64,000 nt of DNA. It comes from a virus. Each line of letters starts with the position of its first letter. Positions within the stretch are counted from its first letter, which is position 1. The notes beneath the pieces were generated by a model that did no database searches, had not been told where the DNA came from, and worked only from the letters and a program-made list of their open reading frames with translations. Shown here one piece after another: positions 1-64,000 of the stretch. The position numbers were made by a program, and so were the translations under genes. Where the stretch lies: the IMG/VR virus record IMGVR_UViG_3300046370_000585, positions 6,697 to 70,696 of that record; one strand, written 5' to 3'.

Positions 1-134
1 TTCACTACAAAGACCTCAATGGAAAATCCGTGGACGTATTTGGTTGGCACGGAGCAGACTTAGCAAAACAAATTATAGGCTTAAGCGAAAAAACGAAAAA
101 CAAGTGTAAATAAACGTGTTCACGATTTAAATAT

Positions 135-1793
135 ATGGCAAAAATACAAAAAAGCGAACTTTCATCTTTTGAAGGCACCTCTACTCTAGAAATTGATGGT
201 CAAGAAGGACTCATTAAATTAGGTGTTGTTAAAATATACAACGGAACAAATGAGAATTTAAAAATAGAAATTCAGCATAAAAACAACGGCGGAGCTTACA
301 AGACAATTAAAAAATATACAATATTGCCCGAAGAAGATTTAATGGCGGGAAATTTTGCATTCAATGATATTGATGATGGTTGGAAAGCTTTGTTTGATAC
401 CTCTGGGACTGGAGAGTACAATGTTTCATATACGCTAGTATGTGACTCTTCGTTAGAAAACAGTTATGGCTCAGGAGATACTTCAGGCTCAGGAGACACT
501 TCAGGCTCAGGAGATACTTCAGGCTCAGGAGACACTTCAGGCTCAGGAGACACTTCAGGATCAGGAGATACTTCAGGCTCAGGAGACACTTCAGGCTCAG
601 GAGACACTTCAGGCTCAGGAGGCACTTCAGGATCAGGAGATACTTCAGGATCAGGAGACACTTCAGGCTCAGGAGACACTTCAGGCTCAGGAGACACTTC
701 AGGCTCAGGAGACACTTCAGGCTCAGGAGACACTTCAGGATCAGGAGACACTTCAGGCTCAGGAGACACTTCAGGATCAGGAGACACTTCAGGCTCAGGA
801 GACACTTCAGGATCAGGAGACACTTCAGGCTCAGGAGACACTTCAGGCTCAGGAGACACTTCAGGATCAGGAGACACTTCAGGATCAGGAGACACTTCCG
901 CACAAGGACTCCAAAATATTTCCTTACAATTTAACGATGAAGGTTCTTGGCCCGCTGGCAAAAGAACTGACAGAAGCCTAATTAGCAGTGTGCCTAGCAG
1001 TATAGCGCAGTCCACACAAGGAACAATTTGCTTTTGGATAAACTTTTTAAATGATCAGGCTAACCAATACCCTGTTAGACTTTACCATTCTACTTATCCT
1101 GAATTTACTGAAATAGAATTCAGGATGAGTAGAACTTCCCTTCAGATTGAAGCAAAAACAGGAGATGGCACGGGGGGTGGAGATTATGAAGAGACGACGC
1201 AATGGAGGGTGGGCGACGGAACAACTAGTTTTACTTGGGAAAAAAATACTTGGCATCATATAGCTTTAACACAAGACGATACGCAAGCAAAACCAAAAGT
1301 GTATCTAGATGGACTTTTGGTAGAGCAAAATATTTTTAGCCCTGCAGATACCCAAGAATCTTGGGATTGGTGGTTTAATTCTTACTACAACTTACGAAAC
1401 GGAACGACAAGACAGACAATTAATCAAATAAAGTTAGGCGGTGACGGTTTTGTAGGCATGATAGATAATTTTGCAATCTGGGATACAGAACTAACAGCAG
1501 AAAACATAGAAAATATAGCTGATGGAGATCATACTTTTGATTTATCAACTTTTGGTGATCCTCAAATTTGGTGGCGAATGGGAAGAGATGATAATGTTAC
1601 AGATGGTGTTCAAACTGGCGTAACTCCTACGGCGATGGGAGATTTCGGCAACAATACGATTTCAACAATTACCGATGAAGGTGTTTCAGGAACAGACGCA
1701 ACATTAAACGGATTTACAGGAAATGTACAGTATGGAGTTCAGGGTACAATATATTATCCTTGGTTTGCTAAAAATGTAAAAACCAATTCATGA
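135..1793 (+). CDS. Putative virion/adhesin protein: Gly/Ser/Asp/Thr repeat linker plus C-terminal LamG/concanavalin A-like domain
   Basis: 552-aa ORF with (GSGDTS)x24. The C-terminal part has LamG-like hallmarks: GTICFWINF, NTWHHIALT, KVYLDG, FVGMIDNFAIWDTELT, WWRMG. Confidence 0.7.
   Translation: MAKIQKSELSSFEGTSTLEIDGQEGLIKLGVVKIYNGTNENLKIEIQHKNNGGAYKTIKKYTILPEEDLMAGNFAFNDIDDGWKALFDTSGTGEYNVSYTLVCDSSLENSYGSGDTSGSGDTSGSGDTSGSGDTSGSGDTSGSGDTSGSGDTSGSGDTSGSGGTSGSGDTSGSGDTSGSGDTSGSGDTSGSGDTSGSGDTSGSGDTSGSGDTSGSGDTSGSGDTSGSGDTSGSGDTSGSGDTSGSGDTSGSGDTSAQGLQNISLQFNDEGSWPAGKRTDRSLISSVPSSIAQSTQGTICFWINFLNDQANQYPVRLYHSTYPEFTEIEFRMSRTSLQIEAKTGDGTGGGDYEETTQWRVGDGTTSFTWEKNTWHHIALTQDDTQAKPKVYLDGLLVEQNIFSPADTQESWDWWFNSYYNLRNGTTRQTINQIKLGGDGFVGMIDNFAIWDTELTAENIENIADGDHTFDLSTFGDPQIWWRMGRDDNVTDGVQTGVTPTAMGDFGNNTISTITDEGVSGTDATLNGFTGNVQYGVQGTIYYPWFAKNVKTNS
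468..899 (+). repeat. In-frame 18-bp tandem repeat, 24 units, encoding GSGDTS
   Basis: Unit GG(C/A)TCAGGAGA(C/T)ACTTCA; 432 bp = 24 units. One GSGGTS variant; other variation is synonymous. Confidence 0.97.
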
Positions 1794-1957
1794 ATAATAG
1801 CCAAAAGAAATACGCTTCTTCAGAAAAGGGTAAGATTGCAATATCAAGAGCTAGAAAAAAATATGACGAAGAGGATTTAGAAAGAAGACGCAAGCAAAAA
1901 AGGGATTACATGCGAAGAAAAAGAGAGCAAGATCCAAATTATTGCAAGTGGAAATAA
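1790..1957 (+). CDS. Small basic hypothetical protein (55 aa, not in ORF track)
   Basis: ATG overlaps the upstream stop (ATGA). Reads MNNSQKKYASSEKGK...RRRKQKRDYMRRKREQDPNYCKWK*. Confidence 0.6.
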   Translation: MNNSQKKYASSEKGKIAISRARKKYDEEDLERRRKQKRDYMRRKREQDPNYCKWK

Positions 1958-2005
1958 AGCCTATTTTTTCTTTACTTTTTTAAATTTTTCGCATATCATA
2001 GGGCT

Positions 2006-2404
2006 ATGAATAATATAAAATATTTATTAATAGTGATGATTGCATTTCTTATTGGAGCGCAATCAAATTTTAATCAAGCTTTTGATGGAAAAATTCAACC
2101 AAAAAGTTTTTCAAGAGATTCATATAAAGTTCTAGTAGAGCATGCGAAAGGTTGTTACTTAATTGAAGTCAATAGCATTCCAGAACCTTTTGATATTGCA
2201 GGTTCGAGACCATATGTTTTATGGGTAAATGGTGAAAGATTTAACGTACCTAAACAAGACCTCAAGAATATTATTGAAAAAGTTGGTCGAGAAAACATTC
2301 CGCCAATTGACAGAAATGACATTCACAAAGGTTGGATGAGATCTTTTTTTGAAAACCCTAAAACAATTAATGATTTATTAGCAAACTCTAAACATATACA
2401 ATGA
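2006..2404 (+). CDS. Hypothetical exported protein
   Basis: N-terminal hydrophobic signal-like segment (KYLLIVMIAFLIGA); coupled to the next ORF. Confidence 0.6.
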   Translation: MNNIKYLLIVMIAFLIGAQSNFNQAFDGKIQPKSFSRDSYKVLVEHAKGCYLIEVNSIPEPFDIAGSRPYVLWVNGERFNVPKQDLKNIIEKVGRENIPPIDRNDIHKGWMRSFFENPKTINDLLANSKHIQ

Positions 2405-2820
2405 AAACAGGAATCACCTTCTCTACCTTTGACTTGCTGCATGCAGGTCATGTAATGATGCTAAAAGAGGCAAAAAGTGTTTGTGATTATTTAATTTGTG
2501 GGTTGCATGTAGATCCACAAATAGAAAGGCCTCAAAAAAATTGCCCAATACAATCCTTGCCAGAAAGATATATGCAACTTTCTTCTTTAAGTTATGTTGA
2601 TGAAATAATTCCTTATCAGTATGAGCAAGACTTATGGAATATATTAAAAAGCTACAAAATAGACATTAGAATTGTTGGGTCAGACCATAAAAATACAAAT
2701 TTTAGCGGCTTAGATATTTGTAAAGACTTAGGGATAGAAATATATTATAACAGCAGAAATCACGACTTCTCTAGCACAGAATTACGAAAAAGGATTGCAA
2801 CTTCAGAAAAAAAGAAATAA
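2401..2820 (+). CDS. Glycerol-3-phosphate cytidylyltransferase-like (TagD family)
   Basis: TFDLLHAGH (HxGH), DYLICGL, YVDEII, VGSD and RNHDFSSTELR motifs. Confidence 0.85.
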   Translation: MKTGITFSTFDLLHAGHVMMLKEAKSVCDYLICGLHVDPQIERPQKNCPIQSLPERYMQLSSLSYVDEIIPYQYEQDLWNILKSYKIDIRIVGSDHKNTNFSGLDICKDLGIEIYYNSRNHDFSSTELRKRIATSEKKK

Positions 2821-3058
2821 TGTTACCAAAAAGCGATTTATCTAAAATTATTGAGTTAAATTCCTCAATTTTAAAACTATTACCTAAAAACGATTCTATG
2901 CATGATATGTACTTCAAAATGGATAAAAGGCTAAAAGAGAGATTCGATTTATATGATAAATTTATTAAAAATCCCTACAAAGATGCTTCCCGCTCATTTA
3001 AATTAAATTCTGATAAAGAATTAGGTTTAGGCGAATATTTATCTCCAGAGGACTAGTT

Positions 3059-4390
3059 TTGACAAAAGTAATTACTTATGGAACTTTTGATATGCTACAC
3101 TCAGGGCATATTAATTTGTTAAAAAGAGCTAAAGAGCTTGGAGACTACCTAATTGTCGGAGTCACTGGAGAAGACTACGATAAACAGAGAGGCAAACTAA
3201 ATGTTGCGGAGAGCTTGCACAAAAGAATAAAAAATATAGAAGAAACAGGTTTAGCAGATGAAATTATAGTAGAAGAATACTATGGTCAAAAATTAATTGA
3301 CATCCAATCTAAGAATGTTGATATATTTGCAATAGGCTCAGACTGGGTGGATAAATTTAATTATTTAAAAGAGTACTGTAAGGTAATTTACCTTCCTCGC
3401 ACAAAAGGCGTTTCCAGCACAAAAATTAGAAACAAAAAGAATTTCATTAAAATAGGCATCATAGGCACTGGCAATATAGCATCAAGATTTGTAAAAGAAT
3501 CAAAATTTGTTTCAAATGTCGAAATTTCATGCGTTTACTCAAAAACTTTACATAGAGCTAAACTTTTTGGACAAAAACATGAAATACAAAAATCTACCAA
3601 TAATTTAGATACATTTATACAAAACGTAGATGCCGTATACATTGCGACAATTCACGAACTGCATTATATGTTTGCAAAAAAAATGCTAAATGCCTCAAAA
3701 CATGTTTTATGCGAAAAACCTCTAACTTTGAATATCGATCAATGTAAGGAACTTTGGCAATTAGCCGAAGAAAAACATCTGACTTTTTTAGAAGGGGTAA
3801 AGACAGCCTTTTGCGAAGGTTTTATTAAAATGGTAAGCTTTGCAAAAAGTGGAGTAATTGGAGATATTATGCATTTAGATTGCTCTTTCACAAAACTAAT
3901 AGAAGATAAATCCAGAAGGGAATTCATGAAAAATGGAGGAGCACATAATGAATTAATGAGTTATATGCTCTTGGCGGCAGCTAAGATTCTAGGAAAAAAT
4001 GTAAAGAAATACAAGAACTTAAGATTTTACAAAAATTCTCAAGTAGATATTTTTTCTTCTTTAAACTTGGAATACGCAAACAGTATAGCAAATCTTTATT
4101 GCGGAATAGGTGCAAAAAAGCAGGGAGATTTAATCATTTCGGGCACAAAAGGATTCATTGTCTGCAAAGCGCCTTGGTGGAAAACTAAAAATATCCAAAT
4201 TAAGTTCGAAGATTCATCTAAAGATTTTGAGTTAAATTTTGATTTTCAAGGAGATGGGCTGAGATATGAAATATCTGAATTTGCAAATTGCATATCTAAT
4301 AAAAAAACACATTCATTCAAGTTAAATAATAAAGATTCAATTTTTATCAACAGTTATATTAATTGTAATTATTCAAAGATTGATGTGTAA
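3059..4390 (+). CDS. Fusion of TagD-like cytidylyltransferase and Gfo/Idh/MocA oxidoreductase
   Basis: N-terminal YGTFDMLHSGH...RTKGVSSTKIR, followed by IGIIGTGNIA (Rossmann), DAVYIAT and KHVLCEKP. TTG start. Confidence 0.85.
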   Translation: MTKVITYGTFDMLHSGHINLLKRAKELGDYLIVGVTGEDYDKQRGKLNVAESLHKRIKNIEETGLADEIIVEEYYGQKLIDIQSKNVDIFAIGSDWVDKFNYLKEYCKVIYLPRTKGVSSTKIRNKKNFIKIGIIGTGNIASRFVKESKFVSNVEISCVYSKTLHRAKLFGQKHEIQKSTNNLDTFIQNVDAVYIATIHELHYMFAKKMLNASKHVLCEKPLTLNIDQCKELWQLAEEKHLTFLEGVKTAFCEGFIKMVSFAKSGVIGDIMHLDCSFTKLIEDKSRREFMKNGGAHNELMSYMLLAAAKILGKNVKKYKNLRFYKNSQVDIFSSLNLEYANSIANLYCGIGAKKQGDLIISGTKGFIVCKAPWWKTKNIQIKFEDSSKDFELNFDFQGDGLRYEISEFANCISNKKTHSFKLNNKDSIFINSYINCNYSKIDV

Positions 4391-4398
4391 TATATTTT

Positions 4399-5445
4399 AT
4401 GGATTCACTGTTTTTCAAGTATGTATTAGATAAATACTTTAAACCAAGATGTGATCAAAAAATCTGGAGTAAAATATCTTATTTATCTAACAAACCTCCG
4501 TTTTCTCTAAAAGATTTGGTTCAATATAATTGCTACACTCTTCTTGCAACAAAATTCAACACCCATTTTTTTGAAAAACAATATAGAATGGAAGCGAGAG
4601 AAATAATTCCTGAAGAAGCTTTTGGATACCATTCAAATGTTTTTAAATCTTTACTAGATGCTTTTTTTATAGCATCAGACTTTAATATCGAAGACTTAAA
4701 AACTTATATGTTTAATTTAAAAGGCGGAGGTTATATTTTTATAGAACTAAGTCCCGACAGCCTGATTAAATACAGAAATTTTGAAAATATTAAAGAGATT
4801 GAATTAGTAGAAAATTCTGAACATGGAATTATATTCAGAAAGCGAAAGTTAAACATTACTTACAGTAAAAACTTCTGGAGATATAAAAAAAAGTGCAGGC
4901 CAGACTGGCAACCGACCAGAAACTATAATCATTTAGCGAGATTTAATGCTGTATGTGAAAAATTTAATATAAAATATTCAGCGATAGGAGGAACAGCTTT
5001 AGGATTAGCTAGAAACGGAGGCATTATACCTTGGGATGATGATGTTGATGCTGCAACGACCCCTTATATGTGGGAATTATTAAGAAGCAAGCAGAAACAC
5101 TTTCGATGGAATGGGATGAAATATTTTTATCACCGACCAGGAAGAAAACATATTGGTGCAGTAGACCTGTTTGGATTAAGATGGTTAAATAAAAATAATT
5201 TATACACTGGACCTTTAAAAGCCTCAGTTTCTAAAGTTGAATGGGAAAATGTAGAAAAACAAATATTTGGACTTTCTCATGTATATGCCCCTCTTAATTT
5301 GCACAGAATGTTATCCGCAAGATACGGAAAGCATTATTATGATATAGCTAATGGGAAAGACGCGTTTCACGGAAGGTGCAATTTTAAAAATTTTCAATTA
5401 CTCGGAGAAGATAGGGGTTTCATTTGCACCCCTGAGCCGTATTAG
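4399..5445 (+). CDS. LicD-family nucleotidyl/phosphotransferase (C-terminal domain)
   Basis: GGTALGLARNGGIIPWDDDVD is the LicD signature; also LSARYG. Confidence 0.8.
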   Translation: MDSLFFKYVLDKYFKPRCDQKIWSKISYLSNKPPFSLKDLVQYNCYTLLATKFNTHFFEKQYRMEAREIIPEEAFGYHSNVFKSLLDAFFIASDFNIEDLKTYMFNLKGGGYIFIELSPDSLIKYRNFENIKEIELVENSEHGIIFRKRKLNITYSKNFWRYKKKCRPDWQPTRNYNHLARFNAVCEKFNIKYSAIGGTALGLARNGGIIPWDDDVDAATTPYMWELLRSKQKHFRWNGMKYFYHRPGRKHIGAVDLFGLRWLNKNNLYTGPLKASVSKVEWENVEKQIFGLSHVYAPLNLHRMLSARYGKHYYDIANGKDAFHGRCNFKNFQLLGEDRGFICTPEPY

Positions 5446-5611
5446 ACACTAGGTATTCGCCCATATGTTCGGAAAAAAAGTAAACTTGTTCCATCAGTTT
5501 AGATCTTTCTTCTCCTTTTAAAGTTTTAGCTTTTTCGTATAAATTTAATACGAAATCCGAATCTATCTTACATTCTATTTTAACTTTCTTTTCTTTTCCT
5601 TTTCTTTTCAT
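5420..5611 (-). CDS. Hypothetical protein (probable start MKRKG)
   Basis: Lies within the tracked ORF 5420..5668. ATG 5611 is 14 nt from a GTGTA motif. Confidence 0.5.
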   Translation of the reverse strand: MKRKGKEKKVKIECKIDSDFVLNLYEKAKTLKGEERSKLMEQVYFFSEHMGEYLVSNTAQGCK

Positions 5612-5670
5612 AAAAATATTTACACTTTCAATGTTGACAAATATCATTAGATATGCTAATATCATCATTA

Positions 5671-5859
5671 ATGAATTTAAGCAAAGACCAAGAAAAAGTG
5701 TTCTTAAAATGCGCAGAAGAGTTAACTGAGCTAGCTACAGTCTTACTGCAAGAAGTAAATAAAGACAAATGCAAATACAATAAAATTATTGAAGAAAAAC
5801 TTGACGTTGAAAAACAGCTTAATAAATTAAGCCAAATCCTCAATACTGGAGAAGTTTAA
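5671..5859 (+). CDS. Small MazG-like (all-alpha NTP pyrophosphohydrolase-like) protein
   Basis: EELTEL...IIEEKLDV matches the EExxE/EExxD pattern. TTGACA at 5634. Confidence 0.4.
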   Translation: MNLSKDQEKVFLKCAEELTELATVLLQEVNKDKCKYNKIIEEKLDVEKQLNKLSQILNTGEV

Positions 5860-6255
5860 TTTTTATTGATCTTTACTTTTTGAGATTTCGATATATGTAT
5901 AAAAATGATTAATTCGTTAGGAAGCTTTTTTTCGCGATATTTAGCTATGAATATGTTTCTTTAAATTTAATTTTATCATTTTTTTATATATCATAAATAT
6001 ATACACATGACACAACAAGAAAGAGAAAAAAGATTATATACTTTCAGAATTAAGTATAACTATGGAGACTACCATTCAGCTGAAGATAGTTATCATTATT
6101 ATTCAGCTTTTTCAGCAGAACAAGCTTTAGAATATCATTGTTTCATGATGGAAAGAAAGAATCTCAAATGCCAGACTTTATCAATAGAGCGTCAATGCCC
6201 ATGGACAGATGACTGGGAAGATTATAGCTCTCCTGAATTAAAAATTAATTAAGTT

Positions 6256-6822
6256 TTATTTTAAAGAAGATTTTTTAGACCAATCTGCTAATCTAATTTT
6301 TGGTAATTGAGCAGTTTCCCAAGAACGAGGCATACCGTACCAAAATAAAAATTTATCAACAGGGAAGCGGATTGTATGTCTTGTTTTTAATATTAATTCC
6401 TTACAAGTGAGCGAATCGATCATATATGCCTCACTGCCATGGCACATGCTTCCAAATCTTAAATTAACTACTGTTCGATCTTCAGGCTCAATTTGCTGAT
6501 CAGCCATCAATTTAATTACGTCATAAGGCTCGACATCATCTTCCAGTATAAGATATTTTTCATTTTTTCCAGTCAAATTATAAATTTTAAATATTTTAGC
6601 CCATACATTGTAGTGGCTTAAAAAACAGCCGTAAGCACCTTTGCATCTATTAAAATGCCTAGCGAATCTTTGATAAAGATCTACCTTAAAACCTCGCTTT
6701 TCAGCGAAACTTTCGCCTTTTTTTCTTGAATCAAAGCATGTAGATTTTTCTAAAAAATGCATGCCAACATACTTTGACCATCGAGACGGATCACAGTTAA
6801 TCATATACGCCTTGTTTATCAT
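6256..6822 (-). CDS. Glycosyltransferase family 25-like
   Basis: AYMIN, GAYGCFLSHYNVW, LILEDDV, GSEAYMI and PVD motifs. Confidence 0.8.
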   Translation of the reverse strand: MINKAYMINCDPSRWSKYVGMHFLEKSTCFDSRKKGESFAEKRGFKVDLYQRFARHFNRCKGAYGCFLSHYNVWAKIFKIYNLTGKNEKYLILEDDVEPYDVIKLMADQQIEPEDRTVVNLRFGSMCHGSEAYMIDSLTCKELILKTRHTIRFPVDKFLFWYGMPRSWETAQLPKIRLADWSKKSSLK

Positions 6823-7209
6823 ATATGATATTATATATTACACATCAATTATCTATATATTTAAACCCTAATTTTTTATAAAATTCTTTTTTTTCAAAAA
6901 CTTCCATGCTGCGAATTTGATGATTTACATATTCAGCAATTCTCATTCTTCTTTTCTCAGGCGACCCATTAACAAAAAACATAAACATAGATTCGTTTTC
7001 TAATTTATTTAACAAATAATCAAAAATGTGACGATCCACAATTTTTTTATATAGAGTTATTTTTTCTTCGTAAGTCATGCTTTCATAATACGATAGGGAG
7101 ATTAATTCAGATTGTATTTTTTCTTTGATCACAAACTTAGCTGGACGAGTAGACAAAACCCTATCATATATATAACTTATTAATACATCTCGTTGACTTC
7201 TATCAATAT

Positions 7210-7950
7210 TCATTTTACAAATTTTAAATTAAACCAGTCTAAAAAAAACTGAATATTTTTATTACCACGAGCTTGACCCTGAAATATATTCATATTGTAC
7301 TTTTTACACAATAAAGAAAGAACGCTTTGGTCCTCTCTATGAGCTTGAAAGCCTCTATTTTTTTTAAATATGCTCGTCGAGCCGCTAGAAAGATTAAGGA
7401 AAAAAGAGCAAAAATGAAGCCACATTCTTGCAAAGTCTCTATTTTGTTTGTTATTTTTCAAGAAAAACCAAGTGGCTTGCACTTGAGGAGTTTCGGTATA
7501 TTTAGGGCTATCGCAATCCATCGTAATAAATAAATCTCTTTTAGTCCAACGTTTTTCGCACATAGTATATGCGGAAGTTTCATGAAATAAATTTCCATAT
7601 TTTTCAACATAATCAAATAAAACTGAGAGATTAACATTTTTAAGATTATTATGATTAGCGTCATAATAAAATATTATATCACCTTCTTCCGAATGATTAA
7701 GCAAAGCATCAAGAACAATAAAAGGCTTCCACATCCAAAGCCCTGCCCCTCTTTTTATTCTGAAAATTGCTCGATTTTTTGATATAAAATCCCTTAAACC
7801 AGCAGAAGCTGGGCTATACGTAAGAACCTTATCTATTGAACAAGCCCCTTTTTTAACATTTGCCTCTCTTTGTTTGATTATTTTATTAAATAATTTATTT
7901 CTCCCCCAACCCGCATTTGGATGGGAGTGATACTGAACAAGTAAATTCAT
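7210..7950 (-). CDS. Putative glycosyltransferase-like protein
   Basis: RGAGLWMWKPFIV, IIFYYDA, WTKRD and HREDQSVLSLL; this pattern recurs in viral glycan-related ORFs. Confidence 0.55.
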   Translation of the reverse strand: MNLLVQYHSHPNAGWGRNKLFNKIIKQREANVKKGACSIDKVLTYSPASAGLRDFISKNRAIFRIKRGAGLWMWKPFIVLDALLNHSEEGDIIFYYDANHNNLKNVNLSVLFDYVEKYGNLFHETSAYTMCEKRWTKRDLFITMDCDSPKYTETPQVQATWFFLKNNKQNRDFARMWLHFCSFFLNLSSGSTSIFKKNRGFQAHREDQSVLSLLCKKYNMNIFQGQARGNKNIQFFLDWFNLKFVK

Positions 7951-8040
7951 TTTAGCAATCCTTTCTTTTAGTTTGTTTAATCATAAATACACAGAATTAT
8001 CTTGACTTTTTAAAGTTTTTTTGAGAACATGTATAAATAA

Positions 8041-11000
8041 ATGAAAAATGAAACAGAATTTATTAATTTAACAGAAATGTGGAAAGACGGAAAATATGTC
8101 GAAGTAGGAGATATTATTTTCAAGGAAGACTGGAGTCATTCAAGAGTAGCGGAGTTTTGCTTGTATTTTGCAAAATATTTAGGCTTGAAAGAATTAGATA
8201 TATTAGTTAGAATATTATAATATGAATAAATTAAAAAAACTTGTAATAAGGCTAGATGTACTAAACGAAGAAATAGAATTGATTGAGTCTTTAATTGAAC
8301 CACAAGATTGTGGACACTTAAAGACAACAGTCTCGGTATTAAAAGAGAGAATGAAGAAGCTTAAAGAACAAATATACGACTGGAAAGATGAATAAGCTCG
8401 ACGGGGTATGGGAAACACATGATTTCGTAATCAAACACCTTACCGAAGGGGAGGCAAAATACAACAGACTTCTTTCTGAATTGCCGATTTATGTAGAACT
8501 TTACGAAAAAGGTGGAATTAAAAAATCCGAATTGCTTGACAGCGTAGAAAAGGCAGAAAAAAACTGCAAATCGCTACTCAGCCTTTACAACAAACACTTA
8601 CAAACTATAAAAGAAATACACATCATGATTAAAAACAATGATGTACCCCCAGAAAGAGAGGTTACAGCAGAGGTTGTAGATGAATTAAAATCAACAACAC
8701 TAGACCTAATGGAAGCAATCAAACAATCTATGAAATTATTTACTTTCCTCAAAAACGAGCACCATTTATAATAAGTAAATATGGATCAAGAAAAACGGAG
8801 CATTAAATATATTGAGTTTCATATGTTTGAGACCTTTCATCCCATTTTTCTTAAAAATACTCAAGAGGCTTTTTTCTGGCATAATGATCAAGGTTTACCA
8901 AGATATGAAAGCATTATAAATAAAATTAGTTTTTTATTTCCGCCTTTTAACCCAGAAAGTAACGAATATGATAATTATAACCCTGATTTTTAAAAATGTG
9001 GAACTATAGAATAATAAAAACAAAAGACTCGTATGGACTCCACGAGGTCATGTATAACGATAATCAAGAAATTACTGGTTATGTTGAAAATCCAGAGATT
9101 ATAGGCGAGAACCCAGAGGAAATTTTACAAACGCTCAGGCTAATGCTTGATGATGTAAATAAATCATACTACAATATACTCGAGGCTGAAAAAATAAAAT
9201 TCGCACCAATGTATGACGAAAAAGATTTAAGCGAAGCAATTACTTTTGAAGAGTTTAGCAAAATGCTAGATAAGCTAGATCAATAAAAATTAGCGCAATA
9301 AGCATGTTATATCAAGCATAATCTATAGATTATCAATAAATTTATCATATAACATCAACTAATTGTAATTTTGCTTTTTATATCAAGCAAATATATTGTT
9401 TTTTCTTTACTTTGCTAAAAATATATACTATACTGATAAAGTATGAAAAATAAAGAAGGCTATTCAATAATAGAGGGAATGATCAGGCAGTCATGCGATT
9501 TGCCAATAGAACCTCCTCAGAACGAAATCACATGGGCATCTTCAGATAAGGTTAATAAATACAAAAAAGAAATTACAGAGATTCTTGATGCATTAGAAGA
9601 TATTGAAGAAGGCTGGAAAGGATCATTGCTGACAGACGAAAGTTCTTTTGGAGATTATGACATGACAAAAGAAGAGCTAGCACTATTAAGCTTTAAACTA
9701 CAAGAAGATATAAAGAATACAGATCTAATAGTTGATATCGCGGAAAAAATGAATAAGTTTTATGAAAGTAATTCTTAGTAAAATATTATATTATGTCGGA
9801 GATTTCATTAGTAAATTAATGAATTATGATTGTTTTGCTTGGCTATATCCTTTGTATAACAGAACAATGAGCTTAAGCTGCGATCTTGACAAGCATGGAA
9901 AGATATGGAAGATAGCTAAGAGGAGAAAGCTTCGTGAGTAATTATTTCCAAAAGAAGAAGAGCCCGAAATTCCGCAAAAAATCCTAAAGATCGTGATATT
10001 TTTTTTCCCACCAAGGTTTACTTTTCGCCCTTTCATCTAAATAACTTATAATTACTTCTCTTAATGCTTGACTTTCTACAGAACTTTTAATATACTTATC
10101 TAATGAAATATTTTGATGCGCAGCCCACTGACTCCATTCGTCAAACATTTTTTTTGTTATGCGTAATTTAATTTCCTTAAATTCTAACTTCTCGTCTGGA
10201 TCAATATATTTTTCAGATTCGCTCACAACTTTATTATATTAAAATATGGATAAAAGTATAACAGAAAACATTTTTTTTCAAAGAGGATACGCAAAAGGTT
10301 GGGACGACGCACAAGAAACTCTCGCAAAAGCATTTGATAAAATTTTAATTAAAGCTAAAACCGAAGCGTATGACAAAGGGCACAAAGAAGGTGCAAATCA
10401 AAAAAATAACGATCCTTGTGTTTGTGGATTTTGGGGCAAAACACACTCAAACCAATTAGTATCTGACTGGCATAATGAATGCTTAAACGAAGGAAAAGAA
10501 ACAACAGAAGAAAAACAAGAATACATGATTGTAGACTGGAATCGCCCACATGGTCACGAAAAAGTTCCATCTAAGAAAAAAATTATTTTAACAAGAGACG
10601 AGGCTTATGATTTAAATAAAATGCTAACATTAAATGGAGAAAACAAAAGATATATAAAATTATGAAAACAATACATAATACTAAAAATTGCAATTACAGA
10701 AGATTTCTTTACAAAAAATTAAAGCATGGCAGGATTAGTGGAAAGTTTTATAAGTTTATTTGCAGGAGTCACCCTTACCGAATTACAACTCGTAACATAC
10801 AATTAATTGTAAGACAAATTCTTGATGGTAAAATGACAGAAGATAAAGGTATTTGCTTACTACAACAAGACGACAGGGAGCTCAAACATCAACAAGATAT
10901 GTATAGGTCAAATGTAGAGTGTAGAAAGAAAACAGGATTGAATCAAATAAATAAATGAAAGAAAAATTAAAACTAACATATGAACTTTTTGCTTGCGTAG

Positions 11001-11705
11001 GCGTGTTCTTTTTGCTATTCTTATTTCAATTATGGTTCATACTAACAGGAAGAGAATAATGAAGTGCCCGATTTCAAATAAAGACGACATGATGGACGAT
11101 TGTCATATAACCATAGAGTTTGGCTATGGCAGCGATAAAGATTTAACAACATATACATTTTCGCCAGTACATGACGAAGTTGGCAAAAAAGTATTAGCGT
11201 ATATCCAATCCATCTCAGGAAAAGGGGTTGATATAGAAAACTTTGCAAGAGATGTAATGGATGAAACTTTTAATAATTAGTCATGTTAAACAATTATAAT
11301 TTAAAACTTAACCAAGAATTATCCAAGCTAAGAGCAGAGACTCCTGAATCTATAAAAGCAGAAGAAATTCTAAATAACTCCAATTCAATAGAAGAATTAA
11401 ATAAGTTATTAAAAGAGCTTCCCGAAAATGAATTCGAACCAGTGGCAGAACAAATAATCAAAAAATTACGAGAAGAAAGTCTTGACTAAACAAACAAGCT
11501 GTGTTAATCTATAATCATGACAAAATTAAAATTACTAGCAGTAACAATTTACGCTTTTTACGCCTTCGGCTGCCAAAGCAATCAGCATAAATACAACATA
11601 AAATGGCAAGATTCTTTTCAAAATCACTTGCCAGACGAAATGCAACATAAGCTAGTAAATAGGCACGAACAAAATCAAAAAGAATTTTTTGTATCATTAA
11701 AGTAA
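8041..11705 (+). other. Cluster of small hypothetical CDSs
   Basis: Closely packed ORFs of 55-140 aa (starts at 8041, 8222, 8388, 8781, 8996, 9443, 10246, 10662, 11283, 11517 and others) with abutting or overlapping start and stop codons. Confidence 0.6.
9984..10226 (-). CDS. Ribbon-helix-helix/HicB-C-like DNA-binding protein
   Basis: IKLRITKKMFDEWSQWAAHQNISLDKYIKSSVE fits the beta-alpha-alpha RHH pattern. Confidence 0.45.
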   Translation of the reverse strand: MSESEKYIDPDEKLEFKEIKLRITKKMFDEWSQWAAHQNISLDKYIKSSVESQALREVIISYLDERAKSKPWWEKKYHDL

Positions 11706-11707
11706 AA

Positions 11708-12730
11708 ATGAACGAACAAGTCCTAGGCTTAACCTGCATAAGTGAAGAACTAAAAGAGAAAGATAAACAAAAATATTCTTTCCGAACTATGACGCGTAAG
11801 CGTTTCAACGATTTATGCGAAAGAGAAAGTAGAGATGAAGCAATTAAACAGCTATCTGAAAGAATTTTACATAATGTTATTGTCACTCAGTACATTGTTA
11901 ATCATTGTATCAATTCAAATATTCATCATTATCGCCTTAGCTCTGCTTTATTTCCCCTTCTTACTGATGAAACTTTGGGAATATCTCTTGACGAACTTCC
12001 ACACAAAGCCCAAATAGAGGAAGAGCTTAGACTCGCAGGAGTGATAGCCTTTACTTTCAAAATTTCAATCGGCTCTCACCCCGATCAATTTAATGTTCTT
12101 GCGTCAAATAATAAAGATGCAGTAAGAAGAACTATTAATGAATTGAATTTTCAAGCGAGCATCTTAGATAAGCTAGGCTTACCTCAAGATCATACTGCTC
12201 CAATGAATATTCATATCAATTATACCCCTCAAGCCGACGAGACCCTAGAAGTAGTTGCAGCTAGATTCTTTCGCAACCTCTCTATGTGCAACAAAGGTGT
12301 CTACAACCGCCTAACTATCGAGAATGAAGATAAAGGTTTCTTTAATGTAGATAACTGCATCAAACTTAGCGAGTATTTGTTTGCCGTGTTCGGTGTGAAT
12401 ATCCCTGTTTGTTATGACAACTTACATGATTTTTGCAACCCATCAGAAGAGCGTAATCTTATATTTCAAGCAGAGCGTTGCGCGAATACATGGATAAATC
12501 AAGGAGCTGGAGACAACAACTTTATTGCCCCTGTTTTTCATTGGTCAGAAGGTAGACCTGATAAGCCAAGAGCTCATGCAGATTATTTTGCGTTAGGCAA
12601 TCAACCTCCTCATATCGCAATTGATCCCGATCAGCCTGCAAAATGGGAATGCGAAGTTAAAGCTAAAGATAAAGCGATAAAAGTTCTAAGGAAAAATATT
12701 GCAGAAAAAAATACAGAAGCGTTGACATGA
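11708..12730 (+). CDS. uvsE: UV DNA damage endonuclease (UvsE/UVDE)
   Basis: YRLSSALFP, HPDQFNVLAS, NIH, RLTIENEDK, YDNLH, FHWSE, AHAD and EVKAKDKA motifs. Confidence 0.9.
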   Translation: MNEQVLGLTCISEELKEKDKQKYSFRTMTRKRFNDLCERESRDEAIKQLSERILHNVIVTQYIVNHCINSNIHHYRLSSALFPLLTDETLGISLDELPHKAQIEEELRLAGVIAFTFKISIGSHPDQFNVLASNNKDAVRRTINELNFQASILDKLGLPQDHTAPMNIHINYTPQADETLEVVAARFFRNLSMCNKGVYNRLTIENEDKGFFNVDNCIKLSEYLFAVFGVNIPVCYDNLHDFCNPSEERNLIFQAERCANTWINQGAGDNNFIAPVFHWSEGRPDKPRAHADYFALGNQPPHIAIDPDQPAKWECEVKAKDKAIKVLRKNIAEKNTEALT

Positions 12731-13278
12731 AAAAAAACAACAAAGAACTATGCATAGGAGATAACATAAAAGAAAAATCTTTTAAATTGCGAAGGCGAGT
12801 TGGTCAAATAATATCAATACTTGAAGATAACCCCTCAAATCCAACACTAGAATGCATATCCATTCACCCGAAAACATTATTACCTTCGGAAAACATATTT
12901 GGTGAGTTTAGGAGATTTAAAATCAAGAGAAATAATGTCAAATATTATGTTCCTCGCCACAAACTTTTTAAAAAGAAAACATTTAGTGTCGGTGGGTTTT
13001 GCTCGTATAGAGGTGCAACTAGAATTAGATATGGAAGGATTATGGGGTATTTAAATAGAGAAGAAGGTTTATACCCTCATTCTTATGACCTACAAGAGCA
13101 TAACGGAAAAGATTTATTGCAGTGCGTAGAAATTAATCCCGATAATTTAAAAAGAATTTTAGACGCAGACAATCATCCAAATATTTTTATCGCAGACCCA
13201 AATAAGTGCAAGGTTGTAGATGTCCTAGATAAAGATGAAAACGGAAATACTATAATCGCAAGAAGACTGGATATATAA
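12727..13278 (+). CDS. Hypothetical protein with two similar beta-rich halves
   Basis: GQIISIL...LECISIHPKTL resembles GRIMGYL...LQCVEINPDNL. Confidence 0.55.
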   Translation: MKKNNKELCIGDNIKEKSFKLRRRVGQIISILEDNPSNPTLECISIHPKTLLPSENIFGEFRRFKIKRNNVKYYVPRHKLFKKKTFSVGGFCSYRGATRIRYGRIMGYLNREEGLYPHSYDLQEHNGKDLLQCVEINPDNLKRILDADNHPNIFIADPNKCKVVDVLDKDENGNTIIARRLDI

Positions 13279-13457
13279 TGAATCTTTTATGGAATCTTTT
13301 ATTTATTATAGGAATTATAGCTATAAGTTGTTTATTAATGATTGAACTATGAGTAAAACAAAATCCCAAAATGGCAAAGGGGATTCTCCCCGAAATAATA
13401 ATTCGAAAAAATTTAAAGACAATTATTCCAAAATCAATTGGAAGAGCAAAAGAAAAA

Positions 13458-13952
13458 ATGATCAAAACAGAAAATCTTGAATTAATCAATGGAAATCTCT
13501 TAGATTTTCCAAACGGAATTAACAGAATTGCTCATTCCTGCAACACTCATAATATTATGGGAGCAGGAATTGCGAAACAAATTAAATATCGCTACCCGCA
13601 TTCATACGCTTCTGATTGTGAAGCCATGATGCAAGGAGAAAATTCTTTAGGCAATTGGAGCTTCGCATGGGCAGATTCTACGCTAGAAAAAGGAATATAT
13701 AATATGTATACTCAAGAAAAACTTGGGGGGAATAGGGCAGTAAATTATGAAGCATTTTACAATTCTCTAGAATTTGTTGCAAAAAATTTAGAGTATCATT
13801 ACCTGCATAATGATGGAGATATTATTTTTGGCTTGCCTTATGGAATTTCCTGCGGACTTGCGGGAGGGAGTTCAAGAATCATCAATACAATGATCCACGA
13901 TATTTTAGTTGACATGCCGTTTAAAACATATATAGTTAAATACAATGAATAA
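13458..13952 (+). CDS. Macro domain (ADP-ribose-binding/hydrolase) protein
   Basis: INGNLLD, IAHSCN, MGAGIAKQIK..YP, IYNMYTQ and PYGISCGLAGG. Probable start is MIKTEN. Confidence 0.85.
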   Translation: MIKTENLELINGNLLDFPNGINRIAHSCNTHNIMGAGIAKQIKYRYPHSYASDCEAMMQGENSLGNWSFAWADSTLEKGIYNMYTQEKLGGNRAVNYEAFYNSLEFVAKNLEYHYLHNDGDIIFGLPYGISCGLAGGSSRIINTMIHDILVDMPFKTYIVKYNE

Positions 13953-14510
13953 ATTAGAAGAAGCAATGAGCAACATGTCTAACATTCAAGATGATATTAA
14001 TGCACTTATTTATGCTATCGGAGATTCGCCTCGAATATATAAGGAAGACGAATTACTAAATATGCTAATTGGCATGAATCAGTTATATAAAACTCGCTAT
14101 GAAATGATGTGGCAAGAATATGAAAATTCCAAAAAAGGAGATCCGCATAACTTTGACGACTTGAACTTTCAACAATTTAAAAATTTAAAAAATAAACAGT
14201 AGCACAATCTATATAACATGAAATTATCACTAACATTACATAACAAAACTTACAGCGTTGAATCTGATGAAGCTTTTGATGGGATAAATGTTACCGAGCT
14301 GGCAGAACAATTTAAAGGCTTGCTTGTTAACGCAGGATTCCACCCAAGCAATGTAGACGAATTATTTAACATAGAGTATCAATGGTTCACAGAAGAAGAA
14401 AGGCACGGTAACCTGCAAGGACATTTAGGCAATTATGAAAAAACAAAAAAAAGAATCGAAGAGTGGCAACAAAATTTGTACAATCAAGATGACGATGATA
14501 TTTTTGAAAA

Positions 14511-14801
14511 ATGAAAACAACTGAATTACAAATAAAAGAAAACAACAAAGGAGAATTGTATTTCAATATCCCCGATGATGTACTCGAAAGAATAGGATGG
14601 GAAGAAGGCGATGAAGTAAAATTCGTAGAACAAGGCGACAGCTTTTTATTAAAAAAAGTTAAATATGAAAGTGTTGAGCTTGATTTAGATGAGGAAGATT
14701 TACTCAAATATATGACTTATGCACACGAGCAAAACATAACATTCAATCAATTCTGCGAGCAAGCAATCGAAGCAAAATTAGAACAAGATGACAGAAAATA
14801 G
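14511..14801 (+). CDS. AbrB/MazE/SpoVT-like DNA-binding protein
   Basis: GELYFNIPDDVLERIGWEEGDEVKF, followed by an RHH-like C-terminus (AHEQNITFNQFCEQAI). Confidence 0.65.
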   Translation: MKTTELQIKENNKGELYFNIPDDVLERIGWEEGDEVKFVEQGDSFLLKKVKYESVELDLDEEDLLKYMTYAHEQNITFNQFCEQAIEAKLEQDDRK

Positions 14802-15399
14802 TTATATCGCTCCCAAGGGAGGCTATAAATTAATAATCAAAGATCGAAAATCTAAAGAAGAAATTTTAATAATTGAGTCAGAGGATTGTCAAGAATTAAT
14901 ATCACTGGCAAGCGAATATGACAAGCAAAAATTTTCATTTACCCTTTGTGGTAAAGATATATTTTTATCAGAGCAATGAATTATAAAATAATGAACAAAG
15001 TGCAAGAAAATATCGAAAAATTCAGAGAGCTAAATAAGCAAATAAATGATCTAGAAATTGAGCTAGAATGGGCAGAAAATCAGTTAAATGATTATAGATA
15101 CATATCAGAATTAGAAAAGAAAATAGATAATTTATATGCAAAACTCGAAGAGTATGAAGAAGCCCCACAATCTTAGTTTAAAAATGCCATTTAGCGGCTA
15201 TCAAGAGCCCGTGCAAATTCAATATTCAGCAGATCAAATAAGAAAAAGAGTTTCTTATAATTTTTGGAAACCTATCGTTGAAAATATGTCTTGGATGCCA
15301 TTTGCAAATTTAGTCAATGCGACAGCTTTAGTATGGTCAAAAATGGATGATAGACATAATTTCGGAACTAATAAACAAGCCTATTATGACCTAGAATCG

Positions 15400-16188
15400 C
15401 TAGTGTTTTGTCTGCTGGAGTCTAAAGGCGATATAACCTTGTAATAGATGTGCAACTTTTGCCCAAACTTTTTTAAATTTTTTAATTCCTTTATACGCAG
15501 GCTCTCCATCTGCTCGAATTTTTAAAAAACGAAAATTAATTTCACAAATATTAATATTTTCTTTAACAGATTTTATTCTAAGTAAATTTTCGTAATCTTG
15601 CATTTTTAATCCAAGCTTGTAAAACCCTTCTAAAAGAAGGGCGACGCTATCAATATTCCCTGCATAAAAACCATTAGTAATCCCTTTATCTAAATAACCT
15701 TTATTTTGATCAGAAACAATAACGCAATCATGCTTAAACCAATTTAAATCAATTTCCTTTTCAAACCAAAAGTCAGAACAAAATACAATAGCTTTATCAA
15801 AATTATTTTTATTTTTTAACAATTTCTTAGAAACATTGTGTTCGAGAAATTTTTGCTGAAATGGATGAAAACCATGCACGGAATAATATTTTGCTGAAAA
15901 AGTTGCTCGCAACCTCCATGGTTTATAATATTTTCTAATTATTTTATTTATATTTGGTTGAATATATTTTTGGTAATTATTTGACCTTAAAATTTTTTCA
16001 TCAATTTGTTCCTGAATTCTACCGTCAATTTTAAAAGCAAAATTATCAATATAATGTATTTCATATAAAATATTCTCATTCTCTAATATTTTATAAATTT
16101 TTTCGTGATGATTTCCATCGGTAATCGTCAAAGACCTTGAGAAGCAACCAAATACAACTACTAATACTTTTGTTTTTTCTGTTGACAT
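15400..16188 (-). CDS. Hypothetical protein, possibly glycan-related
   Basis: 262-aa ORF antisense to its neighbours, preceded by a GTGTA motif; no firm family motif. Confidence 0.5.
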   Translation of the reverse strand: MSTEKTKVLVVVFGCFSRSLTITDGNHHEKIYKILENENILYEIHYIDNFAFKIDGRIQEQIDEKILRSNNYQKYIQPNINKIIRKYYKPWRLRATFSAKYYSVHGFHPFQQKFLEHNVSKKLLKNKNNFDKAIVFCSDFWFEKEIDLNWFKHDCVIVSDQNKGYLDKGITNGFYAGNIDSVALLLEGFYKLGLKMQDYENLLRIKSVKENINICEINFRFLKIRADGEPAYKGIKKFKKVWAKVAHLLQGYIAFRLQQTKH

Positions 16189-16217
16189 AACTGAAAATAT
16201 CTAGTAATATATACACA

Positions 16218-16388
16218 ATGAAAAGAATTTTTAATAAGTTCATAATGTTTTTTCAAAAAAAGAAAATAAAAAAGCAAATTAATAATTCAATAAATAAAAA
16301 CGAAAAAATTTTAGAACAAATAAACGATCACATGGATTATGATGGAATGGGTAATTACGGAAGATTCCCACCAACCAAAGAGAAGTAA
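16218..16388 (+). CDS. Small protein with MDYDGMGN motif (56 aa, not in ORF track)
   Basis: MKRIFNKF...DHMDYDGMGNYGRFPPTKEK*. Its TAA overlaps the next ATG. Confidence 0.65.
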   Translation: MKRIFNKFIMFFQKKKIKKQINNSINKNEKILEQINDHMDYDGMGNYGRFPPTKEK

Positions 16389-16705
16389 TGAAAAAATATT
16401 TATCAATCATAGCAGTAGTCCTCATGGGTTGCAATCATTCTGCCAACCTAAAACCCGAAGACACTAAATTATCTCGCTCATTAGAAATGCAAAAAGAAAT
16501 AAATTATATATTATCTTTAGATGAAGCATATAAAATGGAAGAGAAAATGTATTTAGAGGAAATACGCAAAGCTCAAGCACATGATGACGAAGATGCATTT
16601 ATGTTTTTTCTTCGAGAGTATGCTAAAGTAAAAAGATTAGATTTGCCCGAATGGATAAAAAAAGAACCAAATTATATTGAGGGCGGAGTAAATATAAAAT
16701 ATTAA
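16388..16705 (+). CDS. Putative lipoprotein
   Basis: MKKYLSIIAVVLMGC is a lipobox-like signal. Confidence 0.55.
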   Translation: MKKYLSIIAVVLMGCNHSANLKPEDTKLSRSLEMQKEINYILSLDEAYKMEEKMYLEEIRKAQAHDDEDAFMFFLREYAKVKRLDLPEWIKKEPNYIEGGVNIKY

Positions 16706-17232
16706 TTTATGTAGATGGGTTGACCTCTTTTCCCTGCTTGATCAACAAAAAAAGACTAGCAAGTAATTCGATTACTACTATATCGGAGTTAGTCATGGAC
16801 ACTCTCCATGCAAATATTTAAACTATGAAAATAAAATTAGGGATACGAGGAAGTACAGATGCAATCAATCATATTATCATCAAGATAGATGATCTTATGC
16901 TTGTAACTGCTGACAATTTATTTTTAACAGGAGAAGAAGGTAGAGAAAAAACAGGAAAAAATTTAGTTCAATTATTAAATTCCCTATCGAAAGATCACGA
17001 AATATCTGTTAAAAAAAATCTTGCCAAAGAAATTGAAAGAGAACTAAACTTAAATGGAGAGATAATCGAATATAGCGATAAAGATGAATAGTTGGACTAA
17101 AAAAGATATATTACTATTAACTTACTCAGTCTTAATGAATTTAGTCACCCTTACAATAATTCTGTTGGCAGTATGTAGCTAAAAAGAAAAGGCTTGACAA
17201 ATTTCAAAACCGAGAATATACTTTAATGTATT

Positions 17233-17811
17233 ATGAGTGGAGAAGGATTATCAGTTAGCTTTAGAAGAACGGCAATGACCCAAAAGTCAAATCAAGAACT
17301 TCTTAGGAAGTTTCAAGGTTTAGTTTATTCTAATAAAAAAATAATGTCGCACATGAAATGGTATGGTCATGCTCATAGTGTTACACTAGAAGAACATGGA
17401 GATGAAGAGTTGGCAGAATGGCAACGAGAAGGAGTTGCCATCAAAGATACTTTTTGTTTTTGTATTAGCCTGTATGAGTCTTGGCATGAAGATGCAGACA
17501 TATACGAATCTCACAGCAGGGATGATAGTTTCGTTTCTCTTGCTAGAGAATTTGCAAAGAATAATGGGTTGATGTATTTTTCAGAAGGCTTTCCTGCTGA
17601 GTGGATAGAGACAGAAACCATTGATGGTGAAAAATGCTGGAATCATTTTAATGTAAAGTCCGATGATAAAAACATTGACAAAATATGTAAAATATGGGAG
17701 AATTATGGAATGTCTATGGTTAGAGCAGAACAATCGGGAGAATACGAAGAGGTAAGGAGTTCAATTTGGTCATCAGCAAGAGATGATATTAAAGCAGTAA
17801 TGGAGAAATAA
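17233..17811 (+). CDS. Hypothetical protein
   Basis: 192-aa ORF downstream of TTGACA-N17-TATACT (17194-17222). Confidence 0.7.
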   Translation: MSGEGLSVSFRRTAMTQKSNQELLRKFQGLVYSNKKIMSHMKWYGHAHSVTLEEHGDEELAEWQREGVAIKDTFCFCISLYESWHEDADIYESHSRDDSFVSLAREFAKNNGLMYFSEGFPAEWIETETIDGEKCWNHFNVKSDDKNIDKICKIWENYGMSMVRAEQSGEYEEVRSSIWSSARDDIKAVMEK

Positions 17812-19378
17812 TATGAGCAAACTTAATAGAGCCGCCCCAATTAGCGTGAAAAAAACAACAAATAAAATAATTAATTTATGCAAGCAGTTGCAAGAGCTTC
17901 CTTTGAACGATGATGACAAAGAAGACTTACTGCATTGCGAAATATATCTATCCAAAATAAAAGTAAAACACGACAAATAAAATATGAACTTTATACATGA
18001 CAAATCGCCCTTGGACAAATATGTCCTCATAGACACAAGTCTTAAACCATCTTACGCTAGACTCAGTAAAGCAGTAGACTTGACAGAAGCAGAAGCTCGG
18101 CAAAAGAATTACGCTTTCTCAATGAATCGCTCTCAAAAAAAATACATAAAGGAATTAGAGTGGAATAAGCAATGAAAGACGAAATTTTAGTTGAAGAAAA
18201 ATATATAAAGAATAGAAGTAACCCACTTTATGTTATTACATCTTTTCACGCAAAAGCAATAAATAATATGACTCGCAAAAAAAGCGTTGACGAGGTAGAC
18301 TTGCAGTCTCTAAGCGACTTGGGTTATGCAATAGCTCTAAATAAATTAGATGCCTATGGGAGCAAAACTTATATAAAACACAACCTTAGAACACGCAAAG
18401 AACAAAGACATCGTTGAATTATAAATATAATATAACTTTTTTTCTTGACGATAACCCTAACAACGAAGAGCGATCACGACAAATAATAGGATTTAAGTCA
18501 AAAAAGAATATGATAAATTATCTAAATTCAAATAAAAACGAACTAAATAAACTAACTAGCGTTCAACTTAATTTCAAACAAATATCTTTAGCATTAAGTC
18601 AATCATCATGGAGAATAAAGAAAACAAAATAGTCGATCAAATGGTTTCAGATTTGATGGAAATTTATTACAGAGATTATGTAAATTATGAAGAAAAATCT
18701 TCTCCAAAATTAACAGAAAAACAAGTCAATGAACTTATGAAAGAGGTCGAAAAAGCCAAAACACAAAGAAGGATAGATGAATCAACTGAGGGTAGAGGCT
18801 TGTATTGATAAATGTTTGATGATGGAATAAATAATGAGTTTGAACAAGCTCATCAAAAAGGCTTAAATAGAGGCTTTGATTTAGGGTGGTCATATAAAGG
18901 AAGGTTTGATCGCCAAATAATAGAGGATGAAATAAGCTCGCTAGAAAAACAATGCAATAAAGTTTCAGATCCCGAAACAAAATTAAGATTTCTTTCGCAA
19001 AAAGATAGCTTGCGAAAAGTTTTATCACAAATAAAAAACCATCCATCCAACAGAGAAAACATTACCTTCAATAGTTGGTAGTTAGTTTTATCTAAAATAT
19101 TTTTCAACTATTACTTAAAAAATGCGTTGACATTCCCTAATAAGTCTGTCAGGATGTATTTATGTCAAACAAACGAGGAAGAAAAAAAGGCTATTGTCCT
19201 TATGTAGATATTACCTACGAGTCACTAGGAGATTACCTTGGCAAGAAAGGTATCGTAAGAGTGAGTAGAGCTTGGTTAGAAACTTTAGGCTATGAAGTTT
19301 CGGAGCAACAGGAAATAGTTTTACCACAAATAATTCTAACAGAAAAACAATCAAATAAAGTAGAAGAGGAGTCCAAAA

Positions 19379-20359
19379 TTGAATACAAACTTACACACTT
19401 TGAATAGGCATAAAAGATATTTCCCCGAACTTATCGGGCAGTTAGCTGTAAAGAAAAAATTATCTTTTTACCTTGATGCTTTTGAGGCAACAAGCCTTTC
19501 GCCATTTTTATGCCTTGTAGGTGCTAAAGGTTTAGGCAAGACTGAATTCGCAAAAGCGTATGCAAAAAACCTGCATAATGATGACGGAAAAGGTAGAGCC
19601 TTCCTTGAGCTTAATTGTTCAACAATAAAAAATAATGAACAATTTTTTGAGCAAATATTCATGCCATTGATTCACGACAATGAAATAACTATTTTATTTG
19701 ACGAAGCTCATGCTTTGCCAAAAGATTTGACTATGGCATTTCTAACTATTTTCAATACAGAAAAAAATCATACTAAAAATTTTGAGTGGGATGGAATGAA
19801 TTTTGAGTTTAATTTTAAGCGTCAAACTTTTATTTTCGCAACAACAGAAAGTGATAAAATATTCCCACCACTAAAAGATAGATTAACGACTATTGATTTT
19901 GAACCTTATTCAAGGGAAGAGCTTGCACAAATCCTAAAGCTCTGCACTCCAAATATTACATTTACAGATGGTGCGTTGGCTAAAGTTGCAAGATCAGTTC
20001 GCAATAACCCTCGCAATGCAGTTATGCGTTCTAAGGAAATTGTATTGTTTTGTGCGAGTAAAAATACTAATCATTTTACCGAAAAATCATTTGATGAACT
20101 TTCGGACGCAATAGGCATTTTACCATACGGAATTTCTTATACCGAGAGACAGATACTAGATGTACTCAAAGAATGTGGAAGTTGCTCCTTAACCACTCTT
20201 TCTGCGAAGATTGGTTTAAGTCCATCAGCTATTCGTCGTGACCATGAAATGTATTTGCTCAATAAAAATCTCATGGAAATTGACGGCAAGCGTAAGATTA
20301 CTGCTCAAGGCATCAAGGTTTCTGATCTTGCCCACGCAACGCTCACCTCAGAAGGGTAA
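19379..20359 (+). CDS. RuvB-like AAA+ ATPase (Holliday-junction branch migration family)
   Basis: F.ELIGQ, GAKGLGKT (Walker A), LFDEAH (Walker B), IFATT, PLKDR, NPRNA, and a C-terminal wHTH (EMYLL...RKIT.QG). Start codon uncertain. Confidence 0.8.
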   Translation: MNTNLHTLNRHKRYFPELIGQLAVKKKLSFYLDAFEATSLSPFLCLVGAKGLGKTEFAKAYAKNLHNDDGKGRAFLELNCSTIKNNEQFFEQIFMPLIHDNEITILFDEAHALPKDLTMAFLTIFNTEKNHTKNFEWDGMNFEFNFKRQTFIFATTESDKIFPPLKDRLTTIDFEPYSREELAQILKLCTPNITFTDGALAKVARSVRNNPRNAVMRSKEIVLFCASKNTNHFTEKSFDELSDAIGILPYGISYTERQILDVLKECGSCSLTTLSAKIGLSPSAIRRDHEMYLLNKNLMEIDGKRKITAQGIKVSDLAHATLTSEG

Positions 20360-20439
20360 AACTTTTTTTAGAAAAATGTTGACATCGACAGCCAATCTGT
20401 CATGCTGAAAGAATAACAACTCAAATTAGGAATAAATAA

Positions 20440-22980
20440 TTATGCAAGAAATAATAGATAAAATATACGAGCGTATGCAGTTTTGTGCAGATGCTCAAGC
20501 AACAACACAAGAAGAAGAACACAATTACATTCTTGAACTAAGTTGCTTAAACGAAGTTTTAGATCAAATAGAGGGATTCCCTTGGAATCATTTTGAAAAT
20601 GAGTGTGAGTAATTCATATAGCGTTGCAGTTCCCTTTACCCAACAAGAGTTGGAAGAGATGTTGTACGAAGATAAAGAATTCACATGGACATTTGATACA
20701 AGTGAAGATAAAAATGTTGTGATTACATTGCACTTAGCAAAAGATCACGGAGAGGAATAAATTATTATGGAAATGAGAGCATATCTAATTGAGCATTTAA
20801 GAGAGTTAGTTAAGCGAGAGCAAATACCTCAACATCATGCACAAGATGTGCTTGAGCTTTATGATGATGAATGTGATGACACAAGCGAAAATACTGCTTA
20901 CGATAAAGCAATGCAAGATATAGACAACATTATAGCAGGAGAGTGGGATTTATAAATGAAAATAAAAACTTATGAAATAGAAATAAGTAGCAAGACCTCT
21001 CGCACTTATTATATTGATGCAGAATCAGCAGATGAAGCGATAGAGAGAGCTTTTTATGAGCTAGACCATGATTGGGAAATAAGTACGGCATGGAAGGACG
21101 GAGCAGAGATTGAGAGTTGTGAACCTTATTTTCTCGATGAAAATGGACGCAAGGTGGTGGGTACATCCCACATGGATGACGATCAATTTGGTGCGTACAT
21201 CGGAGGAGAAGAAGCAGACGCAATGGATTATGATGGCATGGGAAATCATAAAAGGTAATAAAAGGCTTGACACATCGCAACAACCTGTCATTATGGAAGC
21301 ATGAAGATAAAAAATAAATGGGACGAAGAGTTTGAAGTGAGAGTTGGAGACTATGTAGGATTCAAATGTGACATTGAACAAATTGGGAAAGTAAAAGAGA
21401 TTCAAAGAAGAGGAGCATTGATAGTTGAAAACAAAAATGGATTCGATGGAGACTACATTGGTGGAGATACGGAAGTGTTGGTTGGATTTGATGAAGTATG
21501 GAAAGAATGAATTGGCACATAGAGATAACTAAAGGTGGAGCAGAGATTCATGTATCTTCTTCAAAAGAATCTATTTTTATTGGAGAAGGATATACCAAAC
21601 AGGAACAAGCAAGAAGTTTAGAACTTGCAAATATTATCGTAAAAGCACTAAATAAACATGAGAACAACTGAAAGGCAAACTAGAGAAGGTGAACCAACTA
21701 TTGATGATATGCGTTATGATCTTGCAGAGCAAGAAGCAATGAACATTAGCGTTGGTCAAATCATTGAAATATTATTAGATGGTGTTCAAGGACTGAATGA
21801 AATTCCCGACATCGAAATCAAAGATGAATGGGAATCAATGTTTGAAGATTCAAAATAATGAGATTAACAAAATATCAAAAAGCACGATTACTAGAATTTG
21901 AATGGGATGCAGTACAAAACAAAGATGGACAAAATTGCCGTTGGTTAGAACTAAGCCCCGAAGACGGAACAATTTTCAATGAAGCCTGTAAAGTTTTAGA
22001 CTTGACAGGAGATGCAGATTATGTTCAACTACTTATCGTAGGCACAAAAGAAATACATAACGAAGAAAAATAAATATGAGTTTAGCAAGAGAAGTTAATG
22101 ACAGGCTTGATGCAATTCTTGCATTAGGCAAAACAGATAAGAGCAAAAAAGCGATACAAACAATAATAGATGAATTGAATATTCTAACACATAAAGGTCA
22201 AAACATCAGAAACATATTTACAAATATTTATTATGTAAATGATTTTTCTCAAGATAGGAAAATATCAAATGAATCTAAGGCAAGCAACTAAGAGCTTTCC
22301 ACAACAATCAAACAAATAAAACCAAATAAAAATGAATAATGTTACAAATATAGATTACGAATTGCTTGCAGAGCAAAGAGAAGTTTTACTTAATTCAATT
22401 TGGCAAGATGAACAATCTCCACTTTGGGGAGTAGTTGACTTGCTAGATGAACTCATTAACGCAGATGAACTTGTCAAAGTAAATCGCTGATTTGAAAAAA
22501 AAGGCTTGACATCTTTTGGTAACTTGTCATACTTGTAGATATGAATGAGATAAACAAGCAAGATGTAAGTATCGAAAAAATAGCGAGCGAGCTAGAAAAA
22601 CTAAACCAAACATTAGTGCTAATTGCACAAATTTTAAGAAACAAATGAAAATTATGAATGTAGATATTATTTACGCAAGTGATGTAGAAGAATTTTTCTA
22701 CAAAGACAATAATGAAGCAGTACCAAATGGCGAGCTTGTCGGTTTTGATGTTGACACAGGAAATGAAGTAGAACTTGTGTTAGATTCAAATATTTATTGG
22801 AATCCCGATGCGTCCGTGGAATAGTCTTAATTCAAGAGGAAAACTTGTGCTATTGGCTTGCGTAATGAATGTCTGTTTTGCAGTATTCTTTGCAGTCAAC
22901 GGCAGTTGGTTCTCGATACCAACTTTATTTTGTGCAATATTCTGTGGAATAGGCACATATTCAGATAAATACAAACAATA
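20440..22980 (+). other. Cluster of small, mostly acidic early-type hypothetical CDSs
   Basis: ORFs at 20767, 20956, 21301, 21658, 21858, 22076 and smaller ones, with interspersed TTGACA promoters (20379, 21267, 22506). Confidence 0.6.
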
Positions 22981-23012
22981 AAAAGTGTAATTATAAGCGA
23001 AAGGAACACACC

Positions 23013-23540
23013 ATGTACTTCAACTATGCAAAAGTAAATTGGAATAGATTCTCACCTAGCGACATCTATTTCAAAAGTAATATACTCACTAAAGGATTAG
23101 AGGATGAAATCAATATAGTTTCATACAAAAATAAAGGAGACTTTTATCAAGAGTATGATAAAGGAGTTTTTGTAAAACTAAATAATACAAAAGATAATTA
23201 TCCAAATGCAGAGATAAATATATTTGACAGAACTCCATTAAGAAATAGATCAAATCAAAATAGAGTAGCCTACCATGAACATTTTGATAATCTCGTTTAC
23301 CTATATACCACTCACCAACAAGCGATCCATCAGCGAGATGCAAATGGAAATTGGCAAATGACACCTATCGGCAATCCAAAACCAAACGAAGAAGGTTATG
23401 CAATCAACTTTCATAACTTTTCTGCACATGATCCAAGAGTATGCCAAGAGCAAATCGACATCGTTTATGAGGTTCGTAACTTCTTGGCTACTAGGATTTT
23501 AGAGCGAAAACAAAAAAAAGTCTTGACAATGGTTGCCTAG
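23013..23540 (+). CDS. Hypothetical protein
   Basis: 175-aa ORF with an AAGGA Shine-Dalgarno and an upstream GTGTA motif (22985). Confidence 0.65.
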   Translation: MYFNYAKVNWNRFSPSDIYFKSNILTKGLEDEINIVSYKNKGDFYQEYDKGVFVKLNNTKDNYPNAEINIFDRTPLRNRSNQNRVAYHEHFDNLVYLYTTHQQAIHQRDANGNWQMTPIGNPKPNEEGYAINFHNFSAHDPRVCQEQIDIVYEVRNFLATRILERKQKKVLTMVA

Positions 23541-23589
23541 TGTGCCATTATTATGGAATAACAAACGAAAAACCCAAAACAAAAAAATT

Positions 23590-25824
23590 ATGATTATTGC
23601 ACAAGACAAAGCTAAGAGAATAGTTCAATCGCACGACTTTGATGAAGTCAAATGTACTATTGATGCAGAAGATATGCGTTATGTAGCATCGTTGTTGCGA
23701 AACAACTATTCCAAACCTATACTTGCAGTTATTCGTGAGATTACTGCTAACGCACTTGACGCTAACCTAGAAGCAGGAACAAAGAAACGAGCAATCGTAA
23801 AAGTTCCATCTTCTTTCAACCCTGTTTTCTCAGTAAGAGATTTTGGTGGCGGTTTATCGCAAGAAGATGTATTTGGATTATACTCCAAGTACGGCAAGTC
23901 AACCAAGAGAGATTCAAACAATTATATCGGTGCATTTGGTATAGGTAAGTTTGCTCCACTTTCTTACGGAAACAACTTCACTTGCGTATCCTATCATGGT
24001 GGAAAGAAGACTTCATACGATATTTATGTCAATGATGACGATGATACCAAGATTTCTAAGTTGCACGAAGAGCCTAGCAATGAGCCAACAGGCTTATGCG
24101 TAGAGGTTGCAGTTGCAGATAGTGATGTAGACAAGTTCAAAGAAGAGGTTCGTTCTTTCTTCAAGGTCTTTCCAACGGATGAATTGCCCGAATTTAAGGG
24201 TATAGATGAAGAAGAGTTCTTTCCAACTTATGCTAAAGCCCTAGAAGGTAAAGATTGGTTTTTTGTTGAACAAAAGAACGATAGGTACTACGGATATGGG
24301 CATAGTTATGGCAGTCAATCGTATGCAATTATGGGTAGAGTTGCATATCCTTTAGATTCTTCAGCACTCAATTTTGATTGTGAAGATGGAGAGGCATTGC
24401 GTGACCTAGTTCAATCGACAGGATTTTATGTGCAATTCTCTATTGGAGACTTGAAACTCCATCATAGTCGTGAATCACTAGAGTACAACAAACCAACTCA
24501 GAAGAAGATTCTTGAACGCTTGCGTGTTGTCAAGTCTGAAATCGAAGAGATTGCCAAAGAGCGTCTTGAGGGAGCAGAAGATTTATGGGACGCAAAATGC
24601 AAGTATGCACAAGTAATGAACGCAATTCCATATACATTACAAAATGTGTTTAGGAATAGCTTCACATGGCAAGGTACAACAATCAATAGCTTGACCTTTG
24701 ATAGACCTTATGGTATGCACGAAAGCCTTATTATTAAGGAGTATCGCAAAAGAGATGATTCAAATGCTACGGATGGCTACAAAATTCAGACAACAAGTGT
24801 GTCAAGGGTTAATTGTCATGTAGATGCGTTGCTAGTTATTCAAGATGCCCCGAAGTACGGACTATCGCTTAGAGCAAGAACTTTATTTAAGGAGAATTCT
24901 GATGTAGATGTAATCTATTCTGTCGAGACTAAAGACCAAGAAGCAAAAGATTACCTAAATGATACTTGGGAATTTGACTTAATTTTACCTAAAAACAAAG
25001 TTAGCTTTGTAAAAGTCGAAAAAGCAAAACTACAACAAGGCACTAGGTCGAGTGGAGAAAGTCGTGCAAGCGTACCTTTATTTGAGTTCAGCAAGTCTTC
25101 TCGCTATGGCTCAAGAAATGCAGACTATTGGGTTAATGTGGATAAAAAGTTAGATGAACTTGATTTTTCAGACAATAAGAAAAAGGTTTATGTAGCTATT
25201 ACTGCTTACAGACTTACAGACCATAACGATAGCTTAGACCAACTGCATTCAAAAGTAGGTGCAGTTAAGAAGTACAATGAAGACCTCGTTGTGTATGGTG
25301 TTCGCAACAAGGATGTCAAAAAGTTGGACAAAGCAGAGTGGGTAGAGTTTTACGATTACATGAAAGAAATTTCTATCGAATACTGCAAGGAGCATATTGG
25401 AGACATCAAGAAAGCTCGGAAGACTAGAGAGATTCAGAACAATGCACACAAGTCAGATTATTGGACTAATCTAGGAAGCGTTCTAACCAACGACAATTTG
25501 TTCGCAAGCATGGATTTACCTTCTAAACACCCTCTTCTTGAGTTATTTGCTCAGTATAAGGCTTGCAAGAACGCAGATTCAACAACTTCTTGCAACGGAT
25601 TATTGCTTTCAGTTGCAGAAAAACATCACAAGGAAAAGATTGACAAGATTGCACCAATTAAGTACACTTGGGAAATGCTTGACGCTGATTGCAAAGAAAT
25701 TTGCGTTAAGTACCCCTTGTTGGTCAATATCTCAAATCAGATCTCTTACTATACAAACATGAACAATGACGATTTCGGAAAGAATATTTCTGACTTCATC
25801 AAATTAGTCGATAAAAATGCTTGA
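23590..25824 (+). CDS. rIIA: rIIA-like protein (N-terminal GHKL/HATPase domain)
   Basis: YS.PILAVIREITANALDA, VRDFGGGLS, YGKSTKRDSN..IGAFGIGK and SRESLEY; adjacent to an rIIB-like gene. Probable start is MIIAQDK. Confidence 0.85.
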   Translation: MIIAQDKAKRIVQSHDFDEVKCTIDAEDMRYVASLLRNNYSKPILAVIREITANALDANLEAGTKKRAIVKVPSSFNPVFSVRDFGGGLSQEDVFGLYSKYGKSTKRDSNNYIGAFGIGKFAPLSYGNNFTCVSYHGGKKTSYDIYVNDDDDTKISKLHEEPSNEPTGLCVEVAVADSDVDKFKEEVRSFFKVFPTDELPEFKGIDEEEFFPTYAKALEGKDWFFVEQKNDRYYGYGHSYGSQSYAIMGRVAYPLDSSALNFDCEDGEALRDLVQSTGFYVQFSIGDLKLHHSRESLEYNKPTQKKILERLRVVKSEIEEIAKERLEGAEDLWDAKCKYAQVMNAIPYTLQNVFRNSFTWQGTTINSLTFDRPYGMHESLIIKEYRKRDDSNATDGYKIQTTSVSRVNCHVDALLVIQDAPKYGLSLRARTLFKENSDVDVIYSVETKDQEAKDYLNDTWEFDLILPKNKVSFVKVEKAKLQQGTRSSGESRASVPLFEFSKSSRYGSRNADYWVNVDKKLDELDFSDNKKKVYVAITAYRLTDHNDSLDQLHSKVGAVKKYNEDLVVYGVRNKDVKKLDKAEWVEFYDYMKEISIEYCKEHIGDIKKARKTREIQNNAHKSDYWTNLGSVLTNDNLFASMDLPSKHPLLELFAQYKACKNADSTTSCNGLLLSVAEKHHKEKIDKIAPIKYTWEMLDADCKEICVKYPLLVNISNQISYYTNMNNDDFGKNISDFIKLVDKNA

Positions 25825-25893
25825 CATTTCACGGAATATAAACGATAATATACGAATACTAAATTGAAAAACAAACTAGAAGGATTGAAAAAA

Positions 25894-26952
25894 ATGAATA
25901 GAGTACCATATAACATGAGCGAAGATTCCATCACCATCTTTTGGGAAGGAAAGCCTTATACAATAAGAAAAGATAACGCAAATTTTAGTGCAGTAAAGCA
26001 AGCTCTACTAGATGCTCGTTATGATGATGTTGGTGGACTATTAGACATCAAGAAGGCAGTCGAAGATTTCGTAGAAGGAGACATCGAAGTGCGTGATGAA
26101 GTAGTTTACTACAAAGGACATCGTTTGCATGGTGTTGTTGTGGATAAGTTGCTAGAGATGCTCAGAGCAGGATTGAAGGACTCTGCACCTCTCACTAACT
26201 TTATTTCTCGTTTGCAAGCAAATCCAAGTGCAAATTCGGTCAATGAGCTTTATTCGTTCTTGAGCTATAAGTCTCTTTCAACTACTCCCGAAGGCAAGGT
26301 CTTAGGATACAAAGGTGTTCAATCAGACTATTGGAGTACCACAGGTAATGCAGACACAATCGTAATTCAAGGGAAAACAAACGAGCGTCATCAGATTCTT
26401 AATGAAGTAGGCTCAACGATTGAGGTTGCTCGTAGATGTGTAGATGACAACAAGGATAATCATTGTTCTTTTGGTCTTCATGTTGGCTCATACGATTATG
26501 CAAATAGTTGGGCAGGAGCAGATGGGCGACTTCTTGTTGTCGAGTTTGACCCCGAAGATGCAGTATCAGTTCCAACGGATTGTAATTTTCAGAAGCTAAG
26601 AGTCTCTAAGTACAGAGTAGTATCTGACATCTCAGACACTAGGAAAGAGCTAAATAAGCCTGTCTACGAGGCTAATAAGCCTATCTACGGATCGAATAAT
26701 GATTCAGATGATTTTGTAGAAGATTATGATAAAGAGGAGTCAGATTGGGAAGAGGATAGTGTTCGCCTTATGATACGGAATTATATCGAAAATCGTTTAG
26801 ATGAAGGAGTAAATCCAACCTTGAAGCAAGTGCAAAGCAGAATGAAAGGAGAGTCTCTGTCTTGCAAACGCATCTGTTCTATTGCAGAGGATTTGGGTTA
26901 TAATGTATCAGATGACGAAGAAATTCCTTTCTCTCAACAAAAAATTTACTAA
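25894..26952 (+). CDS. rIIB: rIIB-like protein
   Basis: NPS..SVNELYSFL, TPEGKVLGYKGV, CSFGLHV and DPEDAVSVPTD...KLRVSKY. Confidence 0.85.
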   Translation: MNRVPYNMSEDSITIFWEGKPYTIRKDNANFSAVKQALLDARYDDVGGLLDIKKAVEDFVEGDIEVRDEVVYYKGHRLHGVVVDKLLEMLRAGLKDSAPLTNFISRLQANPSANSVNELYSFLSYKSLSTTPEGKVLGYKGVQSDYWSTTGNADTIVIQGKTNERHQILNEVGSTIEVARRCVDDNKDNHCSFGLHVGSYDYANSWAGADGRLLVVEFDPEDAVSVPTDCNFQKLRVSKYRVVSDISDTRKELNKPVYEANKPIYGSNNDSDDFVEDYDKEESDWEEDSVRLMIRNYIENRLDEGVNPTLKQVQSRMKGESLSCKRICSIAEDLGYNVSDDEEIPFSQQKIY

Positions 26953-27660
26953 TTAGAAAGAAAAAAAAATTATGGAAAATGTAAAACAAACAACTCTAGT
27001 AGGAGAGTCACTACTAAGTGCAAGCAATGCTCAAGTAGATGCAATTTGGGCAATACTAAAATATCGAGAAATCGGAATTTACAGAAAATTGGCTTCAATC
27101 AGCGAAGTATTGAACTTAAATTTTGATGAAGTTGTAATGGATTTTCCTTCGGATGAAGAGGGGAGAATCCTAGACCACAAGACGAGGCACATAATTCATG
27201 ATGCACTAATAACTCTTAAATGAACAATTTGGCAAATCGGTATGGAGCAAGATTGGGGTTTCTTGCTTTATCCCTTTTTGCTTTTTTTATAGGTTGGTTG
27301 TCCATATCATTCATTTTTATTGCTTGTGCGATACTCGGTTATTTTAGAGTTTGTGGCATAATGAGAAATGCTTGGTGTGGAATCCTTCCTTATAAATTAT
27401 GGAGCGAAGAAAAACCACAAGATTATTTATCTTACAAAAATCATTTATTTCTCAGACTTAAATCGAGTTTAAGATTTCTTCTGTTTAGAGAGACAATGGC
27501 AGATATTTCGTTACAAGATTCTTTTCAAGTTAGTTTTTCAGATTATTTTGGATCGGAGAAATGTGGTCAATATGAAGAGAAACCAAATCAATCAGAAGAT
27601 GAATATTCTTATCTTTATGGTTCTTGGAAAGAAAGTAATCCAAACGCATGGAAAGAATAA

Positions 27661-28520
27661 GTAAATAGAATTTTCTACTCATTATTCATTCATAGAAAAT
27701 TATTTTATACTTTGTAATTAGAAATAAATCAAAATATAATTCAAAACAAATTCTTTTTTTATTAGAAAATATTAGATTCCTGTTCAAATCTTATAATTTC
27801 AAATAGTTTTACGCTTACCTTTGATATTACAAATAAGACAATAAACAATATAACATATAATAAGTATAAATATATAGGTAATATAACAGAGAATATATAA
27901 ATCAATAATTAAGATAAAGTATTGTTTACAATCTCCACGAACTTTCTCTTTCAATTAAGTCCCACGCAATTTCATTCAAAATTATATATTATTATATTTA
28001 GCTTTTATTTTTATATTCTCTTATATTGTAATTGATTTATAGTCCACGAAATAAATAATAATAGAATTGAAACAAATAAACACAAAATAATTATATGAAA
28101 AAATTTATAAAATTCGGCAAGAGCTTAATAGCTAGGGTTTTTACCAAAACTCAAAATCAAAATAATGCAAAGCCAAATAAACAAGTCTGTTGTCAAGAGA
28201 GAAACGATCACGGCTTCCCATGTATCTGTTCTGAGAGCCAAGATAAAAAGAAATAAAGTGTCGATCAAATAAACACTTATCAAATATATGTCGATATAAT
28301 ATAAAAATATAAACATATAACTCGCAAATAATTATAAACAAAAATAAATCAAATAATATATGAGTTGGGAATTCTGCTTAATCTGTTCAATACTTTGCCT
28401 CGTTGTCTTAGAAGTAATCTTCAATTAAGGCACTTAATTTTACGCAAATTTTTGTGCGATTTCGCCAAATAACAATATAATTCGAACGAGCAGAGATTTT
28501 TTCTTAAATTTTTTTCGATT
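27661..28520. other. Long, very AT-rich, apparently non-coding interval
   Basis: About 850 bp with no credible ORF in an otherwise gene-dense genome. Confidence 0.6.
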
Positions 28521-30746
28521 TTGATTGACTTTGAAAGCCCTATCTGCCAATATAGTACCATGAACAATAAAGAAATGCTCAAGCAAAACATAGTTGATAA
28601 GCGTCTAACGCTCGCAACTCTCATGTATAACGCATCATCAAAGATGAACGAAGAAGAGATCGAGGAGATGAAATCAGATTGTCAAAGACTACATCTGTTT
28701 GCAATGAATGGAGATTTGCAAGGAGCATTGGAAGGAACGGAAAAACTTATAAAACAAATTCAAAATAAAACAAATAATGAATAAAGAGTTTTGGAGCAAC
28801 ATGAAGAATGTGTCAAATATAATGGCAGACCTTGAGGCAGAGCATGAAAGGTTTTTTAGTAACGAAGAAGAATTACAACTTCTTAATTATAAAAAGAATT
28901 TTGTAGATTCAATTTTATTTTGGTCTGAGTCTAAAGAGATGAATGAAGAAGAAAAGATGAATAGAATTAGATGGGAGTATAATAATATGTTTGATTTGTT
29001 ATGTAAAATTATTGATAAAAATGTAGAAGAATGGGACAATAATACAAATAATAATAAAAATGACGACTACGACTTCTAAGACAACAAATAAACACTCCAA
29101 AAGCCTAGAAACCTTAATAAGAAATAATATTTGGGAATATCATGTATGGAATTGGAAAGGAAAAGATAAATTACGAATCTTAAATTTGTCTAGCTCAGAT
29201 AAAGATGTAGAATTTTTAAGAGAGCAAGGATATGAAAAAATAAATACGATTGATCCAAATAATATAACAAATCTTGATAATGAACGAGAATACCATGTTG
29301 CTATATCCATTTACCCCAACGATCAAATAAAGAACTACGAAGATAGAGAAGACTATATGTACGAAATGTATGAAAGAATACATCTTAATGGGGCAATTTT
29401 TATATGTGTTTCAAATAAAAGTGGAATAGAACTAGATTGTAATATAATTGAAGAGAATAGAAGTTATACTTGGTATGTAACTTGATAAAATTTTTCATAA
29501 AATTATTGCGAGAAAAACTTCTTAAATTTTTTAGTTGACAACAACCCTCATATTTGAGATACTATAACCATATGACGAGCGAATCAGACAAATCAATCTT
29601 ACGAGAGATCGCTAAACTTCACAAGAAAATTGATTATCTTACAGACGAAGTTATGTCAAGACTAGATCAATTACCTAAAGAGGAAGAGGAAGCTCAAAAA
29701 GATTTTCCATTTGCACCTAACCCACAAGGGATCAAAGAAATCAAAATCAAACGAAAGGAATAAAAATGAGTATTGCGAAAAATGCTAGAACAAGTCAAAT
29801 CATGCGTAACATCGAAAGCGGACATTATGTAGGAAACAAGCGTTTCCAAGGGTATGGCACTTTACCCGAAGATATTCCATCTTGGGATTATCGAGCAAGA
29901 AGGCATGGTCAGGTATTAGCGAAGCTAGAGAGAGACGCTCAACGCAAAATTCGTAAAAACAAATAGCTTGACACATCGCGTGTCTTGCCATAGTATTGTC
30001 TTATGAATACAGCAGAAGCCTTTTTACAAGATATTGAGCTTTCCATCAAGCAAGTAGAGAAAGAAGCAAACTCTCAACCTCGCAAGGGCATGATGGTTTA
30101 CTTAGATAAATCCACACCAATTATGGTGCAGTACGCCAACGAAAGCTCATTCAACAAAGCAAAAGCAGTTTCGTCTCGGAAGGGACAACAATCTTGTCTT
30201 AGAAATGTAATTGATAACGGAGGAAAGATGCAATGAGTGAATCGTATGTAGAGTTTGATAAGTTGGCATGGATTAGCGATAAGCCAATTCCTGTTAGAGG
30301 CACGGAAGTAAATGTTCGGATCAATGGTATCGGACGCTCAGTAGTACAGAAGTATTTTGTTGAGCATAACATCATTGGTCTAATTGTAAAGCCTTATGAT
30401 CCGCCAGCTTGGTACATCAAGCAGAATGGAGCAGATGCAGTATGCCATGTGTTTCCAGCAGAAACCGAAGAGCTTAAGGTTGTCACTGAGGAAGGTAAGC
30501 CTAATAAACAATTTTATGAAGCAAGCCATGATTCACTCAGAGATGATTACCCCTTTGGTACAATTACACAAGGAGATAAAAAATTGATGGAGATGATGGA
30601 TAATAATCAGTAGTAAAATAAAGGAGAAAGGATAAAAATTCATTTAGCTTAATATAATACAAATACATATAAAATAAAAACTCGAATAGAGTAAATATAA
30701 AATAATAAAAGCGATTCGTAACTTCTTGCGGTGGAGGGAGTTGCGG

Positions 30747-30763
30747 AAATCGCCCGCCGATTT
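30747..30763 (+). repeat. Palindromic intergenic element, copy 1 (core only)
   Basis: AAATCGCCCGCCGATTT. Confidence 0.9.
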
Positions 30764-31307
30764 TTAAAAGTTGTCAAGCATAAAATTCATAAAGTTTTTT
30801 TAGTTTTACAAAAAAAAGTGTTGACTCCATGCTAAAAACTGTCATACTAGGTACTATGACATACGCACAAGAACAACTAGAATATCTCGAATGGAAAAAT
30901 CAGTTCGAGAAAGAAAAACGATATCACCCATGCGACATTAAGGAAGGAGTCTATGCTTTAGTAGATGATGATAGTCCTAGTGAATCGCCAATGTATTTTC
31001 TCACATTGGAAGGGGCATCAACTTATGCAAAGGGAAGTTACCCTTACTCAAATGGCAATTGGTCAGTATATAGAATAGGAAACAAAGTATTATGACAATG
31101 ATTACAGGAAAAGAACAAATTGATGCTTTTAGGGCAAGAGTATTGCTTAGAGGCTTGAAACTAGAAACGCTTGGTATGACAAGGCGAGGACAATCTTGCT
31201 ATGCAATCATCAAACAAGAATACGGATTGAAAGGCAGTAAGAAAAAAGTTTACGAAGAATTCAAAAAGATGCTTGACATATAGCAGAAAATTTGAGACAA
31301 TACTATT

Positions 31308-32513
31308 ATGCAGAAACTTGAAAAGCTATACAAAATTGACTCTCTAGGTAAACTACGAGAGTGGACTATGGTTATTGACAAAGATTCATTCTATGCCGAA
31401 AAAGGCTTAGTTGGAGGTAAAATCGTATGCGATAAACCTACAACTGCAATCGGCAAGAACGAAGGCAAGATCAATGAAACTACTAACGAAGAGCAAGCAT
31501 TGCTTGAAGCTCAAGCAAGATGGGACAAAAAACTCAAAGAAGGATATGCGTTGACTCCAAAAGATGCAGAAACAATGAGTTATTATGAACCTATGCTTGC
31601 ACAAAAGTTTGAGGATAGAGAGAAGGAAATTCAAGCTATATTCAATGACGAGTTGCGAGTTCTTTCTCAACCAAAGCTAGATGGCATCCGTTGTATAATT
31701 CGCATGGAAGATGGAGAGGTAGTTGCTCGTACTCGCAAAGGTAGAACTATCGACACAATTCCTCATGTGATTGAGGAACTGAGCGTCTTCTTTGATTGTA
31801 ACAAGAATGCCATACTCGATGGCGAGTTGTATAACCACGACTTGAAGCACGACTTCAACAAGATTGTTTCTCTTGTACGCAAAAAGACTCCCGAAATGAC
31901 CAAAGGTGATTCGGAAAAAAGTTTTGCAAGAAAACAAGCAAAGTATGAAGAGGCATTAGCAGAGTCAAAAAACTTGATTCAGTATTGGGTTTATGATTGT
32001 CCAAGGTTGTCAGATGAATACGATGAGTCAATGATATTTTCGTCTAGGAACTTTATGTTGCAAGGAGAGTTCGCTGATGTTGTGGATGGGAATTCCGTCA
32101 AACTTGTGGAAACAAGCGAGTGTTATTCTTTCTTGTCTCTCGATCAAGCATATTCTTCCTTTATGGAAAAAGGTTACGAAGGACAAATGATTCGCATTGA
32201 CTCTCCATACGAAAGCAAGCGTTCAAAGTCCTTACTCAAGCGTAAAGAGTTTCAAGATGCAGAATACAAGGTAATTGATATTGAGGAAGGTAATGGCAAT
32301 CGTAATGGTACTGCAAAGCATTTAGTATGCTATTGCGATAAAACCGACCAAACTTTCAATTCTAATGTCAAAGGTAACTTTGACTACCTTGCAGAGATTC
32401 TTGACAACAAAGATGATTACATTGGCAAATTAGCTACAATCAAGTTCTTTGAGCTAACTCCTGATGGAGTGCCACGCTTTCCATATGCAATAGCATTTCG
32501 AGATTACGAATAA
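31308..32513 (+). CDS. ATP-dependent DNA ligase
   Basis: PMLA, motif I SQPKLDGIRC, ILDGELY, YWVYD, GYEGQMIR, LLKRK and PRFP. Confidence 0.92.
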   Translation: MQKLEKLYKIDSLGKLREWTMVIDKDSFYAEKGLVGGKIVCDKPTTAIGKNEGKINETTNEEQALLEAQARWDKKLKEGYALTPKDAETMSYYEPMLAQKFEDREKEIQAIFNDELRVLSQPKLDGIRCIIRMEDGEVVARTRKGRTIDTIPHVIEELSVFFDCNKNAILDGELYNHDLKHDFNKIVSLVRKKTPEMTKGDSEKSFARKQAKYEEALAESKNLIQYWVYDCPRLSDEYDESMIFSSRNFMLQGEFADVVDGNSVKLVETSECYSFLSLDQAYSSFMEKGYEGQMIRIDSPYESKRSKSLLKRKEFQDAEYKVIDIEEGNGNRNGTAKHLVCYCDKTDQTFNSNVKGNFDYLAEILDNKDDYIGKLATIKFFELTPDGVPRFPYAIAFRDYE

Positions 32514-32524
32514 ACCACTAACCA

Positions 32525-33121
32525 TTGCGAAAAATGATTGATCCAAAAAAAGTAACAAACTATAACAGAACCAAATCCGAATTACAAGAATTTCTTTTAT
32601 TTTGTATTTGTGTGGCGGGCAAGAAAAGCAGAATAGAAGCACCAAAGCTTGATAGATTTTTGAGTTCACTTAAGCGTAGATTCAATGTAGAGGAACCTTT
32701 TGCCCTAATCCAATTGGCAAAAGAAGACGGAAGTCTTTGGGATGAAATGCAAGAGCATAGAATTGCTCCCTATTCGCAGAGATATAATAGCTTTATCGAT
32801 GTGATCACTAAACTTGATGGCAACAACTTAGATAAGTCTACATTAGATGAATTACAGTCTGTTAGGGGTATTAGCACAAAAACTAGCAGATTCTTCTTAA
32901 CGCATTCTGTAGAAAAATTCGATGATCCAATCTTAGATACTCATATTCTCAGATTCTTAAGCGACTTTGGTTACAGAGATGTACCCAAATCAACTCCTCA
33001 AAATCCAAAAGTATATGAAAGATTTTCAAGGTTATTTCGAAGTATTGCTAGATTCGAAGGTAAGAGTGTGGCAGATTTTGATCTAGAAGTTTGGACAAAG
33101 TATTCTTACGGAAACGCTTGA
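32525..33121 (+). CDS. HhH-GPD/Ogg-like DNA glycosylase-fold protein 1
   Basis: LQSVRGISTKTSRFFL...PILDTHILRFL and DFDLEVW. Confidence 0.7.
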   Translation: MRKMIDPKKVTNYNRTKSELQEFLLFCICVAGKKSRIEAPKLDRFLSSLKRRFNVEEPFALIQLAKEDGSLWDEMQEHRIAPYSQRYNSFIDVITKLDGNNLDKSTLDELQSVRGISTKTSRFFLTHSVEKFDDPILDTHILRFLSDFGYRDVPKSTPQNPKVYERFSRLFRSIARFEGKSVADFDLEVWTKYSYGNA

Positions 33122-33153
33122 CATAAAACACCAACTCCATTATATTATATATT

Positions 33154-33888
33154 ATGATTACAAAAACTATTGCTAAAAAACAAAACAAAAACGAGAGAGT
33201 AGATCGCCACATAGATATTATTAGCTCATCCAACAGATATGCCAAAGTTGATAACTTCTTTGCTAAACTAAATTCTTCTGTTGTGGATAAAGAAACTAAG
33301 TATTGGGAAGAGCTTACGATTCGTGACGATGCTGAATATTTTGATCGTTGGATATTTGCCATAATGAGCGTACATACTACATGGGAGAGTAATGTAAGAG
33401 GCTACAACGATGCAATGAGTGACTTATCATGGACAATCTCAAAGCCTAGACTAGAGAAGATGATTACTGATGCAAGAGTAGGAATCAATCATAGAAGAAA
33501 CAAAGGTCTTTGGCAACTTGTTCAAAAGTTTCGCTCGAACCCTAAACAATTTCATAAGAAAAAGAATGAAACTTGGCAAGAGTGCCGTAATCGTCTTGTA
33601 GGTAGTATTTATGGGTTAGGTCTTGCGAAGACTACATATGCTATTGCACTTGGATTTCCAACAGAAGCAAAACTCTGTTGCTTAGATGTTCATTTGCTTC
33701 GTTTTATGGGTCATAATGTAAAGAAAGGTCATGCAAGTTCTCAAAAAGTTTATGAGGAAATGGAAAACGAATGGTTAGAGCGTTGTGAGCGTTATGATGT
33801 TTCGCCAAATGTTGCAAGAGAAATTTATTGGAACAAGGTGCAAAATCGTAGAAATTCTCGCTATTGGAGTTACTGCTTAGAAAGGTAA
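33154..33888 (+). CDS. HhH-GPD/Ogg-like DNA glycosylase-fold protein 2
   Basis: RNRLVGSIYGLGLAKTTYAI...CCLDVHLLRFMG and YEEME. Confidence 0.65.
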   Translation: MITKTIAKKQNKNERVDRHIDIISSSNRYAKVDNFFAKLNSSVVDKETKYWEELTIRDDAEYFDRWIFAIMSVHTTWESNVRGYNDAMSDLSWTISKPRLEKMITDARVGINHRRNKGLWQLVQKFRSNPKQFHKKKNETWQECRNRLVGSIYGLGLAKTTYAIALGFPTEAKLCCLDVHLLRFMGHNVKKGHASSQKVYEEMENEWLERCERYDVSPNVAREIYWNKVQNRRNSRYWSYCLER

Positions 33889-34411
33889 AGTTATGGAAAC
33901 ACAAACAAATTTGAATAAACTTATGTTGGATGACGAGGCAATCTATTATCAAGAATACGATTCCGCAATCATTGGCGTAGACTCAAAAGGTAGGGTAGTT
34001 TACGATATCGACAAATGCGTAGAAATTCTTGTTGATGGAGGAATGGAATACGAGGAAGCTTGCGAATATTTTTGGTTCAATACGGAGGGTGCATATCATG
34101 GAGAAATGACTCCATTGTTTATATCTAGCATTGATAAAGTGTAATGGAAGCTTTAGTTATGCTAATTTTTTATTCTGTATGTATTTTTTTACTTTACCAA
34201 AGATTGTCATAGAATAAGTATGACAGAAGTTGAAATCCGTGAATATTTTGAGTCCATAAAATGGTTTGATGCAAAATTTGATAAAGGGGAGGACATACAA
34301 GTTATTATTCAAGATATGTGGCAAGCTTACCCAGCAGCTACCATGCATTTGCTAAAGGAGGGATTTTTTATGGCGCTTGCCTTAAGAAACTGATAAACAG
34401 CGACTTAGGGC

Positions 34412-34435
34412 AAATCGCCCGCCGATTTCGTGCCA
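34412..34435 (+). repeat. Palindromic intergenic element, copy 2
   Basis: AAATCGCCCGCCGATTTCGTGCCA. Confidence 0.92.
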
Positions 34436-34491
34436 TTTTTTTTCTAAGAAAAACCTTGACTTTACGAAGAAATCTGTCAAACTAATATATT

Positions 34492-34959
34492 ATGAAAAGA
34501 ACACACGATTGCGAAAAGTACGATATTGATTTCTCTAGAAAAGTTTTTGTTTACAAGAATCTTCATAAAGGTTGTTGGAGTATAAAACAAGATGGGCTTG
34601 TGAAGGCTCATTCTGATGGTTCTCCCATAACTTTGTATTTTACACAAATGAAAGTGAATCGCAAAGGTAGAGAGCGAGTGCTTAGAGAAAAGCGTAAGAA
34701 TGTTCATGCAGGTGTTGAGGGCTACCTTTCTCACGAAGATAGTCATGTTTGGCATGGTTGGGTAGACATGGTGGAAATTTCTTATAATCCATATAAGTAC
34801 CCTTCATTTTACGATGTGGAAACCAAGAAGTCAAGGTGGTATGCAGATCTATGCAAACTTTATCAAGATAAGGTTCTCGTTGAACGCGTGGTGCGTGGCA
34901 TCCCATTTTTTCATAACCCTGTTTACAATGAAGCTGAAAATTGCTTGACACAAGCGTAA
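34492..34959 (+). CDS. Phage hypothetical protein
   Basis: VFVYKNLHKGCWSI...GRERVLREKRKNVHA...YNPYK. TTGACT lies 36 nt before the ATG. Confidence 0.7.
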   Translation: MKRTHDCEKYDIDFSRKVFVYKNLHKGCWSIKQDGLVKAHSDGSPITLYFTQMKVNRKGRERVLREKRKNVHAGVEGYLSHEDSHVWHGWVDMVEISYNPYKYPSFYDVETKKSRWYADLCKLYQDKVLVERVVRGIPFFHNPVYNEAENCLTQA

Positions 34960-35210
34960 ACCTAAACTAGACTACATACTATGACACAATCCAAAATCAG
35001 AGAAGAAATTCTACAACTTGTAAGAGGTAACCTTGCATGGGCAGACCCAATGTCAAAAGTATGCCTAGATCAAAATCAATTGCATCCAAAAAAGTTTCCA
35101 ATTGGAAGTACATTTCAGTCCGCAGAAGAAGTCTTGGAAGACATCATTTGTGACTTGACATCCCTCCAAAATGAGCTTAGGATAGAAGCATCTTTTCAAT
35201 CAGCACAGCT

Positions 35211-35612
35211 ATGAAAACATTATACATCGTAAGAGGACTTCCAGGAAGTGGCAAGTCTAGCCTAGCAAAGAAAGTTACAGAGTTAGTATACTCTGCTGAC
35301 GACTTCTTCACCAACAAGAAAGGGGAATACAATTTCAATGCCAAATTGCTTGGAAAAGCACATGAATGGTGTTGGGGCAAAGTAAGAGATGCAATGTTCA
35401 TTGGAGTAGAAGCAGTTGCCGTTGCCAATACCTTTACTCAAGCATGGGAGGCAGAAAAGTATTATAAGATTGCAGAAGAGTATGGATACTCTGTCTTTGT
35501 AATTGAATGTCAAAATAACTTCGGTAATGTTCATGATGTGCCTCAAGAAAGTATTGACGCAATGAAAAAAAGATGGGAAAAAGACTTGACTCCTGTCGGC
35601 AATCTGTCATAA
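35211..35612 (+). CDS. P-loop kinase (AAA_33 / N4BP2-like polynucleotide kinase)
   Basis: IVRGLPGSGKS, SADDFF, AHEWC, VANTF and NVHDVP...MKKRWE. Confidence 0.8.
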   Translation: MKTLYIVRGLPGSGKSSLAKKVTELVYSADDFFTNKKGEYNFNAKLLGKAHEWCWGKVRDAMFIGVEAVAVANTFTQAWEAEKYYKIAEEYGYSVFVIECQNNFGNVHDVPQESIDAMKKRWEKDLTPVGNLS

Positions 35613-35643
35613 TTGAACATATAACACTAACAAAGGATACATT

Positions 35644-36057
35644 ATGGGATTAGATCAATACGCATATGCAACAACCGACGAGTTACCTAACTCTGAATTG
35701 GAACTTGCATATTGGAGAAAACACAATAGACTGCAAGGTTGGATGGAAGATCTTTGGATCGACAAAGGCAAACCTAATGCAAAGAAAGACCCTAGCCCTA
35801 TGGGTGATTTCAATTGCATACCTCTTGAGCTTACATTGTCAGATTTAGAGCAACTTGAAGCTCATATAGAGAATAAACAATTGCCTGCCACATTAGGCTT
35901 TTTCTTTGGGGAGGACTCTTATGAAACTAAAACAGAAGACGGAGAAACTTATCAAGAAAACGATTACGCTTACAAAGAAGAAGACCTAGCCTTTATAGAA
36001 AAGGCTCGACAAGCAATCACAGACGGCAAAAAAGTATTTTACAATTGTTGGTGGTAA
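35644..36057 (+). CDS. Phage hypothetical protein
   Basis: MGLDQY...YWRKHNRLQGW...GFFFG...YNCWW; AAGGA Shine-Dalgarno. Confidence 0.7.
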   Translation: MGLDQYAYATTDELPNSELELAYWRKHNRLQGWMEDLWIDKGKPNAKKDPSPMGDFNCIPLELTLSDLEQLEAHIENKQLPATLGFFFGEDSYETKTEDGETYQENDYAYKEEDLAFIEKARQAITDGKKVFYNCWW

Positions 36058-37182
36058 AAAATGAAATTGCTAAAAGAAATTATTGACCATTGGGGTTTTG
36101 TAGACTCAAGACAATTGCCCGAACTAGTAAAACATTTCCCTAACACTCCTCTTGTTATCAAGTGGGGAGGTATGCCAAGGGAACAAGTCGCTGCATCAAA
36201 AGTAGCTAGACGCATAGAAGAAGTTGAACAGTCAGGTAAAGACTATGTCCGTGAAGTCTTCATGTGTGCTAAACAAATGAACAACATCAAAGAAGTTTTT
36301 GGATTGACAGATTGATCTTAATTTGAAAGAATATTATCATGCAGAACATAAAAGAAGATATACAAAATCAAATCCGAAAAGTATTATTTGCTTATCCTAT
36401 CAAGTCTGAGATTGTTGAGGAAGTATGCCAAGTTGTTGAGCAAAACTTTCAAAACTATCCTTCGGGAAACCTCTCAGATTTACACTCGGATACTAAAGAT
36501 CAAAATCGTTATGTCGATAAAGATGCTGACATCGACATGCTCAACCAAATGTACAACCAAACGCTATAACTATGAATGAATACGACCAATATATTGATGC
36601 AGTTGTCTCAGAAGACGAACTCGGCACGCTACCTCCTTTAGACTCTAAGCCCGAATACGATGTTGATTCGGATACATGGGCATTACATTTTGAGTATGAA
36701 GATCCTTATACAGGAGGAAACGACATGGTTACCTTGCATTTTGACACCGAGCAAGGCGCAATCTTAACTGCAAACAAAATTATAAGCGATAGACATATAG
36801 CTATGTTAGAATTAGACAGAAAAAAAGCAGAAAACAGTCTTGACAAAAACCCTCAACAATGAGATAATTATAGCATGAAAAATCAAACGAATACGCTAGA
36901 AAAAACAATCACTAACCTTCTTGCTCGCGGAACAGCGATCGCAAGTTTTGATTATAATGGTTCCGCAAGGAATGTCGTTATTGGAGCTAAGGCTTCATCA
37001 GGAGATGACAGAGTTTGGGGAGTAATGAATAATCGAGCAATTATAGAACATAGAGGAAGAAAGTATTTATCCGCAAGAGTCAACAATGACATTGGATATG
37101 TAAAAGCTTTTTCCTTAGATAAAATTTCCAATTTTCAAGTAGATGGTTCTGTAGTATAGCCGTTGGTTAGTGGTGTGTTCAT

Positions 37183-37212
37183 GCGGAAGGTCTTCGGGCC
37201 TTCCGCTTTTTT
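37183..37212 (+). terminator. Rho-independent terminator
   Basis: GCGGAAGGTC-TTCG-GGCCTTCCGC followed by TTTTTT. Confidence 0.9.
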
Positions 37213-37220
37213 GTTTGTGA

Positions 37221-37243
37221 AAATCGCCCGCCGATTTTGTGCC
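37221..37243 (+). repeat. Palindromic intergenic element, copy 3
   Basis: AAATCGCCCGCCGATTTTGTGCC. Confidence 0.9.
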
Positions 37244-37369
37244 TCATTTTGGCAATATTTGAGACAGAAGAGGGTTTGTGTTTCATTTATGCATCACAAG
37301 AATAAAAAAAAGTATCGAACTAAGATTTTTTTTCTTGCAATTATCTTAGATTTTGTCATACTTATATAC

Positions 37370-37495
37370 ATGAAGGCAAGAGAGATAAAGATAAGAAAAC
37401 AAATTCTTTTCACCAAGTCTCGCCCACACAAGGTAAAGAAGAACACACTACATCGCAAACGCAAACACAAGGAGAACTTACATCATGTATCTTAA
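37370..37495 (+). CDS. Small basic peptide (41 aa)
   Basis: MKAREIKIRKQILFTKSRPHKVKKNTLHRKRKHKENLHHVS. TTGCAA lies 35 nt before the ATG. Confidence 0.6.
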   Translation: MKAREIKIRKQILFTKSRPHKVKKNTLHRKRKHKENLHHVS

Positions 37496-37780
37496 CGAAG
37501 AATACAACGAAGACAAAATCGAGAACGCACTTGACGCAAACGATCAAGCAATGGACTTGGTTTACAATGCAGTTATCGCCCCTATGGAAGATAAGCTAGA
37601 CGAGAAGCAAGCCTACGCTGTTGCCATTGCAGGTGCAGTCCTCAAGACTATCGCTCAAAAGGCATACGCTTACGAACAAATGCAAAAAGGTCAAGATTTG
37701 CGAAATTAGTGCTTGACTATCGCACGCATTTTTGAGATAATTATAACCATAATCAAGATAACCTAATACGAAAAAAAATT

Positions 37781-38533
37781 ATGAATAGACTAAACCTAAA
37801 CATCTGTGGTGGAGAACATACTAAAGTCGGCTTCGATGAAGTCTGTGCAGTGGAGACTCCACAAGCAACTGACACATGGCGACCAATTAGCCATAGCTAC
37901 CTTATCGACAGAGTTCGTTCTCATCTCGATGACAATGGCTACGATATTGTAGCTGAGAATCATAACCTCGCTCGCTTCGGGCAACGCTACTTTGGATTGT
38001 TTCAAGTTAGCAGTAAAGATCGCCAAGAAGGCGATAGAGGCACAATCCTAGGTCTTCGCAATGCTCACGACAAGTGCTTCCCTGCAGGACTTTGTGCAGG
38101 TGACGCCCCTTTTGTTTGTGACAACCTTGTTTTTCACAACGAGATTGTCCTTGCTCGTAGGCATACCAAGAATATCATGACTGACCTTCCTCAAGTCATT
38201 GCTCGCACCATCGGCAAATTGTCGGGTATGTGGAATACTCAAGACAAGCGAATCGAGTCCTACAAAGACTACGAGGTCACCAATGCTCAAGCGAATGATC
38301 TTGTCATTCGTGCTTACCAAGCAGGAGCAATTAGCAAGGCAAAAATTGCTGATGTCGTTGACCAATGGGAAACTCCCGAACATCCCGAATTCAAGGATCG
38401 CAATATGAATTCCTTGTACAACGGATTCACGGCAGTCCTTCGTGGAGGGGTCATGCAGTTACCAAAGCGTTCTGACGCTCTGCACTCTGTTCTTGACTCT
38501 GAAGTCGGACTTACTCTCGCAACCAAATCTTAA
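37781..38533 (+). CDS. DUF932-family phage/plasmid protein
   Basis: TWRPISH, RYFGLF, LGLRNAHDK, FVCDNL, RRHTK and SLYNGFT. Confidence 0.65.
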   Translation: MNRLNLNICGGEHTKVGFDEVCAVETPQATDTWRPISHSYLIDRVRSHLDDNGYDIVAENHNLARFGQRYFGLFQVSSKDRQEGDRGTILGLRNAHDKCFPAGLCAGDAPFVCDNLVFHNEIVLARRHTKNIMTDLPQVIARTIGKLSGMWNTQDKRIESYKDYEVTNAQANDLVIRAYQAGAISKAKIADVVDQWETPEHPEFKDRNMNSLYNGFTAVLRGGVMQLPKRSDALHSVLDSEVGLTLATKS

Positions 38534-38854
38534 TCATAAACCATAAGGAATAACTGATATGAAACATAAAAACCTCTCATCCGTTCTCAATAACCTCCAA
38601 GGGCGATTCGTTTCAGTTCTTGTCAAAGATGGCGTAAATCGTCATTCTTATTCGGCAAAATTGAAAAGTCATAGTTCTCAAGTGGTAACTTTTGTAGATA
38701 CCAATGAACCAAAAGGACGAATCTTTCGTAAGGTGCGTAGGTCAGCCATTCTTGGGCTGAAAAGTGGAAAAGATTCTTTTCGAAGAACTAAATCCATTTA
38801 GGTTAGTAGTCAAATAGGCGAATTAGCAAATAGGCAAATACGCCAATAAATACG

Positions 38855-38884
38855 GAGCCCCGAGGAGTTATCTCCTTGGGGCTC
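38855..38884 (+). terminator. Strong hairpin, probable terminator
   Basis: GAGCCCCGAGGAG-TTAT-CTCCTTGGGGCTC, after ORF 38559-38801. Confidence 0.7.
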
Positions 38885-38894
38885 AATGGTTTGC

Positions 38895-38920
38895 AAAATC
38901 GCCCGCCGATTTCGTGCCAA
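38895..38920 (+). repeat. Palindromic intergenic element, copy 4
   Basis: AAAATCGCCCGCCGATTTCGTGCCAA. Confidence 0.92.
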
Positions 38921-39114
38921 AACTTTTTTTGTAATTTTATCAATTTTTGCTTGCGTTTATTTCAATTTGTGTCATTATAGAGGAATGATAGAACTTATTA
39001 TGATTGTATTTTTTTCGTTCCTGTTAGCTATAAAAAGTCCAAATTTTAGTTGACAAACTTTAAAGATTCGCTTATTGTATTACTTATAACATTAAAACAC
39101 TAAACCTAAAAAAC

Positions 39115-39750
39115 ATGATTGCAGAAAAAATTGACACAAAACTTATAGAAGACTCTCTTAACTCCGTATCCTCTAACGGCATGACTCATCATGGTTATGC
39201 TTTCGAGGAATTTCTTATTCTTGCTTTAGGCTTTACTGAGCAAGATGGCACTCCTTATCGTTCAATTAGAGAAGGTGGCACTCAGAAGCATAATCAAGAT
39301 TTTGATATCCCTGCTGATGTTGTCGCTCGTAATCCAATTATACCTCAAAACTTGCAAGGTAATTGGTCTATAAAGGCTTGCGAGCATGGTAAAACAATTG
39401 GTTTAGGCATGGCAAACAATCAGTACAATGCATGGGCAAAAGACGGACTTATTCAAGCAATCGTTTTCTACAAGAAAGCTGATGATAGAAAAGTTGTTAG
39501 TCATTTTTCTATTCATCGTATTGAGCCATCTGTCAAATTTTGGGGCAACATTTCTAAGGAAATGATTGACAACATCGACCCAATGCTTCGCAAGGATAAG
39601 TCAATTGCATGGTCTAAAGATGAGACAAAGAAAGTAAACAGAATTGCAAACGGCATGATTGGTTTGCGTAACATCTCAAGGGAAAGCGTAGGTAGTCGCA
39701 ACCTGCAATGTTACATGACTTTCAACAATTATATGCAATTAGTTGCTTGA
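39115..39750 (+). CDS. Putative PD-(D/E)xK restriction-endonuclease-like protein
   Basis: HGYAFEE...DFDIP...WSIKA spacing resembles type II REase cores; this is only a weak motif-level match. Confidence 0.4.
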   Translation: MIAEKIDTKLIEDSLNSVSSNGMTHHGYAFEEFLILALGFTEQDGTPYRSIREGGTQKHNQDFDIPADVVARNPIIPQNLQGNWSIKACEHGKTIGLGMANNQYNAWAKDGLIQAIVFYKKADDRKVVSHFSIHRIEPSVKFWGNISKEMIDNIDPMLRKDKSIAWSKDETKKVNRIANGMIGLRNISRESVGSRNLQCYMTFNNYMQLVA

Positions 39751-39781
39751 CAAAAACCCTTTAATCTGAAAGAATAAAATT

Positions 39782-40012
39782 ATGGAAAACAACACTACAT
39801 ACAACGGATGGAAAAATTGGGCAACTTGGAATGTTGCTCTTTGGTTAGCTAACGACGAAGATCTATACAGAATTTCTCGTAGATTTGTAAACTACAAAGA
39901 TCTTGCAAATGCTCTTGAGGATTTTGGCATGAAAGTCACGCCTGATGGAGCGAGCTACCAAGATAAAGACCTTGATACTTACGCTCTTGATGAGTGGCTA
40001 ATGGATGAATAA
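39782..40012 (+). CDS. Small phage protein (YNGWxNxxTWNVxLW type)
   Basis: YNGWKNWATWNVALWLANDEDLY; leaderless promoter at 39747. Confidence 0.7.
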   Translation: MENNTTYNGWKNWATWNVALWLANDEDLYRISRRFVNYKDLANALEDFGMKVTPDGASYQDKDLDTYALDEWLMDE

Positions 40013-40022
40013 ACTGTGGCGA

Positions 40023-40056
40023 TTGGCATAAAAATCGCCCGCCGATTTCGTGCCAA
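40023..40056 (+). repeat. Palindromic intergenic element, copy 5 (full 34 bp)
   Basis: TTGGCATAAAAATCGCCCGCCGATTTCGTGCCAA. Confidence 0.95.
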
Positions 40057-40849
40057 CTTTACCTCTAAAAAAAATCGCATTTTGTGAATAACTTTATCAC
40101 TTTTTTCTTGCAATTACCAAAAAACTATGCTACCTTGTAGGTATATGATTAAGACTACTACATACAAAAAAGGAGATGTTCTGATCTCTCGTGACAACCA
40201 AGTTCTTCAGTTCAAGGGAACTTTCAACCATCCCGAACTCGGCAAGATTGCTAAGGTTCGAATTTACAACACGAACCGAGAGGTCGGCATCCGTTTCGAA
40301 GATGTCAAACTTCATCCATTTTTTTCTTAACTTAGGGGTTGACAAAAACCATTTTATTTGATTGAATACAATTATGACAGAATCACAAAGACTAGAACTC
40401 ATCGCTAACGCAGTCGCCAAGACTAACAAAAAAGTTGCTCCTCAGTTTGAGGATTTACTTGCAGACCTTCTCTCAGAAAAACTTGTTGTTGAGCATGGCT
40501 TGACAGAAGCAAAAGAAGATGACATTAAGGAGGAATTTGTTTCTCTCGATGCCGTTGGAAGTGACTCCGAGAAGGAGGACTTTGATAATGACGAAAATCT
40601 TGTCGATATGAATTGCCGAAGCTCTTTTTGGCAAGAAATTGAATCCTAAACGAAAGGAAAATTATGCTAATCCTACAATCAATCCCATTTTCGAATAAAG
40701 CAGGTTGGGTAACCGAGTCAATCCCAATGTATAAGAAGCAAGCTGAGGCTTTGCTCAAAATGCGAACCCTTGGCAACAAGGGCAAGAACCGAAGGCGGTA
40801 CAGACTCATAAAAGCTGAGTAAATAGCTCAGCAACAATACTTTGCGCGA

Positions 40850-40883
40850 TTGGTACAAAAATCGCTGGCCGATTTCGTGCCAA
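40850..40883 (+). repeat. Palindromic intergenic element, copy 6 (full length, between convergent genes)
   Basis: TTGGTACAAAAATCGCTGGCCGATTTCGTGCCAA. Confidence 0.93.
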
Positions 40884-41886
40884 CTTTTATATTATTCGTA
40901 AAGTCCGTCCCTAGCAAGGGAAAGTTCTTGGAGAATTTTGTTATACTCTTTTCTTGCTTTTCGTATTGCGTGCAAGGCATCTTGCACCGCTTCGCCTTGA
41001 GTCATAGTCTGCATTTCTGCCTCAGCCAAAAACTTTAAGTTTCCCTCAGCTTTGGACATTGCTAAAGCACATTCAAGTGCAGGATATCTTTTTTTTATTT
41101 TTTTCATATTTAGCAAGCCTTTTGAAAAACAACATTGAAGCGAAACTGATTAAGACCTTCGTCCCTCATGATTCTATTGAGATGAGACTGACTCGATGCA
41201 GTACGAACGCGTGGGCGATCATTGCCATCGGAATCGACGCCTTGATCGAAAATTTTTACTGCCCAATGAGTTGACCACTCTTGGATTCTAACTTGTATTT
41301 TATCTTTTAGCATAACTAACTATCGCATATTTTATTACTGAAGTCAAATTTTTTTTCAATTATTTTTCCACTCCCAAAGTTCGGGGTGAGAGTTCCAATG
41401 AAAAAAGAACCTTCCGTCTGATGTTTTCGCAACACTTTTTTCGTAATCCGAAGGTTCAACTCCGTACTTAAGGCGAAAGTTTGCTTCTGAAGTAGAGATT
41501 TGAAGATCTTTTTTGAGCTTAACAATTTCACCCATTGTAGGTCGATAAGTTTTATTTTTGAATACTCTAACCCTCTTCGGTTTAGTTTTATCAAAGTTCG
41601 TTGGCTTCGATTGAAATCGGTCAGGGGCATAGGCATTCCAAAGCTTTGCAACTTCATCAGCCGAAGCTTGTTTAGTATTGACTAAAGTGTTTGCAACATT
41701 TTGCAATTGCTTGCGTTCGTTGCGTCCGCGATTCCAAACGGAGTGGTCATCTGAATAGTCGTAAAACCAATCGTGAGACTTTAAGTCATTAGTGAATTCG
41801 GTTAGTAGGTTATTTATCATATAACATAAATGTAAACAAATTTTAGTAAAATTGCAAGCACAAAATGCGTTTTTGGTGATTTTTTT

Positions 41887-41912
41887 TTGGCATAAAAATC
41901 GCGGGGCGATTT
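41887..41912 (-). repeat. Palindromic intergenic element, copy 7
   Basis: TTGGCATAAAAATCGCGGGGCGATTT (as read on the + strand). Confidence 0.9.
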
Positions 41913-42152
41913 GACCCTCAAAAGTCATGTTGGGCATGATACCCGTAGTCAATGTCCTCTTGCTCCTCGAAGTCAAGAAGAGCAATCCTGTCTTGCAGGT
42001 CGCCAATTTCATTGCGAATCGCGACTCGGTCTGCAACCGAAAGAACGCAGTCCTTAAGGGTTTCGTGAAGGATAGAGATTTCTTTGAGCATTTCTGATTT
42101 AGTCATAAGTATAATCTAACACAAATTTTTATAAAGTCAAACTTTTTTTGCT

Positions 42153-42171
42153 AAAAAATCGCGGGGCGATT
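42153..42171 (-). repeat. Palindromic intergenic element, copy 8
   Basis: AAAAAATCGCGGGGCGATT (as read on the + strand). Confidence 0.85.
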
Positions 42172-42550
42172 GCCCCCGCCTAGAATATCTCTAGGTCGGG
42201 TTGTGCTGTATCGCTTGCGAACCAGTCGGAAGCGTTTATTATTTCACCGTTCAACACGGGCTCGAATTTGAATTGGTAAACGCCCGCGTTTGCTATGCCG
42301 TTAACGCGTTCGCGTGTGGTCGGTGTGTTCCAGCCTGCGAGCGACCAACGGACTAACCCATCAGGATCACGCTTAACAATTGCGTTGCCATGCAACCAAA
42401 CGGTGTTTCCGTCTGTCCTAGTGTTGCCAACTTTTTTGGCTACGCGTTGCTCGAATGCTTGTTTGATTTGTTCTGTAACTTTTCTCATATAATTATAAAC
42501 TAAAGCAGATAAAGCTAAATTGCAAGCAAAAAGATAATTTTTTTCAAAAA

Positions 42551-42576
42551 AAAATCGCGGGCCGATTTCGTGCCAA
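42551..42576 (+). repeat. Palindromic intergenic element, copy 9 (between divergent genes)
   Basis: AAAATCGCGGGCCGATTTCGTGCCAA. Confidence 0.92.
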
Positions 42577-42817
42577 TTAAAAAAGTTTATTTTACGAAAA
42601 AAAGTGTTGACTTAGCTTCCCATTTGTGCATAATGGTATACATGAACGCTAAAGAAAGAATGAATGAATGGAAAAAGCTTCCTTCGAATACTATTGCTTG
42701 GGAAACTTTCAAACGGCTAGTATCTCAGTTCGGAATGGACGAAGGTATCAAGAAAGCCCAAAAGATAATTGAAAAAAAAGGTTGACAAACACACATAAAA
42801 ACTGATAGGATTACATC

Positions 42818-43540
42818 ATGCTAAAAACTACATTGCTTACATCAGGAAACCAAAAAATTCTCAAAGGCGAAAAACTTGGTTATATAACAAAAGGTATTCA
42901 TCTTGCCCCAGCAAATCTTGCGGGCTACGAAGTTTGCCAATGGCGATCAAAGGGTTGCACTATGGCTTGTCTTAACACGGCAGGTCGTGGACAAATGAAT
43001 TCTGTGCAACAATCACGCATTGCCAAGACAAAACTCTTTTTTGAGCAAAAAACTGATTTTCTTGCTAAACTTGCAAAAGAAATCACATCTACCATAAAAA
43101 GCTCAATCAAGAAAGAAATGCAAGCGGTATTCCGTCTCAATCTCACAAGCGACATTATGTGGGAAAGCGAAAAAGACTTGCAAGGAAAAACAATTTTTGA
43201 GCAATTCAAAGATACCATGTTTTACGATTACACAAAGTCGTTCAAACGCATGACAAACTTTCTTTCAAAAGAAAAAAACTTTCCATCAAACTATCACTTA
43301 ACTTTCAGCCGTTCGGAGCATAACGACAAACTTTGCGAAATGGTTCTCGAAATGGGTGGTAATGTTGCCGTGGTATTTAGGAATCAACTTCCGCAAACTT
43401 GGAAGGGTTGCGAAGTTGTAAATGGCGACGAAACGGACTTGCGTTTTCTCGACAAAAAAGGTGTGGTCGTCGGGCTTATCGAAAAAGGTATGGCAAAGAA
43501 AGATGAAACAGGATTTGTTCAAGAAGGAATTGACTCTTGA
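42818..43540 (+). CDS. gp88-like phage protein (Cys cluster CxxxxxxCxxxC)
   Basis: CQWRSKGCTMACLNTAGRG, RLNLTSDI, FYDYTK, NYHLTFSRSE and GDETDLRFLD. Confidence 0.6.
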   Translation: MLKTTLLTSGNQKILKGEKLGYITKGIHLAPANLAGYEVCQWRSKGCTMACLNTAGRGQMNSVQQSRIAKTKLFFEQKTDFLAKLAKEITSTIKSSIKKEMQAVFRLNLTSDIMWESEKDLQGKTIFEQFKDTMFYDYTKSFKRMTNFLSKEKNFPSNYHLTFSRSEHNDKLCEMVLEMGGNVAVVFRNQLPQTWKGCEVVNGDETDLRFLDKKGVVVGLIEKGMAKKDETGFVQEGIDS

Positions 43541-43741
43541 CAAAACAACTTAACTCAACTATTATTTCAACATGAATGACACTTATTACGACTCAGCAGA
43601 AGGAATAACCTTATCACAAGAAGAAGCCTTTGGGGTGCTTGCCCAACATGGTTGCCAAGAACTTGATGAATTTTTTCAAGACATGGGTGACAAAGAAGAA
43701 TATGACGCACAGAAAGTTTTAGAGTGGCTAGGGTATTGAAA

Positions 43742-43775
43742 TTGGCATAAAAATCGCCCGCCGATTTCGTGCCAA
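43742..43775 (+). repeat. Palindromic intergenic element, copy 10 (identical to copy 5)
   Basis: TTGGCATAAAAATCGCCCGCCGATTTCGTGCCAA. Confidence 0.95.
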
Positions 43776-44863
43776 GTTGTAGACTTAACTTTTTTTATTT
43801 TTTTTTGCGATTAGGTGTTGACATATTCCTTCAAGGGGTTTATATTACTTATATGAACACTAAAAAAGAATTACAAGAGATTATCCAACAAAACACTGAA
43901 GCTGCAGAACTTGGCTGTGCTTTTTCTCGCATGAAAATTATAAATGCCCAAGCAGAACTAGATAAAATTGAAAGTCAATCCAAGGAATCTGTTTTGGAAT
44001 TATTTTCTCAACAACAAAGAAATTTAGTTGAATTTAGCTTGACATTCTGAACCAAAACATTAGGATTATATTTACTATGAAAATTCAACAAGAAATCTCT
44101 CGACTAACTTCAACGCTTCAAGCCCTCACTCAACAAAGACTTCTCGCTCTTCGTGAGGGTAAACATTCCGAAGCCAATCAGATTGCCTCTGTGCAAGTTG
44201 ATATTGATAACAAGATTCAAGAGCTAGAAAAAAAGATATAATTTTAGCTTGACACTCCAACCATATTACTACATACTGATATTATGATTACGATAAAAAG
44301 ACACCCAAACCTTGATAATTGGATAAACATTAGCTTCTTTGGTAAGCTCATTGAGCAAACTACTTCGAGGGCTAAAGCATTGCGTCTTGCGACTGCACTC
44401 TCTCGAAAGAATAACGATGTTGTTATTCATGACCTTGACGAACTACCTATTCACCTAAGATCAAGCAACTCATGAGTAACTTGCAAAAATCATTAGAAAT
44501 TGATAATCCTTTTGTGTTGACTTGTATTGATGGCAAGGCAATTATTATGCGAAAAGATAATCCTATTTATAACCCTTTACAAAACGACAGAATTCTTTCT
44601 ATTGATTGCGTTCTCGCCAATTCAGAAAGACTGACAGAGATTAAGGAAGGAATATTTTATTTGTCATGATTGATAAGATTTTATTTTGTTTGTCGATGCT
44701 TTATCTTTGTTTTGTTGGATCTTGCTTTCTTTTTGGTTGTGCAATGTTTGCAGAAGTAATTAGCAAAGGATTCTAATGAGTTGGGATATTTTACTTTTCT
44801 TGCCGTGGCTTTGGGTGTTCTGGGTTATGTGGCAAGACCTAGCAAGGGACTGAAAGAGGTAAG

Positions 44864-44899
44864 CCCCTCCCCCCTTTTTTCAAAAAAAGGGGAGAGGGG
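44864..44899. terminator. GC-rich inverted repeat with 17-bp arms between convergent regions
   Basis: CCCCTCCCCCCTTTTTT-CA-AAAAAAGGGGAGAGGGG (one mismatch). Confidence 0.6.
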
Positions 44900-44990
44900 A
44901 AGGCGAGGAAACGGGCGGGGGTGGTTTTCTTCAATATAAAATACAATTTTTAATTTATAATAATTGCTTGAACGAAAAAAAAATCGGACC

Positions 44991-45377
44991 TTACTCGATT
45001 TTAAGTAATTTCCTTTTTTTTGCTTTCTTTGGGACGGTCACCGTTAATATACCATCTTTTACCGAGGCAGAAGCAGCATCAGGGTCTATATCATTATATA
45101 CCGCGAATTCTCGATTAATTTCTGCGTTCATTCTATTGTTAATTTTCTTTGATCCCTCGACGATAATTCTATCATGCAAGACTTCAACTTTAATATCTTT
45201 TTTGTTTAACCCAGGAACTGCTGTCGTAATAATATAAGCATCATTAGCCTCATCTATATCTGCACTCAATTTGTAAGAATTTATTGTAGTATCTACAATT
45301 GAATTAGGCTCTACATTAAAAAAATCGGCAAGCAAAGAGCTTCCGAATCCGTTATAATTAATAAATGAATTTGTCAT
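44991..45377 (-). CDS. Small heat-shock protein (Hsp20/alpha-crystallin)
   Basis: DIDEANDAYIITTAVPGLNKKDIKVEV...ASASVKDGILTVTVPK. Probable start is MTNSF. Confidence 0.9.
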   Translation of the reverse strand: MTNSFINYNGFGSSLLADFFNVEPNSIVDTTINSYKLSADIDEANDAYIITTAVPGLNKKDIKVEVLHDRIIVEGSKKINNRMNAEINREFAVYNDIDPDAASASVKDGILTVTVPKKAKKRKLLKIE

Positions 45378-45389
45378 GCAATACATCTT

Positions 45390-45405
45390 GCAGTATTCAT
45401 GCCAA
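45390..45405 (-). promoter_or_regulatory. sigma54 (RpoN)-type -24/-12 promoter for hsp20
   Basis: Minus strand TTGGCATGAATACTGC (GG-N10-GC), 13 nt before ATG 45377. Confidence 0.6.
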
Positions 45406-45473
45406 AAAAATTAGTATAAAAAGCTAATTAATTAACGACTAATTGACCCAATTGTCTTTAAAATAGAGACAAA

Positions 45474-46346
45474 TTGCCTATCATAAGAATGAAAATAGCG
45501 CATGTAGTAAATACTTTAGAGATTAAAGAAAAACATAAATGGGATCATTTACACATCGCTCAAGATGTTACTTTGCGAACAATGAGTTATGCTAAACAAT
45601 CTACATATCATAGTGAAGTTGAGCTTTTTTCTATAAAAAGCAAACAAGATAATTTTACTCCTCCTCCAGAATTTACTTGCCTGCCTGATATTGAGAGAAA
45701 TTGTTCAGACGTATTCCCAGACCTACCTTCTTCGAGGGATTATCCGTTGATTGGGGATATTATAACTCCGATGATAGAATCCTCTGATGCAGATATTTTT
45801 ATTGTCACTAATGTCGATATTAGCATATTTCCTACGTTCTATGATTTTGTTTATAAACATATGCTCATGCATGACATTGATTGTTTAACTATAAATAGAA
45901 GAGATGTTTCTCAAACAATAGATGGTCGATTAATAGATGTAAATACAGTTATAGATGACTTGCCAGAAATAAAAGAAATGTGCAAACCATGGCACGCTTA
46001 TCATCCTGGAACAGACTGCTTTGCTTTTACAAAAGAAATTGCAAAAGATTTAATATGGGGGAATGTTTTTGTTGGCAGACCTCCTGTTGGTCAAATGTTT
46101 TTAGAGAACGGTTACAAATTCACAAAAAAAGGATTTCATAATATCAACAAAAAGCTTACGAATTTTCATCGAAAGCGATTCAAAAAACACGGGCTCGCTT
46201 TTCCTAAAAAGCATTGGGCTTTTCAAACGTTTCATTTAGGTACAACTCAATTTAACGGAGGGAGATGGAAAAACAATAAAAAACTTCAAAAAGACCCTTG
46301 GTACTTAAAAAATATTAAAGCTAAACTTAACGCTTGGCATGATTAG
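45474..46346 (+). CDS. Putative glycosyltransferase-like protein
   Basis: DIFIVTNVDI, INRRD and HPGTDCFAF; first gene of the glycan cluster. Confidence 0.5.
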   Translation: MPIIRMKIAHVVNTLEIKEKHKWDHLHIAQDVTLRTMSYAKQSTYHSEVELFSIKSKQDNFTPPPEFTCLPDIERNCSDVFPDLPSSRDYPLIGDIITPMIESSDADIFIVTNVDISIFPTFYDFVYKHMLMHDIDCLTINRRDVSQTIDGRLIDVNTVIDDLPEIKEMCKPWHAYHPGTDCFAFTKEIAKDLIWGNVFVGRPPVGQMFLENGYKFTKKGFHNINKKLTNFHRKRFKKHGLAFPKKHWAFQTFHLGTTQFNGGRWKNNKKLQKDPWYLKNIKAKLNAWHD

Positions 46347-47082
46347 TCATTCTCTCAAGTTTATATTTATTCAAATCCCTGAATGTTCAAACGTTTTTCT
46401 AGAAAAAGCAATAGAACCTTATTGCGATGAAATTGAAGTCAAATCGCTTGAGAAAACAAAATTTCTACAAAATCTAGGGCTTCAAGAAGCTTCTAAACAA
46501 TTTCTAGATTATTTTACGTTCTCTTTGGTGCGAGATCCTTACGAAAGATTTTTATTGACTTGGAAAAATCACAAGAAAGATGATTGTCCTATAGATGATT
46601 TTATAGATCAAGCGATTTTTTTTTTAAAACAAAGGCCTGCTAGATTTTATAAAAAAGTGTATCACCATAATGAGCTTCCACAAAAAGTAATGATAAAACC
46701 AGGTAATAGAAAATATAAAAGAAAATGGTTTGCAAGAAAAATTAGAATAAAATATCCCTTTAATGACAATGGAGAAATTGGGTATAAATTACTTCCTCAA
46801 GTATATTTTTTACAGTTTTGTAGAGCAATGAAGTTGTGTCAAAATGGAAAATCAAAAGAAGAGGATTCTTATTACAATGCTGTTAGACCTGTAGATTTAA
46901 TTTTTACAAATAAAGATATTGAGAGTAAATTCAAAATTATCTCTCAAAAACTAAAAACCCCTTTGATAGTGAAATCCGATTCGCCAGAACAATCTTCTGA
47001 TGAAATTTTATCTGACGCTCAAAAGAATAAGATCAGAAATATGTATTCTGATGATTTTACTTTTCTTTCCGAATTTTTATAA
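46339..47082 (+). CDS. Sulfotransferase family 2-like (degenerate 5'-PSB)
   Basis: MISHSLKFIFIQIPEC, FSLVRDPYERF, LPQ and YSDDF. Confidence 0.65.
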   Translation: MISHSLKFIFIQIPECSNVFLEKAIEPYCDEIEVKSLEKTKFLQNLGLQEASKQFLDYFTFSLVRDPYERFLLTWKNHKKDDCPIDDFIDQAIFFLKQRPARFYKKVYHHNELPQKVMIKPGNRKYKRKWFARKIRIKYPFNDNGEIGYKLLPQVYFLQFCRAMKLCQNGKSKEEDSYYNAVRPVDLIFTNKDIESKFKIISQKLKTPLIVKSDSPEQSSDEILSDAQKNKIRNMYSDDFTFLSEFL

Positions 47083-47084
47083 AA

Positions 47085-47795
47085 ATGATTAATTGGTCCA
47101 GGAAATGTATTTTCGCAAGAGTGCCAAAGACTGCCTCAAGCTCGCTAATGCATGCAATTTATGGTCAAATAGAATTTCATAAACAAACAAGTAAAATTAG
47201 CGGAAAATATAAAAGATGGGCAGGAATTAAACATCCAAAAGGGTGGAGTCAAATTAAATGGATTAAAAACCCTGGTAGATTTGATTTAAACCATGTACCC
47301 TTACCTTTCATAAAAGAATCTGTAGATTTGAAAAAATATATTAATTTTTACAAATTTGGGTTTGTCAGAAACCCATGGGATAGAGTTTATGCTCAATATA
47401 GATATAGTTTTGATTGGATGGTGCAAGATAATATTTATCACAAAATAATGAAATGGAACCCTCCTAGTTTTGAAGAATTCTGCAATAAACTCGATGACCC
47501 AGAAACAATATGGTTTACGAAAACTAAATGGACTCAAGCTTTTTTTTGTCAAGGAGCAGACTTTATCGGAAGGTTTGAAACTTTAAATGAAGACTATGAG
47601 TCTTTAATTGCTTCTCATAAAGGATTCAAGAAATCCGCAAAAAAAATGCCTCATGTTAATGCTCATATAGGAGTAAAAACTCCTTGGTGGAAAATGTATA
47701 ATTCAGAAACATCTAAGCTGGTTGAAAAAAAATACGAAGAAGATATAGATAAATTTAAATATTTGGGGCCATTTCATGATTCTGTGCAAGAGTAA
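47085..47795 (+). CDS. Sulfotransferase family 2
   Basis: RVPKTASSS, FGFVRNPWDR, DFIGRFETL and YEEDIDKFKY. Confidence 0.85.
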   Translation: MINWSRKCIFARVPKTASSSLMHAIYGQIEFHKQTSKISGKYKRWAGIKHPKGWSQIKWIKNPGRFDLNHVPLPFIKESVDLKKYINFYKFGFVRNPWDRVYAQYRYSFDWMVQDNIYHKIMKWNPPSFEEFCNKLDDPETIWFTKTKWTQAFFCQGADFIGRFETLNEDYESLIASHKGFKKSAKKMPHVNAHIGVKTPWWKMYNSETSKLVEKKYEEDIDKFKYLGPFHDSVQE

Positions 47796-48426
47796 AAAAT
47801 TTATATATATTCATTGCTTAAAAACTGCAGGAACAAGCATCGGGTACTGTCTTAGCAGGGTTTGCTCTAAACAAGATGTAATAATAGGATATGACAATAA
47901 AGGAGAATTTTGTGAAAAATCTCCATTTTATAGAAAAAAGCATTTGTCCATGAGTGAGCTTATGGACATTAAGCCTGGTTTAGATTACAAAAAATATTTT
48001 AAATTTGGATTTTGTCGAAACCCTTTCGAGCTTGCTGTTTCAGCTTTTTATTTCTTTAAAACATGGAAACTTCCTGCGGAACAGCAACCCTTTGCATCTA
48101 TAAATTATAAAAGGCAAGAGGCTATGAAAGGTATGGATTTTAATGATTTCATATCGTCTGAATGGTACCAAAGAATTCCTACGATTCATTCCATGCTTTT
48201 TAAAGATGGTAAGCCTATTGTTGACTTTATAGGTAGATTTGAGAACATTGACGCAGATTTTAACTTTATTAAAAATAAAATTTGCCTAAATGAGGATATT
48301 CAACTTTCGCACAAAAACAAAACTAGTAGACCTATGGATATTAGAAAAATATACTCTAGCACGTCTAAAAGAATTGTTGAAGAGAAAAACGCAAAAGATT
48401 TAGAATATTTCAAGTATGAATATTAA
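47776..48426 (+). CDS. Sulfotransferase family 2
   Basis: FIYIHCLKTAGTS, FGFCRNPFE, VDFIGRFEN and KDLEYFKY. Confidence 0.85.
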   Translation: MILCKSKKFIYIHCLKTAGTSIGYCLSRVCSKQDVIIGYDNKGEFCEKSPFYRKKHLSMSELMDIKPGLDYKKYFKFGFCRNPFELAVSAFYFFKTWKLPAEQQPFASINYKRQEAMKGMDFNDFISSEWYQRIPTIHSMLFKDGKPIVDFIGRFENIDADFNFIKNKICLNEDIQLSHKNKTSRPMDIRKIYSSTSKRIVEEKNAKDLEYFKYEY

Positions 48427-49261
48427 TATAAATATGGCAAGAAAGAAAAAGAAATCGTCTAAAAGAAAAAAAGCAAAACTGAAGAAGAAAAAGCAGGAAG
48501 CCTATGCAAGAAAAAATGCTGCACCTTTACCAAATGTTCAATATGTACACTTAGCCAGGCAAGCCATACAGGAGAGTTCTTGGGACGGGTATAAAATAAG
48601 GTATATGCTTCAAAACCGTCAGAGAACCGTTTGGCCGAGATCTTTTTTCGAAAAAATTACATCCCTTGAGTGTGAAAAAACCATAGATTATATTTTTATA
48701 GGTAATATTAATGCAGGCTGCACGTCTCTAGATGAAGGAAGAAGGCGTCGCTCGCAATTGGTTTTTGAAAACAGAAAGTGGATTCTTAGATTCATAGAAT
48801 ATAATTTTACGAACGAATCGTTCTTGCAGTTTACCGATGAAAATACCCTGCAATTATATGAATCTGCTCGCCGAAGGGCTGATGAAGAAGAGGGGATATT
48901 TCAAGACAAACCATATGATTATACTAATAAGGCGTGGAGAGAAGAAATTCCTTACGTTCCGAGGGAAGTGGAAAACTCCTCGGGCGAGCCGTACTTTGAC
49001 TTAGAATACTTTAAAAAAATGAACCAAGCAAAGTTTTGCCTTTGTCCAGGTGGGGATTCTCCATGGAGCTATAGATTCTATGAAGCTATTATGTGTAAAT
49101 GCATACCCATTATTCATTCTCCCCAAGAAGGGCCCCGAACCCGCAGAGAAAGGCGTTTAGGTTATAAGTGCTACTTTAGAAATGATGCCCACGTATACGA
49201 CGAGTCTATAGTTAAACATAATTTAGAAATTTTTGAAAAAGAATCGTTATTAGTTGAGTGA
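48416..49261 (+). CDS. Exostosin (GT47)-like glycosyltransferase domain protein
   Basis: YFKKMNQAKFCLCPGGDSPWSYRFYEAIMCKCIPII. Confidence 0.75.
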   Translation: MNININMARKKKKSSKRKKAKLKKKKQEAYARKNAAPLPNVQYVHLARQAIQESSWDGYKIRYMLQNRQRTVWPRSFFEKITSLECEKTIDYIFIGNINAGCTSLDEGRRRRSQLVFENRKWILRFIEYNFTNESFLQFTDENTLQLYESARRRADEEEGIFQDKPYDYTNKAWREEIPYVPREVENSSGEPYFDLEYFKKMNQAKFCLCPGGDSPWSYRFYEAIMCKCIPIIHSPQEGPRTRRERRLGYKCYFRNDAHVYDESIVKHNLEIFEKESLLVE

Positions 49262-50061
49262 AGAAAATTGTTCAAATTAGTTCGCCTAGATCTGGGTCAA
49301 ATCTATTTTGCCAAATGGTTGAGCATTTTAGCAATATGAGCGTAAAATATGAAGTTTTTCATAAGAAAGATGAGTGGATTATGAAAATGATGAGGGAAGT
49401 GTGCGAGTCTGAAAATCCATCTCCAGGAATATTAAGTTTTGCAAAAGATTTTGTTGAAGGCAAGATAAAGTGGAATAAAGAAGAGGTTTTTAAAAAAAAG
49501 AATATAATAAAGTTAATTGAAGAATATATGTCTTGCTTGGGTATTGAGAATTTTTATTTTAAATTATTTTCAGAGCATTTGAATAAAGCAAGAAGGTATG
49601 AGCTTATTTCTCGATGTGATGGAATGGTTTTTGTTGAGCGAAATATTATTGACTCTCTTATTTCGTACGAAAAGGCCTTGTATTGCAAAGAGTGGAGTAA
49701 TGCGAATACTTCTAGTTTAAAAATAGAATTTAAGCCCGAAAGATATGAGTGGTTTAAAAGGAGGTTTATTTTTCCTAAAAACGAAATGAAAGACGTTGCG
49801 AAAAATATGCAAATTCCTTTTTTTTGTATAAGATATGAAGATTTTGTTAAATTGACCCATGCAGAAAAAACAAAGTTAGTTAAAAAGTTAATGCTTGATA
49901 ATTTTAACATAGAATGCGGAGAGTTTGATACTGAAGAGTATAACTATACTAGATTCAGAAAGCAAGATAGATCTAGTTATTTCTATCAAAAACTTTCTAA
50001 TCCTAAGCTATTTAAGGAGTACTATGAGTCGGTCATAAGATATGAAATTAATCAGGTGTAA
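49258..50061 (+). CDS. Sulfotransferase (Stf0/P-loop type)
   Basis: ISSPRSGSNLF (5'-PSB), VERNIIDSLISY..A...W (3'-PB) and RYED. Confidence 0.7.
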   Translation: MKKIVQISSPRSGSNLFCQMVEHFSNMSVKYEVFHKKDEWIMKMMREVCESENPSPGILSFAKDFVEGKIKWNKEEVFKKKNIIKLIEEYMSCLGIENFYFKLFSEHLNKARRYELISRCDGMVFVERNIIDSLISYEKALYCKEWSNANTSSLKIEFKPERYEWFKRRFIFPKNEMKDVAKNMQIPFFCIRYEDFVKLTHAEKTKLVKKLMLDNFNIECGEFDTEEYNYTRFRKQDRSSYFYQKLSNPKLFKEYYESVIRYEINQV

Positions 50062-51058
50062 CGATAAGTTTGTGCATAACGCATGGACTTCCTGCGAAAA
50101 CGCATTAACAAAAATACGACAACTTCCTAATGTAGAGCTGTATTCTTTTTTGGAGGATCATTATAAATTCAATACAAATAAAAGATGGGCTAAAAAAATA
50201 ATAAAATCTCCATTTATCGGCATAATTCATACTCCTTTAAATTCTTTTAAGTATACAAAAGAACGTCGCTACAGGTTTAATGGTTTTGGATTTTTGGAAT
50301 CATTAAAAAATTGCAAAGGTTTATTTTTTATGTCTAAAGCGGAGTTAGAAAACTGGCGCAGGCATTTTGATATAATTCAGCATAAGCCTTGGAGGGAAAA
50401 TCTTAAAAAATCATATGATCTCTCACACATTGAATTAGATTCAATCATGCATCCTGCGAGACCTTTTGAAGAAGAGCATCATTTTTGCTGGGAAGAATTT
50501 AAAGATCAAAAACATAAAAAAATAATTCAGAGCGGTTATTGGTTACGAAAAATTTATTCAATATATAAATTAGATACCCATTACAATGAAGGAACCGATT
50601 TCGAATGGTCAAAATGCATAAAACCTTTTGATCGATGGAATAAAAAGCAAGTTGATATAACTTGTGCAAATGACGGTGTGACAATAGAAAGCTGGAGAAA
50701 ACAATGGGTTAGGGGATTGTTAAAAACACAGCACGATGAATATTCCAAGCTTCTTAGAAGCAGTGTGTTTTACTTAGATCTTTATGATTTTACATCTAAT
50801 AATACAATTATTGACTGTATTACTACTTCAACGCCCGTACTTGTTAATCGACACCCTGCTTCAGAGCAATATTTAGGTAAGGATTATCCTTTATTGTATG
50901 ATGACAGGTGGGACGCTGAAACGAAATTGACAAAACCTGAGTTAATTAAAGATGCTCATATTTATCTTAAGGAAAAAGACAAATCTATGTTCTCTTACGA
51001 TTATTTTCGAAAAAGTATATTAGATTCGAATGTTGTACGATCCGTGTTGAAAAAATAA
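50042..51058 (+). CDS. Putative GT-B-like glycosyltransferase
   Basis: GYWLRK and YLDLYDFTSNNTIIDCI...TPVLVNRHPA..QYLG.DYPL; lies within the glycan cluster. Confidence 0.5.
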   Translation: MKLIRCNDKFVHNAWTSCENALTKIRQLPNVELYSFLEDHYKFNTNKRWAKKIIKSPFIGIIHTPLNSFKYTKERRYRFNGFGFLESLKNCKGLFFMSKAELENWRRHFDIIQHKPWRENLKKSYDLSHIELDSIMHPARPFEEEHHFCWEEFKDQKHKKIIQSGYWLRKIYSIYKLDTHYNEGTDFEWSKCIKPFDRWNKKQVDITCANDGVTIESWRKQWVRGLLKTQHDEYSKLLRSSVFYLDLYDFTSNNTIIDCITTSTPVLVNRHPASEQYLGKDYPLLYDDRWDAETKLTKPELIKDAHIYLKEKDKSMFSYDYFRKSILDSNVVRSVLKK

Positions 51059-51080
51059 GGATTAAAATTATCATCATACA

Positions 51081-51770
51081 ATGGATGATAATAAAGAAAG
51101 TATTTGTATAGTGGGGAACTCTGCTTCTGTTATCGGAAGGGGAAAAGGTTCAGAGATAGATAAGTTTGATAACGTATGTAGGATAAATGACTGGGTGGTC
51201 AATGGATTTCAAAAAGATGTAGGTTCTAAAATTACACATTGGGTTACAGGAGGCGGCCGCCAAATTCCTAAATGGAGCAGAGGTAGAAGTTTAAAGAATA
51301 AGTATACAATTGTATTATGGCCTGTGCAAATTTTTCCTATGTGGAGAAGGCATGCAAAAGAAACGTATCATACAGATGGAAGTATGTTTGAAGCAGCCCC
51401 TTATGTTAAAAAAGAATTACTCAAAAGATGGGGGTATGCATTAGATGACTTTTCAATATGGAAAGATAATAATTCACCAGACTTACATGATACAAGAGAT
51501 AATATAACTTTTGTACCAGAATATATAAGTGAAAGAATTGCGGCAAATACTGTTGCGTACCCGACTACGGGACTCGCAACAATAGCTTATTTTAGATTTA
51601 TATTAAAATATAATGTCACTACTATTGGTTTTGATTTTTTTCTTAAACACCGATCACACTATTGGGATGGTGACAAAGGACTGCAAACCAGAATCGAAGG
51701 ACATACCTTGGAGTCCGATAGAGATGTATACCAAGATTGGCTATCTAGCGGAATTATCCAAGAGCTTTGA
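51081..51770 (+). CDS. GT29 sialyltransferase-like protein
   Basis: Sialylmotif L (CIVGNS...GSEIDKFDNVCRIN), S (PTTG...GFDF), III (HYWD) and VS-like (HTLESD). Confidence 0.8.
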   Translation: MDDNKESICIVGNSASVIGRGKGSEIDKFDNVCRINDWVVNGFQKDVGSKITHWVTGGGRQIPKWSRGRSLKNKYTIVLWPVQIFPMWRRHAKETYHTDGSMFEAAPYVKKELLKRWGYALDDFSIWKDNNSPDLHDTRDNITFVPEYISERIAANTVAYPTTGLATIAYFRFILKYNVTTIGFDFFLKHRSHYWDGDKGLQTRIEGHTLESDRDVYQDWLSSGIIQEL

Positions 51771-51983
51771 TATCGCGGTTTTTAAATCCTCCACTTCTTC
51801 TAAACTCAATTTAACTTCTCCATTATAATCATCTGATATTGTAATATAATTTTCTTTATCTGGATTATGATGAGTTATTTTTGGACAACATCTTCCTCTT
51901 CCGCACAATATTATTGTTCTATTGTTGTTTTTTATTTCTTCTTTCATAAAAATATATAAAGATTTATAAGGAGTTGCAAGTTT

Positions 51984-52196
51984 TCACTTGCTACTCCTTT
52001 TATTCTTTTTACGCTTATATGACTTTATGTAAATCTGAGCTTCTGCATAAACTCTCTCAGCTTGACCTAATTTAATTAATTCATATGGCGTGCGATTGTT
52101 AAATTTTTCAATAGGCGTCCCTAGCCAAGTTGTGGCAATATATGAAGGTAGCGATTCCGATAAAACTTGTAAAATTTGAAAAGTCTTTAAATTCAT
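51984..52196 (-). CDS. Stand-alone Xre/MbcA/ParS antitoxin C-terminal-like domain
   Basis: ATTWLGTPIEKFNNRTPYELIKLGQAERV matches the W-L-x-x-P...P-x-x-L...G...V pattern. Confidence 0.6.
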   Translation of the reverse strand: MNLKTFQILQVLSESLPSYIATTWLGTPIEKFNNRTPYELIKLGQAERVYAEAQIYIKSYKRKKNKRSSK

Positions 52197-52253
52197 GTAG
52201 TTTATTATATAAATTTTTTTAAAAAATAAAATAATATTCGTGTATATAGTTTT

Positions 52254-52688
52254 ATGGGACCCATATTGAATACAGTGATTGGCGCGGGAATTAAGCTTGC
52301 TGCAAATTTAATAAATTACTGGCTGGAGCAGAAGCGCGCTGACCAAATGATTCTTGCAGCGAGAGATAATGAGATGCTTAAAGCATTGATAGAAAATCAA
52401 GCAAGGCAAGCGCTTGATCCTTTCGTTAAGGTCACAAGGAGAATACTATTCCTTACGATTACCTTTACGATGTGTTTTTTAATGATATATTATGCAATGA
52501 ACCCAAGCATAACCTATGATTTAATCGTTCCCAAGGGTGAAAATTCTAGTCTAGGTTTTTTTAGTTGGGTATTTGGTGGAAAAGATTGGGAACTTGTTAA
52601 AATGACAGGAGGATTAATGCTAGCATCTTTTATGGATTTATGTTTTATGATTATTGGCTTTTATGCGATTCCAAGCAGATCAAGATGA
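52254..52688 (+). CDS. Membrane protein, candidate holin
   Basis: Amphipathic N-terminus plus two hydrophobic segments; ends IIGFYAIPSRSR. Confidence 0.45.
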   Translation: MGPILNTVIGAGIKLAANLINYWLEQKRADQMILAARDNEMLKALIENQARQALDPFVKVTRRILFLTITFTMCFLMIYYAMNPSITYDLIVPKGENSSLGFFSWVFGGKDWELVKMTGGLMLASFMDLCFMIIGFYAIPSRSR

Positions 52689-52975
52689 GAAAAATTTTAA
52701 TACTTTTACTGTTAGCTTTATCTAGCTGTATATCTACTAAAAATAAGGCAAACCCAGTTATGGTTAAGCAAGAAGCTGTTCAGTTTGAAAATATTGATCT
52801 TGATTCAGACGGTGAAATTTCAAAAAAAGAAATTGATGTATTTAATAAATTTTCCTTAAATAAAAATTCTACCTATGAAACTAAAGCGCCTATATGGATT
52901 ACTGTAGGGATAATATTTTTAACGTTATTAATGTGTCTAGTTTCTAGCTGGATAAAATGCAGTAAAAGTGAATAA
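52685..52975 (+). CDS. Lipoprotein with EF-hand-like loop and C-terminal TM helix
   Basis: MRKILILLLLALSSC lipobox; DLDSDGEISKKE; IWITVGIIFLTLLMCLV. Confidence 0.6.
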   Translation: MRKILILLLLALSSCISTKNKANPVMVKQEAVQFENIDLDSDGEISKKEIDVFNKFSLNKNSTYETKAPIWITVGIIFLTLLMCLVSSWIKCSKSE

Positions 52976-53576
52976 TTTTTTTGAAACGTTGATTGCTGTC
53001 GAAAGTATTATTGTTGCTTTCGTAACTATTGTTTCTACATTTGGAGGTCTATGGTTAAAGAAAAAATGGGGAGATAAGAATCACCAAAAAGAACTTGAAC
53101 ATATAACTTTTAAAAATGCAGAGATTATTAAAGTATTACAAGGCGTCATGACGGATTTAGGCAGCGATCGAGCGTATGTTTTTGAATTTCACAATGGCGA
53201 TTATTTCTCTTCGGGAATGCCTATGCAAAAATTTACATGCACATATGAAGTTGTTTCTGAGGGAGTTAGCGCAGAATGCCATAATCCAGGAGAATATAGA
53301 ATGTCTAATTATAACGATTATATTAGCTCAATGGTACATAAAAGAGATTACATCATTCAAAACGTTTCAAATATGAAATCTGATGCATTACTGAAAGCTT
53401 TACTAACCAAAAAAGGCGTAAAAAGCCTCTACAACATACCTATAAAGACTTTTGGCGGGAGAACGATAGGTTTTATAGGCTTAGACTTTGTAAAGCAGGA
53501 AATAAACCTTTCAGGGGAACAAATTAACTGTTTAAGATCTGCCGCCAAAATTATCACTGGATACATTGCTCAATAG
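52968..53576 (+). CDS. N-terminal TM plus GAF-like domain protein
   Basis: TM at about residues 8-29; DRAYVFEFHNG, CTYEVV and GVKSLYNIPI...IGFIGLDF. Confidence 0.6.
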   Translation: MNNFFETLIAVESIIVAFVTIVSTFGGLWLKKKWGDKNHQKELEHITFKNAEIIKVLQGVMTDLGSDRAYVFEFHNGDYFSSGMPMQKFTCTYEVVSEGVSAECHNPGEYRMSNYNDYISSMVHKRDYIIQNVSNMKSDALLKALLTKKGVKSLYNIPIKTFGGRTIGFIGLDFVKQEINLSGEQINCLRSAAKIITGYIAQ

Positions 53577-53599
53577 AAACTTATTAAGTTTAAGATATA

Positions 53600-53962
53600 A
53601 TGTTTATGTCTTTTATATATTGTCAATCATGTGGATCTAAAATTGAATATACTACTCAAAAGCCTAATTTTTGTTCTAAGTGTGGTACTGCGCTAGCATC
53701 AATTCCTAATCAAAACACCAAAATTAAACCCCCCGCTCAGACTGCTGAACCAAGCGAAATAGAATCTGTGCCTAAAATCACAAGAATAGATTGCGAGATC
53801 TCTGCATCAAATCATAATGATACTATTGGCAGCGTTATTGGTAAAGGTTCAATAGGAGATATGAAAAGAGCGCCATACGTTCCTAGACATGGAAGCGCTT
53901 CTAACGATTCCTTGGAGTTTTGTCGTTCCAGCAAAACAAGGGATATCGACGAAAGTGGCTGA
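53600..53962 (+). CDS. Zinc-ribbon protein
   Basis: YCQSCGSKI...NFCSKCGTAL. Confidence 0.65.
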   Translation: MFMSFIYCQSCGSKIEYTTQKPNFCSKCGTALASIPNQNTKIKPPAQTAEPSEIESVPKITRIDCEISASNHNDTIGSVIGKGSIGDMKRAPYVPRHGSASNDSLEFCRSSKTRDIDESG

Positions 53963-54662
53963 TAAAAAAAATACAGAAAAATTTGAAGACCATTACCATT
54001 TAATTTCTAAAGAAATAGATAAGCGAAGGCCTAAGTGGTTTTTGTCCTCTTTAGCTTGGATGGATTTTGAAGATGTAAAACAGATTATATCTTCCCATAT
54101 TTATAATAAATGGGATAAATGGGACCCCGAGCGACCTTTGATTCCTTGGGTTAATAAGATCATTAGTAATCAATTTAAAAATATATTAAGAAATAATTAC
54201 TCAAACTTTGTTAGACCTTGCTTAAACTGCCCTTTTAATTTGTCTTCAGGTTCGGGAGACGGAGACGCTTGCTCATTTACTGAATCCAGGGCGCAAGATA
54301 ATAGTTGCCCTCTTTTTGCTAAGTGGGAAAAAACGAAAAAATCTGCATATGACATAAAAATGGCAGTACCTATAGAGCTTAAGGAGCATGAAGTAAAAAG
54401 AATGGAGCAAAAAGACGTTGATATGATGCAGGCATCTGACAAACTTCACAAAGAAATTGAAAAACATTTAAATCCTAGGCACTACAAAGTCTATAAAATG
54501 CTTTTTATCGAATTTAGAAGCGAAGAAGAAGTTGCAAAAGAAATGGGATATAAAACTAGCGAGAAAGGCAGGCTTGCAGGGTACAAACAAATTAAAAACT
54601 TAAAGAAACAATTTAAAGACGTTGCGAAAAAGATTTTGCAAACAAAAGATATATTTCTATGA
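53889..54662 (+). CDS. Phage sigma-factor-like protein
   Basis: Region-2-like FEDVKQII..HIYNKWDKWD...WVNKIISNQFKN; region-4-like HTH SEEEVAKEMGY; Cys-rich insert. Start uncertain. Confidence 0.55.
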   Translation: MEALLTIPWSFVVPAKQGISTKVADKKNTEKFEDHYHLISKEIDKRRPKWFLSSLAWMDFEDVKQIISSHIYNKWDKWDPERPLIPWVNKIISNQFKNILRNNYSNFVRPCLNCPFNLSSGSGDGDACSFTESRAQDNSCPLFAKWEKTKKSAYDIKMAVPIELKEHEVKRMEQKDVDMMQASDKLHKEIEKHLNPRHYKVYKMLFIEFRSEEEVAKEMGYKTSEKGRLAGYKQIKNLKKQFKDVAKKILQTKDIFL

Positions 54663-55717
54663 GTAAAATAAATTTGACAGAAGAGCAAGAAAGTTTTATT
54701 AATAAAAACTGCTCAAAGATTACAGATCTAATCGAGCTGACTCGAGCGGTGTTTATGGACGATTCGTTGGATGGTAGAACCAAAGAGGGTAGGGCAGTAA
54801 GAGCGTATTTAATAAAAATTGGAAAAGAATTTTCTACAACCAAAAACGCTCCCGCGAAAGATATAAATCTAACGGAGGAAAATAAAGAGTTTATTAAAAC
54901 TCAGTCCTCAGACGGAATGAATGCGTTTCAAATTGCTAAAATAATATTTCCTGATGAAAAAATTACTCCTTTAAGCAAGGAAACTATTGTTATTAGCGAA
55001 TATATACGAGAAGAAATTCCTGCAAATATTACGCCTGAAGATTCCGCAAGAGGAGTTGAGTACTCATCTCCTTCATCTAGACTATCTGCATTAAAGAAAA
55101 TAAACTCTGTTACTGACTCAAATTTAAAGTTAGAAAAACTCACTCGATCAGAGGAGATATCTGTTGACTTCATGATGTCTATATTATCTTCGCCAAGGTT
55201 TGTCTATCAAATTAACAGTTATAGCGACTTACATGATAGGACTTTATTTGAGGCAGAATTTGTAAGAGCTTGTTGGGGTAAGCCTGATTTGACTCCTGAC
55301 GAAGTTAACTTGTATATTAATGTTTGCATGGATTATATCAACCTAAAGCAAATAGAAAAACAAAAATTAAAACTAAATGATATGTTTGATGATGCCGAAG
55401 AAGGTAATGATTTTACAATTAGACTTACCGAAATACTAAAAACAAAAAGTGAAGAATACAATCAGTGTGTTAGTCGTATAGATAGGGTTATAACAAAACT
55501 TCAAGGTGATAGGGCAAAAAGATTAAATTCCAAACACAAAGAAACTGCAAATGTTTTGGCTCTTGTGAAGCTTTTTCAAGAAGAAAAAGAGAGAGAAATT
55601 ATGGTAAAAATGGCTGAAATGCAAAAAAAGACGATTCAAGAAGAAGCTGACCGTATCGAAAGCATGCCTGCATGGAAAGCTAGAATACTTGGTATTTCTA
55701 GAGAAGATACAATATAA
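54659..55717 (+). CDS. Hypothetical protein upstream of the packaging genes
   Basis: 352 aa with a coiled-coil C-terminus; translationally coupled in the run leading to the terminase. Confidence 0.6.
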   Translation: MSKINLTEEQESFINKNCSKITDLIELTRAVFMDDSLDGRTKEGRAVRAYLIKIGKEFSTTKNAPAKDINLTEENKEFIKTQSSDGMNAFQIAKIIFPDEKITPLSKETIVISEYIREEIPANITPEDSARGVEYSSPSSRLSALKKINSVTDSNLKLEKLTRSEEISVDFMMSILSSPRFVYQINSYSDLHDRTLFEAEFVRACWGKPDLTPDEVNLYINVCMDYINLKQIEKQKLKLNDMFDDAEEGNDFTIRLTEILKTKSEEYNQCVSRIDRVITKLQGDRAKRLNSKHKETANVLALVKLFQEEKEREIMVKMAEMQKKTIQEEADRIESMPAWKARILGISREDTI

Positions 55718-56658
55718 TGGGCGGCTCAAAATTAAAGTGTCAAGAATGCGGTCAAATATTCAAGACTGAAAGATCTCTCCATGCACATTTAAAAAAACAT
55801 AATCTTACCGTTGCGGAATATTATACCAAATTTTTTCCTAGAAAAAATCTTTTAACTGGAAAGCTAATGCCTTTCAAGAATAAAAAAGAATATTTTTCCA
55901 AAGATTTCTCTAGCTTGCATCAGATGAAAGAGTGGTTTCGCCTAAAAGGCTCTTGTGAGACTACAAGAAAATACATTATTAACAAATTAAAAAACATGAT
56001 AGTTGAAAAAGATTTGGATATATCTCCTTCCCATATAGATTTATCACTGTCTGAGATGCCTACGATAGATATGTTTAAGAGTTGTTTTGGTAGTTATAGC
56101 TCCGCGTGTCACGAAGCAGGCATACCTTTAAGGTTCCCGCATAACATCGTTAAGGATTTTTTTAATAAAAACACGCAATACGAGGAGATGGAAATTTTCA
56201 TAGACACTAGGGAGCAAAAACCTCTGACTTTTAAAAATTCTAAAAGTCTAAAATTAGATTTTGGGGATTATACTGTTGGTGGAGCAAATTATAATTATAC
56301 ATATGTTGACCGCAAAAGCGAGGGAGATTTTAAGTCTACCATGTCTGTAGGCTTCGAGAGGTTTAAAAGAGAACTTGAACGAGCAAGACAATTTAATAGT
56401 TTTCTTTTTATTGTTGTTGAGAGTAGTATAGAAAAAATTAAAAAAAATAATTTATTTGCTCCTCACAAGTCTAATTTGTCATATATATTTCATAATACAA
56501 AATTTCTATCAAGAAACTATTCTGATGTTGCGCAGATATTGTTTTCAGGGGGAAGGAAATCTTCCGAGTATTTAATTCCTAGAATCTTGGGTTTCGGTAG
56601 ACCTTTGTGGACTTGCGATATGCAATATTTTATAGATAAAAGAATAGAAGAAAAATGA
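55717..56658 (+). CDS. C2H2 zinc finger plus ERCC4 (XPF-like) nuclease domain
   Basis: CQECGQIF....LHAHLKKH; IDTREQKP, LDFGDY, VDRKS..DF and RFKRELER. Confidence 0.75.
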   Translation: MGGSKLKCQECGQIFKTERSLHAHLKKHNLTVAEYYTKFFPRKNLLTGKLMPFKNKKEYFSKDFSSLHQMKEWFRLKGSCETTRKYIINKLKNMIVEKDLDISPSHIDLSLSEMPTIDMFKSCFGSYSSACHEAGIPLRFPHNIVKDFFNKNTQYEEMEIFIDTREQKPLTFKNSKSLKLDFGDYTVGGANYNYTYVDRKSEGDFKSTMSVGFERFKRELERARQFNSFLFIVVESSIEKIKKNNLFAPHKSNLSYIFHNTKFLSRNYSDVAQILFSGGRKSSEYLIPRILGFGRPLWTCDMQYFIDKRIEEK

Positions 56659-58520
56659 GCTGGGAAACAGGCAATCAAACCGCAAGGGAATCCTATTCCA
56701 AGCTAAATCAAGAAATCTTGGCAAAAAAAGGCTTTCTTGAAGAGAGGGAGGCAAAACTTTTACTATATAAGTTTTTAAGATGTAATATGACATTTGCGAC
56801 AGATTTACTTGCAGGAGTCAAACTTTTCCCTTTTCAGCACATGGCAGTAAAATCAATGTTTCAGACTGATTATTTTTTAGGCGTTTGGAGTCGGGGTATG
56901 TCAAAATCTTGGACTACGGGAGTTTTTGCTTTTATGGATGCCATATTAAACCAAGGGGTTCAAATAGGAATTTTATCAAAATCATTCCGACAAGCTAAAA
57001 TGATTTTTAAAAAAATAGAAGATATCGCAAATAAGCCTGAGGCCGCGTTTTTATCTCAATGCATAACAAAGACTTCTAAGACTAATGATCAGTGGACGCT
57101 TCAGATTGGTGATAGTCAAATTCACGCATTACCTCTAGGAGATGGGGAAAAGCTGCGTGGATTTCGTTTTCATAGAATTATTATTGACGAATTTTTATTG
57201 ATGCCAGAAAGGATTTATAATGAGGTCATTATACCGTTTTTGTCTGTTGTTGAGAATCCTACACAAAGAGATGACCTTTACAACTTAGAGACTAAGCTTA
57301 TAGAGAAAGGAGAAATGCGAGAAGAGGATCGCTACGTCTGGCCCAACAATAAATTAATTATGCTTTCATCTGCATCATATAAATTTGAATATATGTATAA
57401 GGTTTATGAGCAATTTGATCAATTAATTGCAAAGGGAAATAAAAGCCCTACAGAGGCAAACAGGGTAGTTATGCATTTTAGTTACGATTGCGCTCCCCAA
57501 CAGCTTTATGATCAAAATTTGATAGATCAAGCAAGAGCTTCTATGAGTCAATCTCAATTCGATCGAGAATTTGGCGCGGTTTTTACAGATGATAGTTCAG
57601 GTTATTTTAAAACTTCTAAAATGGCGGAATGTACCGTGCCAGAGGGGCAAGCTCCTAGTGTTGAGGTTAAGGGCGAAGATAGTGCGAAATACTTAATGGC
57701 TTTTGATCCGAGCTGGGCGGAAAGCGAAAGTAGTGACGACTTTGCAATTCACATATTTAAACTTAATGATAAAGCTCAACAAGGAGTTCTTGTGCATAGT
57801 TACGCTCTTGCTGGAGCGCCAATGAAGCAGCATATAAATTACATGCATTACTTGTTGACAAATTTTAATATAGTATCGATCGTTGGAGACTACAATGGTG
57901 GCGTTCAGTTTTTAAGCGCTGCTAACGAAAGTGCTCAATTTAAAAATAGCGGGATAAATATAGGTTTAATTGATGCGGATTGGGACAATATTGATGATTA
58001 TAAATCAGCCTTAATAGAAGCCAAAAAACAGTATGATTTAAAATCTAAAAAGATTTGCGTATTAAGAAAGCCTAGCAGCGCATGGATACGAAGGGCTAAC
58101 GAGCTTCTTCAGGCTAATTTCGATCATAAAAGAATTTGGTTTGCCTCGAAAGCTTTAGATTCTTATTATGAATCTCAAATAAAGAAGAAAATACCAATTG
58201 ATACTTTAAAGTTTTCTAACATTATCGATAGAGAAAATCAAAACTCATCCGCTAAAATGATTGATTTTGTTGAGCACCAAGAAGATATAATTGCATTAAC
58301 TAAAAGCGAATGTTCACTTATTCAAATTACAACTTCCCCTCAAGGCACTCAAACTTTTGACCTTCCTCCAACTTTAAAGCGGCAGACTGGTCCAGAAAAA
58401 ACTCGAAAGGATAGTTATTCCGCCCTTGTTCTTGGCAATTGGATGATTAAAATTTATTACGATACAACAACTGTAAAAAATGAAACTGTCTCAACATTCA
58501 CTCCGATGTTTATAAGGTAA
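56655..58520 (+). CDS. terL: Terminase large subunit
   Basis: LFPFQ, SRGMSKS (Walker A), RGFR..IIIDE (Walker B), LSSA (motif III), FDP...DDFA nuclease domain and KDSYSA. Confidence 0.85.
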   Translation: MSWETGNQTARESYSKLNQEILAKKGFLEEREAKLLLYKFLRCNMTFATDLLAGVKLFPFQHMAVKSMFQTDYFLGVWSRGMSKSWTTGVFAFMDAILNQGVQIGILSKSFRQAKMIFKKIEDIANKPEAAFLSQCITKTSKTNDQWTLQIGDSQIHALPLGDGEKLRGFRFHRIIIDEFLLMPERIYNEVIIPFLSVVENPTQRDDLYNLETKLIEKGEMREEDRYVWPNNKLIMLSSASYKFEYMYKVYEQFDQLIAKGNKSPTEANRVVMHFSYDCAPQQLYDQNLIDQARASMSQSQFDREFGAVFTDDSSGYFKTSKMAECTVPEGQAPSVEVKGEDSAKYLMAFDPSWAESESSDDFAIHIFKLNDKAQQGVLVHSYALAGAPMKQHINYMHYLLTNFNIVSIVGDYNGGVQFLSAANESAQFKNSGINIGLIDADWDNIDDYKSALIEAKKQYDLKSKKICVLRKPSSAWIRRANELLQANFDHKRIWFASKALDSYYESQIKKKIPIDTLKFSNIIDRENQNSSAKMIDFVEHQEDIIALTKSECSLIQITTSPQGTQTFDLPPTLKRQTGPEKTRKDSYSALVLGNWMIKIYYDTTTVKNETVSTFTPMFIR

Positions 58521-58552
58521 TTGAAAAAAAAGATTTAAGTAATATTATTTAC

Positions 58553-59320
58553 ATGGGATTAGTTTATGAGTGTGGTGCAGGTTTTGTTGATGCTTTTTTT
58601 GCAAAAGCTGATTCTAATATTGATGCATATGTTTTTTCTTCAGGACCGTCTTTAGAGGCGATAGACCCAAAAGATTTTGACGACAAGCCTATTTTTAAGA
58701 TAGGAATTAATACCACTTATCCGAAAATAAAACCTGACATATGGGTTGGCTTAGATTACCCAAAATGTTTTAATGAAAAGTTGTGGAGGGAGCCGTTTTG
58801 GAAGGTTTTAAGAAATCCTTACAACCAGCATTCTGTTAATGGTAAAAAAGTTAAAGATTTCCCTTTTGTATATTTCGCAACATTAGATAAAAAGATGACT
58901 CAGCATCCTGCCAAAGAAGTTTTTAATAGACGAGCGCATAAAGCAAAATTTATTTGGGCAAATAATACGGTTGCAACAGCTATGCATATGTTGGTATGGA
59001 TGGGTTTTAAAAGAATACATTTAATTGGTTCAGATTTAGGTTTTTCTGATAAAGCTTATTTTAGTGAATCTATAGAATATAGACCTTTTAATCATGATGA
59101 AGATTCTCCTGCTGGAGAAATTTCAGACGATCAAAAAAGATTGAATAGAAGGCTTTATATGCAGCAACTATCTTTTTTAAAAGACTTTTCTGAACATGGA
59201 AAAAGAATAGGTATTGATTTAATTTCTTGCACAAAAAATTCTCCTATAAATGCATTTTTAAATTATATTGATCCTAGTGTTGCAATTAAAGAATCTGTAA
59301 AAAGGTCCGAGACTTTTTAA
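58553..59320 (+). CDS. DUF115/Maf (MptE-like) putative glycosyltransferase
   Basis: SSGPSL, IGIN, PDIWVGLD and TVATAMHMLVWMGFKRIHLIGSDL. Confidence 0.65.
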   Translation: MGLVYECGAGFVDAFFAKADSNIDAYVFSSGPSLEAIDPKDFDDKPIFKIGINTTYPKIKPDIWVGLDYPKCFNEKLWREPFWKVLRNPYNQHSVNGKKVKDFPFVYFATLDKKMTQHPAKEVFNRRAHKAKFIWANNTVATAMHMLVWMGFKRIHLIGSDLGFSDKAYFSESIEYRPFNHDEDSPAGEISDDQKRLNRRLYMQQLSFLKDFSEHGKRIGIDLISCTKNSPINAFLNYIDPSVAIKESVKRSETF

Positions 59321-59373
59321 AGTTAACTTTTAACTTTGGTTAGACTTTTGTTGTTTTGGGTGTAACATCTATT

Positions 59374-61416
59374 ATGCCTAGGAAATATATTAAAACTTCA
59401 GAATATTGGAATCAGTTTAAAAAGAATGTTCCCAATAACAATTTACAAGAACTTTTTAGCAACAATGACAGTGTTGAGCCGAAACTTTGCGGCGAATCTT
59501 TTTATTCGTCTTCTGCCTCTTATTCAAGATCTCAACCTTCATCAGGATCGTCAGGAATAACTCGCTCAAACAAGATACATAAAAATAAAACAAAAAATAG
59601 ATATAAAAATATTCAAGATGGTATCTTGCCGTTCGAGGCGAATACTAGCGGCGTTTCTATTCGGCAATCGATTGAGTTGTGTCAAAAAGCTTATTGTAAT
59701 GTAGCGATTTTTAGAAATGCCATTGATGTAATGGCTGAATTCGCTAATTCTACAATTTATCTTAAGGGGGGTACCGCTCCTGCCAGAGAGTTTATTTCAA
59801 AATGGATGGATAGGATTAAAATTTGGTCGCTTAAGGATCAATATTTTAGAGAATATTATCGTAGTGGTAATGTATTTTTTTATAGAATTGATGGCAAGTT
59901 TCAGAAAGAAGATTTTAAAAAAATATCTTCAATATACGGCTCTGAAGGAGGATTGCCTTTAGGAAAAATTCCAATAAGGTATATCCTTCTTAATCCTTAT
60001 GATATAATTGCAACAAAAACAACAGCATTTGAAGACGGAGATTATAAAAAGATTTTATCTGAATACGAACTAGATAGATTAAGGAACCCAAAAACTAAAG
60101 AAGATAAAGAGTTGTTTGATAATCTTCCTGCAGAAGTTAAAAAACAAATCAAAAATAAAGCATTCTTTTCTGACGGTATATTTGTCAATTTAGAGCCTGA
60201 AAAATTATCTTATTCTTTTTATAAAAAACAAGATTATGAACCTTTTGCTGTTCCTTTTGGGTTTTCTGTTTTAGACGATATTAACTGGAAGCTTGAACTT
60301 AAAAAAATTGATCAAGCTATAAGCCGTACGGTCGAAAATGTTATACTTATGATAACCATGGGAGCGAAGCCTGACGATGGAGGAATAAACCCTAACAACT
60401 TAAATGCTATGCAGCAACTTTTTCAAAACGAAAGTGTTGGTAGGGTTCTTGTTAGCGACTATACGACAAAAGCAGATTTTATTATTCCTGATATTAACAA
60501 AGTTCTTGGTCCAGATAAATATAAAGTTGTAAATGAAGATATTCGAGACGCTTTGCAGAATATTATTGTCGGCCAAGAAAAATATGCTAATACTCAAGTT
60601 AAAGCTCAAATATTTCTTGAGAGATTAAAAGAAGCCCGCAATGCATTTTTGAATGATTTTCTTCAACCGCAAATAAAAATATTATGCAGAGCAATGGGTT
60701 TTCGAAAGTTTCCTGTTGCAAATTTTGAAAATATTGATATTAAAGACGAGGTGCAATTACAGAGAGTTGCCACACGATTAATTGAGTTAGGTGTGCTTCC
60801 TGCAGAGCAAGGCTTGAGAACAATCCAAACTGGAGTTTACCCTACTCCTGAGGAGCTTGAAATTTCGCAGAAGAAATATGTTGAGCAACGAGAAGACGGG
60901 ATGTATAATCCTTTAGTTGGCGGAGTTCCTACTGTAGAACCTGCAGGCGCAGAAGAAGACAGGATCCTGCAGGAAAAAAATCAAAAAGCTGCTATTGCTG
61001 AGCGTAAAAAACTCGCACAACAACAAAAACAACAAACTAATGTGCCAAACGAAACAGGTAGGCCTTCTGGGGCAAATGCAAGTTATAGCCGTAAGGACAT
61101 CCAGGGTACAGTTTATGAGATCGAAAAATTAAGAAATTCTTTAGCTTCCGAACTTAGGAAGTTTCATAAAATTAAAAAAATGAACCAAAATCAAACAAAC
61201 ACATTAGATAGTCTTGTAGAATCTTTAATCGTCTCTGAGGATAAAAGTAATTGGAGTTCTGTAGGTATTGCATGCGTGCGAGACTTTAATAAGATAGGGG
61301 AGCTTACTCAAAACAACGAAATTATAGAAATATCTGAATCCCATCAATTGCCAGTTTATCCTGCTGCAATACTTTATCATAGTAAAAAAGTAGAAGATTC
61401 GAATAATTCTGTGTAA
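59374..61416 (+). CDS. Portal protein
   Basis: About 680 aa, downstream of the terminase; AIFRNAIDVMAEF, REYYRSGNVF.Y and a C-terminal GRP. Probable start is MPRKY. Confidence 0.7.
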   Translation: MPRKYIKTSEYWNQFKKNVPNNNLQELFSNNDSVEPKLCGESFYSSSASYSRSQPSSGSSGITRSNKIHKNKTKNRYKNIQDGILPFEANTSGVSIRQSIELCQKAYCNVAIFRNAIDVMAEFANSTIYLKGGTAPAREFISKWMDRIKIWSLKDQYFREYYRSGNVFFYRIDGKFQKEDFKKISSIYGSEGGLPLGKIPIRYILLNPYDIIATKTTAFEDGDYKKILSEYELDRLRNPKTKEDKELFDNLPAEVKKQIKNKAFFSDGIFVNLEPEKLSYSFYKKQDYEPFAVPFGFSVLDDINWKLELKKIDQAISRTVENVILMITMGAKPDDGGINPNNLNAMQQLFQNESVGRVLVSDYTTKADFIIPDINKVLGPDKYKVVNEDIRDALQNIIVGQEKYANTQVKAQIFLERLKEARNAFLNDFLQPQIKILCRAMGFRKFPVANFENIDIKDEVQLQRVATRLIELGVLPAEQGLRTIQTGVYPTPEELEISQKKYVEQREDGMYNPLVGGVPTVEPAGAEEDRILQEKNQKAAIAERKKLAQQQKQQTNVPNETGRPSGANASYSRKDIQGTVYEIEKLRNSLASELRKFHKIKKMNQNQTNTLDSLVESLIVSEDKSNWSSVGIACVRDFNKIGELTQNNEIIEISESHQLPVYPAAILYHSKKVEDSNNSV

Positions 61417-61427
61417 TATGAATAACT

Positions 61428-61622
61428 ATGATCGAATTTTATAATGTAAAGAAAAAAAAGCGTGTGCAAGTTGCACCTGAAAAAGTTGAAAAAAAAATAT
61501 ACAAAAGAATTCTAAAAAGCGGGAAAGAATCTATACGGTACGCTTTTGCTGCGGTTGACGAAGATGGAACTAAGTTAACTAAGTTTTGCAGCAAATCCGA
61601 CTACGACTCTTTAAATAGTTAA
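61428..61622 (+). CDS. Small basic hypothetical protein
   Basis: MIEFYNVKKKKRV...GTKLTKF; GTGTA at 61411. Confidence 0.6.
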   Translation: MIEFYNVKKKKRVQVAPEKVEKKIYKRILKSGKESIRYAFAAVDEDGTKLTKFCSKSDYDSLNS

Positions 61623-63163
61623 TGGGTTATAAATACACAGCCATTTTCGAGCAAGAAGTTGTTGCGTCAACGGAAGCTTTTGAGGGTTATGTTTCTAAAG
61701 CTTCTTTAGATAACCTTGAGTCATTAATTCCTTCGTCCGTTGATTTAGAAAAAAATATTGATTTAATGGGTGTGGCGTTTAATGCTGCTGTAGTAAATAA
61801 ATTTAATAAAAACGGTGACGGGATAGACTCTGCCACTGCTGTTGCGATAAACGATTTTTTTATTCATAAACCTACTAATATAGAACATGATCGAGAGAAA
61901 GTGGTTGGGCATATAGTTTCTTCGGGATTTTCTTCTTTTGAGGATAGTTTAATCATGTCTAAAGAAGAAGTGATGCAGTCTAAAGATCCTGTAAATATAT
62001 CTCTGGGAGCAGTTGTTTACAAAATGGCAAATGCTTCTCTAGCAGATATACTTGAAGAAAGTCAAGAGGGGAACTCAAGCACAGTGATCTCTACAAGCTG
62101 GGAATTAGGTTTTAATGATTTTGCCGTTGCTGTTGGATCTGAAGATTTAAAAAATTGCGAAATTCTTCATGGACAGGAGGCTGAAAATGTAAAAGAGAGT
62201 CTACGAGCTTTTGGAGGAAGTGGTAAATTAGAAGACGGAAGAAAGTGTTATCGACTTGTTGTCGGCGAAGTCTTTCCACTAGGTGTAGCTTTTACAACAA
62301 AGCCTGCTGCAGATGTTAAAGGCGTGTTTATTGCAAACGAAAAAAAGAAAAATAAAAATGAAGATTTAATTGCAAAAAAAAATAAAAACGATATTATGAA
62401 AAATAAAAGTTCTCAAATTTTAAAAACAAATGTAATTGATCACAACGAATCTCTAAATATGGAAACAGAAAAAATAATTAATAGCTTAGAAGCCCTTCTG
62501 AATGAAAAACGTCGAGAAAACGATTTTTCCGAAGAAGCCGTGGCGAGCATTTCTAAACTGGTTAACGACGTTATCATCGAAAAGTCTGCGGAATGGAAAT
62601 CCCAGGTTGAGGATGCTCAGGCTCAAAAAGAAGAGCTCGCGCAATCTCAAGCAGAGCTTTCTGAGAAATACGATTCAGTTAACGAGGAATTGAAAACAGC
62701 TCAAGAAAAACTTAAATCACTGGAAGCAGAAAACGCCCAGCGCGTTTCTGAAGAAGCATTTAATGGCAGAATGGATCAGTTAAATAACGAGTTTAGTCTC
62801 GAAGATGCAGATCTGCAAATTATTGCTACAGAGGTCAAGGCTTTGGAGTCTGACGAAACTGCTTTCGCATCTTATAAAGAAAAATTTGAAAAAATTTGGG
62901 CGCATAAAAATAAAGAATTCATAAAATCCCAAGAAGAAGCTCTTCAAGCTAGAATTGAAGAAGAGGTTCAAAAGAGGTTATCTTCTCAGGAGTCACAAGC
63001 TTCCGAAGAACCAGAAACTGTTGTTGAAGCCGCTCTTGAGCAAGCTGAAGAACAAGAAGAATCTATTCCTAATAATAATGCAGAGTCTGTAGAATCAGAA
63101 GAGAGTTTAGAGGAAAAATTCGCTCAAGCATTTTCAAAGGAAAATATTTCAATTAAATACTAA
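61622..63163 (+). CDS. Prohead protease/scaffold-like protein
   Basis: N-terminal NKNGDG, NIEH..EKVVGHI, STSWEL and PAA; long acidic coiled-coil C-terminus; lies between portal and capsid genes. Confidence 0.65.
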   Translation: MGYKYTAIFEQEVVASTEAFEGYVSKASLDNLESLIPSSVDLEKNIDLMGVAFNAAVVNKFNKNGDGIDSATAVAINDFFIHKPTNIEHDREKVVGHIVSSGFSSFEDSLIMSKEEVMQSKDPVNISLGAVVYKMANASLADILEESQEGNSSTVISTSWELGFNDFAVAVGSEDLKNCEILHGQEAENVKESLRAFGGSGKLEDGRKCYRLVVGEVFPLGVAFTTKPAADVKGVFIANEKKKNKNEDLIAKKNKNDIMKNKSSQILKTNVIDHNESLNMETEKIINSLEALLNEKRRENDFSEEAVASISKLVNDVIIEKSAEWKSQVEDAQAQKEELAQSQAELSEKYDSVNEELKTAQEKLKSLEAENAQRVSEEAFNGRMDQLNNEFSLEDADLQIIATEVKALESDETAFASYKEKFEKIWAHKNKEFIKSQEEALQARIEEEVQKRLSSQESQASEEPETVVEAALEQAEEQEESIPNNNAESVESEESLEEKFAQAFSKENISIKY

Positions 63164-63184
63164 TTTTAAAAAGGAAAAATAACT

Positions 63185-63886
63185 ATGGCATTAAGACTAC
63201 TACCATTCAGACAGTACGACGAGCAAGACGTAATCAACCTGTTTAAATTTGGTGGCGACCTCGGAGGAGGCGCTCCAGATAATACTACGGCTGATTCAGG
63301 CATGCTTGTTAAAGTGAGTGATTCCGACCTTAGCAAAGACCCAATTGAATACTTGGGATCTTCCCCTTTGTTGGGTTCTAGCGGTTACCCGCACGTTGCA
63401 CGCAATGGCATGCCGCAAGTACCACTTACTTGTGAGGCAGCTGGAGCAGGCGATGTAGCTATCGGAGTTACATTAAATCAAACATTAACGCATGACGAAA
63501 ACGGAGAAAATTTACTTCGCTATCCTCAAAAGAAAGACGAGTTATTTGCTGTAACTTCTGGAGAAGCTGTACCTGTCGCAAGTAAAGGAATTTTTACTTT
63601 TGACGAGTCTGCTATCGAAGCCGTGAACTCAAGCAATGGAACTGCTGGTGGCGGAAGCGACAGCACTTCATGGAATGATGCAGCTTGGGAAGTTACATCT
63701 GCTAAAAATATAGTTGCAACTCAAGGAGCTAGCGGAAAAATTGTTCTTTCTAACTCTGTAGGAAGTGCAAAAAAAGTTGGAAATGTTCTTGGATCAGGCA
63801 AACGTACTGCCCAAACAAATCCTGACCAGTTTGCTGGTGCTCGTGGAGAGTCTGCTCACTATGTCGTAATCAAACTAGACCTTTAA
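63185..63886 (+). CDS. Capsid-associated (decoration/cement-like) protein
   Basis: AAGGA Shine-Dalgarno; Gly/Ala-rich beta-type sequence; lies between the scaffold and the probable major capsid gene. Confidence 0.5.
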   Translation: MALRLLPFRQYDEQDVINLFKFGGDLGGGAPDNTTADSGMLVKVSDSDLSKDPIEYLGSSPLLGSSGYPHVARNGMPQVPLTCEAAGAGDVAIGVTLNQTLTHDENGENLLRYPQKKDELFAVTSGEAVPVASKGIFTFDESAIEAVNSSNGTAGGGSDSTSWNDAAWEVTSAKNIVATQGASGKIVLSNSVGSAKKVGNVLGSGKRTAQTNPDQFAGARGESAHYVVIKLDL

Positions 63887-63907
63887 TATATAAGGAGAAA
63901 TAAAATT

Positions 63908-64000
63908 ATGGAAATTACACTAAAACATACCGACGAGCAAGTTGAGCTTGTAAAGGCTATGGCTTCCAATAATAGGGACGTTGCCTATGAAGCTCAAGCT
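63908..64000 (+). CDS. Probable major capsid protein, 5' end (truncated by the window)
   Basis: AAGGAG Shine-Dalgarno; MEITLKHTDEQVELVKAMASNNRDVAYEAQA. Call rests on gene order. Confidence 0.5.
   Translation, partial: MEITLKHTDEQVELVKAMASNNRDVAYEAQA

Follow-up and report, generated by a model that had tools for sequence, protein, structure and literature searches.

Ten copies of a palindromic element, AAATCG-N5-CGATTT, mark the limits of promoter-gene cassettes in a 13-kb stretch of an uncultured marine phage, as a sequence-only reading of this DNA had claimed. We examined a window of 64,000 nucleotides (bases 6697-70696 of a 70,696-base record, 70.7 kb) together with related phages, and found that the element belongs to the PeSL-type cassettes, its closest known kind. 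For the mechanism, we infer a DNA-level protein recognition site lying between the end of an early unit and the next sigma70 promoter. A symmetric dimer, for which the phage's own P0174 is the candidate, would read AATCG-N5-CGATT, in which roughly one turn of the helix separates the two half-site centres, and could bind, nick or cut there. Host sigma-54 polymerase would dock on flanking arms, most of them facing back towards the gene before and a minority facing forward, and recombination between identical palindromic copies of 17-34 bp would have moved and inverted gene blocks among relatives. Such moves and inversions are shown by genome comparison. Taken jointly, a recognition site in PeSL-like cassettes, P0174 as its reader, sigma-54 docking and recombination between copies have, in our judgement, a little under an even chance of being right.

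Sequence and occurrence of the element

Matches to AAATCG-N5-CGATT were found at 10 sites in the window (19 strand matches, as the copy at 42156 lacks the final T and matches on one strand only), against a mean of 0.02 expected from 100 shuffles. The core positions given earlier (30747, 34412, 37221, 38896, 40032, 40859, 41896, 42156, 42552 and 43751) were all borne out, as were the N5 variants (CCCGC six times, CGGGG twice, CTGGC and CGGGC) and the confinement to 13 kb, with zero further matches across the full 70,696-base record. The claim that every copy is intergenic stood for 10/10 copies relative to ORF calls, with a reservation for 41896, which falls within a long TTG-start frame on the minus strand (41356-42036); this frame more likely represents two genes, 41316-41657 and 41918-42106.

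A scan of related phages, which the sequence-only reading had called for, found the element kept and clustered in the closest few relatives. Four related records contained 38 additional copies, each set forming a single cluster, which gives 48 copies in five records with clusters of 8.4-17.3 kb per record. No copy was present in 78 of 80 other related loci or in three relatives of 95-100% completeness. The half-sites are fixed over the 48 copies, the few exceptions being uncompensated (CGAATT where two genomes have their equivalent of copy 1, AATTCG once), while N5 takes 19 forms, with at least 4 G+C in 47/48. Spacing is equally strict: 48 copies have five bases between the half-sites, compared with 0-2 at each other spacing between 0 and 15. 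In orthologous copies, flanks and N5 have diverged and the half-sites are retained.

Cassette layout, promoters and hairpins

In PeSL cassettes of T4-type phages, a stem-loop or terminator is followed by A/T-rich DNA and then by a strong sigma70-like promoter (PMC4122927 and, in excerpt, PMC2839356), and their stem-loop consensus sequences differ among phage lineages (PMC4122927). The cassettes described here show the same order ahead of the gene, and are likewise small intergenic modules, concentrated in a plastic part of the genome that holds small accessory genes, beside exchanges and rearrangements. The earlier claim of a system separate from PeSLs therefore fails, since the layout is the same with a lineage-specific centre. 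The differences are that this centre is a weak hairpin with invariant half-sites and strict N5, that a distinct strong terminator often adjoins it, and that the centre bears a sigma-54-like flank. Moreover, this phage and T4 are not closely related: the best cultured matches to its terminase share about 26% identity with it.

The proposed promoter and leaderless gene behind the element held in part, a sigma70-like promoter being placed 5-9 nt before an ATG at the copies at 30747, 42552 and 43751. A distance of 47 nt separates the centre of copy 9 from the promoter at 42607..42634 (+; TTGACT-16-CATAAT), whose layout is leaderless, with the ATG 7 nt past the -10 hexamer; for copy 10 the distance is 59 nt, to the promoter at 43818..43846 (+; TTGACA-17-TATATT), which has the ATG 6 nt past its -10 hexamer. 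This arrangement was found for 25/129 window ORFs versus 26/1000 random ATGs. At 5-9 nt, the -10 hexamer leaves no room for a leader, and the genes are leaderless, unlike those of PeSL cassettes with their Shine-Dalgarno sequence. Sigma70 promoters far outnumber elements, and nearly each gene of the region has its own, a point that the sequence-only reading had missed.

Downstream of the 48 cores, 22 promoter assignments (TTGACA-like/16-18/TATAAT-like) were made, with 33-133 nt from the core centre to the next -35. Given this variable distance, the element is not a classical operator of fixed position. L5 stoperators and the conserved inverted repeats of phiC31 are multi-copy operators of temperate actinophages, each set bound by one phage protein, and resemble the present set in having many copies of a short conserved site in intergenic early-region DNA. 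In contrast, the sites here precede the promoters instead of lying inside them, and the phage, in which neither a repressor nor an integrase was seen, looks lytic.

Terminator hairpins had been claimed at three places. That at 37183..37206 (+) is a canonical intrinsic terminator with a 10-bp stem, a UUCG loop and T6, and copy 3 follows 15 nt behind it; that at 38855..38884 (+), ahead of copy 4, is a strong hairpin of 13 bp. The third, 40814-40832, scored as terminator-like on one strand alone, the minus strand. Copies 3 and 4, like their equivalents, come after strong or canonical terminators, in DNA that is probably little transcribed.

This placement bears on the view that the element is an ordinary PeSL stem-loop, that is, an RNA hairpin which terminates or stabilises the upstream transcript and keeps its sequence through recent duplication. 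The position is that of PeSL stem-loops, whose stems also follow a consensus particular to the lineage (A3-4G3-loop-C3T3-4 is one example; PMC4122927), and the spacing is fixed at 5 nt. In addition, folding of the full 34-mer gives -11.8 kcal/mol (z -3.3). Copy 8 (42156..42172, no strand), a core without its last T, overlaps a hairpin at 42161-42179 that is terminator-like on the minus strand and follows the minus gene 42180-42488. However, both outer arms, from which the stable fold arises, are present in only 4/48 copies, and the core hairpin alone is weak (z about 0 to -1 against shuffles in 5/6 short contexts). The core forms an A/T-rich stem that has two G-C pairs and includes the T run. 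The terminator scan did not list the cores of copies 1-4, 6, 7, 9 and 10, and listed copies 5 and 8 only through other stems. Mid-stem changes are uncompensated, and orthologous half-sites are kept despite diverged flanks and N5. We consider an RNA hairpin unlikely. The weakness of the hairpin, the lack of compensation for half-site changes and the placing of several copies behind canonical terminators point to a DNA site for proteins; together with the strict spacing, they favour the protein-binding role that had been suggested over an RNA hairpin.

A sigma-54-like flank

The original description of the element as a bare palindrome was incomplete: the element is a composite, and its flanks make it asymmetric and give it polarity, which had been missed. 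A TGGCA(C/T) flank is present in 37/48 copies in one of two registers, S and L. Both registers keep GG-N10-GC, the -24/-12 geometry of sigma-54 (23/23 S and 16/16 L flanks). In S flanks, the first two spacer bases from the flank side are GC in 23/23, compared with 13/57 armless sides (Fisher P = 3e-11). Two extra S flanks with a G variant also show GC, bringing the flank total from 39 to 41. In 16/16 L flanks, the G of TCG and a C occupy the same distance. The variants TGGCATG, TGGCACA, TGGCATA and TGGCATT all retain TGGCA and GC. Eleven of the 48 copies have no flank and only 4 have flanks on both sides.

Within the window, copy 1 (30747..30763, no strand) is the core alone, AAATCG-CCCGC-CGATTT, without a TGGCA flank. 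Copies 2, 3, 4, 6 and 9 are assigned to the minus strand. Copy 2 (34412..34435) carries a right flank in the S register, reading TGGCACGAAATCGGC on that strand; copy 3 (37221..37244) has a right S-type flank with the variant AGGCACA, and copy 4 (38896..38920) a right S flank. Copy 6 (40850..40883; N5 CTGGC) combines a right S flank with a degenerate left flank, TTGGTAC, and copy 9 (42552..42576; N5 CGGGC), between divergent genes, directs its right S flank at the minus gene 42180-42488. Copy 7 (41887..41912, +), between two minus-strand ORFs, joins a left L flank (TGGCATAAAAATCGC) to a core with N5 CGGGG. Copies 5 (40023..40056) and 10 (43742..43775), both without an assigned strand, are the same full 34-mer, as had been noticed, with a left L-register flank reading plus and a right S-register flank reading minus; no third 34-mer was found at up to 3 mismatches.

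Compared with the E. coli glnA sigma-54 promoter as given in the excerpted PMC2831329, the L flank TGGCACAGAAATCGC differs at two spacer positions and nowhere else. The likeness comprises TGGCAC at -24 and a GC that follows GG at a distance of exactly ten bases; in the -12 region the arms have TCGC, as does the glnA row of Table 1 in that paper, or CGGC, and the hsp20 promoters of the same phages NTGCAA. Unlike sigma-54 promoters, the motif lies inside a palindrome, lacks the T at -14 and is followed by a G+C-rich stretch, with no activator site or gene identified. Most arms are antisense and face the 3' end of the gene before them, a minority point forward, and no ATG stands at leaderless distance. 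The five phage records, which are incomplete, contained no PF04552 match for a sigma-54 gene, and their sole PF00158 match, the family searched for an enhancer-binding protein, was a ClpB-like ATPase.

A textbook -24/-12 sigma-54 promoter does occur at 45390..45404 (-; TGGCATG-N4-CTGC), 3 nt before the first ATG of hsp20 and 12 nt before the second in-frame one, which is the ATG conserved in relatives. An hsp20 homologue was found in 10/83 loci and records searched; TTGGCAYR-N4-NTGCAA precedes each, with the ATG 10-13 nt after the motif in 8/10 with an aligned start. At the level of promoter sequence, this shows that the phage clade uses host sigma-54.

Given these matches, the element could consist only of sigma-54-dependent promoters or silent docking sites for sigma-54 polymerase, the second half-site being promoter-proximal and no second protein being involved. 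The 39 flanks (41 with G variants) that match TGGCA(C/T) and GG-N10-GC, their nearness to glnA and the genuine hsp20 promoter in the same phages all agree with this, as does the reported inactive binding of E. coli sigma-54 at many sites, many of them within genes (PMC4591121, in excerpt). Yet the 11 flankless copies still keep both half-sites, a sigma-54 promoter needs neither the far half-site nor the exact N5, both of which are invariant, and with two-sided flanks in so few copies the symmetry does not reflect two overlapping promoters. The missing -14 T, the firing of most arms into a preceding gene and the lack of an activator in the five records also count against it, and we regard this account as rather unlikely. 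Under the favoured reading of a protein-bound palindrome with sigma-54 docking, the bound protein would cover the -12/melting region of the sigma-54-type motif, since the flank is fused to the palindrome in fixed register in 37/48 copies.

Rearrangements and the candidate reader P0174

A test for gene-content breakpoints at the element, proposed with the original description, gave a divided answer. Across four related comparators and 37 gaps, 6/9 gaps with an element were rearranged versus 4/28 without (P = 0.005), whereas single-gene gain or loss showed no enrichment (7/10 at elements versus 22/33 elsewhere); in this the elements differ from PeSLs. Copy 4 is the junction between the collinear and shuffled parts of the region and is chimeric, with its left flank corresponding to G002:89534 and its spacer and right flank to G002:93474. 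The copy at G004:8015 similarly combines a copy-4-type left flank with a copy-9-type right flank. These chimeric junctions fall within the core, and flank families re-pair between genomes. Segment 40474-40758 is inverted in two relatives, and copies 1-3 (3/10 window copies) show no rearrangement against any relative.

Such re-pairing within cores and the enrichment of rearrangements might be expected of a short selfish or hitch-hiking repeat with no regulatory role, acting only as a foothold for homologous recombination; the equivalent cassette centre in a non-bearing relative, a variable G+C-rich sequence, fits as well. We find this improbable, as a 17-bp repeat is on the short side for homologous exchange to work efficiently, the half-sites stay invariant in 48 copies while the five inner bases drift, the spacer GC is coupled to flank register, and copies 1-3 are unrearranged.

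The suggestion of a shuffling site was upheld insofar as rearrangements map to the element, but no recombinase was found in window ORFs. Five Pfam/PHROGs scans, which together took in 177 window ORFs and some of these more than once, gave no match to integrase, resolvase or invertase families, an absence that is not firm because the records are incomplete. Excised circles and inversion junctions, also proposed as a check, were not seen in contigs of three DNA runs, which is a weak test. A short spacer between inverted half-sites, together with one inversion and the translocation of blocks, both bounded by copies, would suit the target of a dedicated site-specific recombinase, integron- or invertase-like for accessory genes, with crossover in N5. 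Strand exchange by known recombinases, however, requires matching spacers, and N5 has an odd length and 19 forms; this variability disfavours such a site, and we hold it to be very improbable.

The best candidate for a protein reading the palindrome is P0174 (39115..39750, +; 211 aa), the first gene after copy 4, with a predicted restriction-endonuclease/MutH-like fold. Its AlphaFold model has a pLDDT of 89.5, and the best 50 VIA matches in a fold search were all type II restriction enzymes or MutH (Z 4.9-7.5, middling by the tool's own note; 110-174 residues aligned), SfiI among them and the nickase MutH the best. Language-model neighbours include clusters with ThaI, SmaI or NgoBV families in 11-19% of members. 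D64 and S85-x-K87, invariant in 16/16 sequences, may form the active site. P0174 is specific to the element-bearing subclade: it is encoded in 4/4 other element-bearing records and, weakly, in 2/80 others (27% identity in the one listed). The core adjoins the gene in 4/4 IMG/VR loci encoding a P0174 relative, likewise in G000 and G004; about half of the cluster's genes touch an element, so that this adjacency is weak evidence. As P0174, the small protein P0001 and the element co-occur within one small subclade, their co-occurrence amounts to a single evolutionary event.

The SfiI site, GGCC-N5-GGCC, is also an interrupted palindrome. The element resembles such type II restriction sites in its two short fixed half-sites with exactly five free bases between, and in the predicted restriction-fold protein encoded beside a copy. 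It differs in being entirely intergenic and enriched rather than avoided in its own genome, cleavage being conjectural, and no DNA methyltransferase (PF00145, PF01555, PF02086) was matched in the five records, which are 39-76% complete. Phages T5 and phiKMV carry site-specific single-strand nicks at short repeated consensus sequences, where a phage enzyme acts. A short consensus repeated at few genome places and the MutH-like fold are points in common, whereas the present sites all fall within 13 kb instead of being distributed genome-wide, and nicking is pure conjecture. We think it doubtful that P0174 nicks or cuts the cassette-bounding palindromes to bring about programmed exchange, moves and inversions at co-infection, with the sigma-54-type arms adding activator-dependent, mostly antisense control of early cassettes. 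If true, this would be an enzyme-plus-site form of modular exchange in a lytic phage, unlike integrons and passive PeSL recombination. An enzyme cutting ten sites in its own genome would need explaining.

Just upstream of copy 3, P0001 (36875..37159, +; 94 aa) is a stand-alone WYL/Sm-like protein found in element-bearing phages only, and is possibly a single-strand nucleic-acid binder.

Anatomy and distribution of the palindromic element

The palindrome AAATCG-N5-CGATT matches exactly at all ten positions where the sequence-only reading had placed it, starting at about 30747, 34412, 37221, 38896, 40032, 40859, 41896, 42156, 42552 and 43751 (copies 1 to 10; 0.02 matches per shuffle expected), and the 34-mer said to be identical at 40023 and 43742, the full form of copies 5 and 10, was confirmed. 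All ten copies lie between ORF calls, as had been described, and the claim that none occurs outside this 13-kb stretch extends to the whole 70,696-base record, which holds no extra copy. An exact 23-mer from the element matched two related IMG/VR contigs, and a total of 48 copies was found over five records: 10 in the window's own record (G000; window 30747-43767, a 13.0-kb cluster in 70.7 kb), 10 in G001 (19564-32322, 12.8 kb in 50.6 kb), 12 in G002 (80998-98283, 17.3 kb in 116.5 kb), seven in G003 (70162-78589, 8.4 kb in 80.0 kb) and nine in G004 (3818-13722, 9.9 kb in 82.5 kb), with zero copies in each record beyond its own cluster. Copies were absent from 78 of the 80 loci fetched around homologues of a GP88-family gene (mostly 72-84% identical) and from three relatives of 128-203 kb with 95-100% completeness. 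A scan of IMG/VR with a 15-mer from one class of flank returned 58 loci, only nine of which had the full core, all in known relatives or in one new contig (L296); a looser scan of the collection with AAAATCGC-N4-CGATTT gave, among the matches listed, mostly single chance matches. The element is therefore a property of a small subclade within a large marine phage clade.

The fixed part of the core is AATCG-N5-CGATT, and its outermost A/T pair is variable. Its spacing is strict, with five bases in 48 copies and zero to two instances at every other spacing from 0 to 15, while the spacer itself takes 19 forms (G+C at five of five positions in 30 copies, four in 17 and three in one) in genomes of 34-37% G+C. 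Relaxed matching added a few degenerate copies whose changes are uncompensated: CGAATT stands in the copy-1 equivalents of G001 and G004 and AATTCG at one G001 site, and one G003 site keeps its flank and left half with a decayed right half. With both of its outer arms, the 34-mer forms a stable RNA fold (-11.8 kcal/mol, z -3.3), as a hairpin function would have it; core-only contexts give z between 0 and -1, and both arms are present in only 4 of 48 copies. We favor a DNA site for a symmetric protein over an RNA hairpin because the half-sites are fixed at one helical turn, because spacing is strict while spacer sequence is free, because half-site variants are uncompensated, and because the copies sit in little-transcribed gaps. 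Our tentative reading, to which we give slightly less than even weight, is of a composite: a DNA site that a symmetric protein would bind and might cut, and at which sigma-54 polymerase would dock and might fire.

Cassette layout and rearrangement at the copies

The typical unit runs from a gene end through a hairpin, the core, its flank and A/T tracts to a sigma70 promoter and an ATG 6-7 nt past the -10 hexamer. Sigma70-like promoters number 64 (43 expected), perfect TTGACA boxes precede many genes, and 25 of 129 ORFs have a sigma70-like promoter ending 5-9 nt before the ATG, compared with 26 of 1000 random ATGs. The proposed layout of promoter and leaderless gene is thus real without being specific to the element, since such promoters far outnumber the copies. 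Leaderless near-consensus TTGACA-17-TATAAT promoters occur throughout 29500-44500 (e.g., 33118-33154, 36840-36875 and 43537-43572), and the TGA stop of the preceding gene falls inside the -35 box at 33118, 39747, 42782 and 43537. The distance from core centre to the next -35 box ranges from 33 to 133 nt, which rules out a fixed activator distance; the cluster at 84-85 nt (7 of 22) reflects paralogous cassettes. The hairpins noted before some copies do lie upstream of copies 3, 4 and 6. At copy 3 and its equivalents the hairpin is canonical and has a T run, whereas that at copy 4 is strong with no clean T run; copy 8 overlaps a terminator-like hairpin on the minus strand, behind the minus-strand gene 42180-42488. 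Two to six tandem-like (C)AAATAG repeats stand in the 3' untranslated stretch right before terminator hairpins (window 38826-38850; G002 at about 89460-89500; downstream of the GP88-family gene in loci L161, L163 and L167), also in relatives that lack the element.

One such relative, L172, carries seven copies of a 75-nt intergenic unit at the equivalent cassette place (6481-14961), built of a conserved imperfect palindrome (CGTAAGTCGTTG...CAACGAGTTACG), then A5, a centre that is G+C-rich and variable, T3-6 and a second copy of the palindrome. Similar motifs occur in most related loci, RNAalifold support is weak on both strands, and the unit could represent either another protein site or a family of RNA hairpins. 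By eye, the copy-2 region aligns with one of the 75-nt units of this element-free relative, and so, judging by the alignment, the element looks like a fixed, palindromised form of a cassette centre that varies elsewhere in the clade.

The window and G002 are collinear over 28.4-38.9 kb and their blocks are reordered beyond, with block ends that overlap elements. Copy 4 is chimeric, its left flank resembling G002:89534 and its spacer and right flank G002:93474, and at G004:8015 a copy-4-type left flank is joined to a copy-9-type right flank. Clustering of the 96 outward flanks showed families that change partners between genomes (the partner of family 8, for example, is family 2 in G000 but family 1 in G004), and segment 40474-40758 is inverted in two relatives. 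These comparisons of sequence show that blocks have been exchanged and inverted at the copies. A mobile unit of MITE type was ruled out, as re-pairing of flanks occurs directly at the core of 17-34 bp, and neither terminal repeats nor target duplications were seen.

The expectation that gene-content breakpoints would map to the element held for one kind of change. Gap by gap over 43 gene junctions, and with small numbers and four mutually related comparators, gaps whose neighbour genes were both present with adjacency lost in at least one relative were enriched for the element (6 of 9 with it versus 4 of 28 without; Fisher P = 0.005), but any change in at least one relative, gene presence or absence included, was not (7 of 10 versus 22 of 33; Fisher P = 0.58). 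As the core is a palindrome, we infer that exchange between two copies could either delete or invert the intervening DNA. Excised circles or inversions, suggested as a trace of such events in sequencing data, did not appear in what is a weak test: contigs of four runs (X1, X2, X4 and X20) showed no real joint at an element. An apparent joint from 37238 to 42590 came from the copy-1 region, outside the stretch compared, mapping onto two similar places, and breaks of run contigs at copies 5 and 10 arise because the 34-mer is repeated.

Sigma-54-like flanks and the hsp20 promoter

We typed each side of the 48 copies separately for a TGGCA(C/T) arm beside the core. In the S register (23 sides) TGGCA-NN-A immediately precedes AATCG, two extra S-register sides carry G before AATCG, the L register (16 sides) is one base longer, and 57 sides fit neither register. 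Read from the flank, the spacer opens with GC in every one of the 23 S sides, as well as in both G variants, compared with 13 of 57 armless sides (Fisher P = 3e-11), and it starts with C in 16 of 16 L sides; at two orthologous positions the register switches between S and L with the spacer altered in step. In both registers GC thus lies exactly ten bases past the GG of TGGCA, and a GG-to-GC distance of ten bases is the defining geometry of sigma-54 promoters. PMC2831329 gives the consensus as TGGca-N4-5-ttGCaa and the Escherichia coli glnA promoter as TGGCACAGATTTCGC, from which three G002 flanks, TGGCACAGAAATCGC, differ at only two spacer positions. The coupling of arm and GC could also come from an alternative hairpin (GCCG/CGUGC) in which the spacer GC pairs with the GC of TGCC; as the main cause this is unlikely, because 8 of the 25 S flanks are variants that break the upper pairs yet keep GC.

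The seven S flanks of the window (copies 2-6, 9 and 10) lie on the right and read the minus strand: those of copies 2-5 and 10 face the plus-strand gene before them and point into its 3' end, and that of copy 9 is directed at the minus-strand gene 42180-42488. Three L flanks (copies 5, 7 and 10) read the plus strand, and in G002 the L flanks of four consecutive cassettes face forward, about 84 nt ahead of the -35 box of a sigma70 promoter. No ATG stands at leaderless distance beyond the arms, and judging from their placement the arms, if they fire, would yield antisense or long-leader transcripts. Antisense small-RNA genes, made of arm, hairpin and U-rich tail, were considered, and their tails proved inconsistent. 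The reverse arrangement CGATT-N8-AATCG occurs in eight copies (window 40020-40037 and 40847-40864, plus L-type copies in G001 and G002), where an extra half-site before the L flank leaves three in a row, CGATT-N8-AATCG-N5-CGATT; single half-sites (GCGATT or AATCGC) also occur near some promoters, in addition to the cores.

A textbook sigma-54 promoter, TTGGCAYR-N4-NTGCAA, precedes hsp20 on the minus strand (45390-45404) and was present wherever a homologue was found. Such homologues came from 10 of the 83 loci and records searched, and five of these 10 lack the element. The motif is at the corresponding place in G001-G006, L161, L162, L163, L165 and L167, its four spacer bases vary, and the ATG follows 10-13 nt after it in the eight with an aligned start, so that the hsp20 transcript would be leaderless and sigma-54-driven. 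This promoter, conserved across the wider clade, may be taken as an independent sign of sigma-54 use by the clade. No further intergenic sigma-54-like motif stood out in the other 78 loci. The five element-bearing records, which are partial, yielded neither a sigma-54 gene nor an enhancer-binding protein; the sole PF00158 match in them is a ClpB-like two-ring ATPase in G002. G002:C1 (about 35745-38250; L242 904-3306) carries a phage gene for a two-ring AAA+ chaperone, which is ClpA/ClpB-like and over 800 aa long.

Candidate readers and the phage that carries the element

Profiles of the window's ORFs across the four other carriers and 80 non-carriers singled out a few subclade-specific genes. 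One, P0174 (39115-39750, 211 aa), occurs in 4 of 4 carriers, with 48-80% identity, and in 2 of 80 non-carriers as weak matches (27% identity in the one listed). Relatives are encoded at four IMG/VR loci, one of them a new 15-kb contig, and at each a core lies next to the gene. Its confident structural model (pLDDT 89.5) matched type II restriction enzymes or MutH in all of the 50 best VIA rows, as well as in the best Foldseek matches and most of those listed. MutH came first (Z 7.5, 167 residues aligned), followed by ThaI, DpnI, SwaI, SfiI, HincII, Sau3AI, EcoRV and PvuII, and some clusters of its language-model neighbours are partly annotated ThaI, SmaI or NgoBV. Residues D64 and S85-x-K87 are invariant and may form a PD-(D/E)XK variant, on the precedent of Cfr10I. 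P0174, a restriction-fold protein confined to the same subclade, is a concrete candidate reader of the palindrome, and palindromes interrupted by N5 are a classic site type for such proteins. Sigma-54 polymerase would, on the argument from flank register, also recognise most copies, and the two readers would interact at the shared site because the palindrome overlaps the -12 region of the sigma-54 motif. The five partial carrier records gave no hit to a DNA methyltransferase family.

Another subclade-specific protein, P0001 (36875-37159), is a stand-alone WYL/Sm-like protein of 94 aa whose gene has a strong leaderless promoter to itself. All 4 carriers encode it, with 79-83% identity, and none of the 80 non-carriers does; the 50 relatives found in the database are each 70-99% identical. 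The model (pLDDT 74) best matched WYL domains, those of PafBC (Z 8.7) and the ssDNA-bound DriD domain (8.4), ahead of Rof, a Rho inhibitor (6.9), and Hfq (6.7). P0001 is a possible single-strand binder; no direct link between it and the element was found. Five Pfam/PHROGs scans, with some ORFs repeated, recognised no helix-turn-helix regulator among the 177 window ORFs.

The closest described kind of cassette is the promoter-early stem-loop (PeSL) of T4-type phages, which, as described in PMC4122927, the element resembles in layout, plastic context and lineage-specific stem sequences. Unlike PeSLs, the element has a centre of protein-site character, a sigma-54-like arm, leaderless genes and a possible cognate enzyme, and it is enriched at rearrangements, not at indels. 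In literature searches on PeSL, pelagimyophage and sigma54 in phage genomes we found no description of it. How large lytic phages reassort their fast-changing small early genes is only partly understood; here the cassette boundaries bear a short, strictly conserved site, plausibly read by a phage restriction-fold protein and host sigma-54 polymerase. If true, this would tie the exchange of modules and the control of early genes in an abundant lineage of marine phages to a defined pair of site and enzyme, testable in vitro with no need for host culture. Apart from the element, gene expression in the clade is unusual in two respects: a sigma-54 promoter is conserved, and leaderless early genes are pervasive.

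The window's record has an estimated completeness of 53%, and Pfam/PHROGs scans of the window identified rIIA and rIIB homologues, a clamp-loader-like ATPase, an ATP-dependent DNA ligase, UvdE, the large terminase, Hsp20, a glycosyl-/sulfotransferase block and a weak sigma70-region-2 match. No Rfam family reached its gathering score and no tRNA gene was found in the window. Megablast with the region as query found no near-identical cultured phage among 50,697 phage records, and in protein searches the cultured relatives were all distant (terminase about 26% identical to those of Clostridium and Bacillus phages, rIIA homologue 27% to Ruegeria phage counterparts); near-identical DNA is present in seawater, marine and estuary metagenome runs from 14 studies, with no RNA run among those listed. 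As to the host, the homologues of a cytidylyltransferase-oxidoreductase were rejected as a guide, their taxa being inconsistent, and Flavobacteriia, to which a contig with one P0001 homologue had been binned, was discounted because the phage promoters are E. coli-type. A subclade-specific ORF of 70 aa with a basic tail (51984-52196, minus strand) has a weak match, below cut-off, to an Xre/MbcA/ParS antitoxin C-terminal domain (E 0.003). Three sulfotransferase-family genes and genes for exostosin-like and sialyltransferase-like glycosyltransferases stand in a run at 45474-51770, and LicD and cytidylyltransferase genes lie at 2401-5445; the majority have no homologue in relatives, and together the two groups point to surface-glycan modification.

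Follow-up and report, generated by a model that had tools for sequence, protein, structure and literature searches.

The locus and its palindromic repeats

The window analyzed here is a 64-kb stretch (positions 6,697-70,696) of a 70.7-kb marine IMG/VR virus record (IMGVR_UViG_3300046370_000585). It belongs to an uncultured marine phage family whose early gene cassettes are separated by copies of a 17-base palindrome, usually with sigma-54-shaped flanks; in the terminase the best match to a cultured phage reaches about 26% identity, and there is no close cultured relative. The palindromic core, AAATCG-N5-CGATTT, is 17 bp long with a G+C-rich loop (N5) and, at no more than one mismatch, occurs 10 times in the window (0.34 expected). 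All 10 copies are intergenic by gene calls that are rough and that include one correction by hand, of an automatic call overlapping the copy at 41896. Core arrays are also present in six other phage contigs, whose hsp20 proteins are 37-72% identical to that of the window; in one of them (G002) all 12 copies are confined to 17 kb of a 116-kb record. The copy and arm statistics refer to the 55 palindrome copies of these seven contigs.

The first copy of the window (30747..30763), which lies beyond the range of the original prediction, reads AAATCG-cccgc-CGATTT, has no TGGCA arm and is followed 57 nt downstream by a sigma-70-type leaderless promoter; it has orthologous armless counterparts in three relatives (G002, G001 and G004). 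In copy 2 (34412..34436; core 34412-34428) a minus-strand arm, ATGGCACG..GGC, stands at a 2-nt spacing from the core, and a T8 run and then a TTGACT promoter come next. Copy 3 (37221..37245) begins 15 nt past a classic GC-rich terminator hairpin (37183-37206) and has, also at 2 nt, a minus-strand arm that departs from TGGCA at one base (AGGCA). A strong hairpin (about 38857-38885) precedes copy 4 (38896..38920), whose minus-strand arm is exact (38905-38920). Both strands contribute an arm to the 34-nt copy 5 (40023..40056), the plus strand at 3 nt (40023-40038) and the minus strand at 2 nt (40041-40056), and copy 6 (40850..40883), between convergent genes, combines a variant plus arm (TGGTA) with an exact minus arm (40868-40883). 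Inside a minus-strand gene block sits copy 7 (41887..41912; exact plus 3-nt arm 41887-41902, core 41896-41912, loop cgggg). Copy 8 (42156..42172), armless and with one mismatch, overlaps a GC-rich terminator-like hairpin serving the minus-strand gene 42180-42488, and it is at this gene that the exact minus arm (42561-42576) of copy 9 (42552..42576), located between divergent promoters, is aimed. Copy 10 (43742..43775) is again 34 nt long with two exact arms (plus 43742-43757, minus 43760-43775), and the edge of the array is formed by the small heat-shock protein gene hsp20 (44991..45377, minus strand).

All four TTGCAA-N17-TANNNT promoters of the window (37335, 40108..40147 on the plus strand, and 41857 and 42525 on the minus strand) are found only downstream of palindromes. 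Throughout the family a leaderless-type promoter occurs within 170 nt of 37 of the 55 copies, and 34-106 nt separate the elements from the next -35 box. Seven copies lie between convergent genes and six between divergent ones.

As RNA, the palindrome makes a poor hairpin. Copies with one arm or none are no more stably folded than shuffled sequences (z -0.7 to +0.5), the two-armed copy 5 does fold better (z -2.0 and -3.4), and no compensatory changes were found among 17 variant copies. Such near-shuffle folding without compensatory change suggests that the element acts as a DNA site and not as an RNA structure. Among 30 early proteins, a Pfam search for a candidate palindrome-binding protein found no DNA-binding domain; a sigma factor and an AAA+/winged-helix protein of the phage are encoded outside the array.

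The sigma-54-type arms

The arms reported in the original prediction were recovered as described: there are exact copies of the top arm TTGGCATAAAAATCGC at 40023, 41887 and 43742, and a TTGGTAC variant at 40850; those of the bottom arm TTGGCACGAAATCGGC occupy the minus-strand positions given above for copies 4, 5, 6, 9 and 10 (the last at 43760-43775), and the arms at 34412 and 37221 are variants with A or AG replacing the leading TT or T. A search with the top arm gave 10 matches at three mismatches or fewer (1.28 expected). The pattern TTGGCAY-N7-GC occurs nine times in the 64 kb (0.77 expected; 0 of 100 shuffles reached nine), eight times in palindromes, once at hsp20 and nowhere else in the window. 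Two convergent boxes per palindrome, as had been proposed, are the property of two or three of the 10 copies: both arms are exact only at 40032 and 43751, one exact and one variant arm are present at 40859, and the others are one-armed or armless.

The core is flanked by an exact TGGCA arm, at a spacing of 2 or 3 nt, in 40 of the 55 copies, and none of the 44 exact arms has a spacing of 1 or 4. The GG-N10-GC spacing is kept in 44/44, in two registers relative to the core, because the loop adjoining a 2-nt arm always starts with GC (26/26) and that adjoining a 3-nt arm with C (18/18); both one-mismatch arms follow the same rule. The association of spacing with loop start (naive Fisher 1e-12) has to be read in the light of the common descent of the copies and probably also of gene conversion between them, so that the 44 arms cannot be counted as independent trials. 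The register is, moreover, preserved through coordinated change at two orthologous sites, the G002 copy L018:10034 as compared with four orthologues and G003 L043:12575 as compared with G004 L044:3817. Since it survives such changes, the relatives keep the spacing along with the core; conservation of the core alone would, by its own terms, have refuted the original prediction.

Two-armed copies always join one 3-nt to one 2-nt arm (4/4). The hsp20 promoters of these phages have a -24 box that agrees with the arm consensus, TTGGCAYRA, but each of them also has T at -14, which occurs in none of the arms; 3-nt arms end in TCGC and 2-nt arms in CGGC. By gene-call context, 14 arms point in the sense direction and 13 antisense. 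In a separate count by spacing, 3-nt arms were 8 sense and 3 antisense, and 2-nt arms 3 and 9 (Fisher 0.039). The 170 nt preceding the arms revealed no shared activator site, and the examined parts of the phage genomes neither an enhancer-binding protein nor rpoN. Transcripts from sense-pointing arms would give leaders of 75-110 nt to genes that are otherwise of the leaderless type and have no Shine-Dalgarno sequence, and their productive value is doubtful.

The hsp20 promoter and the host

The lone site that had been noted upstream of hsp20, TTGGCATGAATACTGC, is indeed present (45390-45405, minus strand) and is a canonical sigma-54-type promoter (TTGGCATG-N4-CTGC, then A). From the C of its GC to the ATG (45377) there are 12 nt, and hence the hsp20 mRNA is predicted to be leaderless. 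A textbook sigma-54 promoter at leaderless distance precedes 14 of the 29 phage hsp20 loci scanned, with 12-13 nt from the GC to the ATG in the six sequences inspected; the gene itself was found in 5/5 relatives tested. The consensus of sigma-54 promoters is TGGCAC-N5-TTGCW, and the hsp20 promoter of these phages agrees with it. The conservation of this canonical promoter makes it very probable that the host has rpoN, a judgment drawn from the phage promoters.

Cassette boundaries

Three palindrome-bounded modules are in the order A-B-C in the window and C-B-A in G002. Homology is lost directly past the element in 3 of 7 orthologous G003/G004 pairs, and gene-by-gene identity among the phages is strongly mosaic. 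Of 373 blastn match ends, 51 are no more than 60 nt away from a palindrome (27 expected). Entire intergenic modules, about 150 nt long, recur within a genome, and public assemblies break at the repeats. The palindrome thus marks the boundaries of shuffled gene cassettes, as the T4-type PeSL elements do.

A layered model and its alternatives

The sigma-54 geometry first seen in the window is real, and it is conserved among the copies of the seven contigs. Its interpretation as the essence of the element fares less well, since 15 of the 55 copies have no arm at all. Sigma-54 cannot account for the whole of an element that persists armless so frequently, and the palindrome, as the primary element, needs an explanation of its own. 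The reading that we prefer, tentatively and at somewhat less than an even chance, is that a protein-binding palindrome stands at the cassette boundaries and that genuine, poised sites for sigma-54 holoenzyme are superimposed on it. The core would be a sequence-specific DNA site between early transcription units, at the ends of shuffled cassettes; from its position and conservation we infer that it is most likely bound by a dimeric protein. At one or both flanks of most copies, TTGGCAYR with a GC exactly 10 nt after the GG makes a box that the host sigma-54 polymerase, whose sigma factor these phages also use for hsp20, should recognize, and on which the holoenzyme would rest as a poised closed complex, firing only with an active enhancer-binding activator. 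Since about -17 to -1 of each box lies within the palindrome, the box would be gated by the factor bound there. The 3-nt boxes (TCGC, as in Escherichia coli glnAp2) mostly aim at the next gene, and the 2-nt boxes (CGGC), aiming mostly backwards, may be silent or yield antisense RNA. Finally, the 24-31 bp of identity between copies would offer a foothold for recombination, which would account for the shuffling of the cassettes. Counting against this reading are the mixed direction of the arms, their want of T at -14, the CGGC ending of the 2-nt arms, which has no E. coli parallel among 135 sites, the negative searches for an activator site, an enhancer-binding protein and a palindrome-binding protein, and the doubtful value of transcripts with long leaders. 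As far as sequence can tell, boxes and palindrome suggest that the early genes of these phages are tied to a host sigma factor in an unusual way.

In a model that develops the original prediction, the boxes would be nonproductive traps of sigma-54 holoenzyme that titrate the host polymerase while the phage DNA is replicated, or that block and insulate neighboring sigma-70 units. Strong -24 boxes with atypical -12 boxes, the number of sites (eight in the window, 44 arms over the 55 copies of the family) and the inability of two polymerases to occupy one two-armed copy together are in keeping with this, as is the transcriptional inactivity of most E. coli-bound sigma-54 sites, for which "decoy" roles are discussed in the available sections of the source (PMC4591121). 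In the same sections, however, intragenic sites left the expression of the overlapping genes unchanged, and the authors regard roadblock repression as effectively ruled out in E. coli (PMC4591121). Here the next -35 box is 34-106 nt away from the element, so that sigma-70 promoters are not occluded; titration would deprive the hsp20 promoter of the phage itself of polymerase as well, the TCGC boxes look like the strong and productive glnAp2, the arms aim both with and against adjacent genes, and the armless copies have no box to trap with. A decoy or roadblock function of the array is thus unsupported, and we hold it to be improbable. Still far less credible is that the copies are ordinary intrinsic, partly bidirectional terminators, alike by chance: T runs follow some of them (34412), A and T runs flank others, seven lie between convergent genes and the one at 42156 overlaps a genuine terminator-like hairpin, but a terminator scan reports only this hairpin and one alternative at 40018-40039, the stem has 6 bp of which four are A-T, the z-scores of one-armed and armless copies are near 0, and terminators have no need of an exact sequence kept across distant relatives.

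Two other explanations dispense with sigma-54, and each seems to us unlikely, though less so than the trap model. The elements could be mobile regulatory cassettes of the PeSL type, in which recombination keeps the copies of a repeated terminator/promoter module alike, the palindrome serves as its stem-loop, and the TGGCA arms either travel along with two ancestral variants of the repeat or extend the stem. Their position between small early ORFs, past terminators and ahead of sigma-70-type promoters, the leaderless-type promoters near 37/55 copies, the repeated 150-nt modules, the altered module order, the enriched match ends, the broken assemblies and, in the available text on T4-type phages (PMC4122927), a shared layout all speak for this. 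But the core hairpin is weak and not called as a terminator, several copies are already preceded by separate strong terminators, and a terminator has no role at the six copies between divergent genes; the enrichment of match ends, in turn, may merely reflect an intergenic position. The core is also invariant across phages with 37-72% protein identity, whereas PeSL stems, as far as described, differ between phage pairs, and pure hitch-hiking does not predict a register kept through coordinated orthologous changes. Alternatively, the array could be a set of operators for one phage or host regulator, each site being the palindrome plus an optional TGGCA contact, that controls an early or middle promoter class, namely the TTGCAA type: all four such promoters of the window, and many in the relatives, are downstream of palindromes. 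Dimeric regulators typically bind sites of 6-N5-6 geometry, sequence and not pairing is conserved, armless copies are kept at orthologous places in four phages, and an element is found between divergent promoters. An IHF-like motif, TCAR-N4-TTR, at fixed offsets beside 25/55 copies (about 4.7 expected), suggests a nucleoprotein complex. Against operators stand the negative Pfam search of the 30 early proteins, the variable element-promoter distance (34-106 nt), the tying of the arms to the loop GC and not to the palindrome axis, the constant 3+2 arrangement (4/4), which a symmetric dimer does not explain, and the detailed coincidence of the arm consensus with the sigma-54 -24 box.

Comparison with known systems

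Like sigma-54 promoters, the arms have TTGGCAC and then GC at GG-N10-GC; unlike them, they have no detected upstream activator site or consistent downstream gene, half of them aim against genes, and they are embedded in an independently conserved palindrome. The 3-nt arms of G002 are identical to E. coli glnAp2 at 14/17 positions, and the TCGC ending is common to both. Counted from Tables 1-2 of PMC4591121, CGC at -14 to -12 occurs in 7/135 E. coli sigma-54 sites bound in vivo, including glnAp2, and the CGGC ending in 0/135, as against 26/44 arms here. Many good E. coli motifs are bound without detectable transcription, in either gene orientation, and the inactive sites are described, in the sections available, as scattered, mostly intragenic and belonging to no repeat family (PMC4591121). 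The sites of these phages differ in being intergenic, arrayed, partly palindromic and phage-borne. Transcriptionally inactive or intragenic holoenzyme sites have reportedly been seen in a Salmonella study as well.

The original prediction knew of no comparable phage system, which has to be qualified for the ingredients taken singly: sigma-54 promoters (YuA) and T4-type PeSLs are both reported in the literature available to us. Pseudomonas phage YuA uses host sigma-54 as well as sigma-70 (bioRxiv 10.1101/2023.10.13.562163, citing Ceyssens 2008); the available text describes a single sigma-54-like promoter region, with no array, palindrome or cassette-boundary role. The array in the window has a different architecture in all these respects. 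Sets of about ten copies of a short, often palindromic site among operons are formed by the C1 operators of phage P1 and the KorB sites of RK2, and the REP/BIME elements of E. coli pair palindromes with an IHF site, an arrangement that the IHF-like motif may reproduce here. For the present array no cognate protein emerged from the 30 early proteins scanned, and to our knowledge none of the three systems has sigma-54-type boxes. Closest in layout are the promoter-early and promoter-middle stem-loops (PeSL/PmSL) of T4-type phages, which, in the accessible parts of the reports (PMC4122927, PMC2839356), likewise unite a repeated short stem-loop, a sigma-70-type promoter and small ORFs in a plastic early region, and whose copies sit, like these, at junctions where the content or order of genes diverges between related phages (PMC4122927). 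As described there, however, PeSL stems vary with the phage pair and the promoter is adjacent, whereas here the stem is identical across phages 37-72% identical in hsp20, the hairpin is weak and the promoter is 34-106 nt away. The sigma-54-type boxes are a further feature of the present elements that sets them apart from PeSLs.

The Element and Its Constant Spacing

The 17-bp palindrome AAATCG-N5-CGATTT (the core) occurs in the window in ten copies with no more than one mismatch, against 0.34 expected, and one of these, at 30747, falls outside the range of the original prediction. In that prediction, whose quoted sequences were all found at their positions, the TGGCA-type boxes (arms) that flank the core were read as sigma-54 -24/-12 boxes, two per palindrome and convergent. 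Such pairs are present at 40032 and 43751, each with two exact arms, and at 40859, where one arm is exact and the other a variant; the other copies of the window have one arm or none. The motif TTGGCAY-N7-GC occurs nine times in the 64 kb (0.77 expected): eight of these sites are palindrome arms and the ninth is the lone GG-N10-GC site upstream of hsp20 that had also been predicted. No Rfam family was found in the window.

An exact-pattern scan and later searches revealed arrays of the same core on six further, related phage contigs (G001, 12 copies; G002, 12; G003, 8; G004, 11; G005, 4; and G006, 1; a few of these are likely chance matches outside the arrays). Among the 55 copies analyzed (10 from the window, 12 from G002, 12 from G001, 7 from G003, 10 from G004, 3 from G005, and 1 from G006), an exact TGGCA adjoins the core in 40, four of which have it on both sides; this makes 44 arms, and the remaining 15 copies are armless. 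Of the arms, 26 are separated from the core by 2 nt and 18 by 3 nt, none by 1 or 4 nt, and the loop of the core starts with GC beside every 2-nt arm and with C beside every 3-nt arm. Because the start of the loop goes with the arm spacing in this manner, the GG-N10-GC spacing on which the sigma-54 reading had been founded is constant: it is exact in all 44 arms, even though the AAATCG block is offset by one base between the two arm classes. The 66 armless sides begin with C (50), GC (14), or otherwise (2). A naive Fisher test of arm spacing against loop start gives 1e-12, a value whose true weight is lower since the copies are related. Two arms with one mismatch also follow the rule.

This register rule holds where two orthologous sites have undergone coordinated changes. 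At the first, which follows a conserved gene of 80 codons, the arm is at 2 nt and the loop ends in GC in the window, G001, G003, and G004; in G002 the arm is at 3 nt and the loop ends in AG. The orthologous pair at G003 12575 and G004 3817 presents the same type of switch. The relatives have not kept the core alone: the spacing of their arms has been preserved with it. All four of the two-armed copies combine a 3-nt arm with a 2-nt arm in the symmetric arrangement TTGGCA-N8-GC-NN-GC-N8-TGCCAA, the axis of which is half a base off that of the core palindrome. This difference between the symmetry axes suggests that arms and core are two superimposed systems.

The Phage Family and Its Mosaic Early Region

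The window represents 64 kb of a 70.7-kb IMG/VR record of 53% completeness (CheckV), and its DNA is present in metagenome runs of seawater, marine, and estuary origin that belong to 14 studies. No close relative of it was detected by megablast among 50,697 phage records; its large terminase has at most 27% identity to that of any cultured phage and its ATP-dependent ligase at most 40%. The region between 29 and 45 kb consists of a series of small genes of mostly unknown function, downstream of which are the terminase, the structural genes, and an ECF-like phage sigma factor of the sigma-70 family (53889-54662, plus strand, among the late genes) that is found in all five of the related records checked. 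In G002, the most complete record (116 kb), the 12 core copies are all located within 17 kb.

The hsp20 proteins of the relatives are 72, 46, 42, 37-41, and 37% identical to that of the window, and the identity of other genes ranges in a mosaic fashion from about 30% to 99%; since the same core is retained despite this divergence, it is much more conserved than its surroundings. The mosaicism is extreme when positions 29000-45400 are compared with G001-G004, with adjoining genes 95-99% identical to one relative and 37-60% to another. A DUF932-like gene (37781-38533) has 89-97% identity in all four of these relatives, as compared with 37-72% for hsp20. The product of a 41-codon ORF (37370-37495, plus strand), which begins 6-7 nt past a TTGCAA-type promoter directly downstream of palindrome 37221, is an extremely basic peptide with 69-93% identity in four relatives; it is possibly a small nucleic-acid-binding protein. 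The protein of 42180-42488 (minus strand) matches the Pfam family Kyano_Gp96 (E 5.5e-7), named from T4-like cyanophages; the match hints at gene exchange with cyanophages and says nothing about the host. The interval that separates the last small plus-strand ORF from the 3' end of hsp20 contains a long inverted repeat rich in G/C homopolymers (44855-44925; CCCCTCCCCCC..T/A run..GGGGAGAGGGG) followed by further G runs, and nothing similar is seen in this region of 33-39% G+C.

Cassette Boundaries

The element marks the cassette boundaries of this highly mosaic phage family. The window and G002 are collinear as far as copy 38896; past it come three modules (the 39115 gene group, a minus-strand block, and a GP88-family gene), which the window has in the order A-B-C and G002 in the order C-B-A, with their orientation unchanged and each of them bounded by palindromes. 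Similarly, three of seven orthologous pairs between G003 and G004 align through the element and then diverge completely. Blastn matches end within 60 nt of a palindrome in 51 of 373 cases against 27 expected, a weak excess that intergenic position alone could explain. Within a genome, intergenic modules of ~150 nt are repeated which combine the core and an arm with a semi-conserved segment, runs of A and T, and a leaderless promoter of the sigma-70 type, and identities of 24-31 bp are shared between copies. Contigs from three DNA runs break at these repeats, which demonstrates only their repeat nature. An integron-like model was rejected; a tyrosine recombinase was found in none of five records.

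RNA Structure and the Core

As an RNA hairpin or a terminator, the core is a poor candidate. A two-armed copy alone folds better than shuffled sequences (z -2.0 and -3.4), and the eight folds of one-armed or armless copies gave z between -0.7 and +0.5. The core hairpin was not listed by a terminator scan, in which only copy 42156 overlaps a hairpin with a G+C-rich stem and a U-tract. Several copies directly follow a separate strong terminator hairpin, and six are situated between divergent genes, a position in which termination serves no purpose. Among 59 cores, 42 are exact, 16 have one mismatch, and 1 has two, the changed base being mostly the outermost one; no compensated change was observed among them. 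This pattern is the one expected of a sequence-specific DNA site, and there is so little variation among the cores that base pairing is neither confirmed nor excluded by it. Two further readings, RNase III sites and hairpin promoters like those of phage N4, were rejected as well, most copies being without a long stem. No RNA run is listed among the metagenome runs that carry the stretch; the contigs of one run labeled metatranscriptomic ("probably DNA") cover only scattered pieces, and contigs cannot reveal transcript starts.

Similarity of the Arms to Sigma-54 Sites

The extended sigma-54 consensus is YTGGCACGr ... TTGCW. The consensus of the arms, TTGGCA(C/T)(G/A)A, corresponds to its extended -24 box and to that of the phages' own hsp20 promoters; the -24 match is full, with the leading T in 36 of 44 arms, then C/T, then G/A. 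At the -12 side the 18 3-nt arms have TCGC and the 26 2-nt arms CGGC, and TGC never occurs. We compared these with the 135 E. coli sites bound in vivo by sigma-54 in two tables of PMC4591121. By our count, CGC occupies the -12 positions in seven of the 135, including the classic site glnAp2, which is identical to the 3-nt arms of G002 at 14 of 17 positions; on both these grounds the 3-nt arms look like competent sites. GGC was found at these positions in none of the 135 sites; the low-stringency list of that study (S2 Table of PMC4591121) might hold sites of the CGGC type. The 2-nt arms are without precedent among the 135. At the level of sequence, the sigma-54-like geometry described in the original prediction is correct, and the relatives add to its strength.

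The hsp20 Promoter and the Host

In all six phages first examined, the motif TTGGCA(C/T)G-N4-(T/C/A)TGCA is found upstream of hsp20, with 12 or 13 nt between the C of its GC and the ATG. This spacing predicts a transcript start at the start codon or one base before it, a geometry that fits a leaderless start, in line with the general habit of these phages. Among 29 phage hsp20 loci scanned, 14 have the canonical sigma-54-type motif and the 15 more distant ones lack it; 4 of the 14 are from phages that are more distant, and no palindrome lies within 10 kb of them. About 35-60 nt upstream of the window's hsp20 promoter (45390-45480, minus strand), an inverted repeat at ~45440-45467 (CAATTGTCT..AGACAAATTG) could be an activator site; the sequences upstream of this promoter differ among relatives (stretches L047-L065).

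The presence of this promoter in the phages is good indirect evidence for sigma-54 in their host. No tRNA genes were found in the window. The atlas neighbors of hsp20 are viral, Verrucomicrobiota, and Fibrobacterota clusters, and its bacterial relatives, at most 38% identical, are mostly from Bacteroidota; a sigma-54-like site is found in the upstream 300 nt of only 4 of 80 such relatives. The Shine-Dalgarno sequences at internal genes and the TTGACA/TATAAT-type promoters would argue against a Bacteroidota host.

Neighboring Promoters and Protein Partners

Most of the early genes (3000-44300) have an ATG exactly 5-7 nt past a near-consensus sigma-70 -10 box, as at 33118-33156, 36304-36341, 39747-39784, and 43818-43855. 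The window has 13 matches to the strict form of this arrangement, TTGACW-N16-18-WANNNT-N5-7-ATG, where 0.86 would be expected, and a looser form precedes some 30 genes. From their sequence, these early genes appear to be expressed largely from leaderless mRNAs; genes internal to the same early units have AGGA-type Shine-Dalgarno sequences. A promoter of the form TTG..-N16-18-.A...T-N5-8-ATG is located within 170 nt of 37 of the 55 copies (our count). Promoters with TTGCAA in place of TTGACA are found in the window only downstream of palindromes (37335 and 40108; 41857 and 42525 on the minus strand), usually with a T run before them (repeat family D8, TTTTTTCTTGCAATTA); similar ones are present in the stretches L018 (from G002), L019, L044 (from G004), and L045, and they may constitute a separate, regulated class.

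The arms do not act as a uniform promoter set for downstream genes. On the basis of rough gene calls, the arm is directed with the neighboring genes in 14 cases and against them in 13, and it lies at a convergent junction in 7 and at a divergent one in 5. When direction is assigned by the side of the leaderless-type promoter, the 3-nt arms are mostly sense (8 to 3) and the 2-nt arms mostly antisense (3 to 9), which gives the element a weak polarity (Fisher 0.039, on copies that are not independent). Transcripts from sense arms would put leaders of 75-110 nt on genes that otherwise start at +1 and have no Shine-Dalgarno sequence. A further reading, in which the element would be a promoter of two blocks recognized by the phage's ECF-like sigma factor, was rejected since no more than 11-12 nt separate the conserved blocks.

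A search for rpoN in the phage records found none; in that for an enhancer-binding protein, PF00158 matched only a generic AAA+ protein in G002, and the AAA+ protein of the window is RuvB/clamp-loader-like. The 170 nt upstream of the arms share no 8-mer suggestive of an activator site, and the activator may be supplied by the host. Within the array, no DNA-binding domain was detected in 30 early proteins (Pfam, with PHROGs on 10 and NCBIfam on 7). The IHF consensus is TCAR-N4-TTR, and a motif of this form lies within 35 nt of 25 of the 55 copies (about 4.7 expected) at fixed offsets: directly left of the core in seven copies and ending 5 nt upstream of TTGGCAC in eight. It is seen beside palindromes in L018, L019, and L045 and at 38896 in the window.

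Discussion

We favor, tentatively, a composite reading that we judge to be quite possible. A putative factor would bind the cassette-boundary palindrome; genuine, poised sigma-54 holoenzyme sites would overlie it and could be gated by that factor; and the 24-31-bp identities between copies would serve recombination.

An extended operator for a dimeric regulator, with no role for sigma-54, is consistent with the invariance of the half-sites (42 of 59 exact) and with the lack of any compensated change, but the 30 early proteins scanned have no Pfam DNA-binding domain; we regard it as rather unlikely. We think it similarly doubtful that the element is simply a repeat of the PeSL kind, the promoter-early stem-loop of T4-type phages, again with no sigma-54. 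Its cassette-boundary behavior matches that of PeSL elements as presented in the available part of PMC4122927, and their layout, a repeated stem-loop with a sigma-70-type early promoter among small variable ORFs, is found here also; the PeSL stem-loop, however, is terminator-like and the present palindrome is not. That the array is purely a decoy for sigma-54, or a roadblock, as the original prediction had proposed for its function, seems quite improbable: nothing computed supports it, armless copies exist, the elements are distant from promoters, the phage itself needs sigma-54 at hsp20, and the portion of PMC4591121 available to us provides evidence against roadblocks by sigma-54 sites in E. 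coli. As for plain terminators, the folding and scan results make them very improbable indeed.

Sigma-54 is the sole bacterial sigma factor that binds DNA silently until an ATP-driven activator acts, and to our knowledge its use by phages has almost never been reported. A bolder and somewhat unlikely proposal is that a lytic marine phage lineage has its whole early region under a host sigma-54 layer: 10-12 poised holoenzyme sites with palindromic operators, at which host enhancer-binding proteins (stress or nutrient sensors) and the palindrome-binding factor would choose the cassettes to be transcribed or antisense-silenced. Otherwise the sites might act as a sink for sigma-54 polymerase, and under both versions the repeats would double as recombination joints for cassette exchange. 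If true, either version would be without a described precedent among phage genomes, as a sigma-54 "regulon" or as a sink. Should the holoenzyme bind these sites, phage early genes would be coupled to the host's stress or nutrient state, and the array would offer a natural test of the purpose of non-productive sigma-54 sites, a question left open by the E. coli ChIP-seq study. Apart from sigma-54, the element is a clean cassette-boundary marker, useful for studying the exchange of phage accessory genes.

Cyanophages have promoters driven by a nitrogen regulator, and a coupling of this sort would be a parallel to them in marine phages that are abundant and uncultured. A narrow literature search yielded no description of a conserved phage palindrome with an array of sigma-54-type boxes; the known kinds with which the element can be compared are PeSL-like cassettes, sigma-54 sites, and the use of sigma-54 by Pseudomonas phage YuA, which is on record in the available part of bioRxiv 10.1101/2023.10.13.562163.
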